From: Isurus oxyrinchus
Lineage: Eukaryota
NCBI GenBank assembly: GCA_026770705.1
Contig: JANJGN010000027.1
Coordinates: 25,544,001 to 25,608,000, forward strand
Reading direction: 5' to 3'
Length of the DNA stretch: 64,000 nucleotides
Part shown: positions 1-64,000 of the stretch, piece after piece
Layout of the letters: each line of letters begins with the position of its first letter
Numbering within the stretch: position 1 is the first letter of the stretch
Notes under the pieces: generated by a model
Databases searched by the model: none
The model's input: only the letters and a program-made list of their open reading frames with translations
Told to the model about the DNA's origin: nothing
Position numbers and translations under genes: made by a program

Positions 1-492
1 TAGATCTCTCTCCAGCAGCAAATTGTATTTTTCCAATGCCTGAGGCTGTGTAAAGTAAATGGGAAATGTAAAATGAAAGGTTTATCCGCTGGGAGTTTTG
101 AAAAAGATTAGTGTTTCAGATAGAAACGCAGGCTCTGTGTTTGGAACCAAATTGAATAGATGCTGCTTCTCAGTGCTTCATGTGACTAACCTTCCACTTC
201 CACAGAACATACAGGAAAGCATTCACTCCCCCCTTTGATAAGTCCTGGTATTTGCACATTGTTAGCTGAACCCTAGATGTGCTCCTGAGGGACATTATAG
301 TAATTCCCTACAATGTTTTCTCTTGTATTTGTTTTGTTGCTTTTATCATCTGTACATTGGAGATGGGCTGGGAGTAAAGGTTGTTCACACCCACTGGATT
401 CAGACATAACAGCTGTGTTTATTTTGCTGGCTTCAGTCCTCTCCCTACAATTGGCAAAGCTTTGCAATTCATTGAGGAACAAAGGGTAGCTT

Positions 493-598
493 GAAAAACT
501 GGATAGAAAATGGGTGAAGATTGTGGAGAGACCTTGAAGGAGACTTGAAGGAAAAACTGGATAGAAAATGGGTGAAGATTATGGAGAGACCTTTGAGG
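493..598. repeat. Two-copy tandem duplication, period 58 bp
   Basis: GAAAAACTGGATAGAAAATGGGTGAAGATT(G/A)TGGAGAGACCTT starts at both 493 and 551. Confidence 0.8.
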
Positions 599-1848
599 CG
601 CAGATGGGAAGAGGCAAGGCCCAGGACCAAAGTAGATGCTCAAGAGCAGAGGAGATAGTGGAATGTGGAGTACGGAGTAACCCAGAGGGAGAGCAACAGA
701 GACTAGCTGACTGACTGACTGGAGAAGAAATAGGGGGAGGTTGAAACTATCATGTGAGGCAAGATGGAGGAATCAGAAGTAGGCCATTTCTTCTGGTTCC
801 ATGCTGTTTGTATACACGTTTCTCTCCTTTATTTCCTTTCACCAGCTCCTGTTATTTCCTTTTCTGCAGAAGTCCTGATTTTCTAACTCAATGACTGTGT
901 TGTAGAAGGTAGTTTGTGTGTTTGCTGCGCCAATATCCAGCGTCTTATTGCATTATCTTCACTGAGGTCCCTCATCAAACTGCCTCCCAGCAAATGCAGA
1001 TAAAACAGCGAAGAACCAGGATTGGCCAAGACTACTTTATGACTGATTTAATTATCCAATACCCATTCAAAATTCTTTATAATGTTAAAAGCCACTTAAT
1101 GTAGAGAAGCCACAGATCACCTGGAGTGTATTAAAGGCACGAAACACACTCCAGGGGTTTGGATTGTTTGAGGGTCTGACCTGTAGGAGTGTGAAATGAT
1201 GCACGATGATGTCGTGCGAGCGGCCCAACATCTTCACACACTCGCGCGATATTTCACTCGGCGGGCACACGCGGGAGTTGGAGCCGCGCCTGCAGGTTAA
1301 TCAAGGGGCCAGTTATACGGCCCTCGACAACCCAACCGACGGTGATTTAACGCAGATCATGCGATGTTTTTGCTCGTCACATGGGCACAACAGGCAGGCA
1401 GGCTGCTCATGGTTTGCAAAATCCTCACCCATGGTCAGCAGCACCGCCAGTGTGAGCAGTGAGCAATTTGGGAGATAGTTTGCTGCCGGTGACTTATTGA
1501 TACTTGGCAGCTTCAGCTCTGTTCAGGGCTTCGTTCTTAGCATTTCCAGACATCATTTCAGGTCTCATTGGTGTCCTCCAGCCTCTCGGAGGATTGAGAC
1601 CGTGTGGACCCCTCCAGGTATCGGACAGCTGCCTTTGCCCTGGTAATGGGGATTGTGGTCTCCACTGGAGGCACCTCCTCTGAGGAGGAAGAGAGGGGCA
1701 GAAGGGAGAGGAGGCCAGGTGTCCCATTGCTGCCTCCAGGGGAGGGACCTGTGGGAGGAGAGGCGCAGGCACAAGGGGCACAGGGCCAGCAGGAAGCCCA
1801 AGGCTGAAGGGGTCGCTGAAGATGCCACTATCCTGCGGTGGTGATGAC

Positions 1849-2161
1849 ATCCTGCCATCCATTCTTAATTAGTACATTCGTTTAGATAATATCAGCACCT
1901 TCAACACCTTTGTGTTCTTTTGTTCTTTTGTCTGTGACATCGTTTGATGATCTGCTCCTATCACTGCTTGCTTGTCTCTACAACCACACCCCCCCCCACT
2001 TCTCTCCCCCTACCCACCCCCCACCTTAAACCAGCTTATATTTCACCCCTCTCCTATTTTACTCAGTTCTGTCGAAGGGTCATGAGGACTCGAAACGTCA
2101 ACTTTCTTCTTCTCCGCCGATGCTGCCAGACTTGCTGAGTTTTTCCAGGTAATTCTGTTTT
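1849..2161 (+). mobile_element. Penelope-like element 3' terminal fragment
   Basis: Near-identical to 50481-50763, the 3' region downstream of a GIY-YIG ORF. Confidence 0.88.
2065..2103 (+). ncRNA. Minimal type I hammerhead ribozyme motif (PLE-associated, variant core)
   Basis: Stem I AGTT/AACT, core CTGTCGA-A, stem II GGGTC-atgag-GACTC, GAAA, palindromic ACGT, putative cleavage after GTC (2099). Confidence 0.7.
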
Positions 2162-3954
2162 CGTTGAGGCCAGCCAGGCTGAGTGAGCCAGAGGCTTCGC
2201 AGCGATTGCTGGGTCCCCCGTGTCCAGGGTGCTATAGACTGCACACATGTGGCCATCAAGGCACCAGCGGGTCCGCCGGGTGCCTTCGTCAACAGGAAGA
2301 GATTCCACTCCATGAACGTGCAGATAGTGTGTGACCACAGGATGCAGATTCTGCAAGTCTGCGCAAGGTACCCAGGCAGCTCCCATGACGCTTACACCCT
2401 GAGACACTCCCAGGTGCTGAGACTCTTCAGCTCCAGCTTGACTGGATGGGTAGCTGCTGGGTGACAAGGGGTATCGCCTCAAAGGGGGGCTCATGACGCC
2501 TCTCCGCCACCAAGAATGGAGACAGAGCAGCGTTACAATAGGAGCCACGCCTCCACAAGGGCAATGATAGAGAGGACCATAGGTCTTCACAAGATGCGCT
2601 TTAGATGCCTGGACCGTTCAGGGGGCGGACTCTAATACCCCCCAGATCATGTGTCACTGATAGTGGTTGCAGTGCTGCACTTTCCACAATCTGGCACTGG
2701 CAAGGGGGGAGCCACTGGAGGAAGAGGGTGATGGTGCAGCTGCACAGGCCCCAGATGATGAGTTCAGTAGTGAGTTAGAAGAGGGGCACGGTGAGGAGAA
2801 CGCTGAGGGCACAGACAGAGCCAGACCTCAGTAACCTCCAGGGAGGCAGGGACACCAGGGACACCCTGATCCAACGCTCCTTCAGCTAGGCTGCCAAATA
2901 AGAACTACCACCTCATGTCAGGGCTGCTGCTTCTATCATGGATCATAGAAATGATCCTTTCCTTGGCCCCCAAGAAACACTCAGTGCCTGTGCAATACAG
3001 TTTTGAGTCACCCACGTCCAGCATTACACACTGGCCTACCCTACAGCTACAAAATAAATGAAGCATACTCAGGCCAATAGCACAAAAGCAAATGTAATTT
3101 TATGTTGGAACTCACATAGTATTGAACGGAACAATAATGTCATATCATTAAAAAAAAGAAAAACAAAATGAGAGGAACAAAAGAATACCCATGATCAGTC
3201 CCTTTTGTGCTTAAGGTGTTTTAAACTTATGTTTAGGGATGTTATGTCTAGGTGCTCCCTCCTCGCTGGCACCGGTATTGGAGCCAGCCTGCTGACCCTG
3301 CCATCTTGTTGGCCTCGATGACCTTGGTGGTCATCCTCTGGCCCGTGGAGCCTGTGCTGCCCCCACCTGGGAGGGCATGTCCAGTGCCATGCCTGGCATC
3401 TCTCCACCCGACACAGCCTCATCAGATTTGACGGTCACTGGCAGAGGGGCGGAGGAGCTGCTGCCATCATTCAGGGCGCCCAGAGAGGAGCTGGCAGAGG
3501 TGACAAGCTGCTCGTGTGCCAACGTGAGGTCGCTCTGAACCTCCCTGCTCGCCAACGATGGACGGGCAGCTAGCTGGGATACTGGGTGCCCAATCCATCT
3601 CCCACACTGACACTGACCAGCTGAGCTCAGTGGCTGTGTTAGGGCTTGCAGGTCCGAGTGCAACACCAGGAACCCCTGATTCTATCCCTGGAGCTGCCTC
3701 TCCACGAGAGTCACCAGTCTCTCCACGGAGGAGGCAGTGCGCTCGGCCATGAGGGTCAACACAGTGCTCACGCTCCTCAGGGTCTCCTCCACAATGGAGA
3801 CCACGGCACCCAGACCCTCATGGATTTCCGCCAGATCCTCCCGCACATCTATAACATAAAAGCAAAATACTGCGGATGCTGGAAATCTGAAACAAAAACA
3901 GAAAATGCTGGAAAAACCCAGCAGGTCTGACAGCGTCGGTGGAGAGGGAAACAG

Positions 3955-3993
3955 AGTTAACGTTTTGAGTCGGTATGACTCTTCCTCAGAGCT
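3955..3993 (-). ncRNA. Hammerhead ribozyme motif (decayed)
   Basis: Reverse complement AGCT-CTGAGGA-A-GAGTC-atacc-GACTC-AAAA-CGTT-AACT. The CUGANGA core is canonical, but GAAA is mutated to AAAA. Confidence 0.6.
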
Positions 3994-4454
3994 GGAGAGA
4001 AGTGGAAATGTGATGAAACTTATACTGTTTAAGGGGGTTGGGGCAGGTAAAGTTGGATAAAGGGCCAGCGATAGGTGGGACAAAGAAGAGATTGACAAAG
4101 GTGTCATGAACAAAAGGACAGAGGGAGTGTTAATCATACTGGTTCGTGCTAAAAAAGGTGCTGATAGTGGCAAAGGTAAGAATGCAGAATGTGATAGTAG
4201 CAAAGCAAGGGTAAGAATTCCATGAAAGAACAACATGGAACAAATGGGGTGGCGGTGGGGAAATAAAGGATAGGAAACGGGATAGAAGGGGGGATTTAAA
4301 AAGGGGATAAAACCACAGATAAATAAATAAAAATAAAAATAAGTGGATAAAAAGTAAAAATGAATGTAGAGAAAAGGAGATTGACAAAAGGGGGTGAGGA
4401 TGGAGGAGAGAGCTCATGGTCTGAAGCTGTTGCACTCAATGTTAAATCTGGAAG

Positions 4455-4748
4455 GAATCCCACCAGGGCAGGTGGTGAAATTTGAATTCAATAAAAATCC
4501 GGAATTAAAGTCTGATGATGATCATGAAACTGTTATTGATTGTTGTAAAAACCCATCGGGTTCACTAATGTCCTTTAGGGAAGGAAATCCACCGTCCTTC
4601 CCTGCTCTGGCCTACATGTGACTCCAGACCCACAGCAGTATGGTTGACTCTTAAATGCCCTCTGAACAAAGGCAATTAGGTACGGGCAATAAATGATTGG
4701 CCTAGCCAGCGATGTCCGCATCCCATGAACGAATAATAAAAAAAAACA
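4455..4748 (+). mobile_element. tRNA-derived SINE, family B (5'-truncated), nested in the PLE
   Basis: Homologous to 58672-59074. It ends in ...GGCCTAGCCAGCGATGTCCGCATCCCATGAACGAATAATAAAAAAAA. Confidence 0.85.
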
Positions 4749-7209
4749 TGTCTAGTCGGAAGATGAGGTGTTGTTCCTCCAGTTTGCGTTGGGCTTCACT
4801 GGAACAATGCAGCAAGCCAAGGACAGACATGTGGGCATGAGAGCAGGGTGGAGTGTTGAAATGGCAAGCGACAGGGAGGTCTGGGTCATGCTTACAGACA
4901 GACCGAAGGTGTTCTGCAAAGCGGTCACCCAGCCTGCATTTGGTCTCTCCAATGTAGAGGAGACCGCATTGGGAGCAGTGAATGCAGTAGACTAAACTGA
5001 GGGAAGTGCAAGTGAAATGCTGCTTCACTTGAAAGGAGTGTTTGGGCCCTTGGACGGTGAGGAGGGAGGAGGTAAAGGGGCAGGTGTTGCACCTTTTGCG
5101 ATTGCCTGGGAAGGTGCCATATAAAGGGGCTGAGGTGGTGAGGAGTGAACCAGGGTGTCCCAGAGGGAACGGCCCCTATGGAGTGCTGACGGGGGGTGAA
5201 GGGAAGATGTGTTTGGTGGTGGCATCATGCTGGAGTTGGCGGAAATGGAGGAGGCTGATCCTTTGAATGCAGAGGCTGGTGAGGTGAAACACGCATCTCT
5301 CACACACACACAAACACACATCTCCCACACATCTCACTGGACATCCAGCATCTTCTGCCTAATGGACAACTGCAGGGGCCCATCATCAGCCTTCAACTGA
5401 GCATTGTCCTGGTGTTCAGCCATCCTCCGACTGCCGGCACCCTGGGTACTCTCTGACTCCGCCTGCACCTTGAGCGGGTGTGAAGTGCCCTCACTAATGT
5501 GCACCGAGATACTAGCTGCTGAACTAATGCCCAGCGAGGTCCTGGTATCTGCACTGGTGTCTGCTTTAGAGAGCGGATGTGACGCAAGTGCTTGGGGAGC
5601 ATGGTGGTCCTCCGAGGTCAGGGTTAGCTCCTGGGGGTCCTACGCTTTGCTGCTTGGTGGTAGATCTAAGGGAGAACAAGGACGTGTCATTAGTTTAAGC
5701 CATCACACTGTCACTGTGCATGCCAAGTACCCTGGCTAGACAATGGAGATCTGCATTATGGTGCCACCGTCTTTCAATGATCAATGAGGAATCCAGTCTG
5801 GAGGCTCCCATCAATGAAGGGACTGCACAAGAATGTTTGAACCATCCTAAACTCTCACCTCAGTGCACTGCGCTCTGACCTTTGTCTGACACCCCAGCCC
5901 CTCTGCGGCCAGTTGACCGAGGCACATGATGCCTCTCCAGCTCCAAGGCCTCCTGCTAGTACAGGGAGAGGATGAGGAGGTGTCCGCGAGCTTTCAATGT
6001 TGTTATGGCTTGTCTTCTCCTGAAAGGACAGAGGAGCATTGATCAGTCCCCTCTCTACCTGCAGCACCATTGCAGCCTGGCCAACCCCAGCTGAGGAGCA
6101 CCTTGTAGGGCAAATCCGAGTCATGGCCCTCGAGCCACAAGGCACTCAGTCTAAGCAGCCAGTGCTCACCCCCTTGGCCAGTTCCAGCGTCATTGACAGT
6201 TGGCACTCAGACTCTAACACCCCTGAGCTCCACGGGAGGTTGGGGGGGGGGTGCTGCGAGGGGTGTGTGTGTGTGTGTGTTGGTGGGGGGTGGTCAGCCC
6301 AAAACAATTCGACACACTGACCCATGCCGACACGGCACTCACCCTTCCTGAGTGCAGCAGGTCATTGAACCACACCCACGTGCACCGCACCATGCCATGG
6401 CTGCTCACCCAGGCTGCCAACTCCTCCCATTGCCATCTTGGCGAGGTGCAGTGACCTCCTCCTCCCATCTCTATGGACAAGGGTGTTCCTTCTGGCAGTC
6501 AGCTCCTGCAGCAGTGCAGGGAGGCACACGTCAGAAAAACACCGAGGGGGGGGGGGGGGTCGTTGCTGAGCATCCAGTCGACCTCACCTCCCTCCTGGTC
6601 TCTGCATCGTTGTTTGCAGCCATGTCCCAGCCACAGCTCCGACATGGGAAGCCTCCCTGGAGCTGTCTGTGCCGTTAGTGAAATGGTCACCGGGTCGCCA
6701 TTGGACCCAGCGGACAGCAGGCCCCCCCACACCCCCCCCCCCCCCAACCCCCCCCCACCCCCCCCCCCCACCCTTTCTCGGACCTTCGGCAGCCAGAGTT
6801 CACACTGGGCAGACCTTAACTGGCCCGCCAGCATGAAACCGGTCACTCCCGCTTGCCCCCACCGAACCCACCCAACGAGGGCAAAATTCTGCCCTGAGTG
6901 TTTGCAGAATTTCAGTGACATTGGTAAAGATGCTCGAGTGCCAGTTTCAGTCTCCTGTGTGAGATTGGGGGAGGAGTTGCTGAAATCCTTATTGCAACAA
7001 TCACAATTCATTACAATAATTTGTTTCAATAAATAATGAATTACATTAATTAATTACAATAATCAAATGATGATGCGCCAATGTCCCAGTGGTTGATTCG
7101 GGTGTCTTAAGCATTAAGGGCTGATTATTTCAGCTAAACTCATCTTTCTCATTTTGGAACTGCCCATCTCATTCCCATTGGGAGTGAAAGTGAGATTTCC
7201 CATGTCAAT

Positions 7210-7890
7210 GAACTGTTTCTCCTACACCGATTATTCCTTGTGATTCTCCTGCTAGTTTTAGATTTCTGTATACCCAGATCTGTATACTTCTCTACTCCAA
7301 TTAGTGCAATCAATGTGTTACTGTTACTAATTTTAGATCTCTGTATACCCAGATCTGTATGCTTCTCTACTCCAATTAGTGCAATCAATGTGTTACTGTT
7401 ACTAATTTTAGATCTCTGTATACCCAGATCTGTATGCTTCTCTACTCCAATTAGTGCAATCAATGTGTTATTGTTACTAATTTTAGATCTCTATATACCC
7501 AGATCTGTATACTTCTCTACTCCAATTAGTGCAATCTGTGTGTTACTGTTACTAGTTTTAGATCTCTGTATACCCAGATCTGTATACTTCTCTACTCCAA
7601 TTAGTGCAATCTGTGTGTTACTGTTACTAGTTTTAGATCTCTGTATACCCAGATCTGTATACTTCTTTACTCCAATTAATGCAATCAATGTGTTATTGTT
7701 ACTAGTTTTAGATCTCTGTATACCTGGATCTGTATACTTCTCTACTCCAATTAGTTTTACACTTTTCAAGGAATAAGTGATCTTCCTCTGAACCAGCGTA
7801 CACTTTGCTCTATTGAATTTCATCTTCCATTTATCCACTTACTCTACAAACCTATTTGCTTCTTTCTGGATTTTTCTCCAGTCCCCTCCC
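7210..7890 (-). mobile_element. Old CR1 LINE ORF2 fragment containing a tandem amplification
   Basis: DKWKMKFNRAKC and GVEKYTDLGI match the CR1 W(Q/K)MKFNxxKC and E(K/R)DLGV motifs. Confidence 0.7.
7250..7755. repeat. Minisatellite, 75-bp unit, about 6.7 copies
   Basis: Unit TTAGATCTCTGTATACCCAGATCTGTATACTTCTCTACTCCAATTAGTGCAATCAATGTGTTACTGTTACTA(A/G)TT. The ORF track shows 25-aa periodicity. Confidence 0.95.
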
Positions 7891-9129
7891 CCATTATTAA
7901 CTATTATTAACTAGAATCGGCTCTGGTAGAAATCAGCTGACTACAACTTCTTTATAACCTTTCCATTCTGTCTCTATTTTCTCTGAGTTTGATCTTTCTT
8001 TCACTCTCTTCATTTATTTTTCTGTATCTGATTTGACTCTTAATTCCTCCAATTTCCCTCTCTGTCATCCCTTTGTTTCTTCCTCAATCCTTAAGCCTCA
8101 TTGATTGAGGAAATGAACTGCTGGTCCCATCAATCACTTAAGTCCCAGACATCCCATTACCCAGTCTGAACCGTTTATCAGTTCAAACTTCCTGCAGGTT
8201 ACAAGAAAAAAGGCTCTGTGTTGAGCAGAGAAAAACCATACTCTACAATCTAGGGCAAATATCTTAAGTCTAACTTGTTGAAAGATCATCGGCCTAAAGT
8301 GCTTTCTTTTCAGATACAGCCTGCGCTGAGTATTTCTAGAACATTGTTTTTATATTTTAAATCTAATATTTTGGTCTGAAAAAGCCAGAGGAAAGGAAAT
8401 TTCTGATTCTGTTAGCTTGACTTCAGAATAGGAGCTTCATAGACCCTGGAGTCCATAGGCCTGAGATGAAGCCTCCAGAAAATGGGTTCATCCCAATTAC
8501 CATCAGCCACTGGACAGCTAACCTGTCTCCTCGTTTCCTAATTCCCAAAGCTGTGTTTCACTATCCCATCCACACCGAGAACCGTGTAAGTAATGGGAGT
8601 TGTGATAATGAGAGCAGAGCCAAGATATCAGGGCTATTCACTGGGCTGCGCCCTCCAGTCTCAGCTCTTCCACACAATGTTAATGCTTGCACTCGGAGGC
8701 TTTCTCGGCTGTCTCAGCTGAGGCTACGTGACTGGGTCCCTGAAGCTCTACTTCCCTGAGCTACAAAGGCTGACAACTAAACAGGTCTAGTGGGATTAAC
8801 CATGGCCTGCCCTGCCCACGCTCTAAATGTTCCGATCAAAGTCCATGAGCAAATCCAGAGGGAAGTGACACTGGAGTCCAGTCCACACTTGTTTAGACGG
8901 TTAACACTTGTACTGAAGTTTCATTCTGTTCATCCCCTACAGAAAAACATGTAAATAGAAATCTCTCTTAAAGATTACAAACTGTTACATTTCCTATCAC
9001 ATTCTGCCAGTTGAAGCTGAAAATATTCCTGGAGCTGTTAATCTGCTTTCTTTCATCATAGATACTAGTGCACCTGCTGTCTAATTCTAGCACTTCCAAC
9101 ACTGCCGGTCTTATCTTCTTTTACTGATT

Positions 9130-9460
9130 GAGAACAGAGTGACCATAAAGACAAGAGAAGGTGGTGGCTGGTCTAAATGAGGGGCCATCAGAACTGGGAG
9201 AGATGAGCAGAGAATACTGCAGACTGCAAACTGAGAGGCCAAACCAATCGGGAAGCTACTTGTGGAAGAAGCATTGGAACTGGAGACATCTTACAAAGAA
9301 AAAGCGATGGAATCAGAACAGGGTTTAGGAATTTTAAGAGGGATATGTCAGGGGAGATGGCGCGGAGAGAACAAAGGGGATGCAGAAAGAAAGGCAGATG
9401 CCCTGGAGACAATGAGAACAAGAGAAAAGTAGGAGAAATCAGCAGAGAAAGGGATTTCAA
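9130..9460 (-). mobile_element. Very old L2-like LINE fragment
   Basis: Purine-rich degenerate segment. The minus strand weakly resembles the L2 ORF2 C-terminal region. Confidence 0.35.
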
Positions 9461-10351
9461 AACAGATACTGCAGTCAGACTATAAAATACAACGTGTGGC
9501 GCTGACTTTCACTGAGAACATCGTCTGATTTCATTGTTTTGGAGTCAGAGTATGGAGATTATGGCTGTCTACACATGGCTTAAAGCAGAGACATTCCTCT
9601 TGTTATTGGGTCAACCCAGCTGTATTTATATAATATAGAATAAAACAACATTGGGTTCAGCACAGTTTTAAAAGTAGTGATGCATTACAGGCCAGGCAAT
9701 CATTTGCTTTGGGGTGTTTCTGAAATCTAATAACCGCTGGGCAAACTCAACCCTGAAATATCAGGTTTCGAATCCCTGGACCAGCAGGTTTAATTTTAAC
9801 TCAAAGGAGGTGTACCATTTGTGTATATTGTACCTGAGAGGAATTATAATACAGCCTGGCACGGTGGAGCCTGGTGTGGTGGAGCCTGGTACACTGGAGT
9901 CTAACATCCTAAAAGCTGATAGTTTTAGGCAGGAAAGATTTCCTTGAATTTGAAGGAACACTTGTTGACTTCTGTATCCAGATGCATGAAAGAATTTCTA
10001 ATGTTCTGTCAAAGACCAATAACAATCTCGTTGCTGAGAGCTACGGTAATTAACTTTTATTCCCCATTAACCTCTGCAGTTAATGACTTTGCTTCTGATC
10101 TGTTAAACAATCCCTGGGACATTTACACCAGAGAAAGTTGCGTAGTGAGGCTGGACAGCAAACTCACGATTCAGTGCGAGGAAACAATACAGTGTCTATG
10201 TAACCCTGTCGTTACACAGCACAGACTACTCTCATGGTCTCTTCCTCTGCTCTTTGGAAATTGGCTCCCTTCACTTGGTCAAAACTAGTCTTGTGACATT
10301 GCAATTTATTCCCATTAATTTTAGCACTTCCCTTGGCACTTGTCTAAGAGT

Positions 10352-10535
10352 TCACGGTTCAGTGGGTAGCACTGAAATCTCCAAGTCAGAAGCTTATGGA
10401 TTTAGTCAGACGTTGAACATAAGATCATCTGACACTGGTGGTACAGTACCGAGGGAAAGCTGCACTGCTGTAGCTACAGTCATTCGGATGAGTTATTAAA
10501 TATCTACTCTCAGGTGGGTGTAAAAGATCACTAAC
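10352..10535 (+). mobile_element. DeuSINE (SacSINE1/AmnSINE1-like) partial copy
   Basis: tRNA-like head, then CAGTACCGAGGGAAAGCTGCACTG...GGATGAG...CAGGTGGGTGTAAAAGATC. Confidence 0.75.
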
Positions 10536-11611
10536 ACTTCATTGTTTCCAGAAACGAAGTGGCTTCCTAACTACACCCACATATTCCAAGAGAGCAGTCA
10601 GCCGATGGGTCCCAATGCTTTGATCTATAACATAACTGAACTATAGATGACATAATTTCTCCCAATCCACATGTACAAAGGACATATATATAATGTATAA
10701 AGACTTGGATATTATAGATGTTAAACCATTCTCAACGAAATTGGACACACTCACTTGTTACAATAAGGCCATTCAAGATTGACCCCACAACCTTTCCAAT
10801 TGTTAACAGCTTTTATCTCTTAATTTGTTATAAGTTTAATCTAGTTTAGTAACTAATAAAGCAAATACTCTGTGCCAGGTTCCCTTCCTCTAATCTTTCA
10901 GCTCTAAAGATTGAATCCAATATAAATTACTTGGGAAACATGTCTTTTTGGAGAAAACAAGCCACTTCAAAGTATCGGGTGAGTGTTTACAGTAGTAAAC
11001 ACAATGATGTGTTCAATTTTAGAAAGTGCTACTGGGTACAATGGCCTTTCAGCAAGAGGTTATAGCGCAGTTATCGGCTGCTAAATCCTTGATGCATAAG
11101 TGGATGTACCAATCATTCATTGATTACATTTTTTTTAAATGTCTCCGTTCTTGGAGTGAAGCAGCGCGGAGTGTCTTCCTCAAAGTGGGTTCTTTGGATC
11201 TTCCCAATACATGGAGCTGTTGATTGAAGAGGTGAATAGTTGTGCCCAGGCTATTGAACGGGGGTGGGGGTGGGGCAAGAATGAGTGTGATAGTGAAACT
11301 AATCGCAACCACGTTTAAACTCAGATCTCCGAAATGTAAGGGAAACAACAGGCCCATCTCCTTGGACGATAAGTGTTGTGTTTGTTCTAATAGATGCTGC
11401 ATTTGTTGTTAGAGGAATACCCACTGACACATTGCCCTGACTGACTGCTCCTTCAATCAGCAGACGATGCAAAGTCATGAACCTTCAGTGAGAAATTTCA
11501 GAACTGCACCCCCACAGGATGGTGAACATGTGAAAGATGCCCAGAGCTGAGGGTCCTTTAGGACCAATAGGCAGGTTTTAAAATGACTTGGATCCTCATG
11601 GTTAAATTATA

Positions 11612-12910
11612 ACAGAATAGGTGGCCATTCAGCCCGTTCTTTTCCTGTCAGCTGTCTCAGAGTGAGTCCCACTCTCCTGTCAGCTGTCTCAGAGCGAGTC
11701 CCACTCTCCTGTCTCAGAGCGAGTCCCATTCTCCTGTCTCAGAGTGAGTCCCACTCTCCTGTCTCAGAGCGAGTCCCACTCTCCTGTCTCAGAGCGAGTC
11801 CCACTCTCCTGTCTCAGAGCGAGTCCCACTCTCCTGTCCCAGAGCGAGTCCCACTCTCCTGTCCCAGAGCGAGTCCCACTCTCCTGTCTCAGAGCGAGTC
11901 CCACTCTCCTGTCACAGAGCGAGTCCCACTCTCCTGTCTCAGAGCGAGTCCCACTCTCCTGTCTCAGAGCGAGTCTCACTCTCCTGTCTCAGAGTGAGTC
12001 CCACTCTCCTGTCTCAGAGCGAGTCCCACTCTCCTGTCTCAGAGCGAGTCCCACTCTCCTTTGTCGGAGCGAGTCCCACTCTCCTGTCTCAGAGCGAGTC
12101 CCACTCTCCTGTCTCAGAGTGAGTCCCACTCTCCTGTCTCAGAGCGAGTCCCACTCTCCTGTCTCAGAGCGAGTCTCATTCTCCTGTCTCAGAGCGAGTC
12201 CCACTCTCCTGTCACAGAGCGAGTCCCACTCTCCTGTCTCAGAGCGAGTCCCACTCTCCTGTCTCAGAGCGAGTCCCACTCTCCTGTCTCAGAGCGAGTC
12301 CCACTCTCCTGTCTCAGAGCGAGTCCCACTCTCCTGTCTCAGAGCGAGTCCCACTCTCCTGTCTCAGAGCGAGTCCCACTCTCCTGTCTCAGAGCGAGTC
12401 CCACTCTCCTGTCTCAGAGCGAGTCCCACTCTCCTGTCTCAGACCGAGTCCCACTCTCCTGTCTCAGAGCGAGTCCCACTCTCCTGTCTCAGAGCGAGTC
12501 CCACTCTCCTGCTTTCTCCCTGCAGCCATTCCTCTCTTTTTGAATAATTATCCAATTCCTTTTTGAATGCTGCAATTGAACCTGCCCTTGGCCCACTCTC
12601 CGGCTGCAGGTTCCGGATCCTAACCGCTCACCGCATTTAAAACAAAGTTTATCCTCATTATCACCATTGCCTCTTTTGCCAATCATCTTAACTTGGTGTC
12701 CACTGATTGTCAATCTTTCCACCAATGGGAGCACTTACTCCCTATCTACTCCCTCCAGGCCCCTCGTGATTTTGGACACCTCTGTAAGATCTCCTCTCAA
12801 CCTTGACCTCCAAGGAAAAGAGTCTAATGTCTCCTCATGTAACTGAAGCCCCTCCTCCCTGGGAGCAGCCTTGTAAATCTTTTCTGCACTCTCACCAATG
12901 TCTTCACATT
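11612..12910 (-). mobile_element. CR1 LINE 3' fragment split by a minisatellite
   Basis: Tail GGCCATTCAGCCC at about 11623. The sequence resumes at 12512 with the CR1-type end of ORF2 (LPLVERLTISGHQVKMIGKR on the minus strand). Confidence 0.75.
11654..12511. repeat. Minisatellite, 25-bp unit, about 34 copies
   Basis: Highly homogeneous unit GTCTCAGAGCGAGTCCCACTCTCCT. Confidence 0.97.
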
Positions 12911-13452
12911 GAGAGTGTCCGAGGTACTTGCAGTACAGGGTTCACACTGTCTTTGTAGATCTATGTGGAGTCATTCTTCCTGTGTGAACCACAATTTCTG
13001 TGTAAATACAGCACAAGTCCAGCATCAGCGCCTAGTGAACACAGAGTGAAGCAGAGGGTAATGTTTCGGGAGCTCGCTGGCAATTGCCCACAGAGGCCGT
13101 TCCGTGTCAGCTATCGTGCCCAGGAAACTATTTCTAATCGCAGTTATAATTGGAGTGTTGCAGGACTGGACGGTGCAAGCAGTCATCAGAAAATATTTAC
13201 AAGAGAAACTAGAAAACTGTGGGCTTTCATCCGTGAAATGAAGTAATCGAGGATGGAGTTGGAGACGGAATACAACTTCAAACTGTGGCAAAGGGTGAGG
13301 GGAGACAGTTCAAACAAGCGAGAGGCAGGTTTAGGATTGAAATCAGGATATTCTTCACGCAACGAGTGGTTTACGCATGAAACGCACAAACAGCAGGAGG
13401 CCATTCAGACTGGGTCACTGGGAGAGGGATACAGTGGGTTTAGCAGCAAGAG

Positions 13453-13858
13453 CAGGGGGTAACTCTCAGTGCCCCCCCAACATTCCCCCTCCCCTTCCCA
13501 ATGTCCAATCAGGCACAAAGTGGGCCCCCCACCCCCCTTCCCCCTCCCCACGGCCTGGGAGGTGACAATATGGCCACACGTGCACACTGCCTGGCAACAA
13601 CCCAGCTGCAGGTGGGTTAATATGGGCAGCGGAGGAACAAGGCCCCTAACCGGTCAGTAATTGGCCACTTAAAGGCCTCAATAGGCTGCAGGTTGGGAAG
13701 GTCGACCACGGGCCTTCCTGCCTAGAACTTAATTCTGACAGCGGTGGGGAGTGGGAGTGGGGCGGGGGGGGGGGGTGTCTGGTACGTCACCATCCCACCT
13801 AATTACAGGCCTTACCCACCTCCAAGCTCACCACCAGCGAGAGTCGAAGATTCCAGCC
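13453..13858. mobile_element. Probable Harbinger-type MITE (old)
   Basis: GC-rich island with AATTGGCCACTTAAAGGCCTCAAT motifs like those in the Harbinger subterminal regions. The right end ...AAGATTCCAGCC resembles the TIR. Confidence 0.5.
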
Positions 13859-14124
13859 TATGAGCTTATCCTGGACGAATGGGATGAGCAGTTTTTCTCA
13901 ACAGTGTCTCTTTAGTGAGCAGCTGAGCAGGATCCAGCGATGAGCAGGTCACCTTTGATACTTTGATCTGATTGGAATGTCACACTATCCAGTCTGAATT
14001 TGGCAAACAGTTAAAGGGTGAGAAGCTGTGTCTTTTTGCCCCTAACTTTTGGCAATGTTCAAAAAGCCACACCCCTTTTTCCATTGGATACCAATCAGAT
14101 CGAGTCTAACCCTGTCCATTGGGG

Positions 14125-14553
14125 ATTGGGCCTGTACTCATTGGAGTTTAGAAGAATGAGAGGTGACCTTATTGAAACATATAAAGTCCTTTCGGGACTT
14201 GACAGGGCAGGTTCTGAGAGATTGTTTCTCCCTGTGGGAGAGTCTAGGACCAGAGAGCATAATTTCAGAGTAAAGGGGCCACCCATTTAAAACAGAGAGG
14301 AGGAGGAATTTCTCCTCTCAGAGGGTAGTCAATCTGTGGAGTTCTTTACCACAGAGGCCTTCAGAGGCTGGGTCAGTAAATATATTCAAGACTTGAGATA
14401 GACAGATTTTTAATCAGTAAGGGAATCAAAGATCATGGGGAAAAGGCAGGAAAGTGGTTGAGGATTAGTAGATCAGCCATGATCTCATTAAATGGCGGAG
14501 CAAGCTAGATGGGCTGAATGGCCTACTCTTGCTCCTACGTCTCATGATCTTAT
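14125..14553 (+). mobile_element. CR1 LINE 3' fragment
   Basis: LGLYSLEFRRMRGDLIETYKVLSGLDR...ESRTREH. The tail is GATGGGCTGAATGGCCTACTCTTGCTCCTA plus (TCTTATG) repeats. Confidence 0.92.
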
Positions 14554-14994
14554 GGATTGAAGTCCATCCCTTCATCAGGGGAAAATGGAGATTAAAAGCC
14601 ACATCACCACTGCCTCATTTAAAAAGAAATCTGTACTCTCCCAGTTATCTGAGCTGCTATTAATAATGTGATTTAATGGTCACATTAATGGACTCGGTTA
14701 TCTGGAAATTTTTATATTGATTTTTCTTCCTTCACAGTGAGTATGAAGGTCTTGGCCTATTAAAAGCCTGTGTGAAATGAGTTTTAAGGTGCAGTATTTC
14801 AGACCCCAGTTGGCAAAACCGTCCTACAGGGCAGAACTGTTGTCGTGTGAGGGACCTGAAAGCTGGAGCGGTGAGCTGGATGTGGAGATGGGTTGGCGTG
14901 GGTACAATCTGCATCGAGGCAAGAGAGAGAGAGAGAGAGAGAGAGCCCGAATTCTCCACTTCCCGAGAAACAGCTCCTTTTAAATAAAGCAAAA

Positions 14995-15310
14995 TGAAAC
15001 AGAAATGTCACTGAAACAAAATACAGGGGCTGGAAATCAGAACTAGAAAGCGAAAATACTGGAAATCCGCAGTCAGCATCTGTGGGGAGAGAAGCAGAGT
15101 CAACGCTTTGGGTCAGAACTGGAAACAGTTCAAAGTGTAACCGGTCTGACATGCAGAGGTGCAGGGAGAGGGGTAAGTCAGCAGGCGAGGCGATAGGCAA
15201 AAGGGATGATAGTGCAGGGCAAAAGCAATTGATAATGGACAAAAGCTGGCTCTACAATTACAGCAGAAACATTAACACTAGCTGCCTGATAGAACGAGAG
15301 CAGAGATGAG
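14995..15310 (-). mobile_element. Old Penelope-like 3' fragment
   Basis: GCTGGAAATCAGAAC...CAGCATCTGTGGGGAGAGAAGCAGAGTCAACG is the reverse complement of the PLE terminus. Confidence 0.65.
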
Positions 15311-15483
15311 TCAGATTTGTTTAATGGCCGTTTCAAGGGGCAATGGGCATTGTTAAACATCCCACTGAAGCAGCAAGGCCTCTGGTATCTCTTCTGTTGC
15401 ATTTGGCTCTTAGGCCTGGAAGATGGGAGTGGGGCTTTGAACTCTCAGCCCTCTAAAGGCACCTCTCTCTCTTCTCTCATGCA

Positions 15484-15868
15484 GAAGGTTGTGGGTTGAA
15501 GCTCCACTCCCGGGGCTTGAGCACAGATCCAGGCTGAGACTCCAGGGCAGTACTGAGGGAGTGCTGCACTGTCAAAGGTGCTGCCTTTTGAAACTGAAGC
15601 CCCTTTCTCAAGTTGACATAGAGATCCCAGCGCATTATCTTGAAGAGGAGGAGGGGAGTTCTTCCTATTGTCCTGGTCAACATTAATGCATCAATCAACA
15701 TCATACAAAAATATTTGGTCATTATCAGGTTGCTGTTTGTGGAGTTGGCTGGGAGCAGATTGGCTGCCACATCTCCTGTGTTACAACAGTGGCTACACTT
15801 CAAAAATACTTCACTGAGCACTTTGGGGGCTTCCTGAGGTCATGGAGGGTGCTATATAAATGCAAGTT
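15484..15868 (+). mobile_element. DeuSINE (SacSINE1/AmnSINE1-like)
   Basis: CAGTACTGAGGGAGTGCTGCACTGTC core and the L2-type tail GCTATATAAATGCAAGT. Confidence 0.88.
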
Positions 15869-16669
15869 GTATGCTGACACTTTGAGATTTATAGCAGCTT
15901 TTAAGTAGAGCCGTGTGTACTGGGGTATGTGAGTTTGTGGTGGCTTCAAAGCTGACTCTATGTCTGTCTGGAGGATCCATAACCGAATCCCAGCCTGAAG
16001 GCTGAGTGAGAACGCTGCTGCTCTCTGCTGGTTTCTAACAGCATTACAGTGTCCCAGCCTCCCTGTTCTTTAAAGGAATTAGTCTGACATTGCCCTGTTC
16101 ACCAGAAGCTGTGGAAATGGATGTGTTACTGCACTTTTAATTTCAGATGGAATATTAATTGTTCTATTTATTTCATTATAACCATTATCATTGCTCATCG
16201 CTGAAGTTGTTTACTGAGCTTAACATTAAAAGCTGCTGTAGTAAAGGTGGTTATGTAAATTTGGTTAGTAATTGTTTAGTTATGGATGTTCTGGTTAATT
16301 TATAACCAACTGTTACCATGATCCAGCTTATTATTATTATTCAAATTATTCAATTTGAGAAGATTTGGGCATCTGATTATGATATGACAAGTCAATGTGA
16401 TTTGAGACCAATCATTTGAAGGAACCTTGTATTAAATCCATTGACAGTACAAATGCCCCATTGGGGTCCCACAGGGACATTGAGCAGGAACCCTAACCTT
16501 TCTGGTGAAAGATAGCAATGTAAGTCATCTGACCTGCAGTGTAATTTATAAAATCACGACTGTGGGCTTGGATTGCAAGATAATGGTTATATCCAACCTG
16601 CACTTGCATGTGTTTGAGCTAACTAGTCTGTATCAGTATGTTACTGATGCTTCTATTTAATGGTTGTTA

Positions 16670-17330
16670 TGGTTGTTACAGCAAAGCAGGAGGCCATACG
16701 GCCCCTTGTGTCAGTCTTGGCTGTCTGAAAATGCTCCCTGCTTATTTCTATTTCCCTTGCCTTGAAATGTATCCATTTTCTTATGAAAAGCTGTGCTAGC
16801 TTCTGCTGCTTCCTCACTGCTTTGAGTCTTATTAACCCTTTCAACAAAACCAAATTCACTGAATGTCTTTCTTTTTGATGAGGAATTTGTCCTCTAGTTA
16901 TCGTCCCACCAACCAATAGATTGTCTCTGTTTAATTTATTTAAAACCTCCTTTTGGTTTTGAACAACTTTCGATATCTCTTAACTGTCTCTGCAGGAGTC
17001 TCACCTACAAATTGAAGTCTCCTAGAGCCCCGTGAGTGAATTTATTCGACATCCTTTTCAAGACATTTAACATCTTCCTAACCGCACAATGTTCTAACTG
17101 CAGCCGAATGAATTCACTGGCATAGCGCTCACTCTTTGCTCATGTATTCTATCATCCAATTTTATAAAATCTATAATCCCACTTTGGAAAAGCTTTATCA
17201 ACCTGCCTTCCCACAGTTAGAGTTTGAGCTTAGCTCTTTCTGCTCTATGACTTCCTTAACATTTATTATTTATTTTGTCCCATGTACCTCATTTCTCTGT
17301 GTTGTATTTCAGTTGACATTGAGCTACTTG
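16670..17330 (-). mobile_element. Old CR1 LINE 3' fragment
   Basis: GCAGGAGGCCATACGGCCCC tail signature, degenerately colinear with other CR1 copies. Confidence 0.55.
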
Positions 17331-17404
17331 ATTGGTTGACCTGAAATCATTGTGCCTTCACAGTTAAACCTTACTTTTGTCACCTTCAAATTCTGATCTT
17401 GCAC

Positions 17405-17810
17405 CAGCAATGGCTCAATGGGTAGCTCTGTCTCCTCTGAATCTGGAGGTTGTAGGTTCATAGTCCCGCTCCAGAGAGTGGATTGTAAAATCCACTCCAG
17501 TGTAGTACTGAGGGAGTGCTGCATTGTCAGAGGTGCTATCTTTCCGATGAGATGTCAAACTGAGGTCCCTGTCAGCTCTCTCAGGTGGATGTGAAAGATC
17601 CCATGGTATTATTTTGAAGAAGAGCAGGGGAGCTATCCCTCCAGCAACATCACTAAAACAGATTATCTGGTCATTATGACATTTGCTGTTTAAGGGAGCT
17701 TGCTGTGCCAGCTGGCTGCCATTTAGTCTTAGGTTACGACAGTGACTAGGCTGTTAAGTGCTTTGAGGTATCTGGTGATTGTGAAAGTGCTAGAGAAATG
17801 CAAGTCCTTA
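17405..17810 (+). mobile_element. DeuSINE, near full length
   Basis: A box TGGCTCAATGG, B box GGTTCATAGTCC, Deu-type core GATGAGATGTCAAACTGAGG...AAAGATCCCATGG...GAAGAGCAGGGG, tail AAATGCAAGT. Confidence 0.9.
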
Positions 17811-18439
17811 ATTTTTCTAATCCTACACCATTAACAAATGGATTAATTGGCCATTGATTTCATTGCTAATGCTGCAATCTGGCTGCAGGAAAACTGGCTT
17901 CAACATTTACTTAACCAACTAACAGTGACCGTGCCTTGTGAAAGGACTCAAGCGTAAAACAATTCTGTCTTTCTTGGATTTCCTAAAGATGAAAGGGCAG
18001 CTGAATTTATCACAGACAATATGCAAACCTAGTGTAAGATCTGTAATAATTGGAACATTAATTATCCAGGCTAATGGCAATTGGGGAAAGGTTTGGAGAA
18101 TTAATTTGTTTGCAAGGTATCAAAGACTCATCAGCAAAGCATGAAACTAAGAAAAGCTCATCCACCGTGGAATGTAAGAATCAGGAACTGACTATTCAGG
18201 AATAAAAAATAAGGTGAAATTACTCCTCAAACTGTTTGGATAATGAAATTCTTCAGACAAGAAATATTTGGGTCATTCACTGTTTACTTCACTTAGTTTT
18301 ACTGTCTGCACACTTTACATTACAAATGGGAATGTGACAAGTGCCAGTGTAACCTGTTCACCTCCAGTATCATCAGAAAACAAGCATCTTCATTTGGACT
18401 TGGGGAATAGTGACAGTGATATGATAGTCCAAAAAACAG

Positions 18440-19290
18440 CCAAGACATTTGGCCCCTCACCTTCTCCACCCTTCAATAAGATCCTCAACTCGTTTCCTGC
18501 CCAATCCCCATATTCTGTAATTGCCCAGAGTAAGGAAGCTCTATCGATCTCATCATCCACAGCCCGGTGGGGCAGAGAATTCTAAAGATTCACAACGCTC
18601 TGAGTCAAGAAAATTTCCCCTCATCTCTGTCTTAAACTGCTGACAATTTATCCCAGTTCTTGGCTCTCCAGCCCATGGGTTACAACCTCTCCACATCGAC
18701 TCTGTCAAACCTCTCAGAAGCTTTGTTTCAATGAGATTACTCCTTATTCTTCTAAACTCCAGAGATTTTCAGCCCAGTCCACTCAATCTCTCATAGGACA
18801 GCCCTGTCTTCCAGGAGTTATTCCAGTGAACCTTTGTTGCGCTCACTCTAAGGCAAGTGTATTCTTCCTCAGACACAGAGACCAAAACTGCACAAAGTAG
18901 TCCAGGTATGGTCTCATCAATGTCCCATACAATTGTAGTAAGACATATTTAATCTTGTATTTGAACTCCTTGGCAATAAAGGCCAATGTGCCATTTGCTT
19001 GTTGTGCCCGCTAGTTAACTTTGTTTCTTGCATGACATCTAAATCCCCCTGTACACTTAATTGTTGGTGTTTCCTCAAATACTCTATCTACTTGCTTCAT
19101 GCCCATTTACTCAGCTTGTCCCTCTGCAAACTCCTCCTCGCAGCTTGTTTCTCCACCTGGCTTTATATTGTCAGCAAAAGTTTTTACATTACACATCAAA
19201 GTCGGTAGTAGAGATCAATAACTGAAGGCCCAACACCAAAGCTTGCCTTATACCCCACTAGGTTACAGCTCTGTCAACCTGAAAACGACT
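18440..19290 (-). mobile_element. CR1 LINE 3' fragment
   Basis: Colinear with 40537-41260 (GGCAGAGAATTC, GACCAAAACTGCAC, GCAATAAAGGCCAA). Confidence 0.8.
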
Positions 19291-20698
19291 CCTTTGTGTG
19301 GCAGTGCTGCTACTGAGGAGAACTGTAACATTATCCTTACCCTATTTGATTGCTGAACACTGTCCCTCAGGCTGAACTCAGCACAACGCAGTTTATTTAT
19401 CAGCACAGTACAGTACAGATTTGAGCACTACGAATGAGCCTGTTTGGAGATCTCCTATCAGGGGCTAAATGCACCAACGCTGCTTTGCTTTGTGCTCCTA
19501 AATGCTCGGCAACATGTCCAAACTGCAGAATCCCTGCCTTTTATCCGTGTGTCTATTAGATGGTTCTGTTTGCGGAACTTTATTGCTTCTACTGATTTGA
19601 GCCAATCACAGGTATTAATCCCAGTGAACTAGAGCATCAAACGCTTGGAAATACTTCTGTAGAACTGAAAAATCAATTTCTTCTCTAGCCGTTGACTGGC
19701 CGGCTGTGCCTCTCCAGCATAAGTTTCCTTTTTTATAAGGATAGATGTTTCTTGCCAGAACAGTTTATTTCTGAGGCTATGAATCACTGCTGGGATATTA
19801 GACCAAGCTTCCCCACGCTACTGTACCGTCCACTATTGTGACAATCTGGAGAATGCCTGTCTAAATGAGGGGGGGGGTGGCTGCAGACGGATGTTTAGAA
19901 AATACTTGGGGCTTTTCTTTACTTGTTCTTAGAGCAGTGATTTGTAGCTTATAAAATGTACAGAGAAAAGGAGTAGCTAAAAAAAACCCCAGCTTGCAGC
20001 CTCAAGATACTCGTTCTCTCGACGCCTGGAAGTTTGATTGAAGAGACTTTTCCTTCAGATACTTTGGAAAATATTCTGACAAAACCTCATTGTTGTGATT
20101 GATTGCCTCAGCAAAAAGCCAATATGTTTACAGTCCATTCTGCTGTGGATCCAGAGGAATGCCTCCCTTCTATTGATCCGTTCCATTGACCAGGAAATGG
20201 TGGATGAGGTTTTTTACACTCTTGGATTTTTATTTTGCTGATTCTGTTGAGCAGCTGAGTTGAGATCCGCTGAGCCCTGCACTTGATAAATGTTCACTTC
20301 TTTTCTACTGTGAACACTATCAAAATGTCGCCACACACACAGTTTATTTCTTGTCTAAATGTCACGTGGTATTTGTTTAAGGAACGCAGGCAGAGATGAG
20401 GTAAGATCCAGGAGGAATCAAATCTCTTTCACCTTGTTATTCCCAGGCCTCCAGTAAAAGGCCAACATGAATGATGTTCAGCTTCTATAGAGTTCCACAT
20501 CAGTGCACTTGTCTCTGGCCAGCCACGCTATATTGCTTTACACACATGACCTACTAATTATAATCCTGAATTACATTGAAATCCAAAGGAGCTTGAATTT
20601 ATTTACAAACCCTGGAGTATTTTAAGCTGATGGATGCTTTTTGCTTTTATACCATTTATCAATGGGCAAAGCATTGTCCATATCGGAGGGATGCTGGT

Positions 20699-20975
20699 TG
20701 TGGTAATATGCCTTTAAGGGGTAGCAGCATGCCATGGTGATATAAGTGTGTTCAGGCAGAACAAGGGTTACTGTGGGACAGGAGAACAATATTTCTCACA
20801 GTACGATGTAGACAGTCCCGTGATCCTAGGCGGTGTGTAGCAGAGTTTGGGAGGAGCCAGCTCCCATGCAGGGCTGCTTGGAGATGTATATAGTTATGGG
20901 TTTCCAAAAAATAGTTTATGTTCAACCACATAAACCTCCAGACCTCTTAGTGAGACACCAAACAACCTTACAACA
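20699..20975 (+). mobile_element. Solo LTR (Gypsy-type) at the 5' head of a SINE
   Basis: Termini TGTGGTAATATGCCTTTAAG...TTACAACA. The start resembles the LTR at 57218. The TSD is not clean. Confidence 0.7.
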
Positions 20976-21540
20976 GCGATGTAGTGGTAATATTACTGAA
21001 CTAGTAATCCAGAGGCCCGGGCTAATGCTCTGGGGTCTTGGGTTCAAATCTCACCACGGCAGCTGGTGGAATTTAAATTCAATTAATAAATTTGGAATTG
21101 AGAACCAGTCTCAGTAAGGGTGACCATGAAACTATCACTGTAGCAAAAACCCATCTAGTTCACTAGTGTCCTTTGGGGAAGGACATCTGCCATGCTTGGC
21201 AGCATCGGCGGAGAAGAAAAGAGTTGACGTTTCGAGTCCTCATGACCCTTCAGGACTCGAAACGTCAACTCTTTTCTTCTCCGCCGATGCTGCCAGACCT
21301 GCTGAGTTTTTCCAGGTAATTCTGTTTTTGTTTTGGATTTCCAGCATCCGCAGTTTTCTTTGTTTTTATATCTGCCATGCTTACCTGGTTTGGACTACAT
21401 TTGATCCCAGACCTGTCGCAAGGTGGTTGACACTTAACTGTCCTCTAAAATGACCTAGCAAGCCACTCAGCTCAAGAGCCAGTGGCGGGTGGGCAAGAAA
21501 TGATGGCCTTGCCAGGAATGCCCACATCCCATAAAAAACA
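20976..21540 (+). mobile_element. tRNA-derived SINE, family B, interrupted by a PLE mini-insertion
   Basis: GTAGTGGTAAT..ACTAGTAATCCAGAGG, B box GGTTCAAATC, tail GGCCTTGCCAGGAATGCCCACATCCCAT. Confidence 0.88.
21198..21369 (+). mobile_element. 172-bp fold-back Penelope mini-insertion with perfect 13-bp TSD
   Basis: TSD ATCTGCCATGCTT at 21185-21197 and 21370-21382. An inverted arm (21198-21251) is joined to a forward PLE terminus (21252-21369). Confidence 0.93.
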
Positions 21541-21779
21541 GAATAATGTACAGTGGTAGCTTAGCGACAGGTAATCACAGCAAAGCCAATCCATTAAATT
21601 CAAATTCCAACATGCTGGGGATTTTCTTTGTACATGTTTAATTAGAAGCTTTATTTGCATTCTGGATACAGATTCAAATCTTCATTGTCTCTCTCACATT
21701 CTGATAGTTTAACCCACCTTGGCATTCTCATTAAGAAGCTATTAGAAACCAGCTAGGTCAATGAAAGTACATCACTGAA

Positions 21780-22270
21780 TCATCACATCAGTTGCACAGA
21801 CAGAGACCTTACAGCAGTACCCGTTCACTGCTGGCCTCTCCATTTGCACTCTCGCCCGATCCTCCTCTCGCTGTTTCCACCCTGACCTATCGCTGGTCTC
21901 TCTGTTACACGCTCACCCAAACCTGCCATCCTCATTTGCATAGGGTCCAGCTGTTTGAGCATTTCCTACCATTCAGTTAGATTGTCTTAACTCCATCAAC
22001 CCACCTCACTCTGTAACCCTGAGTAATTTCACTGTCTTGAAATTTTCAATTAACCCCCAAGCCTTAACAAACTTTTTTTCGGGGAGAGTGGCCAGATTTG
22101 CTCTCTCTGTAAGTGAAGAAGTGCTTCCCAGTATTTACATTTTGTTCTCGTTCTTGCTATTTAAACTCCAAATTGCACCACTACCTCCCTCCCATTTACA
22201 ATCAAATCTGGTGCTATTGGGATGCTTCACTGCATTGAAGGGATATGTAAACGCAAGATGTCCTTGTGCA
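21780..22270 (+). mobile_element. Old L2 LINE 3' fragment
   Basis: Degenerate FKL..PPSHL region and the L2-type tail GGATATGTAAACGCAAG. Confidence 0.45.
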
Positions 22271-23059
22271 GTGCAGATAGCAGCGGAGCAGCTCCTGTTG
22301 CTGAGACATGGTGTCACGAGGAGTGAGCTGGTCACTTGTCTGGTATTTGCCTGGAGATTTTAAATATAGAAAGAAACATATGTTTACAGAAATAGATCAA
22401 AGCAGAGATGTAAAAGTCTTTGGAGTCAGAGTCACAGTCTCAGGAGGGTACAGTCAGCCTTGTTCATCCTCCCAGTAAAGTGGGATAATAAAGACTGGGG
22501 AGGGTGAATGAGGAGTCCTGTAAAATAAACGCACATGATACACAGCATCAGATTTAAGTGTTGTTAGGGAAACAAAATCAAGCAGAACAACCATTCAGCA
22601 TCGCCTGTCAGGCCCACTCTTCCTGAGGTACTGTTTAGTGCTGTGATTACCTTGCCGACTGACAGTAAATTGCTGACTGGCTGGCTTGCTAAATCTGGCT
22701 CTGATGCTGTACATTAATCAAAGATGGACCAGTTTCTGTGTAATCTGCCCGAGGCACTGTGTGTTTTACAGGGGCCGTGAGACTGCACCAGGGATGGGTG
22801 ACCCACAATGAGGGATCTCTGTCCCTACCTCCCTGCTCAACATTTCAACAAAATTAACAAAATGATCCTCAGTCATTTTCAAAGACTCGCTCTCTCAGTT
22901 TCCAGACTCTCTTAGATTCTGCACTGCGATTCCAAACACACTTTCAATCAGGGACCTGGTCAGATTTTGACACTGCTCATATTTATCATGTGACACATCA
23001 GCCCTCCAATATATCAACACTAAACACAAACATCGAAGAGTGCGATAGCCTCCTAACCC

Positions 23060-23305
23060 CGAGGTGTTGGCTGAAGGAGAAAATCGATCAGGAGAGCAGG
23101 AGAAATCCCCAGCTCTTCAAATAGTCTCCCAAGGTCTTTAATGCCCTCCAGTTGGGACAGACAGGGCCTCAGTTTAACTTCTCATTCAAAAGAGAGCACC
23201 TCTGACAGTGCTGCACTCCCTCAGCCTAGACTTTGTGCACAAGTCCCCGGAGTGTGGCTTGAACCCATGACCTCCTGACTCAGAGAGAACAGAGTTACCA
23301 CCGAA
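23060..23305 (-). mobile_element. DeuSINE partial copy
   Basis: GCACCTCTGACAGTGCTGCACTCCCTCAG and GGCTTGAACCC (reverse-complemented core and B box). Confidence 0.8.
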
Positions 23306-24274
23306 CTGACCTTTGCATTGAAGCTTTTCACCTGCACAGTTTCAATGCTACCTACAGGCACAGGGGTCCAGCGTGAGGTTCCTGGCGATGCTGAGAGGTG
23401 TTTAGGTTCATTGCAGTCTCATCACAAACAAATATGTTAATCTGTTTTTATCAGTTGTTATGCCCCAGAGGTTTATGATGGATAATTTTAATTAGCATGC
23501 AAATTCTCTAGCAGCAGATTTAAAAATAGGCGTATATCGATGTACAAGCTAATCAACTGAATACATTGTCCTTATCAATGACAATTCTCCCAAAACAATT
23601 CGAATTCATCCCTGCATTTCATTTGGCAACTACATCCAGATAGACAGGTATTTGCATTGTACAATAGGGGTTGGGAGAAGATGTCATTTTCTGATTTTCC
23701 CAAGTCTAATACATTGGTATTAGTGTGTGTTGAATTGGCACTAATTATTATGCAAATCATCTCATCAATATGCTTGCATAAGTGAAAAAAAAGTCCAAAC
23801 AGATTCCCTGTAAGCCTTAGAATAATTATTGATACACTTTAGCAGATATTTTTTTCAGATGATTAAATAAGGTGAATCATATTGCAGATTTACACTTAAT
23901 TAACTTTTGAGATTATAATTATATTTCACCCATAACTTGCAACACTTCCCAGAGAGCAAACCTGTTGGTGTTTCCTCACAGGCATTAATGTTTCTGAAAT
24001 GGAGCAGGTTGTGGAGGATGGTATCTGATGCCCTGCACACAGGTTTCGTGTTTATCAAACGAGGTAAGGTGAGGGGTTCCACAGGTGTAACCTGAATCAA
24101 GATGCTTGGGCGGGTTACATGTAAAATGGTTGGCCCTAACATGGTATTAGTTAACCAGCTCCCTTTGCGTGGAGCTCCAGCGAGCATCAACCCAGTGTCC
24201 CAATGAAACTTGGCTTTTACTCAATCTTAGAATCAGAATCTGTCGAAAGAAATTCTGGTTTCCTTCCTTCTATA

Positions 24275-24620
24275 AAAGGTGGTGATGAGCTGCTTTCTTG
24301 CTGAATGTATCCAACTTGGTGGCCTGTTGGATTTCTTCAGAGGAGCATTTAAGAGTCAACCACATTGCTGTGGGTCTGGAGTCACATGTAGGCCAGACCA
24401 GGTCAGGTTGGCCGATTTCCTTCTCTAAAGGGCACTAGTGAGCCAGGATTTTTTTTTGTAAATGACTATCCGACAACTTTAAAGTCACTTTTACTTGTTA
24501 CCACTTTTTACAAAATGGAATGGAAACTGCCAGGGTAGGATCTGAGCCCACATTCTCTGAATTATTGGCCAGACCTCTGAATAATTAGCCCAGTGTGTCA
24601 AACCACTGGACCCATGCTCC
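24275..24620 (-). mobile_element. tRNA-derived SINE, family B
   Basis: TTAAGAGTCAACCACATTGCTGTGGGTCTGGAGTCACATGTAGGCCAGACCAGG is the reverse complement of the SINE body. Confidence 0.8.
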
Positions 24621-25329
24621 CAACTCAGGGTTGGTTTGCGAGACCTATGCAAGCATAGAAGTGAAAGGAGTTTCAATGTGGGTGTTGGAAGGTGTCTCTA
24701 ACCCATGGTTTGTACCTTACAGGCCAGCACTGACCCAGCGCAGGTTTATATCGTGGGACTGATTCCTCACTCCAATATTTGCTACCTGCTGACGCTTGCT
24801 TTGCTACCTCTATCCTTCATCCCAGGGGCTGGTGCCTCACTGATATTGAGACCCAGCAGCAGAGGTTATTTTTTCTGAAAGTGTGTTTTATTCATAAAAT
24901 TTTTAAAGATACATTATGCAATGTCACATCGGAACTGTTATGTGAAGTGCAATGCAGATCTTTCCATGCATTTCATGAGGTGACTCACTACTCTCACCAT
25001 TCCAAGGTTATATTTACAATGTACAATGGCATTTTATCTCAAACATTATCTGGTACATTCAGCCCATGGGGTTTGACATGGTTCCCTGACCCTGGAAATG
25101 TTCCTATCCAGCTGCTATAGTATAAATTGTGACAGTGTCACACACTGTGGGCAAGTTCAGTAAGTGTGTGTGTGTGTCTGTGTGTGTCCTCTATACACTA
25201 CATGCGGCCATAACATCAAACAGAGATATTAAGAACACATGAATAAAAAATGGTGAAAGTCCCTCCACTTGCAGCTAATGCAATTGCCTAATAATAATAT
25301 AAAAAACAGTAAAAATTACCAGATAACAT

Positions 25330-26300
25330 GCTTTCTTAGGGTCCAAAAAAAGCTGGACAGTAAATTCGTTGGCATCACAAACTCTAGCTAAGGCAGAAAT
25401 TTGGACTAGGGAAGGTGAAGAATTTGGATTTTAGCAGTGAAGAAAGGCTGGAACAGACCGACCAGGGAGGTGGTCTAAACCCACAGAGCGTATCACCATT
25501 GAATACATAAATACAGTTCAGGGCTGACTGATTTGCTAATGATGGCCAGGAGGAGTGAGAAACTGTCAGTGCAGCTAGATTGGAAGAGCATGTTTGCAAG
25601 TGTCAACTGTGACCAATTTATGAAATAATCTTGTGTTTTGAAGCAATTTAAAAAAAAACACCTAAGCCTTGACTGGTCCATGTTTGGTGAACATATTGTT
25701 TGAGCTTGGCGATCTCAGGATTTGGAGTCATTTTGACTTTGGTTTGTAATTGGCCTCCTCCATCTCACTGAAGCGTCAACGTTTTAAAATCTCAATTTCC
25801 TTGAATTTACCCAGACTCAATGCAGCTCATGGCAGTGAATGGGTTTCACTGTGAAGTCATTATATGATAAACTGTGGAGCACCCTGACAGGATGAGTTAC
25901 TGTAACCCAGTGTGATACGTGGAACAATAGAATGCAATCACCATCAGGCACTTGGCAAATAAAATCATATTCATGGAGTGGCAAAGATAAGGGCAATTTA
26001 ATTAGTAATAGAGTCGCATTTGTAGATTGAGAAGTTTCAGTACAGGAGGAGGCCATTCTGGCATTTTGAAAGAGTTTGAATGCATAAGAGATTATTGCTA
26101 CAGGTGAAGATGAAATGAGCTCAGGACTAAAAGCAGAAAAGGGGGAGGGAGAAGTGGTTTCTTCACACACTGGATTATTAGGATATGGAATCCATGACTT
26201 TAAAGAGCCAATGACAGCGTTCTAAAGAGAAATCAATAACATTTGAAGAACGTGAAAGAATTTGTAGAAGTGGGTGAATAGGTTGGATTTTCACAGCCTC
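25330..26300 (+). mobile_element. Highly decayed CR1-like fragments
   Basis: Degenerate matches to CR1 ORF2 and its 3' end (e.g. TTCACACACTGGATTATTAGGATATGGAAT). Confidence 0.4.
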
Positions 26301-26975
26301 CTCGAATTTCTGTCATTCCGCAGGTACAAGTTTTATTAGTTCAGGGCAGAGGTCACTGGACGTTAAGAGTTGTCAATCTGATTGTTGGGTGAGAAGAGCA
26401 ATGGAATACGGAAGACAAGTATCCTTGTTCCCTCCATGGCCGAGGTTCAATCCTATAACCAATAATTGGATCAATGTCAACCTTATTGATCATCTCCATC
26501 CCAAAATATCAATGGAATTTAAAAAGATGAAGGAAAGCAATCATCGTGTGGCTGTCACTCAGATCTCATCCAAAAGATTGCTTCTCTGGCAGTATAGCAC
26601 TTCCTCAGTATTGTTGTTGGGGGTGCCACCCCAAATCATAGATTCCAGTCTCGCATAGCTGATCAAATCATCCAAGACAGGGGGATCCAGGGGAGGGGAT
26701 GGGGTGGGATCAGGCTGTGGGACTACATAGTTGGTGGCAGCGGGTGGGAGTTTGAAGGGGAGAGAGATGTCCAGAAGGATGAAATCCTTCCAGCAGAAAC
26801 GAGGGTGTTGTGATTTGGAATCACCGTCACCCCTTCAGATGGAAGTGGATTCCATCTGAACTTTCAGAAAGTAATTGAAAAGAATTGGAGTGGGCTAATT
26901 GGATATGTCTTTCAAAGAGCTGTCGGAGCATGATGGGCCAGATGGCCTCTATGCTGTAAGATTCTGTGATTCTAT

Positions 26976-27649
26976 GTGCAGAATTGTTTGCTTGGCATGT
27001 GGGCGCGCGCCTGATACACTCGAGCGTAAAATAGTGCGCGATGACATCAGGCGAGCATCCTGACAGCATCGCGCACTCCCACGATATTTAGGTCAGCAGG
27101 CGCACACTAAACTCGGAAGCGCGCCCGCCGACAATTAAGAGGGCAATTAAACCTGTTAACAGCGCAATTAACTGGGATTTTGCGCAGCCTGTCCAACATT
27201 ACAGTTGGCGGGCGAGCGAATCAGCCAGACGGCCTTTGCATTTTTCAGGAAACCTCATCCAAGGACAGGATGAGGTTTCCGACGTTAGCTTTAAAAAAAA
27301 AATGTTTGCAGAGAATTTTCATCATCCGTTCGTCCTGGTGGCCGACGCTTGGGCTTTTTCTCCCGGTTTTAAAATCTTCATTTTTGACATTTAAATTCGT
27401 CAGCTCCCTGAAGAAGCTCTCTGCTTTCGGGGAGCTTTCATTCTGCGCTCCCCCACACCCACAGTGACCTCAGCACTCACCCTCCTCCTGCCCACAACCC
27501 AGGCAGCGCTGATCATATCAGCGCCCGCTTCATACTGGATAACCGTTAATTGGCCAGCCAGCGTGAAATCGCGGTCAGGGACCTGTCACAGTCGGCGGTC
27601 CGTTCCTCAATGGCATCTGGGCCCTCCCACTGAGCTGAAAATTCAAGCG
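26976..27649 (+). mobile_element. Non-autonomous Harbinger derivative (MITE)
   Basis: Termini GTGCAGAATT...AAAATTCAAGC. Both subterminal regions align with the ends of the autonomous-type copies. Confidence 0.78.
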
Positions 27650-29734
27650 ATGTCTGTGTTTTGTGTTTGCAGTGAGGCCATAGCCCAGAAAGAACTCCGG
27701 ACATCAGGAAGTTAGTGCTCACACTTAACCAAGTGGAACTCCCAATGTTTTAACCTGATACCCACTTTATATACAAAAATCCAAAATGTTAAAGAGTTTT
27801 GTAACGGAAATGGGAAGCGACAAAGCCAAATTAGTTTATTTAATATCTTTAATTAAGTAATGCTTCATCAACCTCGGAGAAGGTGAATCCAGTTCCAATC
27901 AGGGAAGCAGGGAGCTTGATGAGTTCTGAGACTGATTACCACTTCCCTCGCTCGATTTAAAGCGGAGAAATAGAATGTTGAGTGTTCTTGTTTTCAAAAA
28001 GGGGCTTTGGCTAAAGGTCAGGGTTTCGCAAAACATTCCCCCGTGGGAGGGAGGGGATGTCAAACACCCAAACAATGGGTTAGGTTGGACATCTACCCTA
28101 AACAATACGTGGCCATCTCTTTTCCCACTTGGATCAAGTTAATTATAAGACAATTCTCCAATCATCTCGGGCTAGACTGAGAGGCTGAAAAGACTCAGCT
28201 CCCTGTTGGCCAATGTTGACCAATCAGGAATGGGCTTTTACCATTCCTGCAAGCTCAGAGACTTCCACCTTTGAAAACTCGGGGCTGGGGTGGGTGTGGG
28301 AGGAGGGATTAACCTCATTATTTTGTGTATTCTGTGGTCTTGCCTTTGGGGGCTGTTCATCTTGTGGTTCTCAGGAGTGTGAAATAATCAGACTATTTAA
28401 CGCAGATACTGTGTAGTGGGCTCTGTTCCTATGTCAGTTCCTGCCCAGTTACACACAGCCTATCACTGATTGTGACACTGTATTAAAGCAGAAGGGATAA
28501 GTGGTTTCACCTAAAGCTGAAAGCATTTGGAAGACAATATTTCACAGGTTTGAATGAAATATAAGTTTGTCAAAAACACAGAGCTACCCCTGAAAGCTTG
28601 TCCTACTGCAGATGATTTGGATTTAACACACAGCCTGTGTTTTTGGAAGAGGTTCTCCTCTATGCTGCTCCAGAATTTAACATCATGTCCATCTGATTTG
28701 GATAATATCAGTCTTTTGATCAAATACTAAACCAGGTTTATCCCTGCACCAAGAAACTCTTCAACTCAATCCCAAGAACTTCCTAAATTTTTCTTCTATT
28801 CAGAGAAAACTCAGGGTCGATCTGGGTCTAATCCGGGTCACCCTGGGTCTGATCCGAGTCACTCTGGAAATGATCCAGGTCTGGTCCGGGTCAGTCTGAT
28901 TTAATGCCATTTTCATCTGGAAGCAAACCAGCTTTTAATCTGCTGCGGTTGAATGAAACAATAAAATTACCTTGGAAGAATTAGACACCTACATATCCCC
29001 TAATAGCCAAGGCAATTGTTGCAAAGGGTAATTCAACACTGAGAGAATCTTCTGGGTTGACAGATGTGATCCTGCCGGGTCTGTCAATATTTGTGGTCCC
29101 CACCCACCCCAGCTAACCCTAATGCTGCACAGCCAGGTTATCACACAACGTACAGGCAATTCTTGCAAAAACAATCTCAATAAGTAACTTTAATCGGGCA
29201 GTATCCTTACTATAATCAAAGCCACTGCCTAACTGAAGAAGGCAAACTTTGTTTCATTCCATGTTCCGAGGGCTGGAGAGGACAAGTAGTAATCCACAAA
29301 ATATTTAATAAATACATGAAGAGAGGAAATAGCAGAGATTTGGGAATCAAGTGGGACTAGCTGGACAGACTTTCAAAGATCCAGCACGTATGATAGGCTG
29401 AATGTCCTCCTCCCGTGTTACAAGATTTTATGATTCACAAGAATACCAGAAATTAGGAGCAGGACCTGGACCATTCCGCAACACCACCCCCCTACTCCAA
29501 ATCTGCTCTGTTATCCAATACGATCATAGCTGATCAACTCCACTTCCCTACATTCTCTCCATTCCCACCCTGTGATTGTGTGTGAGGATTTCCTAGACTC
29601 TCGGGCATTGACTTGCACTGAGACCCTGTTTACATTTCAGAGATTTCCTCCCTCAGTAATTTAGGGATTACAGGGTTGACTTCCTGAGTCCAGATATAAC
29701 TCTAGCATTCCCTTCCTACTTCTGACAAACTAAC

Positions 29735-30398
29735 AGGTTGCACTTCCCTCGATTTGGTCTACTACATTCGCTGCTCCCAATGCGGTCTCCTCTACATTGG
29801 AGAGACCAAACGTAGACTGGGCAACCGCTTTGCAGAACACTTTCAGTCTGTCTGCAAGCATGACCCAGACCTCCCTGTCGCTTGCCATTTTAACACTCCA
29901 TCCTGCTCTCTTGCCCACATGTCTGTCCTTGGCTTACTGCATTGTTCCAGTGAAGCCCAACGCAAACTGGAGGAACAACACCTCATCTTCCGACTAGGCA
30001 CTTTACAGCCTTCCGGTTCAACAACTTCAGACCATGAGCTTTCTCTCCCATTTTTACCCCTTTTTTAATCCGATTATTTTATTCTTTTTTTATTTTTATT
30101 TATTTATTTATTCCCACCCCCACCCCCCCGATGGGGCTGTCATTTGTTTCTATGTGGTGTTTTCACAAAGCACTGACCCTTGTTCTGCTCTTAACACATT
30201 CTGCTACCTTATCTTTATGTCACTATCCGCACCTCCTTTACTCTTTAACATTACCATCAATACTCCCTTTGTCTCGTATCCATGACATCTTTGTCAAATT
30301 TCTCCTGAGCTCCCACCTATCCCTGACCTTCCATTTTGCTCCACCCGCTCTACCCCCTCTTAACCAGTATAAAATCCATCACCTTTCTACATCTCACT
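29735..30398 (+). mobile_element. Penelope-like element 3' part (GIY-YIG), split by Harbinger copy 2
   Basis: VYYIRCSQCGLLYIGETKRRLGNRFAEHFQSV...RKLEEQHLIFRLGTLQPSG. The 3' region continues at 34672. Confidence 0.92.
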
Positions 30399-30654
30399 GG
30401 GCAACATCTTGAGGTCATCTACGGAAGGGCCCGAGAGCGGGTAGGAAATGATCTGTCACCCGTGATCGGCCCCCGACTGCAGTTTCATGCCAGCGGGCCA
30501 ATTACCGCTCGCCCAACATGAAACGTGGCTCATCACTGGTCGGGAAGGGCCAAGCGGGAGGGGTGCGGGTACCTGTTGGCTTAAAAACAGCCCAGGCAGG
30601 ACCTGGAAGACTGTCATGGAAGAACGTCTCCTCTGCGCCTTCAACATTCAAGTA

Positions 30655-32690
30655 ATGGAATCGGGTGCGGCTGGAGACCCCAGGCGACAGAGGGCAGGTC
30701 GGGTGGGCACTCGGCCCCCTGCTTTTCGGATGAGCGCCTCGCGGTCCTCCTGGAGGAGGCGGCTGCCAGGAGGGACACCCTTGTCCCCAGAGAAGGGAGG
30801 AGGAGGCCTCCGCACCTCACCAAGAGGGCATGGGAGGAGGTGGCAGCTCTGGTTAGCAGCCATGATGTTGTGCGGCACACCTGGGTCCAGTGCCGCAAGA
30901 GGTTCAATGACCTGCTGTGCTCAGGAAGGGTGAGTGCCATGTTGGCATGGGTCAGTGTGCAGAAGTGTTAAGGTGTGGCCTTCCCCCTGTGGGCCTCAGA
31001 GGTGTCAAAGTCTGAGTGCCAACTGTCAATGACGCCGGAGCTGGCCAGGGAAGGTGTGCCCTGGCTGCTTGGACTGAGGGCCTTGCAGCTTGAGGGCCAC
31101 GATTCGGATGTGCCATGTGAGGTGTAGCTCAGCTGGAGTTGGCAAGGCTGCAATGGCGCTCAGGTACACAGCGGACTAATCAATGCTCCTCTGTCCTTTC
31201 AGGAGAGGACGAGCCACAGTCAAGCAAAGAGGGCACATATAGGCGGAGACCACCCACCCACCCCACAACCCACCCACCCCCCCCACCCCCTCCCCACCCC
31301 ACCCCCCCAAACCTCCCCCCCCACCCCACCCCCCCCACACCTCCCCCCCATCCCACCCCCCCCCCACCACCCACCCACCCCCCCACCACCCACCCACCAC
31401 CCCCAACCCCATCCCCCACCCCACCCCCAACCTCCTGCGGTTCAGCAGGTTTGAGCAGGACATCCTTGAGCTGGAGAGATGGCACATGTACAACCGGGAG
31501 TGGAGAGACAGGGGTGTCAGAGGAAGGTAAAGGCACAGTGCACAGAGGTGAGAGTTTTGGATTGTGCCACCATTCTAGTGCAGCCTCTTCATTGATGGGA
31601 GCCTCAAACCTGGAGAACCCCATTGATCATTGAAAGCTGAGGGCAGATCTCCACTGTCTCACCAGGGTGCCTGGCCTGTACAGTGACAGTGTAATGACTT
31701 TAACTAATGACATGTCCTTGTTCTCCATTTTAGATTCACCAGCTCACACTCACTGTTTGGACCCCGAAGGACCACCCCTGCTGCCGGACGACCACCGGAC
31801 TTCATTTGCACCTGCGTCACAGCCTCTCTCTGAAGCAGGCACCAGCGCAGATACCAGCATCTCGGTGGGCATTAGATGCTTGGCTAGAATGTCAGTGCAC
31901 ATTGATGAGGGCACTTCCCACTCACTTGAGGTGCAGGCGGAGGCAGAGAGTGCCCAGGACTCTGGCAGTCAGAGCACGGCTGGAGACCTGGACTATGTTC
32001 AGCTGAAGGCGGATGATGAGCCTCTGGAGTCGTCCATTAGGCAGCAGATGCTGGATGTCCAGCGGGATGTGTGGGAGGATCTGGCAAAGATCCATGAGGG
32101 TCTGGGTGCCATGGTCTCCATTGTGAAGGAGTCCATGCAGAGTGTGACCACTGTGTTGACCCTCATGGTCGAGCACACTGCCTCCTCCATTGAGAGAGTG
32201 GTGACTCTCATGGAGAGGCAGCTCCAGGGACAGAACCAGGGGTCCCTGGGGATGCACCAGGGGGCACACAGGCAATGACCTCAGGTGGTCAGTGTCCATA
32301 TGGGAGATGGATGAGGCACCCAGTATCCCAGTTAGGTGCCCATCCATCAATGGTGAGCAGGGTGGTCCAGAATGACTTCACGTTGGTGCACAAGCTGCTT
32401 CTCGTCTCTGTGGGCTCCTCTCAGGGCGCTCTGGATGATGGCAGCAGCTCCTCTGCCAGTGACCATCACATCTGATAAGGCTGCGATGACTGGGGAGATG
32501 CCAGGCGTGGCACTGGCCACTCCCTCCCAGGAGGGGCCAGCACAGGTTCCACTGGCCAGAGAATTACTGCCAAGGTCATCAAGGCCAACAAGACAGCAGG
32601 GTCAGCAGCTGTCTCTGATGCTGGTGCCAGTGAGGGGCAAGGGCACCAGAATGTAGCACTCGGAAATGTAAATTAAAGGCACCATGAGCA
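30655..32690 (+). pseudogene. Harbinger Myb/SANT-like gene; exons about 30655-30929, 31203-31548, 31734-32690
   Basis: FSDERLAVLLEE...KRAWEEVAALVSSHDVVRHTWVQCRKRFNDL (Myb/SANT-like trihelix). Donors are GTGAG, acceptors are TTTCAG and TTTAG. It has frameshifts. Confidence 0.85.
31248..31432. repeat. C-rich (CCCA)n-like low-complexity expansion
   Basis: About 185 bp of C runs interrupted by A, absent from the homologous exon in copy 1. Confidence 0.9.
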
Positions 32691-32992
32691 CAAGAGGGAC
32701 AGGTCACGGGTGATTTTCTGTTCATTTATGTTTGGTTTATCTTTACTGGTCTGGGAATGAAGACTGGAGAAGATTATGTACATTTTTTTGGGTTGTCAAA
32801 ATGAGATCAATTTTGTTTTTGTTGTAATGACCTGAGTCTGTTTTGCCTTTTTCTTCCTGGTGCAGGGTATGCCTGTATGTAATGCTGGACATGGGTGGGG
32901 AGTGGACTTTGGGATCAAAGGTAAGAGTCCTTTCAGACACCAGGGATGGAGGCAGCAGCCCTGGCATGAGGTTTAAGCTGATCTTTGGCAGC

Positions 32993-34168
32993 CTAGCTGA
33001 AGGAGCGTTGGATCAGGGTATCCCTGGTGTCCCTGCCTCCCTGGAGGTTACCGAAGTCTGGCTCTGTCTGTGCCCTCAGCATTCTCCTCACCATGCTCCT
33101 CTTCTGACACTACTGGATTCATCCTCTGGGGCCTGTGGAGCTGCGTCAAGATCCTCTTCCTCCAGTGGCTCCCCCCTTTGCCAGTGCCAGATTGTGAAGA
33201 GTGCAGCATGTAACCACTATCAGTGACACCCACTCTGGGTCTTATGGTCCTCTCTACCACTGCCCTTGTGGCTCCTACTGTAACGCTGCTCTGCCCCTGT
33301 TCTTGGGTGGCAGAGAGGCATCATGAGCCACCTCTTCAATGGATAACCCTTGTCACCCAGCAGCCATCCATCCAGATGAGCTGGAGCACTGAGGAGCCTC
33401 AGCACCTGGGAGAGTCTCAGGATGTTAAGCGTCATGGGAGGTGCCAAGGTACCTTGCGCAGACTTGCAGAATCTGCATCCTGTGGTCACACATTATCTGC
33501 ACGTTCATGGAGTGGAATCCCTTCCTGTTGACAAAGGCACCCGGCTGACCTCCTGGTGCCTTGATGGCCACATGTGTACAGTCTATAGCCCCCTGGACAT
33601 GGGGGAACCCAGCAATCGCTGCAAAGCCTCTGGCTCACTCAGCCTGGCTGGCCTCGTCTGTATGATAAAGAATAAAGGTCAGTACCTGCCTGAACAGATC
33701 TTCTGTCACCAGCTTCACACAACTGTGGACAGCTGATTGGGAGACTCCACACAGATCTCCCACCGAGCCCTGGAAAGAGCCAGAGGCAGAGAAGTTGAGG
33801 GCCACTGTGACCTTCAGAGCCACTGACATGGGGTGTCCACCCACACAGTTGGAGCTGATCTCAGGCCCAATCGTCTGACAGATGGAGGTCCCTGTCTCCC
33901 TGGAGAGGCAGACCCTCCTTTGGCATTGCACCTCAGACTTATTGAGTTAGCTGCATCACTGCCTGTAAACCCTGGCAGCGGGATAGTGGCGTCTTCTGCA
34001 GCCCCTTCTGTCCTCAACTTCCTGCTGGCCCTGCGCCCCTTGTGCCTGAGCCTCTCCTCCCACAGGTCCCTCCCCTGGAGGCTGCCTAGGGACACCTGGC
34101 CGCATCCCCTTTCTGGCCCTCTCTTTCTCCTCAGAGGAGTTGCCACCAGCGGAGACCACAATCCCCAT
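32993..34168 (-). pseudogene. Harbinger DDE transposase, disrupted
   Basis: MSVALKVTVALNFSASGSFQGSVGDLCGVSQSAVHSCV (HTH region), IDCTHVAIK, GWLLGDKGYPLKRWLMMP. It has frameshifts and an internal deletion. Confidence 0.92.
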
Positions 34169-34671
34169 TACTAGGGTAACGGGAGGCTGTCTGATATCTG
34201 GAAGGGTCCACATGGTCTGAATCCTCCGGGGGTCTTGGAGACACCAATGAGTCCTGAAATGATGCCTGGAAATGCTAACAATGAAGCCCTGAACAGAGAT
34301 GAAGCTGCCAAGTACCAATAAGCAACCAGCAGCAAGTGGTGTAGCAAACTCCCCACTACTGACACTGGCAATGCTGCCCGTGGATGAGGTATTTTAAGAT
34401 GTCGCTGGCCACCTGCCCTTTTAGCCTGTGCAACCATCACAAAATCGGGCGGGCGACAAAAAAATCGGCGTCAATTTGCTTTTTAATGACCTTAAGTGGC
34501 CTCTTAATTAATGGCGGGCGCAGCTTCCAACTCCCACTCGAGCCCTCCCACCGGAATATCACGCAAGTGCCCGGTGACACTGGGATGCTCTCCCAACATC
34601 ATCGCTCGCTGTTCTACACCCGATTGGATCGGGCACACGCCCGCCCACACACAGGATGTAATATTCTGCTC

Positions 34672-34753
34672 TTTAGCTCTGAAGGAGGGTCTTATGGACT
34701 CGAAAGGTTAACTCTGTTTTTCTCCCTCCACAGATTCTGCCAGACCTGCTGAG
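34672..34753 (+). mobile_element. Continuation of the PLE 3' end with hammerhead motif, running into the gap
   Basis: AGCT-CTGAAGG-A-GGGTC-ttatg-GACTC-GAAA-GGTT-AACT followed by the PLE terminus. Confidence 0.85.
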
Positions 34754-34960
34754 NNNNNNNNNNNNNNNNNNNNNNNNNNNNNNNNNNNNNNNNNNNNNNN
34801 NNNNNNNNNNNNNNNNNNNNNNNNNNNNNNNNNNNNNNNNNNNNNNNNNNNNNNNNNNNNNNNNNNNNNNNNNNNNNNNNNNNNNNNNNNNNNNNNNNNN
34901 NNNNNNNNNNNNNNNNNNNNNNNNNNNNNNNNNNNNNNNNNNNNNNNNNNNNNNNNNNNN
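34754..34960. other. Assembly gap (N run)
   Basis: Run of N. Confidence 1.
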
Positions 34961-37379
34961 AGCAGTCTGGATAAAAGTGAGTTTCTTGCTGTGATTTGGC
35001 GGGTGGCGGTTTCTGAATGAGTGGGGCAAGAAATATACAAGTAAACAGGGAGTTAATGGAATGTAGTCCCTTAAGGCTGCAAGCAGTCTTAAAATATTCA
35101 AAAGAAAGAAGTGGCTGGAAAGTGTGGAGATGTGGGGAGCAGTATAACCCCCATCCACGTGTTCAGTGGTGGGTGAGCTGCCAGTACGGCTATGTGAGGA
35201 CAGGTGTCTTGATTGGCATGTCTGATAGGATTGGCGCTGGCTAGAGCCGAGGCTCCTTCACTTCAGACTTGAGTCTTGTAAACTCTCCCTCCTGCTGCCT
35301 TGGCCCATGATGCACCATGTGAAATTGGGTTTCAATGTCGGTAAACATGAGGCCTCGAACTTTCAACCAGAAAAAGGATAAAACAGGCTCGTTTCTGCAA
35401 ATAGCCCATTGACCCAAAGCGATTTGGGCTCCAGGCACATGGGTCATTGAACCAGGACGTACAGGTGCAGGAAATTGGCAGGAAAGGAAATGGAATGCTG
35501 GCCTTAATATCCCCATTCCACAATCCATTGGCATCACAGGAATTATACACTGGGAATTTCCCCCAGCTTCTCTGGATCTGTCGTCATGTGCAATTTTGAC
35601 CTGACAGTGCACAGAACCAGCCAGGATGTTGCCGAGTTGGTGTCTCTCGGTGTGGTTTTGAGGGAGTGTTACGTTTGTAGGCCCTCTGCTCCAGTTGGAT
35701 GATGGTAATGTTGAGAAAGCAGGTGCCTCAGTCTCCCCACTACACTCATCCCCTGCGACATTTCATATTTCCCCCGCCACTTTTGCACCCCCCCCCCACC
35801 CCCATCAGTTTCTAGTTCTCACCTGTCAGGTATTCCTTGGGTTTGGTGAAAGGGAATTTAATGGACGATTCCTGGACAGAAGGACCTCCTGTTCTACCTG
35901 TGTGAAAAGTCCATTTCTCATTCCAGCAAATTCACTGCATTCTTCAGAACAAGCTGTTAGTGTCATTCTCACCCCTCTTATCCAAACAAGCAGACTTGCA
36001 CAGCCTCTGTCTCTCTCTCTCTCTCTCTCTCGCTCTCATGTTCACATCTTTATTACTCTAAAGTAACAGGCCACACGTACAGTCACAACAAAAAATTGCT
36101 CATGGATTTTTAAAATTTCAGTCCATTAACCAAGTGGTGAGTAATTTCCTCAGCTTAAGTGCTTAGATTGACAGGAAAAAATTGGGTTCGTGGAGAATTC
36201 ACCTGTGACCAATAACCATTGAGCTGCAGGGTTACTGGATAGAAACCACTGATGCTGTTCTTTGGATTTTGAATATTTGCACTTACTCCTGGGACAGTGA
36301 GAAGCGTGAGAGAGCATCAGTGTTTACAAGCGGGTCCCCAGGAAGAGAGCGTCGGTCTCTACAGGGGGAGGGAGGTTGTTCCCACAGTTTCCACACCTCT
36401 GTTAAACCAGAGTTCCAGCTTAATTTAGATAATCATTCAACAATAGCTGAGATTTCTTGCTGATGGGGTAATTTGCGGACTAGGATGAGATTGGAGTGAA
36501 AATCTAAATTTACCTCTATTAACAAGTGACAGAAGTAGACAAGCCCAAAGAAATCATTTACAGGGAGAGCATGATGGGGTCGCCAGAATTGTCCCCAGTG
36601 ATGCTGCTGCTGCTGCTCAAAGTGTTAAAACTGAATTCATCAGCCACACATTTTTCTTTGTTGGATTTTTGTGCAGATGTCAGAAACAATGTGGAGCTAG
36701 ATTAGTCAAAAATACTGTTGAGCGTCTGCTGAAGAATTCAATATAGCAGGAAGAAAGCTCCAACACATTAAACCTTAGAATAAGAGATTAGATCTCTGAC
36801 CAAACCGATTGCAATGATCCTCTGTGAGAGCAGCCTCTGAGCTCTGTACATGCTCGAGCATTGACTATATCGAAACAGAGTTTGTTCAATCTTTCAGCCC
36901 GAAAATCAAGGGATGTGGGGTTGAGGCAAGAAAATGGAGGTGAGGCAGGTAATCAGCCGTGATCTTATTGGATGGTGGAAGCTGGCCTGCTCCTCTTGGT
37001 TTTCAGTTCTTACCACCATGTACGTGTTAAGTGAGCCCTTGTATTGAACAGGGATGCAGGCGGTGCACTTAGGGCAATGTCCATAAAAACAAAACAGATG
37101 GGAATGAGAAACTGAATCCAAGCCAGAGGCAGTAATTGGCTAACCAGCAAGAGGCAAGATTGGCTAACCAGGCAGAGGCAGTAACTTGAACAGGGAATTT
37201 AAAAAGCCAATTAAGACAGTACACTTGTTTGTGTGTTTGATTTGTGTACAGTCAATTTTTATGCGACAAATTTAGACTGAAATCAAACTAATTTACTTGA
37301 ACCAAATTAAGGTTAGAGTTTGGCAGGTTTCGTCTTTGAAAGGAAGCTGCATTATGGTAACCAAGACTCGTTAGTTATA

Positions 37380-37560
37380 TTCCATCCCGTGCTGTCCCCC
37401 ATCACCACATCCTCGCTCACTTCTTGCAAATTTGCTCAGGACATCAGCTTTCAAAGTTCTTAATTTCCGTTCGGAATCCCTCTTCAGATATTCTTCCCCC
37501 CAAGTCAGCAACGTTCTCCAGTCCTATGTCCTACCATGCGCTCAACTCTTGAAGTCTGAT
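37380..37560 (+). mobile_element. Old L2 ORF2 C-terminal fragment
   Basis: Degenerate match to the L2 PITPILA..(LHWLP)..I.FK.L...LLQ.Y.P.R.LRS region. Confidence 0.5.
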
Positions 37561-37594
37561 CTGGGACCTCCCCACTCATTCCATTGTTTCAGCC

Positions 37595-38008
37595 ATGGCT
37601 TAGTTGGTGTAACTCTGACTTCGGAATCATAGGTTCAAGTCCCATCCAGAGACATGAACACAAAATCCAGATCGACACTCTCAGTGCAGTACTGAGGGAG
37701 TGCTACGCTGTCAGAGGTATTGCCTTTCAATGAGGCATGTCTGCTGCCTTGGGTGGATGTAATTGATCCCATGGTACTATTTTTAGAAGAGCAGAGCAGT
37801 TATCCCCAGTGTCCTGGCCAATACTTTATCCCTCAGTCGACATCATAAAAAGATTATCTAGTCATTATCTCATAGCCATTTTTGGGATTATACTGTGCAC
37901 AAATTGGCTGCCATGCTTCCTACATTATAACAGTGACCATACTTCAAAAGTATTTCATTGGCTGTTCTGAGGTTGTGAACAGGGTGATATAAATGCAAGC
38001 TTTCTTTC
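37595..38008 (+). mobile_element. DeuSINE, near full length
   Basis: TGGCTTAGTTGG A box, GGTTCAAGTCC B box, Deu-type core, tail ATATAAATGCAAG. Confidence 0.9.
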
Positions 38009-39514
38009 CTGAGAGTTGATGCCAGACATGCACTTCAAAGTGTTGGGCCAGAAAATAACAATCATTTTCAGAGTCTATCACTTATTTTCTGTCCCTGCTT
38101 CATGTATTGGCTGCACTGAATGAATGTCCTTCTGAATCGGTTGAAGTTAGTTAACCCATCAATTCTGTCTATCAATTTAATTATTTATTTCAAACTTCTG
38201 GGAACCAAAGGAAATAGTCAACAATTTTACATTTTCTGAAAGCTCCAGTGTACTTCCAGATCTCCACATGCTGTGGGACAATAATGAGTGATGTGGCACT
38301 CTGGATATACACGTATACCTACACATGACAAGACAGTTCCTAAACTTTGGAATAATATAACATTCGTTTTTCTTTGACCTAGGCAGACAGAAAAGTATCA
38401 CCCTGATGACTGTAATTTCATGACACTCTGGGTGAAGGTTATGCATTACATTGAGAAAGGACTGACCATGTGGATTCACTGGAAGGAGTCCTTGTTAAAC
38501 TTCATTTATATCTCACGAAAAGAAGCAGAGAGGGCAGCACTTACAGTAAACTGACATCTCTTTAAAAACACTTGTACATTAAAATATTACATGAACATAA
38601 TTGGGCAGAATTTAATATGACTAAACTAGTATGAGCCATACCTAAAATTTAACAGTTGGCCTGCAAATTAGTTACTGTAATCACAAATAAAACACATATG
38701 ACAAACACTTTGCGTAATTTACATGTTTTAAGTAAAAAAAAACCGTCTTTAACCAAAAGTATCCTTTGATTAGAAATAATGAAAGGAGCAACTTGCTGCT
38801 CCTTCTACCCTACACACTGGCAGTGAGCCCATCTAGCTTCTTTCTCCTTCTGTCTGGGTATCTCCAATTTCCATTAGCTTGACTCTGCTCTCTCAATATT
38901 GGTGAGATACAGTTACTCTGGGAGTCCTCAACATTGACTCCAGACCCCACAAAGTCTCATGGCATCAGGTCAAATATGGACAAGGAAACCTCCTGCTGAT
39001 TACCACTTACCACCCTCCCTCAGCTGATGAATCAGTGCTTCCTCCATCTTGAACACCACTTGGAGGAAACACTGAGGGTGGTAAGGGCGCAAAATGTAGC
39101 CTGGGTGGGGGGGTGCTTCAATGCCCATCATCAAGAGTGGCTTGGTGATACACTACTGAACGAGCTGCCTGAGTCCTAAAGGACATAGCTGCTAGGCTGG
39201 GTCTGCAGCAGGTGGAGGAGGAACCAACAAGAGGGAAAAACATACTTGACTTCATCCTCACCAACCTGCCTGCCGCAGATGTATCTGTCCATGACAGTAT
39301 CAGTGGGAGTGACCACAGCACAGTCCTTGTGGAGACGAAGTCCCGCCTTCACATTGAGATACCCTCCATTGCGTTGTGTGGGGCTAGCACCGTGCTAAAT
39401 GAGATAGATTTCAAACAGATCCAGCAAACTTGAGACTGGGCGTCCATGAGGCATTGTGGGCCATCAGCAGCAGCAGAATTGTATTTGAACACATTCTGTA
39501 ACCTCACGGCCCAG

Positions 39515-39797
39515 TCTTGGGTTATCAGGTTCACTTTTGTCCAGCGAACGTGAGCTGTGCCCTTGATATTAACACGTTAGTTGACGCTTGAAACAATATA
39601 GACAGAGAGACTGATCAGCTGAACAAACATTAGTCGCTTATTGGAACGAAGAACAGAGCACTAACCCAATGTGTGTTTCTTCGATCACCTCCAGCTCTTG
39701 ACTTCCTGTTACCCAAGTAGCCTGTGCTGTGTAGTGACAGTCACATGGTCAGTTAACTACATTCTCTTAAAGATACACAGCACTCCACTTTACCACA
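39515..39797 (-). mobile_element. Solo LTR (283 bp) inserted in the LINE, 5-bp TSD
   Basis: The minus strand starts TGTGGTAAAG. The flanks are CCCAG (39510-14) and CCCGG (39798-802). The LINE reads through when it is removed. Confidence 0.82.
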
Positions 39798-40536
39798 CCC
39801 GGCATATCCCCAACTCTACCATTACCATTAAAACAGGGGTTCAACCCTGGCTCAATGAAGAGTGCAGGAGGGCATGCCAGGAGCAGCACCAGGCATACCT
39901 AATAATGAGGTGCCAACCTGGTGAAGCTACAACACAGGACTATTTGTGTACCAAACAGCATAGGCAGCAAGTGATAGACAGAACTAAGCAATCCCACAAC
40001 CAACAGATCAGATCTAAGCTCTGCAGTGCTGCCACATCCAGTCGTGAATGGTGATGGACAATTAAACAGCTCACTGGAGGAGGAGGCTCCATAAATATCC
40101 CCATCCTCAATGATGTGGGAGCCCAGCACATCAGTGCAAAAGGTAAGGCCAGTCTTCAGCCAATTCAATTCACTCTACATGATATCAAGAAATGGCTGAA
40201 GGCACTGGATACGGCAAAGGCTATGGGCCCTGACAATATTCCAGTGATGGTAATGAAGACTTGTGCTCCAGAACTTGCTGTGTCTCATTACAGCCTTGGT
40301 TCAAACATGGACAAAAGAGCTGAACTCCAGAAGTGGGTATGAGTGACTGCCCTTGACATCAAGGCAGCATTTGACCGGGTGTAGCATCAAGGAATCCTAG
40401 CAAAATTGGAGTCAATGGGGATTGGGGGAAAACTCACTGCTGGTTGGAGTCATACCTAGCACAAAGGAAGATAATTGTGGTCGTTGGAGGTCAATCACCT
40501 CAATCCCAGGATATTACTGCAGGAGTTCCTCAGGAT

Positions 40537-41260
40537 AGAAACATAGAAACTAGGAGCAGGAGTAGGCCATTCAGCCCTTTGAGCCTGCTCAGCCATTCAA
40601 TATGATCATGGCTGATCCTCTATCTCAATGCCATATTCCCACTTTCTGTCCATACCCCTTGATGCCCCTAATATCCAAAAAAAATTATCAATTTCTTTCT
40701 TGAATATACTCAGTGACCCGGCCTCCACAGCCTCCTGTGGTCGAGAATTCCACAGGTTGACCACCCTTTGAGTGAAGACACTTTTCCTCATTTCAGTCCT
40801 AAATGGCCTGCCCCGTATGTTGAGACCGTGGTCCCTGATTCTAGACTCACAAAAAGGGGAAACATCCACCCTGCATCTAGTCAGTCAAGCCATTTTAGAA
40901 TTTTATATGTTTCAATCAGATCCCTTCTCATCCTTCCTATACTCTAGTGAATATGGGCCCAGTCAACCCAATCTCTCCTCATACAACAGTCCTGCCATCC
41001 CCAGTATCAGCCTAGTGAACATTCGCTGCACTCCCTCCATGACAAGTATATCCTTTCTTAGGTAGGGAGATCAAAACTGCACACAATACACCAGGTGTGG
41101 TCTCACCAAGGCTCTTTATAACTGCAGTAAGACACCCCTACTTCTGAACTCAAATCCTCTTGCAATGAAGGCCAACATACAATTTGCCTTCCTAATTGCT
41201 TGCTGCACCTGCCTATTTACTTTCATTGACTGGTGGACAAGGACACCCAGATCCCTTTAT
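40537..41260 (-). mobile_element. CR1 3' fragment inserted in the LINE RT (GVPQ motif)
   Basis: (ATAGAAAC)n tail. ESRIRDHGLNIRGRPFRTEMRKSVFTQRVVNLWNSRP on the minus strand. Confidence 0.92.
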
Positions 41261-42140
41261 CCTTGACCCAACCATCTTCAGATGCTTCATCAATGACATT
41301 CCCTCCATCAAAAGGTCAGAAGTGGGGATGTTTGCGGATGATGTTCACTATCAATTACGACCCCTCAGATACTGAAGCAGCCCTTGTCCAAATGCAGCAA
41401 GACCTGGACAAAATACAAGAGAGAATCTAATCATCTCACCTTGACATTTAATGACATCACCATCACTGAATCCTCCATTATCAATATCCTGGGTGTTACC
41501 ATTGGCCAGGAGCTGAATTAAACCAGCTAGATAAATACTGTGGCTTCAAGAGCAGGTCAGAGGCTAGGAATCCTGCAGTGAGTAACTCACCTCCTGACTT
41601 CCCAAAGCCTGTCTACCATCTACACAGCTCAAGTCAGGAGTGTGACGGAATACTCCCCGCTTGCCTGGATGAGTGCAGCTCCCACAACATTCAAGAACTC
41701 AACACCATCCAGGACAAAATAGCCCGCTTGATTGGCACCCCATCCACAAACATTCACTCCCTCCATCACTGATGCACAGTAGCAACAGTGTGGACCATCT
41801 ACAAGATGCACTGTAGGGACTCACCAAGGCTCCCACGACAGCACCTTCCAAACTCATGACCGCTACCATCTAGAAGGACAAGGGCAGCAGACACGTGGGG
41901 AACACCACCACCTGGAAAATCTCCTCCAATCTACTCACCGTTGGAAATATATCACTGTTCTTTCACTGTCGCTGGATCAAAATCCTGGAATTCCTTCCCT
42001 AACTCCACTGTGAGTGTACCTATACCACAGGAACTGCAGCGGTTCAAGAAGGCAGCTCACCACCAGCTTCTCAAGGGCAACCAGGGATGGGTAATAAATG
42101 CTGGCCTCGCCAGCAACACCCAAATCCCATGAAAGAATTT

Positions 42141-44083
42141 TAAAAATTTTGGCCCAGTTTAACTGTATTTTCTTAAACCAATTCCTTCCCAGTGAAACTT
42201 TGTTCCCTTCTACCACAACCAATGGCAAGTAATAGGCTGCATCATTATATTCCACTCTAACACTAACTTCACCTAGCAATAGATTATTGTTATTGGAATT
42301 TCATTATTTTGCATTAGAGAATGTGATTTCGGGACTTCTTGTGCTCTCCTTCCAACAAACTCTAATGCAGCTGGATCAAAGATGAAGGTAAGTTGTGAAT
42401 CTCCAACTTTCGTTTTTATTGTGGGTGTTGGAATTATATCTTCGGCCCTTTTACTTTCATCTTCCAAGTGCTGTTTTTCTTGCTTTTTGAGTACAACTCT
42501 TGATCTTCCTTCTCGATAGCATCAACTTCGGTTTCCACAACTATGATATGGACATTGGAGAATTTCCAGACTCCCAAACTAGCTTTAGATTGACCACGAC
42601 CTTGACCTGGTACATTGCTGTGACCTGGAGCTTTACCATGGCCAAGAACATTACTGTTTCCTCGACTCCTGCGTGCCTTCTGGATATGATCAATTTTCTC
42701 ACAGACGTAGCACTTTGACTGGAAATGAGGACATTGAGGTGGATGGTGGTTACCATGGCAAAAGTAGCACCTACGTTTCTGACTCTGAGACTGTGACCCT
42801 GGCTGCTGGGGCCTGGGTCTTGCTGAAATCCAGCGGATCTTTTCTGCCGGCTCAGGAAGGAATTTGCATCTATCTCATTCTGCGGTTTCCATGGATGTGG
42901 CCACATCACAAGGGCTTCTTCTATGTCAGCTTATTGTCTTTGCTGGCCTGGGTTTTATTGTTCTTCAGGCCTCCCATGAACATGTTTCTAAGGTCAGTTT
43001 CTATGTTTGCGCCATACCCACTGTGACGAGAGTTACTTTAATTTGAGAAGAAAATCTGCAACAGTCTCACTTGGCAACAGCTTCCTTCGATGGAACGTAA
43101 CTCGCTTTGCAATTCCATTCTCAGTCGTGCCATAATATGAGTCGAGAATCTCATTAATTTCATAGCACTGGGGTCTTGTGGGAATCATTAGGTAGACCCC
43201 GACTCAAAAGCATCTGGTCCCATCATGGTGAGGAAAACATTTACTTTACCCTCATCTCCTAGTTTATTCACTTTCAGCCAATATATAACCTTCGTTCATA
43301 ATTACATTAATCTTCCTTGTTCAAGGTTGAATTTCCCCATTGTCCCCAAATACGTCTTCACGTCATTTTGATTCTATTCATACTGTGCTGACTCAGAATT
43401 GTTCATGGACGTGACATGCACACATGAAGAATTGTTCATGAACGTGATATGTACACATGAAGAATTGTTCATGGACGTGATATGTACACATGATGAATTG
43501 TTTATGGGTGTGATATGTACACATGAAGAATTGTTCATGGGCGTGATATGTACACATGAATTGTTCATGAACATTATATGTACACATGAAGAATTGTTCA
43601 TGAACATTATATGTACACATGAAGAATTGTTCATGAACTAAATATGTATACATGAAGAATTGTTCATGAACGTGATATGTACACATGAAGAATTGTTCAT
43701 GGACATGACATGTACACATGAAGAATTGTTCATGAACACGATATGTACACATGAAGAATTGTTCATGGACGTGACATGTACACATGAAGAATTGTTGACG
43801 GACGTGACATGTACACATGAAGAAACAATCTTTCAAATTGCTCAAACGTCCTCAAAATCAGATTTTAAAGTTCCAAAATCGCCATCATGTTCTTCAGTCT
43901 TAATTTCTCTAAAATGTAAAAAGAAATTCCATCACCAGCCTTAGGGCAATACACAACAGAAAAATGGCACTGAGAGAAGACTCGCCATGTGGACTCAGTG
44001 TTAACAGACATTATCGAACTAAACTCGTTGACACGTATTCTCAACAGAAACAGGGAGGACACCTCTGGCAATACACTACAACA
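42141..44083 (-). mobile_element. Gypsy-type LTR retrotransposon 5' half (short LTR, PBS, gag-protease remnant)
   Basis: LGEVSVRVEYN..YLPLVVVEG..LGRNWFKKIQLNW (protease C-terminus) and gag-like FLTMMGPDAF. The LTR is TGTTGTAG...CCACA (44083-43988), followed by the PBS-like TGGCGAG. Confidence 0.78.
43396..43822. repeat. Minisatellite, 33-bp unit, about 13 copies
   Basis: Unit GAATTGTTCATG(G/A)ACGTGATATGTACACATGAA. Confidence 0.95.
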
Positions 44084-44137
44084 GTACTATCACCTATGGC
44101 ATTGTTACCAAAGAAAGATTTATGGGAGTTATATAAT

Positions 44138-44345
44138 CATAGAGGCTTAGCACAATAGGAGGCCATTCAGTCCATTTGTGCCTGTGCTGGCTCAATGAAA
44201 GAACTATTTGATTAGTCCCACCCCCCTGCCCTTTCCCCTACAGGGTCTGCAAATATTTCCCCTTGACATATTTATCCAACTTGTCCAATTCCCTTTTCAG
44301 AATGATGATTAAATCCAGGTTGGAAATGGAGCATGCGCCACAGTT
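44138..44345 (-). mobile_element. Short CR1 3' fragment
   Basis: AGGAGGCCATTCAG tail. KRELDKLDKYVKGKYLQ on the minus strand. Confidence 0.75.
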
Positions 44346-44356
44346 GGGAGGAAATT

Positions 44357-46820
44357 GGGGACAGTGGGCAGAGAGGACAGGGCATGGGGATAGAGCGCAG
44401 GGGTGTGGGGACAGTGGGCAGAGAGGGCAGGGCATGGGGATAGAGCGCAGGGGTGTGGGGACAGTGGGCAGAGAGGACAGGGCATGGGGATAGAGTGCAG
44501 GGGTGTGGGGACAGTGGGCAGAGAGGACAGGGCATGGGGATAGAGCGCAGGGGTGTGGGGACAGTGGGCAGAGAGGGCAGGTATGCGGGGATTCTGGGAG
44601 GGGTTGTGGGGACAGTGGACGGGGCATGAGGACAAGTGGGTGGGGGTGGGGACAATGGGGACAGTGGGTGTGGGTGGGGACAGTGGGTGTGAGTGGGGAC
44701 AGTGGGCGGGGTGTGGGGACAGTGGGTGTGAGTGGGGACAGTGGGTGTGAGTGGGGACAATGGGTGTAAGTGGGGACAGCAGGGGTGCATGAGGATAGTG
44801 GGTGGGGTGTGGGGACAGTGGGTGTGGGTGGGGACAGTGGGTGTGAGTGGGGACAGTGGGTGTGAGTGGGGACAGTGGGCGGGGTGTGGGGACAGTGGGT
44901 GTGGGTGGGAACAGTGGGTGTGAGTGGGGACAGTGGGTGTGGGTGGGGACAGTGGGTGTGAGTGGGGACAGTGGGCGGGGTGTGGGGCCAGTGGGTGTGA
45001 GTGGGGACGGTGGGTGTGAGTGGGGACAGTGGGCGGGGTGTGGGGACAGTGGGTGTGAGTGGGGACAGTGGGTGTGAGTGGGGACAGTGGGCGGGGTGTG
45101 GGGACAGTGGGTGTGGGTGGGAACAGTGGGTGTGAGTGGGGACAGTGGGTGTGGGTGGGGACAGTGGGTGTGAGTGGGGACAGGGGGTGTGGGTGGGGAC
45201 AGTGGGTGTGGGTGGGGACAGTGGGTGTGAGTGGGGACAGTGGGTGTGAGTGGGGACAGTGGGTGTGGGTGGGGACAGTGGGCGGGGTGTGGGGACAGTG
45301 GGTGTGAGTGGGGACAGTGGGTGTAAGTGGGGACAGTGGGTGTGAATGAGGACAGTGGGTGTGGGTGGGGACAGTGGGTGTGGGTGTGGGGACAGTGGGT
45401 GTGGGTGTGGGGACAGTGGGTGTGAGTGGGGACAGTGGGTGTGAGTGGGGACAGTGGGTGTGGGTGGGGATAGTGGGTGTAAGTGGGGACAGTGGGTGTG
45501 GGTGGGGACAGTGGGTGTGAGTGCGGACAGTGGGTGTGAGTGGGGACAGTGGGTGTGGGTGTGGGGACAGTGGGTGTGGGTGTGGGGACAGTGGGTGTGA
45601 GTGGGGACAGTGGGTGTGGGTGGGGACAGTGGGTGTGAGTGGGGACAGTGGGTGTGGGTGTGGGGACAGTGGGTGTGAGTGGGGACAGTGGGTGTGGGTG
45701 TGGGGACAGTGGGTGTGAATGAGGACAGTGGGTGTGGGTGGGGACAGTGGGTGTGAGTGGGGACAGTGGGTGTGAATGAGGACAGTGGGTGTGGGTGGGG
45801 ACAGTGGGTGTGAGTGGGGACAGTGGGTGTGAATGAGGACAGTGGGTGTGGGTGGGGACAGTGGGTGTGAGTGGGGACAGTGGGTGTGAGTGGGGACAGT
45901 GGGTGTGAGTGGGGACAGTGGGCGGTGTGTGGGGACAGTGGGTGTGAGTGGGGACAGTGGGTGTGGGTGGGGACAGTGGGTGTGAGTGGGGACAGTGGGT
46001 GTGAGTGGGGACAGTGGGTGTGAATGAGGACAGTGGGCGTGGGTGGGGACAGTGGGTGTGAATGAGGACAGTGGGTGTGAATGAGGACAGTGGGCGTGGG
46101 TGGGGACAGTGGGTGTGAATGAGGACAGTGGGCGTGGGTGGGGACAGTGGGTGTGAGTGGGGACAGTGGGTGTGAATGAGGACAGTGGGCGTGGGTGGGG
46201 ACAGTGGGTGTGAATGAGGACAGTGGGTGTGGGTGGGGACAGTGGGTGTGAATGAGGACAGTGGGCGTGGGTGGGGACAGTGAGTGTGAGTGGGGACAGT
46301 GGGTGTGAATGAGGACAGTGGGCGTGGGTGGGGACAGTGGGTGTGGGTGGGGACAGTGGGTGTGGGTGGGGACAGGGGGTGTGAGTGGGGACAGTGGGTG
46401 TGAATGAGGACAGTGGGCGTGGGTGGGGACAGTGGGTGTGAGTGAGGACAGTGGGTGTGAATGAGGACAGTGGGCGTGAGTGAGGACAGTGGGTGTGAAT
46501 GAGGACAGTGGGCGTGGGTGGGGACAGCAGGGGTGCATGAGGATAGTGGGCGGGGTGTGGGGACAGGGGGTGTGGGTGGGGACAGTGGGTGTGAATGAGG
46601 ACAGTGGGCGTGGGTGGGGACAGTGGGTGTGAGTGAGGACAGTGGGTGTGAATGAGGACAGTGGGCGTGAGTGAGGACAGTGGGTGTGAATGAGGACAGT
46701 GGGCGTGGGTGGGGACAGCAGGGGTGCATGAGGATAGTGGGCGGGGTGTGGGGACAGGGGGTGTGGGTGGGGACAGTGGGTGTGGGTGGGGACAGTGGGG
46801 GCAGTAGGCAGGGCATGGGG
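44357..46820. repeat. Compound G-rich minisatellite: 50-bp unit (about 4.5 copies), then about 19-bp unit (more than 100 copies)
   Basis: Units GGGGACAGTGGGCAGAGAGGACAGGGCATGGGGATAGAGCGCAGGGGTGT, then GGGGACAGTGGGTGTG(A/G)GT and variants. Confidence 0.97.
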
Positions 46821-47746
46821 GCAGTGGATAGAGTGGGCAGTTCAGTTTGTTTAATTGTGAAGTTTTAAAGTACTTGAACAGAACAGAATATCATTAATGT
46901 AAAAATTCAATACTCTACATGCTCTGCCTCAGGAAATTCACAATTTGTGGCGTCAGGCTGTGATAATTCTCACCCAGATGAATCAAGAAATATTGGTTCA
47001 AAACAGGTGTTAGACAGCTGGCTGTTCCAACGTTGTCCATATTTAGATTGAAGTTGTTGGTTACAGCATGTTGTTCTGATAAGGTTAACAGTGATTGTAA
47101 TCTCACTTTATCACCCAGTGTTCTCTCCGGACAAGCAGAAAGATACTGCTCTCAGATGAATGGTCGAGGGTTTAAAGTTGCATTCTCGGACTGCCATTTC
47201 CCCACGATTATAATCTGGCAGATCACCTCAGCTGCTGCTGCCTTTTCACAAAGACCCAGTCCACTCTAATGTTTTTCAAGGAATGTTTTCACTAAATTGA
47301 AGTGACTGTGTTGTCAATTGGGTCAAGGTTGTGCTTTAATGACAGTTCTCAGGATGGAAAGTCACTTGCTACAGACAACAGCTTCAGTCACAATCACTCC
47401 CAGGTCAGCAGAGGGCAATTGAGGATCCAAGTCAGGCTGCAACTGATCTCCCAAATATTCTACCTTAATCTCAGACTCTGAGAAGAAGCATCTACATTAC
47501 CGACACTGACATGGCCCTTTGCTCCCATCAGTTATCCTGGTGGCTTGTGAGTGGCACTGTCAAGCTGACACCCATTCAGTCCGATTCTGAATAGTTTGTG
47601 CTGTGCATTCAATGAAGTCCAGGCTGAAGGTGACCCCGAGTCCGTGTTGAGTCAGTGCACAGGAGAATCACGTCAGTCTGGCTGTACCCAGAGAGGGAAT
47701 AACAAGTGATCCTCATTGACGGCATTACTGCTAACGTGTAACAGTA

Positions 47747-47964
47747 CAATAAAAGCAAAATATTGCAGATGCTGGAAATCTGAAACAAAAACAGAAAATG
47801 CTGGAAAAACTCAGCAGGTCTAACAGCGTGCATAGAGAGAAACACAGTTAACGTTTCGAGTCCATATGACTGAAGAAGAGTCGTATGGACTCGAGACATT
47901 AACTCTGTTTCTCTCTCCACAGATGCTGTTAGACCTGCTGAGTTTTTCCAGCAGTTTCTGTTTA
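47747..47964 (-). mobile_element. 218-bp fold-back Penelope mini-insertion with 10-bp TSD
   Basis: TSD TGTAACAGTA at 47737-47746 and 47965-47974. A minus-strand PLE terminus is joined at about 47869 to a plus-strand arm starting CTGAAGAAGAGTC. Confidence 0.92.
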
Positions 47965-48396
47965 TGTAACAGTAGAGGATGTAGGCAGTCAAACGTTAGG
48001 GGAGGGAGTGGGGAAAGGATGAAGATAAAATATTACCGGGTGAGTCAGACTAACCGTCAGGAATTAGCGCTGAGACTCGGTAAACAAACATTTGCATAAT
48101 TTAGCGAATTATTTTTCATTGTGTTGAGTTTTCTCCGGTGTTTAATTGACTCCAGAGATCACGTTGACCTTTTTAAATGGAATGTTCTCATTCCCTTCAA
48201 TCATATTTACTTATTTATTCAATCATAGATATTCATTTTTGTGGCATTTTGCAAATGATCAAAGAATTGGTGAAGTCAATATGGGGAAGTTTCTAAATGC
48301 ACCTTCTGAAAACACACTTTCCCCAGGCAGTGGGCAGGGCCTCCCTGTGGAGTTCAGTCTTTGCCAAATTGCTCACAGACTTTCCACTGTTATTTG

Positions 48397-49103
48397 GGGC
48401 TGAATATGCCGCCGGTGAGCAGGTGGGGGGGGTGGGGGGCCACTCGCCAACACATAAAATGACACAAGATGATGTCGGGCGGAACCCCCGATGTCATTCT
48501 GCCCCATTTAAATTTTCAGGAAGGCGGGGACACAGCAAAATCAGCTGTGGGCCCGCCGACCTGTCAATGGCCAATTGGAGCCATTGACAGGATCAGTTAA
48601 CCAATTAAAGGACCTGCTCGTCCAATCTAAAGGCTGCCGGGCAGGACAGGAGCTCCGGCGGCAAATAGGAAAAATATGAAACCTCATCCACCGGCGGGAT
48701 GTGGTCTCATGTAGGGATTTAAGAAGTTAATTAAACTTATAATGTAAATTATGAACATGTCCCATCTCGTGTGACACTGTCACATGAGGGGGACATGTTA
48801 GGGAATTTTTTTATTTTTCTATTTTTTAATGTTCGAACAACTTTCAGAGATCTCCCTGAGGCCGCACTTAGCCTCAGGGAGATGTGTGCTCTTTCGTGTG
48901 CATGCGGGAAGGAGAGCACTCTCGCTTTTGGGGAATACCCTCCCCCGCCAGCACAGGGAGTGCATAGCGCTTCCTGCCGGGCGTCACGCTGGGTGGGCCT
49001 TAATTGGCCGCCCACATAAAATGGTGGCAGGGCCTGCTTCTCCAGTGGGGATCAGCTCTTTGCCCGCCGGAGATTGGGTCAGGCCTGCCAGAAAATTCTG
49101 CCC
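48397..49103 (+). mobile_element. Harbinger-type MITE (707 bp) with 3-bp TSD
   Basis: TIRs GGGCTGAAT and ATTCTGCCC. TTG flanks both sides (48394-96, 49104-06). It shares subterminal motifs with the other Harbinger copies. Confidence 0.88.
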
Positions 49104-49149
49104 TTGGTGTCGGAGCAGGTTTTGAGTTTTTAAGTTCACAAGACGTCAG

Positions 49150-49508
49150 TTATGGTCCAGTTTGTAGCCCACTTGAAGGTCAAGAATTCAGGTCTCACTC
49201 CAGAGACTTGAGTCCATAACCTGCAGTGCTGAGGGAGTGCTGCATTGTCTGTGGTGTCACCTTCTGGTTGCTCTTGCAGCCCCTGGGCTGGCAGTAACAG
49301 AGCCCATGGCAAATTCTTGTGAAGGGGAGTTTTCCCTGGTGTCCTGGTTAATATTCATAGTTAGAACAGGTGATTGGATCATTCTTTCTATATGGGAGCT
49401 TGCCATAACTGCCATGTTTTCCACACTACAACAGTGACGATATTTAAAGGACCTCATTTTGCTGTGAGCATTTTGGAATATCTTTGTGAAGGGTGCTATA
49501 GCAATGCA
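49150..49508 (+). mobile_element. DeuSINE (diverged)
   Basis: CAGTGCTGAGGGAGTGCTGCATTGTC core, GGGGAGTTTCCCTGGTGTCCTGG, tail GTGCTATAGCAATGCA. Confidence 0.75.
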
Positions 49509-49534
49509 GTTCCACATTACCACTTGGCAGCTGC

Positions 49535-50806
49535 CCGGAATGAATCCCGGACCTTGTTCGGAAGCTGTAGTCGAGGTAGCTGTGGGAGTCGGTAGGCTTG
49601 TAATGGATATTGTTGGACAGTCTATCACCAGAAATTGAGACAGAGAGGTCAAGGAAGGGAAGGCCTCCCTCCCAGAAACATGATAGGGTCCCCCTTGTCC
49701 TCACTTATCACCCCACCAGTCTCCACATTCAAAGGATCATCCTCCGCCACTTTCACCAACTCCAGCATGATGCCACCACCAAACACATCTTCCCTTCACC
49801 CCCCCTATCGGCATTCCGTAGGGATCGTTCCCTCCGGGACACCCTCGTCCACTCCTCCATCACCCCCTACTCCTCAACCCCCACCTATGGCACCACCCCA
49901 TGCAAACGCAAAAGATGCACCAGCTGCCCCTTCACTTCCTCTCTCCTCACCGTCCAAGGGCCCAAACACTCCTATTAAGTGAAGCAGCATTTCACTTGCA
50001 TTTCCCCCAACTTCGTCTACTGTTTTTGTTGCTCCCAATGCAGTCTCCTCTACATTGGAGAGACCAAACGTAAACTGGGCGACCGCTTTGCAGAACACCT
50101 GTGGTCTGTCCGCAAGAATGACCCAATCCTCCCTGTCGCTTGCCATTTTAACACTCCACCCTGCTCTCTTGCCCACATGTTTGTCCTTGGCCTGCTGCAT
50201 TGTTCCAGTGAAGCCCAACGCAAACTGGAGGAACAACACCTCATCTTCCGACTAGGCACCTTACAGCCTTCCGGACTGAATATTGAATTCAACAACTTTA
50301 GATCTTGAACTCCCTCCTCCATCCCCACCCCCTTTCCATTTCTTCTCCCTCTCTTTTGTTTTTCCAATAATTTATATAGATTTTCCTTTTCCCACCTATT
50401 TCCATTATTTTTAAATCTATACCTTTTATGCCCAGTTAGTCTTATTCCACCCCACCCCCACTAGAGCTGTACCTTGAGTGTCCTGCCATCCATTCTTAAT
50501 TAGCACATTCGTTTAGATAATATCACCTTCAACACCTCTTTTGTCTGTGACATCTTTTGATTATCTGCTCCTATCACTGCTTGCTTGTCCCTACAATCAC
50601 ACCTTCCCCCACCCCCCCACCCCTGACCTTAAACCAGCTTTTATTTCACCCCTCTCCTAATTTCACTCAGTTCTGTTGAAGGGTCATGAGGACTTGAAAC
50701 GTCAACTCTTTTCTTCTCCGCCGATGCTGCCAGACCTGCTGAGTTTTTCCAGGTAATTCTGTTTTTGTTTTGGATTTCCAGCATCCGCAGTTTTTTTGTT
50801 TTTATC
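49535..50806 (+). mobile_element. Penelope-like element with inverted 5' RT fragment, GIY-YIG domain and complete 3' end
   Basis: Minus strand 49560-49663 reads LPFLDLSVSISGDRLSNNIHYKPTDSHSYLDY (PLE RT C-terminus). Plus strand reads RVPLVLTYHP...FRRDRSLRDTLV...YIGETKRKLGDRFAEH...LGTLQPSGLN. Confidence 0.94.
50669..50707 (+). ncRNA. Minimal hammerhead ribozyme motif (variant core)
   Basis: AGTT-CTGTTGA-A-GGGTC-atgag-GACTT-GAAA-CGTC-AACT. Confidence 0.68.
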
Positions 50807-52031
50807 TCTGCTATAAAGGAGCATTCAGGGCCTCGCTGTCCGTCTGAATATTCAAGTCGAGGCAGCTTCTAGGCAAAGGGTGGTGTCCTTATTAATGAAG
50901 GGCTGAGCTTTTGTGCTGATATTGTAAATGTATCACATCACTCAACCTGTGTCCATATTTCAGCCACTAAACTGCTGCAATAATTCATAATCATCAACGT
51001 TTGGTTTAAAAAAAAGGACAAAATTAATGTATTTTGGGATCTTTGCCATGGATATGGGGTGACATTGAGCTGAGAGATTTATCTGAAAATGTCTCGCTCC
51101 CCAGAGTGTGAGAATTAACTGGCATTTGTTAGTTTTGGCCACAAGCCATTTAGCAGCGAGAGTGTGACAGGATTGAGGGCAGGCCTAGAGTAATGGTCAC
51201 AGCACATTGCAATGTATTAAATGCAGGACATTTAATAATGGAGAAATCCTTTTTACACCGTGTGTGATTTATTCCTTGCGAGTTCTCAGGTTCCTCTGTC
51301 TATGCCACTCAGTACATGTGTTTCTGTGAGTATTTGCCTCTGATTGTTACCCTGGTTGGGGGGAGTTGGCAGGAAAGAGAGATTTTAACAGTGGGAAGAA
51401 CGAGACCCCCAGAGCTTCAGCAAAATGTCGCAGCAGGAATTGCTATTGCTGGGGATGGGGAGCAGTCCCTCTCAGCCCACAGACATTGCTGGGAACAGAA
51501 TTCCCTCCTGGATTCAGCTCCTGCTAAGACCACCTGGTGGCAGGTTCTGCTGGGGGTGCTGCTCCAATTTAGAGACTAGCCCACCACTACCTGTGACCAG
51601 ATTGGGCGTTAACCCCTTGGGTGTTGGGTTCAACCAGCCAGACTCCCTCAAAATACTGGGAAAACTGGTACCAAATTCCTGCCTCTCCTGCTCGTCTCTT
51701 AATGGGATAATCCCAATGTTAAAATAGTGCAGAGCGGGGAGTTTGGTACAAATCTCTTGAACATTCTGATGAGAACATGAGTGATTGAAATACAACAGCA
51801 CCAGTCTCGAGTAGATGGGCTGAATGGCCTGTTTGTGTTTTCTGTAATTCTTATCATGTGAAAATAGAGGAGTAGGGCAGACAGCAACATAGCTCACTGA
51901 TAGCACAGAGCCTTACTCAACAGGGCAATGTCTGCCTAAAGGATTTCATTCTGACCATGTGATTTTCAAGATACTGCACCAAGCCAATCACAGGATATTG
52001 AAAGTGGGATTAGGTGAGCCAGCTGCTGGCA

Positions 52032-52132
52032 AAGCTGATGAAAGGTCACGATGCTGAAATACTAACTCTCTGTTTCTCTCCCCACAGATGCTGCCAGTGC
52101 TGTTGGCTGTTTCCAACATGGTGCTTTTTTAA
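52032..52132 (+). mobile_element. Old short PLE terminus beginning at a hammerhead core
   Basis: CTGATGA-AAGGTC..GAAA..TAACTCTCTGTTTCTCTCCCCACAGATGCTGCCAG. Confidence 0.7.
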
Positions 52133-52161
52133 TCATCAGCAAGATATAATAATTTTCATAA

Positions 52162-53010
52162 TGTTATTGGAATTTATTGTAAGATAGGAATACAGGAGTC
52201 TGGGTAGCGTGTGTCTCTGTGTGGGACTTAATTGAATTAAAGACAGCTGGTCTGAAGTCTTTGATGTATCAAAAGAGAAGCTAGGTTTGAAATATTAAAT
52301 AGGTAAACGTGGCTGAAGTTTTGGAATATGAGGTGTAAAGGGAAAATTAGAATTTTTTGATAAACCAGTGTAATTTGAATTTCAAAAGATGTGGTGTAAT
52401 GTTAGCCTTAATCAGAAGAAGCCAAACAGTGTATTTATTTTTCCTAAAGCTTACTGATAAAATTGGTACTATGGAAATTTTTATTATTAGAAAAGTAGGG
52501 TTGAAAAGACATGGTGGGACACTGGGATTTACATTAAAAAGGGGGAAACCTGTATAAAGGAGATGAGGTTATGTGTAAGAGGAAGGCATTCTAAGATCTA
52601 ACATGAAAAGCCTCCAGACACTAAGCATCGAGTTGCTGTCTACACAAACTGAAGTGAAGAAAACTCACTTTGAATTCAGCTGTTCAGTGTAAAATGTTAC
52701 TTTTCCTGGATCTTTTAAAATCTGTGTGTTTTACTGTTGCTTTAATGGAGGTGTAACTGGGAGCTAGATTAACTAGGGGAGCTAGGAGTTACCAAAGGTA
52801 ATTTGTAAATCTATGTATGTGCTTAAAGTCATTTTTTTATTAATAAACGTTTAATTTAGTTTTGTAAGAAACCTGTAAGACTCAGTGGTCTTATTATTAC
52901 CAAATCCAAGGCACACATCTCGAAATAAATGCAAATTGTAACATAGTTGTGGCAGTTGTTTCGAGTTTCCCTCTGGGATTCATTGCCTAATTGGTGTTAG
53001 CCCCACAGCC
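52162..53010 (+). mobile_element. Possible long solo LTR
   Basis: Starts TGTTA. AT-rich body with TATAAA (about 52553) and AATAAA (about 52842). The right end is not defined. Confidence 0.4.
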
Positions 53011-54649
53011 ACTGAATTTAATTTTGTATCTTTCTGTGGTGGGATCTCAATTTGCAACATCGGGCTTGGTTGAGTAGCGGAACACCTGCGAGCAACGTGT
53101 ACACCAAAGAAGAGCTCAGCATTTATCATCCACTGTGTCTTGATGTTTATATACATGCTATATGTATGTATATGTGGCTCTGCACGTGCTCAGTTTATGT
53201 ACAACTGTCTGTACCAGTTTGGGAGATATTACCGGTTGGTTTTTGTTGACCTGGGGAGAGGAGCTTTGGGTTTTAAAACCTCTCTCTCTCTCTCTGCAGC
53301 AATGAGTTTCATGGTCACATTGGGGAGATTGTTTGCCCTGTTATTTTGCCTTGTGTCGAGCATGTACAGCATTGTAAGCAGTTCCGTGCGATAACTCCTG
53401 CACCTGCTGCTGGTAAGAACAGCCTGAGTACCGTGCGTGTCCTATTTATTGGGTCACTTTGCTTTAGTGGACCGGGAACACTAAAGGAATAGAAGAATTA
53501 TGTTCAAACTGCATAAAACACACCATCAGCTCTGGTCATAGGACTGTGTAAATTGGAGGTCATGTGAAATGTGAAAAACAATGGGAGTAGACAGGGGAAA
53601 ATTGACTGGCGGTTCGGAATCCACTGCCAGAAAGAATGGGACAGGCGGAAACACTGGATGGGTTGTTAAAAGTACTAGAGCAGCATCTGAAATGCTAAAG
53701 GATAGAAGTGCGCAGAATGATGATGGTGAGAGGAGACACACAAACACAAACAACATTTGCATTCTGCAGTTTTGTGCTCCGCCTCCGCCAAGGCCTTAAT
53801 CCTGGGCCTCTTCACAACACTGCCACTCTGTTGCTGGGCAGATTAAGCAACTCCAAAGAAACATTACAACTAAAATGATAACTCATTCACATTCGCAAAG
53901 GCTGTTATTTAAGGGATGATAATGCACTTAAAAATCAATAAAAACGCATTTCAGCTGAAAGGGAAAGGGTATTAACATAATCAAGGGTTCAGAAACAGAA
54001 TCATATTAGAAATCTTTTAATTAACTGGCCAACTGAACAGATTCCTTCAAGATGCGTGTCAGAATCTAAATGTCAAATCATAATTGCTCCACAATTCCAG
54101 CCAAGTCCTTTGTGAAAACTCATTTAAAAATACATATGAATATATTTTCTTTGAGCTGCTGTGCTTGCAACTGCCAATATCCTCTTAATCGAGGAGACAA
54201 AAAGTGATTTTTCTGTTGTTATGTCACATATCAGGCCCACCCCCCACAGACAAATCCATTCCCCCTGCAGGGAAAGTTGGAACATATGGCAGCCATTCTG
54301 TGCAGAGCAAGATCCCACAAGACGTACAACAGCTCTACTTGTTTTGAAAGGGAAAGTTGGTTCAGAAAGTGCGTCAACTCTCCTCTCGTGTTCACATCGC
54401 TTGCTGGTGCTCAGGACATTTCCGCTACTCAACCAATCCTGATGTTGCAAATTGAAATCCCACCACAGAAAGATACAAATGATATTCAGTGGCTGTGAGC
54501 TAACACCAACTCCTGCCAACTGTGTCAGACATCCCCTGAAGGAGGGAACTTGTATGGCTTCCTCCACCCCAATTCAATCTGCTCTACATGTGGCCCAGTT
54601 CCATATTTGGGAACTGTTTGAATTTGAGCTATTGGTTTAGAGATGACAT

Positions 54650-54900
54650 CAGGCAGAATTCTCACTGTCCTTCAGAACTGTGCCATGGGGTTTTACCTGT
54701 GAGAGGACCTCAGTTAATGCCTCAGCTGAAAGACTGACCTCAGAGTGCAGCACTCCCACAGGAGCATTAGTCTGGCTTGGAGAGCTGATTCCATAATCAG
54801 GCACACACCGTGGGGAGCTGTACGCACAACCCCATTCCCTCCAAGGTGAGTCACTGGGGCTGCCTGATGTGTGAAAAGAGATGACTCTAACCAATAATTC
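54650..54900 (-). mobile_element. DeuSINE partial copy
   Basis: GTGCCATGGG..CACCTGTGAGAGGACCTCAGTTAA-like segment and GTGCAGCACTCCC (reverse-complemented core). Confidence 0.7.
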
Positions 54901-55203
54901 ACAGATAACGCTGCACTTGTGATCTTATAAATCACTGGCAGTTCAGGATGCGAACAGGCAAGGATCATTCTAGAAATTAAATGATCAAATTCCAAAGTGA
55001 GAGCATTGAAACAACCTCAGTGCTGAAAACAAAATTAAACAAGATCTTAAGACAATGGAATGTTGGTTAAACAAGGAAACAGAAAACAAGAACATATAAA
55101 AATGCAAAATTATCAAATGAGCCCTTTGCAATGATTTCATTGACACAGGAGAACATGTGTGGAGCCCATTGCTGCAATCTCACTTTAAAAAATATGTAAA
55201 CCA

Positions 55204-57448
55204 TGCAGACGTGTTATTGCAGAACCAGAATTCAAAGCACTATGTGACCAGCAGGCCTGTTGTTGTGTTGCCACTTGTTGTTGAGCTCTCCTGTAACGTG
55301 TATACATATTAGTTCTACTCTTCAAATAAATAGAAACCATTTCCAGTTTACCAATCCTGAGTGTGTGATTGGTGAGTTTGCCTAATGAGGCCAGAAATAC
55401 AACATGGTGGCTGCGTTGTGAGTGTGAAGACCACAGGCGGAGACGCAGACAGGAGTCGGTGCAACACAGGTTGCCTGCAGCAAAGGCCCTGGGGCAGAGT
55501 CTGTCTCCCTACATTACCTTACAGGCCCTCGAGTACCTCATTTGTGGGATTAGCCAGATGGGTGGCGAGTGGGACCAGCGACTGAGTTCACAGTCACACT
55601 GTGCAGCCGATTTGCAATTGGGCAGAAAAGCTACAGGGAGCATCGCAATGTCCTCGGGCGCCATTCCCACACCAAGTGAAAAAAGCCACAAAGCAGGAAG
55701 ACAGTTCCCACCAGGGACGGGTGTGGCAAAGACCAGAACGGCAGCCAAGAAAGGGAAGAGAATTTTTAAAAATGAAAACAACAGCTGCGTTGTTTAATAC
55801 CTCCAGAAAAGGCAGGGACTAGCAAGAAGGTGACGACCAAATTCCCCAGCATGAATCGCGAGGCCACAGAATTCCCACCCAAATATAGGCTTTTTCGGTT
55901 TATCAGGATCGGATAAACAAGCGGTGAAAATAAAGTGACAGTGGGTTGCATGGAGTCAACATCTGGGGCCTGTCTGAGGAGGAACCTGCCAAGCTGCGGA
56001 ACATGTTAGCGGATCAGCTTTGTGCGAAGGTGAACTTTAGAAGCGCTGTTTAAAGCTGACAGCTCACAGACAACAATTGATCAGTTCATCAGCAGCGAAA
56101 GGACAAGGACTGTGATTTGTAGAAACAGAGCTGCCTGAACAGATAATGGAGCTGGTTACAGCTGCGACACTAATCAAAGCCTTTCCAAAAAGAACATTCA
56201 GAATAAAATGAAGGACACCGATATTGACACATCACTTAAAGGCAGAAGAAAATATGAAGTCACTGTGACCGGAGAACAACGTCTGCAAAAACCAGCCGCA
56301 GAGCTGTCCTTTGTAAAGGTTGCGGTGGAAGAGGACAGTGGGTACACCAATGCAGAAAATCTGGTTCCAGAGGCGACCAGAGCTTACAACAAGATACAAC
56401 CAAACAAAAATCCTGTTCAGCAACAGGGAGTGTGTCAGAGACCCTCATAAACACAACAGGGAGTGTGTCAGAGACCCTCATAAACACAACAGGGAGTGTG
56501 TCAGAGACCCTCATAAACACAACAGGGAGTGTGTCAGAGACCCTCATAAACACAACAGGGAGTGTGTCAGAGACCCTCATAAACACAACAGGGAGTGTGT
56601 CAGAGACCCTCATAAACACAACTGGGAGTGTGTCAGAGACCCTCATAAACACAACAGGAAGTGTGTCAGAGACCCTCATAAACACAACAGGGAGTGTGTC
56701 AGAGACCCTCATAAACACAACAGGAAGTGTGTCAGAGACCCTCATAAACACAACAGGAAGTGTGTCAGAGACCCTCATAAACACAACAGGAAGTGTGTCA
56801 GAGACCCTCATAAACACAACAGGAAGTGTGTCAGAGACCCCCATAAAGATAACAGGGAGTGTGTCAGAGACCCTCATAAACACAACAGGAAGTGTGTCAG
56901 AGACCCTCATAAACACAACAGGGAGTGTGTCAGAGACCCCCATAAACACAGTTGTGGAAATTGTGGAAGACTAATCTGCGTGCTGATCATCCACAGGATG
57001 CCATTGCAGCTACAGGTCAAGAACACCAAACTGATGAGCCGAGACCTAAGCAAGGTTATACTGTCATGTGATCTGAAGGTTAGTCAGCCATCTGCACATT
57101 TATACAAACTCAAACTCTTAAAAGATGAACAGAGATCTGTCTTTTGCGTAAATAGTTTTTACAACCATCTTTTTGAGCATGTATATTTACTCTAACTGTA
57201 TTTGGAAAAAAATAGGATGTGGTAATATCGCTAAGAGAATATACAAATGGTGTACATGTGACCAGCAGGCTGTGTTGTGTGTGTGTGTGTGTGTGTTGTA
57301 TTCCTAGAGTAGATCTGTTTGTTCAGCTCTCCTGTAATGTGTCCACATATTAGTTCTAGTCTTCAAATAAATAGAATCTATTTCTAGTTTACCAAATCCT
57401 GTGTGTGTGAGAATGGCGAGTTTACATAAAGAAACCAGAAACACACCA
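55204..57448 (+). mobile_element. Internally deleted LTR retrotransposon with both LTRs (about 55204-55404 and 57218-57448)
   Basis: Direct repeats TGTGACCAGCAGG...AGCTCTCCTGTAA...CATATTAGTTCTA.TCTTCAAATAAATAGAA...CCAGAAA(T/C)ACA(A/C)CA. PBS-like TGGTGGCTGCG at 55405, PPT GGAAAAAAATAGGA before 57218, gag-like MLADQLC remnant. Confidence 0.85.
56421..56950. repeat. Minisatellite, 33-bp unit, about 16 copies
   Basis: Unit ACAACAGG(G/A)AGTGTGTCAGAGACCCTCATAAAC. Confidence 0.97.
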
Positions 57449-57609
57449 CCTAGACCCAGGAATGGTTATTAATCTGTGCTCATCTCCTTGAAAGAATTAT
57501 CAAACTATCCAGTTCAGACCACAATGTTATACAGCTTCATTCAAAGGCCCTTCAAATCCTGAATGACTTTCTCAAAAACTACACAGCAAGTCCAAATGAG
57601 GATGCATTT

Positions 57610-58230
57610 CAATATTTATATAGTGCCTTGAGTATAGACAGATATGCAAACATACTTCACTGTGGCACAAGGGACCTGGAGACCAAGTCCAAATGAGATT
57701 AGGAATGTTGGCCAAACACTTGGTCAAAGAGGCAGGCTGGGGTGAAGAGAGAAGGGTCTGCAGATGGTGAAGTCAACATGGTGAAGGCACAGCAGATAAA
57801 TGTGGGGTTAAAGATGGAAATGGATAGGTAAGATTAGAGTTAGAGGATTAGAGGTTACAGAGAGAGGGAAAGCCAAGTTCATGGAGGAATGTAAACAGAA
57901 GGACGATTGAGAGGCAATTGGAGTCAGTGAAAACAGGGATGACAGACAAGCAGGATATAAGCAGGAAAGGATTCCAGAGGGTGGAGTCTAAAGCTGACAA
58001 CTCTATGAATGAAGATTTCAGGAGGAGATGGATTGAGGTTGGACAGGAGAAAGGTTACAGTGCGTGGACTGATGCAGGAGCTTCAGTTTTACCAGTGGCA
58101 GGGCAGACAGGGGACAATAAAGAGGTCATCAGTGTCTGTGGGGAAGCTTTCCATTAATGTACAGGTGATGTTGCTAAGGGGCAGCATATAGATCAGGAAG
58201 AAGAGGAAAGAAACATTGGGTCATGGGAGG
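57610..58230 (-). mobile_element. Old L2 LINE fragment
   Basis: Minus strand reads LFFLIYMLPLSNI (L2 RT motif LFxIYMLPL) and a degenerate YADD (TDDL). Confidence 0.7.
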
Positions 58231-58671
58231 AGTGTGGTGTGTAATCAATGCAGATAGCACTGACTTCCTGTCTCCCGCCCAACCTGAAATTAACTACAGT
58301 ACTTTAAAGGACAAAACCATTTCACCTGACCAGACAGGTGAGCTGAGAAAGGCTGAAACCATTTCAGCATTTGGATAGACACTTGGTGAGAAAATCTGTG
58401 AAGGAACTTGAACTGTGTGTGTGCTTCTCGTCAACTCCAGGACTTCTCAGGTGGCCTTTTCAGCTCCTGTGTGGCACTAAGTCCCAACAACAACTCTTTT
58501 CTCATACACAAGGCACAGGTTTCTCTGCATCTCTCTCTCTCTGTGGTTTGGAAAACATACGAGCGATGAAATAAGTGGACTTGGTCTCTTCAATAAGCTG
58601 AGCTTTGAGCAAAGAGGAAAGTTTCCTTTATTTTGCTCTGGATTCTGTCCAGCTAACATCCCTGTGACTCA

Positions 58672-59074
58672 GGGAGACGGCGGCATAGTGATAATGTCAC
58701 TGGACTAGTGATCCAGAGGCCCAGGCTAATGCTCTGGGGATATGAGTTAAAACCCCATGATGGCAGCTGTTGGAGTTTAAACCTCAATTCGTAAAAATTC
58801 AGCTAATTCACAAAATAACTGGAATTGAAAGCTAGTCTCAGTAATGGTGACCACGAAACTATCATTGATAAAAACTCATCTGGTTCACTGGTGCCCTTAG
58901 GGAAGGGAATCTGTCATCCTCACCTGGTTTGGACTACATGTGACTCCAGGCCCACAGTATTGTGGTTGACTCTTAACTGCCTTCTGAAATGGCCTAGCAA
59001 GACACTCAGTTTAAGGGCAATTAGGAATGGACAACCAATGCTGGCCTGGCCGTGATGCCCACACCCCATGAAAT
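58672..59074 (+). mobile_element. tRNA-derived SINE, family B, full length
   Basis: GGCATAGTGATAATGTCACTGGACTAG head, B-box-like GAGTTAAAACCC, LINE-like tail. Confidence 0.88.
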
Positions 59075-59374
59075 GACAATGACCAGCTTAATCCCAATTT
59101 TTACAGCATATCGCTTGCTTGCTTCACATTGCGACTGGACTTCAGTGATTCAGCCAAAGAGATCCTAAAGAGGAGGTCATGTGTCTAGACCAACATTCCT
59201 CCCTTAGCCAACATCCCTAAATATACTTGTATTGGAGACAGGCAGTCATGTTGTATTGGCCACAGGACAGGGGTAAATCAACAGGGCCCAGTCTGATAAA
59301 GCAAATTGTTTCTTTCTCATTTTGGACTTAATGGTGATCTATTAATAAGAAAAGAAGAAAAAAAAACCTCTTGT

Positions 59375-59672
59375 GTTTATATAGTGCCTTTCATGACCAC
59401 TGGATGTCCCAAAGCATTTTTCAGCCAATGAAGCACTTTGGACGTGACATCACTGTGGCAATGCAGGAACTCACCGGTTAATCTGCACATAGCAAACTTC
59501 CACAAACAGTGATGGGAACAGGCAACCTGGTTTGTGACGTCAATTGAAGGATAAATATTGATCAGGACACCCGGGGATAGCTCCCCTGATGATCTTTGAA
59601 ATAGTACCATGGGATCTTTTACATCCAGACAGACAATGCCCCAGTTAAATGTCTCATCTGAAAGACAGGTGT
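59375..59672 (-). mobile_element. DeuSINE (3' part), with about 85 bp duplicated at 59780-59865
   Basis: TTTATATAGTGCCTTTCATGACC...CCATGGGATCTTTTACATCCA...AATGTCTCATCTGAAAGAC. Confidence 0.85.
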
Positions 59673-59881
59673 TGAAAAGGGTCACAGGTACTGTGACAGT
59701 CCTGTCCGCATACAATGTGAACCTATTAGTGATTTCAGCTACTTTTTGCTTAAAAAAAAACAGGAACTGTCCTCAAATACCGGTTAATTTGCACATAGCA
59801 AACTTCCACAAACAGTGATGGGAACAGGCAACCTGGTTTGTGACGTCAGTTGAAGGATAAATATTTGTGGGAATATTTAGA

Positions 59882-60216
59882 CGCTGAGAGATTGTTTCTG
59901 CTGGTCGGAGGAATCTAAAACACAGGGTCACAATCTCAGGATAAAGGGCTGATCATTTAGGACTGAGATGAGGAGAAATTTCTTCACTCAAAGGGTTGTG
60001 AATCTTTGGAATTCTCTACCCCAGGGGGTTGTGGATGCTCCAGCGTTGAATATATTTAAGACTGGGACAGACAGATTTTTGGTATCTCAGGGAATTACGG
60101 GATTTGGGAAGTGGGCAGGAGAATGGAGCTGATGCGGAAGATCAGCCATGATCGTATTGAATGGCACTGCAGGTTCCACGGGCTGAATGGACTACTCCCG
60201 CTCCTATTTCTTGTGT
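59882..60216 (+). mobile_element. CR1 3' fragment
   Basis: TTTAGGACTGAGATGAGGAGAAATTTCTTCACTCAAAGGGTTGTGAATCTTTGGAATTCTCTACC and tail GGGCTGAATGG. Confidence 0.9.
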
Positions 60217-60594
60217 TTGTGAGAAAAGGGTTTTTCTCCAATAGACAATTTCCACTCAGCAACTATCTGTTCATTGACAGCTGGATATGTAAATGTCATT
60301 AAGGTGCGGGAAGAGGTCACAAACCTTTCAGCGACATTCAAGTGCTCCTAATATTTTTGGTAAACTGCCCAGGCTGTGGTAACTGAAATCTCTGGGATTT
60401 GTTGAGTGATGGAATCCTGCCATTGAAAAACATTCAGGATCGGGGTCTGGTGTTCAACATCCCCAGGCATACCTGGAAATGGCCAAATCCTTCAGTAAAG
60501 TTGCAGTGCTAATTTGCTGTGTCAAGCCAGGGTTACTGCAGATCCTGACCACATTATTACATGGCTCTGTCTCTCAGCCTGAGTCTGCGAGTGG

Positions 60595-60790
60595 CATGCT
60601 CAGCATTGGGTCACAAAGTAATAGTTTGTGGAGTCCCAGACCAGCGTTTGAGCTCAATGAGTTGACGCTGCCATGCAGTACTGAGGGAGTGCTGCACTGG
60701 CAGAGGTGCTGACTTTTGGATGAAACATTTGAGCAGAGGTCTGTGTTCCTGCTGCAGAGGTCTGGTGCACATCACTGATTCCACTATATT
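60595..60790 (+). mobile_element. DeuSINE partial copy
   Basis: GCAGTACTGAGGGAGTGCTGCACTGGCAGAGGTGC..GGATGAAAC. Confidence 0.75.
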
Positions 60791-61089
60791 TGTGTCTGTT
60801 TCTCTCTCCTCTCTGGGATCGATGCCCACCTGATTACATCAGCAAGAAGCCCAGTAGAGAGAGGAGGAACTCAGGCCCTATTGAACAGCAATGGCTGTTC
60901 TCCAAGCCCCACTAAAGTTGTAACTGAGCCTCTGTGTTCACTAAGCACACAGTCCAATGGCAACCCCCGCTCCATCACTGCTCTTAAATGGGAAAAACTC
61001 ACCCTGTCTTTTCTACTGATGAATTAAGATGGTGTGTTCCTGTTCACACTGATCTTGGATTAAAGACTCCTTTACAATGTGGAGCCCAC

Positions 61090-61546
61090 AACGCAAGGAA
61101 TAGGCCCATCAAGCCTGCTCCACCAGTCAATACGATCATAGCTGATCTTGGACTTCAACTTCATTCTCCTGCCCGCTCCTCCCCTCCTCCCCTGTGATCC
61201 CAAAAATCTGTCTATCCCAGCCTGAGATGTATTCAATGATGGAGTATCCACAACCCCCTGGGGTAGAGAATTCCGTGGACTCACAACTCTTTGAGTGAAG
61301 AAATTTCTCCTCAGCTCAGTTCTAAATGATCAGCTGCTTATCCCGAGACTGTGTCCCAATGTCCTGGATTTCCTGACCAGTGTCCACCCTTGTAAAGCCC
61401 CTTCAGGGTTTTGTAGTGATCAATGCGATTGCCTCTCATGCTTTTGAATTCCAGAGAATGCAGGCCCAATTTACACAGCCTCTCATCATAGGGCAACCCC
61501 CCTCATCCCAGGGGCAAATCTAGTGAAATTGCACTGTGCCACCTCC
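61090..61546 (-). mobile_element. CR1 3' fragment
   Basis: Reverse complement of the same subfamily as 59882-60216. Confidence 0.9.
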
Positions 61547-62280
61547 ACATTAATCTTCTAACTGGGAACAAATTTTGCAGAAAAAATGTAAACCAGCGGG
61601 AGAAAGATGAAAAGCTGCTTGATAGAAAGTCAGGGGTAGCTGGGATACACCCACACTGAAAAATGTTCAGCCTGAAATGTTTCAAGTAAAGTGGAGAAAG
61701 GAGTAGCTGAGTATTACAGCAGCTCCAGTCAGTTATCCGAAGCCTTTAAAACCTCTTTAACAGAATGGTTAGGAGAAACCTGATGGCTTAATTACGATAC
61801 AAGTGGAACAATCACTAACCGCAAGCTTTATATACCCCAAGGATACCAAGGTCAGCATGGGGCTGGCCGTTTAAGATCCAAAATATAATACCAAGGCTGC
61901 AAGAGCAATTTCCCCATACACTTAAAGGGCAATTAAATTACTTTGACTGAAGTTTTGAAATGGAGGAATGTATTTTCCAGGCTTTCAGCTTCTCAGCTCT
62001 TTCACAGCATTGTTGCTGCACTCAATATCAAATCCTATCACATTCTGTTAAATCACTAAAGGATTCCTGGAACACTCTCCTGCACACCCGATGACAGGAC
62101 CATTCATTACTCGCCAATAAGAGCATCCATCAGACTGCCATGCACAGCCTCCGATTGGCTCAACCTATCCTACTGGTACTGGGGTTACTGACTTTCTGTT
62201 ATTATTTACAGCTGGTTTAAGGCCTGAGCTCAGGTGACCAGGAGATCAATTTCTTGTGTGCTTTTGCAGACTGTAGATAT

Positions 62281-62767
62281 GGGTGGGGGGATGGAGGACC
62301 GGACATGGGGATGGAGGATTGGGCGGGGGATGGAGGATTTGAGGGGGGGGGGGGGGGGGATGGAGGACTGGGGGGGGTTTGGAGGACTGGGCCGGGGCTT
62401 TGAGGACCGGGTGGGGGATGGAGGACTGGGGGGGGGGGATGGAGGACTGGGGGGGAATGGAGGACTTGGAGGGGGGGATGGAGGACTGGGTGGGGGTTTG
62501 GAGGACTGGGGGGGATGGAGGACTTGGCGGGGGGGGGGATGGAGGATCGGGTGGGGGATGGAGGACTGGGGGGGATGGAGGACTAGGTGGGAGTTTGGAG
62601 GACTGAGGGGGGATGGAGGACTGGGGGGGTGGTGATGGAGGACTGGGGGGGGGATGGAGGACCTGGGGTGGGGGATGGAGGACCGGGGGGGTTGGGAATG
62701 GAGGAGGACCGGGCGGGGGTTTGGAGGACCAGGGGAGGGGGGGGATGGAGGACAGGGCGGGGGGATG
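62281..62767. repeat. G-rich minisatellite (GGATGGAGGAC + G-run, about 17-22 bp)
   Basis: About 25 variable units. Confidence 0.93.
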
Positions 62768-62977
62768 AATCTCACTGGGAGCAGGCACTATTCCCAGAAA
62801 GCAGCACATTGAGGAATGGGCCAATTAATGGAGCTGTGAGTTGAGAGTGCACTCTTGCCAGCTTTGCATTTTTGCAAAGTCTGAGCTGCCCAGTGGATGT
62901 AGCATTGTCTGGTATCATTGCTCAGTGACTCCGGTAGATTAGCCAACACTTTAAATAATGCTATCAAAAGAAGGAAT

Positions 62978-63612
62978 GAACCTGCATTTGTATAGCGCCA
63001 TTCATTCACAACCTCAGGATGTCCCAAAGCACTTTGCAGCCACTGAGGTACTTCTGTAGCGTGGAGACTGCTGTAATATGTGAAACACAGCAGCCAATTT
63101 CAGCACAGCAATAACCCAAAACCTGCAATGGAGTAATGACCAGATAATCTGTCCCCATGAGCACATTCCTTAGCTAATCTCACCACCGACAACACCCCCT
63201 TTGTCCTTTTGTCTATGACATCTTTGGCAACCTCTTCTTTGTCTCCACCTATCACTGGCCCTCTATCCAGCTCTACCTATCCCACACCCCAACCAGCTTA
63301 TATTTCACCTCATTTCTATATTTCCTCAGTTCTGTTGAAGAGTCATACGGACTGGAAACATTAACTGTATTCCTCTCCGCAGATGCTGTCAGGCCTGCTG
63401 AGTTTTTCCAGCTATTTTTATTCTTGTTTCAGATTTCCAGCGTCCGCAGTGTTTTGCTTTTAATCTGTTTTTAGCTGTTAGTTGAGGGATAAATATTGAC
63501 CCCAGGACATTGGGGAGAACTCTTCCCTTCTCCTTGTCATTATGAGGTTTTTTTACTTTCCTGCGTTACCAGGCACATCCAAGGTCTCATCCATAAGATG
63601 GCACTTCCACAA
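62978..63612 (-). mobile_element. DeuSINE interrupted by a PLE fragment
   Basis: TGCATTTGTATAGCGCC tail (reverse complement). The body resumes at 63461. Confidence 0.85.
63153..63460 (+). mobile_element. Penelope 3' fragment with hammerhead motif and 8-bp TSD
   Basis: TSD TAATCTGT at 63145-52 and 63461-68. Motif AGTT-CTGTTGA-A-GAGTC-atacg-GACTG-GAAA-CATT-AACT at about 63328-63366. Confidence 0.88.
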
Positions 63613-63651
63613 TGACCCTTGTGTTCGAGTCTTTAGAATGGGTTTGTTTCC

Positions 63652-64000
63652 TTTATTCTTTCATGAGATGTGGACATCACTGGCAAAGGTGGCATTTGTT
63701 GCCCATCCCTATTTGCTCTTGCCAAGTGGTCATAAGTCTCCTCCTTGAACTGCTGCAGTCCATGTGTGTAGACATTAGTATAGCATTTTGGTACGACTGA
63801 GTGACTTGCTCGGTCATTTCACAGGGGTTACCCCTGCCCCCACCCACGTGTGGGTCTGGAGTCACATGGAGGCCAGAATGGATAAGGGTGGCAGGTTTCC
63901 TTCCCGAAAGGGCATTGGGTAACCAGATGGGTTTTTACAACAACAGCCGCCATTACTGAGATTAGCTTTTAATTCCCGATTCATTAATTAAATTTAAATT
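63652..64000 (-). mobile_element. tRNA-derived SINE, family B (runs off the window)
   Basis: TTCATGAGATGTGGACATCACTGGCAAAGG...GTGGGTCTGGAGTCACATG (reverse-complemented tail and body). Confidence 0.8.

Follow-up and report, generated by a model that had tools for sequence, protein, structure and literature searches.

Fold-back mini-insertions of a Penelope-like element end at the 5' edge of its hammerhead motif

Introduction

Penelope-like elements (PLEs) are the closest retrotransposon relatives of telomerase. Inverted segments between target-site duplications (TSDs) are known from L1, where in twin priming the second target strand primes internally. In the accessible text of PMC8557442 and PMC3846280, insertions of endonuclease-bearing (EN+) PLEs comprise an inverted 5'-truncated copy and an optional 30-40-bp tail, truncation is variable, and the layout is ascribed to self-priming or to endonuclease resolution. 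The layout of inverted PLE insertions is thus already published. For PAc, a Poseidon element of Anolis, PMC11167929 reports two RT start sites that bound a tail about 100-130 nt after the motif, cutting and extension of both target strands, and ribozyme cleavage that is dispensable; PAc belongs to a different clade, and the accessible text of that paper holds neither a genomic 5'-end map nor a pairing of start sites per insertion. Non-LTR retrozymes, as the accessible part of the preprint describes them (bioRxiv 10.64898/2026.07.22.740005), derive from the PLE terminus, contain a type-I hammerhead and form head-to-tail tandems with complete motifs. How PLEs finish their insertion, the tail at one end and the regeneration of the pseudo-LTR (pLTR) are treated as open questions in the accessible text of PMC2377424, PMC3846280 and PMC11167929. 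Here we describe fold-back insertions of a PLE terminus in Isurus oxyrinchus, starting from one copy in a 64,000-nt window (the whole stretch of DNA that was analysed).

Results and discussion

A fold-back insertion with two incomplete hammerhead motifs

The first-pass annotation had described a 172-bp insert with an exact 13-bp TSD that consists of a PLE terminus and an inverted copy of it, with both arms beginning inside the ribozyme motif and folding into a hairpin of about 44 bp. All of these statements held on closer analysis. Numbering the element from C3 of the hammerhead core as 0, the copy is laid out as follows.

21100..21460, + strand: host interspersed repeat, the insertion target; its alignment with 58827-58999 and 4513-4663 spans the insertion
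21185..21197, + strand: left TSD, 13 bp, same letters as 21370-21382; present singly in the paralogous host repeat at 58909
21197..21251, - strand: inverted arm, element +5..+59; its outer end falls short of the usual short end
21241..21251, + strand: unpaired 11-nt loop at the head-to-head junction
21252..21369, + strand: forward arm, element +16..+132; its 3' end is the long (tail) one
21252..21270, + strand: 3' half of a minimal type-I hammerhead motif, by comparison with the fuller copies 2065-2103 and 50669-50707
21332..21369, + strand: "tail", bounded by the short 3' end (+96..99) and the long one (+132), from the 3'-end histogram and the accessible text of PMC11167929
21370..21382, + strand: right TSD, 13 bp, matching the left one

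Since the host-repeat paralogue at 58827-58999 is unbroken over the insertion site, the 13-bp TSD is a true duplication. The stem is perfect over 44 bp from 21197/21295 inward, one pair being a TSD base, and closes on the 11-nt loop; its fold z-score was -15, and 0 of 200 shuffles were equally stable. The motif was classed as a minimal type-I hammerhead after the accessible text of PMC4209133. Neither arm holds a complete one, the 5' strand of helix I and most of the CUG core being gone: in the half-motif at 21252..21270, a cut is predicted after 21266, while the core and the helix I 5' strand are missing. We infer that the short and long 3' ends that bound the tail represent two RT start sites.

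The parent is an endonuclease-bearing PLE with two terminus families

Exact matches to the 29-nt 3' motif number 116,772 in the 4.98-Gb genome. Upstream of the same terminus lies an ORF (P0001) with hits to RVT_1 (E 1e-5) and GIY-YIG (E 0.0015), both below the Pfam curated cut-offs, in which YIDD and YIGET motifs and a CX4CxxC linker between RT and GIY-YIG are visible. Variably truncated 3' ends precede ORF-bearing copies in a partial-tandem pLTR layout, and the insertions display the EN+ hallmark of an inverted 5'-truncated copy, a one-end tail and a TSD. On the evidence of sequence, the terminus is that of an EN+ PLE. The insertions resemble those in the accessible text of PMC8557442 and PMC3846280 in the head-to-head inverted terminus, the junction palindrome, the tail on one side, the TSD and the pLTR hammerhead. 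The order of RT, CX4CxxC linker and GIY-YIG is that of the Neptune/Nematis type, defined in the accessible text of PMC8557442 by a CX2-5CxxC linker ahead of the endonuclease; by its linker, the parent is of this joint Neptune/Nematis type.

Two families of the terminus were distinguished. In family A, the hammerhead core reads CUGUCGA or CUGUUGA, not CUGANGA, in 240 of 263 copies, and in family B it is CUGAAGA in most copies. Loss of A6 is expected to impair hammerhead cleavage. The altered-core family A has more than 100,000 termini. A minimal type-I hammerhead is defined by CUGANGA and GAAA cores, helices I and II and a palindromic loop III. Of these features, the helices and GAAAC-GUC are present in the terminus; folds of the monomer gave no support for a hammerhead, as expected of such motifs, and an Rfam search returned no hammerhead match. 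Rfam hairpin look-alikes such as mir-3202 scored below gathering and were dismissed. Further features of the two families in the window are given below.

2037..2068, + strand: TATA-like box and initiator-like YCAGTT of a longer family-A copy, a putative promoter and RNA start
2069-2075, 50673-50679 and 63332-63338: family-A cores reading CUGUCGA or CUGUUGA
47737..47974, no strand assigned: second fold-back, of the older family B, with the long arm inverted (break +9), the short arm forward (break 0) and an exact 10-bp TSD

The second fold-back corresponds to the insertion at 47747, which had been singled out earlier as another subfamily broken at the same motif; with ends at +9 and 0, it is. 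Old stubs at 52033 and 8275, also said to start there, are visible by eye, though their exact ends are lost to decay; the one at 8275 was missed by the BLAST search that mapped element copies. A family-B terminus at 34670-34753 begins about 10 nt ahead of the core, and its 3' end enters the N stretch 34754-34960.

5' ends pile up at the edge of helix I

Loci for breakpoint analysis were picked on 3' features only, and neighbouring loci were included. Among 369 family-A arms with enough flank, 64 that had been selected by their junctions were set aside, leaving 305; arms close to locus edges were removed before counting, and the two arms of one inversion entered as separate counts. Breaks fell within -20..+19 in 131 of the 305 arms. 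The break hazard per nucleotide (n=305) was 0.017 at -20..-11, 0.031 at -10..-1 and 0.0125 at 0..+9, against flanking values of 0.0023-0.0028 at -100..-41 and +20..+59 and of 0.002-0.004 elsewhere nearby. The first list by itself (122 arms) gave the same profile. By exact walking, the main mode lies at -5 to -7, and lesser modes lie at -2 and 0; since the best-matching one of several haplotypes was used, an end may be extended by 1-2 nt. The 5' ends peak at -7..-4 and drop steeply upstream. Family B peaks at the same place (0.066 versus 0.003-0.008; n=99 aligned of 102 arms), and 34 of 53 plain, non-inverted inserts break in -14..+10. Genome-wide, fold-backs closing within 30 nt numbered 2,287 at the motif, 96 at the upstream control and 333 at the downstream control, counts that carry no correction for motif conservation. 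The breakpoint pile-up is real and not due to chance. A rough extrapolation (52 of 122 sampled arms applied to the 116,772 exact termini) puts the fossil products in the tens of thousands.

Taken as a population, the ends peak outside the core, immediately on its 5' side. The peak coincides with the 5' edge of helix I and lies 35 nt upstream of the predicted cut. The first-pass annotation had proposed plotting breakpoints along the consensus, taking a sharp peak no more than about 20 nt from the core as support and a smooth truncation with no peak at the hammerhead as refutation; the 305 termini show the peak. Its view of the hammerhead as a preferred end point is thereby upheld as to position within the terminus, and needs correcting in that the ends gather at the helix I edge and not at the cleavage site. 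At the predicted cut itself (+30/+31), family A had 2 ends versus 2.3 expected and family B 5 versus 1.3 (p 0.01 in a post hoc test), one of the five aligning poorly, so that the family-B excess is a weak hint of what may be occasional cleavage. Because the peak lies off the cleavage site and survives in the family whose core is altered to CUGUYGA (240 of 263 copies), the ribozyme cut is not the main cause. Farther upstream, truncation was smooth beyond -300, with no second peak among the 72 arms reaching there; a break cluster at -1212 is probably the reference edge. Four of these 72 arms break in an AT-rich AATAAA/TATATA stretch of the 3' UTR, including L029 and L059 at -344..-350.

Fold-backs pair a long with a short 3' end, probably on one RNA

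There are two 3'-end sites, +96..99 and +132, which lie about 35 nt from each other, and the target is duplicated by 12-14 bp. Among 83 inverted insertions, 72 combined a long with a short end, 7 (including the copy at 21185..21382) a long with a truncated end and 1 two short ends, 3 were ORF-bearing, and none combined two long ends. In a list not chosen for tails, long plus short was found in 24 of 25 (p 5e-7). The arm reaching farther 5' was the short one in 44 pairs and the long one in 14, with 21 ties. Pairs ending off the peak co-terminated in 12 of 19 cases (shuffled mean 1.0, maximum 6), and 9 private variants were common to both arms in 37 pairs versus 0.45 after shuffling. Co-termination off the peak and shared private variants suggest that both arms were copied from one RNA template, although gene conversion, or central deletion or trimming in palindromes, could be an alternative source of these features. 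In L1 twin priming the segments do not overlap; here, the arms copy the same stretch and end together. The sharp end peak, the lack of long-plus-long insertions and an arm order that runs against simple snap-back set these insertions apart from the accounts in the accessible text of PMC8557442 and PMC3846280. A search of freely accessible article text turned up no report of the peak, of the rule by which ends pair or of the realignment repeat described below.

The exact junction of the copy at 21185..21382 recurs at 7 loci, recurrence being a point that the first-pass annotation had asked to check. The flanks are unrelated, each locus has its own TSD and one has the long and short ends swapped. 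The 7 loci are therefore independent, and such junctions recur by microhomology and not by descent. Overall, the junctions are heterogeneous, with one form in about 12 of 100.

These observations can be assembled into the following scheme. The short and long 3' ends would mark two RT start sites from which both target strands are extended, as in the accessible text of PMC11167929. Both cDNAs would be made on one RNA, with the enzyme from the short site leading and the one from the long site following, and the peak at -7..-4 would be the transcription start, where RT runs off the RNA 5' end. The two cDNA ends would then be trimmed by 0-30 nt and joined via 1-4 nt of complementarity provided by palindromes and stems of the motif; this would be why junctions of the 21185 type lie inside the hammerhead. 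The minis would be dead-end by-products of the autonomous element. A composite at L018/L019, in which a short-site copy came off near -6, was joined to an internal ORF position, was recopied to -5 and was then followed by the inverted arm, suggests template jumping at the end.

Run-off at an RNA 5' end and its alternatives

We consider it probable, from the sequence patterns, that the minis end at the hammerhead 5' edge because the RNA begins there, RT being primed from both nicked strands at two internal sites and running off. In 115 of 127 long family-A copies, whose spacers are of several unlike kinds, a TATA-like box precedes the peak by 29-31 nt, and a TATAA box has this spacing in 7 of 7 family-B references; 29-31 nt is the usual TATA-to-start distance. 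Two points count against the promoter reading: TATATTT, as the family-A box reads, makes a weak TATA, and near-identical copies account for many of the 115. An 11-nt direct duplication at -5 was found in 18 of 100 junctions and has 247 exact copies genome-wide, six of them in one tandem cluster. It is explainable if the cDNA end re-anneals to an identical triplet (AAG) 11 nt back and copies again, and such a realignment at -5 suggests that the usable template ends at -5. The duplication is carried by the plain inserts L286, L320 and L323 and by L256, L264, L285 and others among the inverted ones. An extra G at the junction, such as a cap would leave, was seen in 17 of 37 cases versus 12 expected (p 0.055), in 23 of 63 versus 21 once junctions without a TSD were added, and in 5 of 25 plain inserts, which gives no clear sign of a cap-derived base; the raw G excess in the junction listing was due to inverted-arm and duplicated bases. 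RNA contigs cover both the terminus and the ORF; they display neither a start nor a splice joint, a result of no weight either way. In D. virilis, according to the accessible text of PMC2377424 and PMC4209133, Penelope starts about 120 nt farther upstream and helix I begins at the intron end. This difference in start position was counted against the run-off reading.

A structural or protein boundary at helix I, where a bound element protein or the folded motif limits the template or blocks 5'-to-3' decay of a longer RNA, which would thus be trimmed to this position, would account for the match of the peak to the helix I 5' strand within 1-3 nt and for the absence of a clear cap-G, and an element protein does assist the ribozyme in vitro in the accessible text of PMC11167929. 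However, RT meets the helix I 3' strand first (+31..+34), where family A has no peak, long ORF-bearing copies traverse the same structure without stopping, and the fixed TATA spacing is left unexplained, so we regard such a boundary as unlikely. Fold-backs could also stem from self-priming (snap-back), which has been put forward for rotifer Penelope, or from longer palindromes that were trimmed later as cruciforms. Such an origin would agree with arms that co-terminate and share variants and with several junctions that are perfect palindromes, and the accessible discussion in PMC3846280 also speaks for it. With snap-back of a tail-primed cDNA, however, the long arm should never stop 3' of the short one, yet it does so in 44 of 58 untied pairs, the copy at 21185..21382 among them; the same peak in plain inserts is not explained either, which makes this origin quite improbable. 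We judge it very unlikely that the peak is a 3' splice site at which the AG before the core ends an intron, as in D. virilis, and a spliced or partly spliced RNA is copied. An intron does end at the helix I 5' end in the accessible text of PMC4209133, a pyrimidine tract and YAG stand at this place in family B, and minor modes lie at -2; against this, the TSD abuts the element in plain inserts, with no common upstream exon in any of them, many ends reach -5..-7, upstream of the AG, and in the dominant family-A haplotype the AAG follows a run rich in purines.

The first-pass annotation had raised, as its second idea, the independent mobilisation of a short RNA delimited by the ribozyme, in the manner of a retrozyme or SINE. 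This proposal, extended here to a mobile fold-back master, now appears highly improbable. It draws on the junctions that recur (7 loci; one form in about 12 of 100) and on the small family-B excess at the predicted cut, which family A lacks. The main peak, however, is 35 nt from that cut, the family-A core is altered, and the recurrent junctions have unrelated flanks, their own TSDs and swapped ends and are not in tandem. Retrozymes are head-to-tail units with complete hammerheads, whereas the minis are single or head-to-head with broken motifs, the 21185 copy being head-to-head with two incomplete ones. A SINE would have its own promoter within the unit and a shared master junction; the minis end 3' of the putative TATA-like box, and their junctions are heterogeneous. 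The minis are thus a by-product of a known element class and not the undescribed mobile system that had been suspected, and annotators are warned that they are not SINEs, MITEs or microRNA hairpins. On the run-off reading, these fossil products predict, for the existing in vitro system, an RNA start at -5, one primer per site, co-terminating cDNAs and end realignment.

Long ORF-bearing copies and a possible second template

From 30 loci, 24 copies reaching more than 900 nt into the ORF were collected. They stop near the peak in 3 of 20 at risk versus 131 of 273 (p 0.0045), which implies that full-length copies were made on a different template, such as a circle or a multimeric transcript, or by way of strand transfer. 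A circular template was proposed in the accessible text of PMC4209133. Four of the 24 (L375, L377, L380 and L395) end 5' at +104..+123, between the RT start sites, and the rest end variably upstream; these four resemble the "solo ORF with 34-bp repeats" in the accessible text of PMC2377424, and their ends fit one turn (unit length) of a circular or tandem template. Of the 6 copies that end early in the ORF, 4 begin at the peak, and in L018 a copy that starts at -5 includes 900 nt of ORF, from which it follows that an ORF-containing RNA with its 5' end there existed.

It is possible, and we put it forward tentatively, that an RT-endonuclease dimer makes two copies of one RNA, each from its own fixed start site, at both target nicks; that linear RNA started from the promoter yields strong-stop cDNAs like those of retroviruses, able to realign at the end of the template in the manner of telomerase; and that a second template, circular or reached by strand transfer, is the source of full-length and pseudo-LTR-bearing copies. 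If true, this dimer and two-template reading would account at once for the inverted pLTRs, for a tail on one side alone and for how the pLTR is regenerated. A GT donor-like site at 21316 and an AG before the ORF start codon (L389 1457-1543) outline a would-be intron that holds both RT start sites. Such a GT..AG intron across the family-A tail was set aside: the donor is absent in family B, and the RNA contigs contain no joint.

Other repeats in the window

Diverged copies (78-93% alike) of a multi-kb repeat lie in opposite orientation at 1418-6541 and 30720-34395. The first is interrupted by PLE insertions at 1850-2165 and 3856-4420, and near 2200-2700 the repeat resembles what we take to be a Harbinger-type transposase. 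Tandem arrays occur at five places.

7164-7838: 75-bp units
11534-12600: 25-bp units
43329-43887: 33-bp units
44306-46300: 50/19-bp units
56289-57047: 33-bp units
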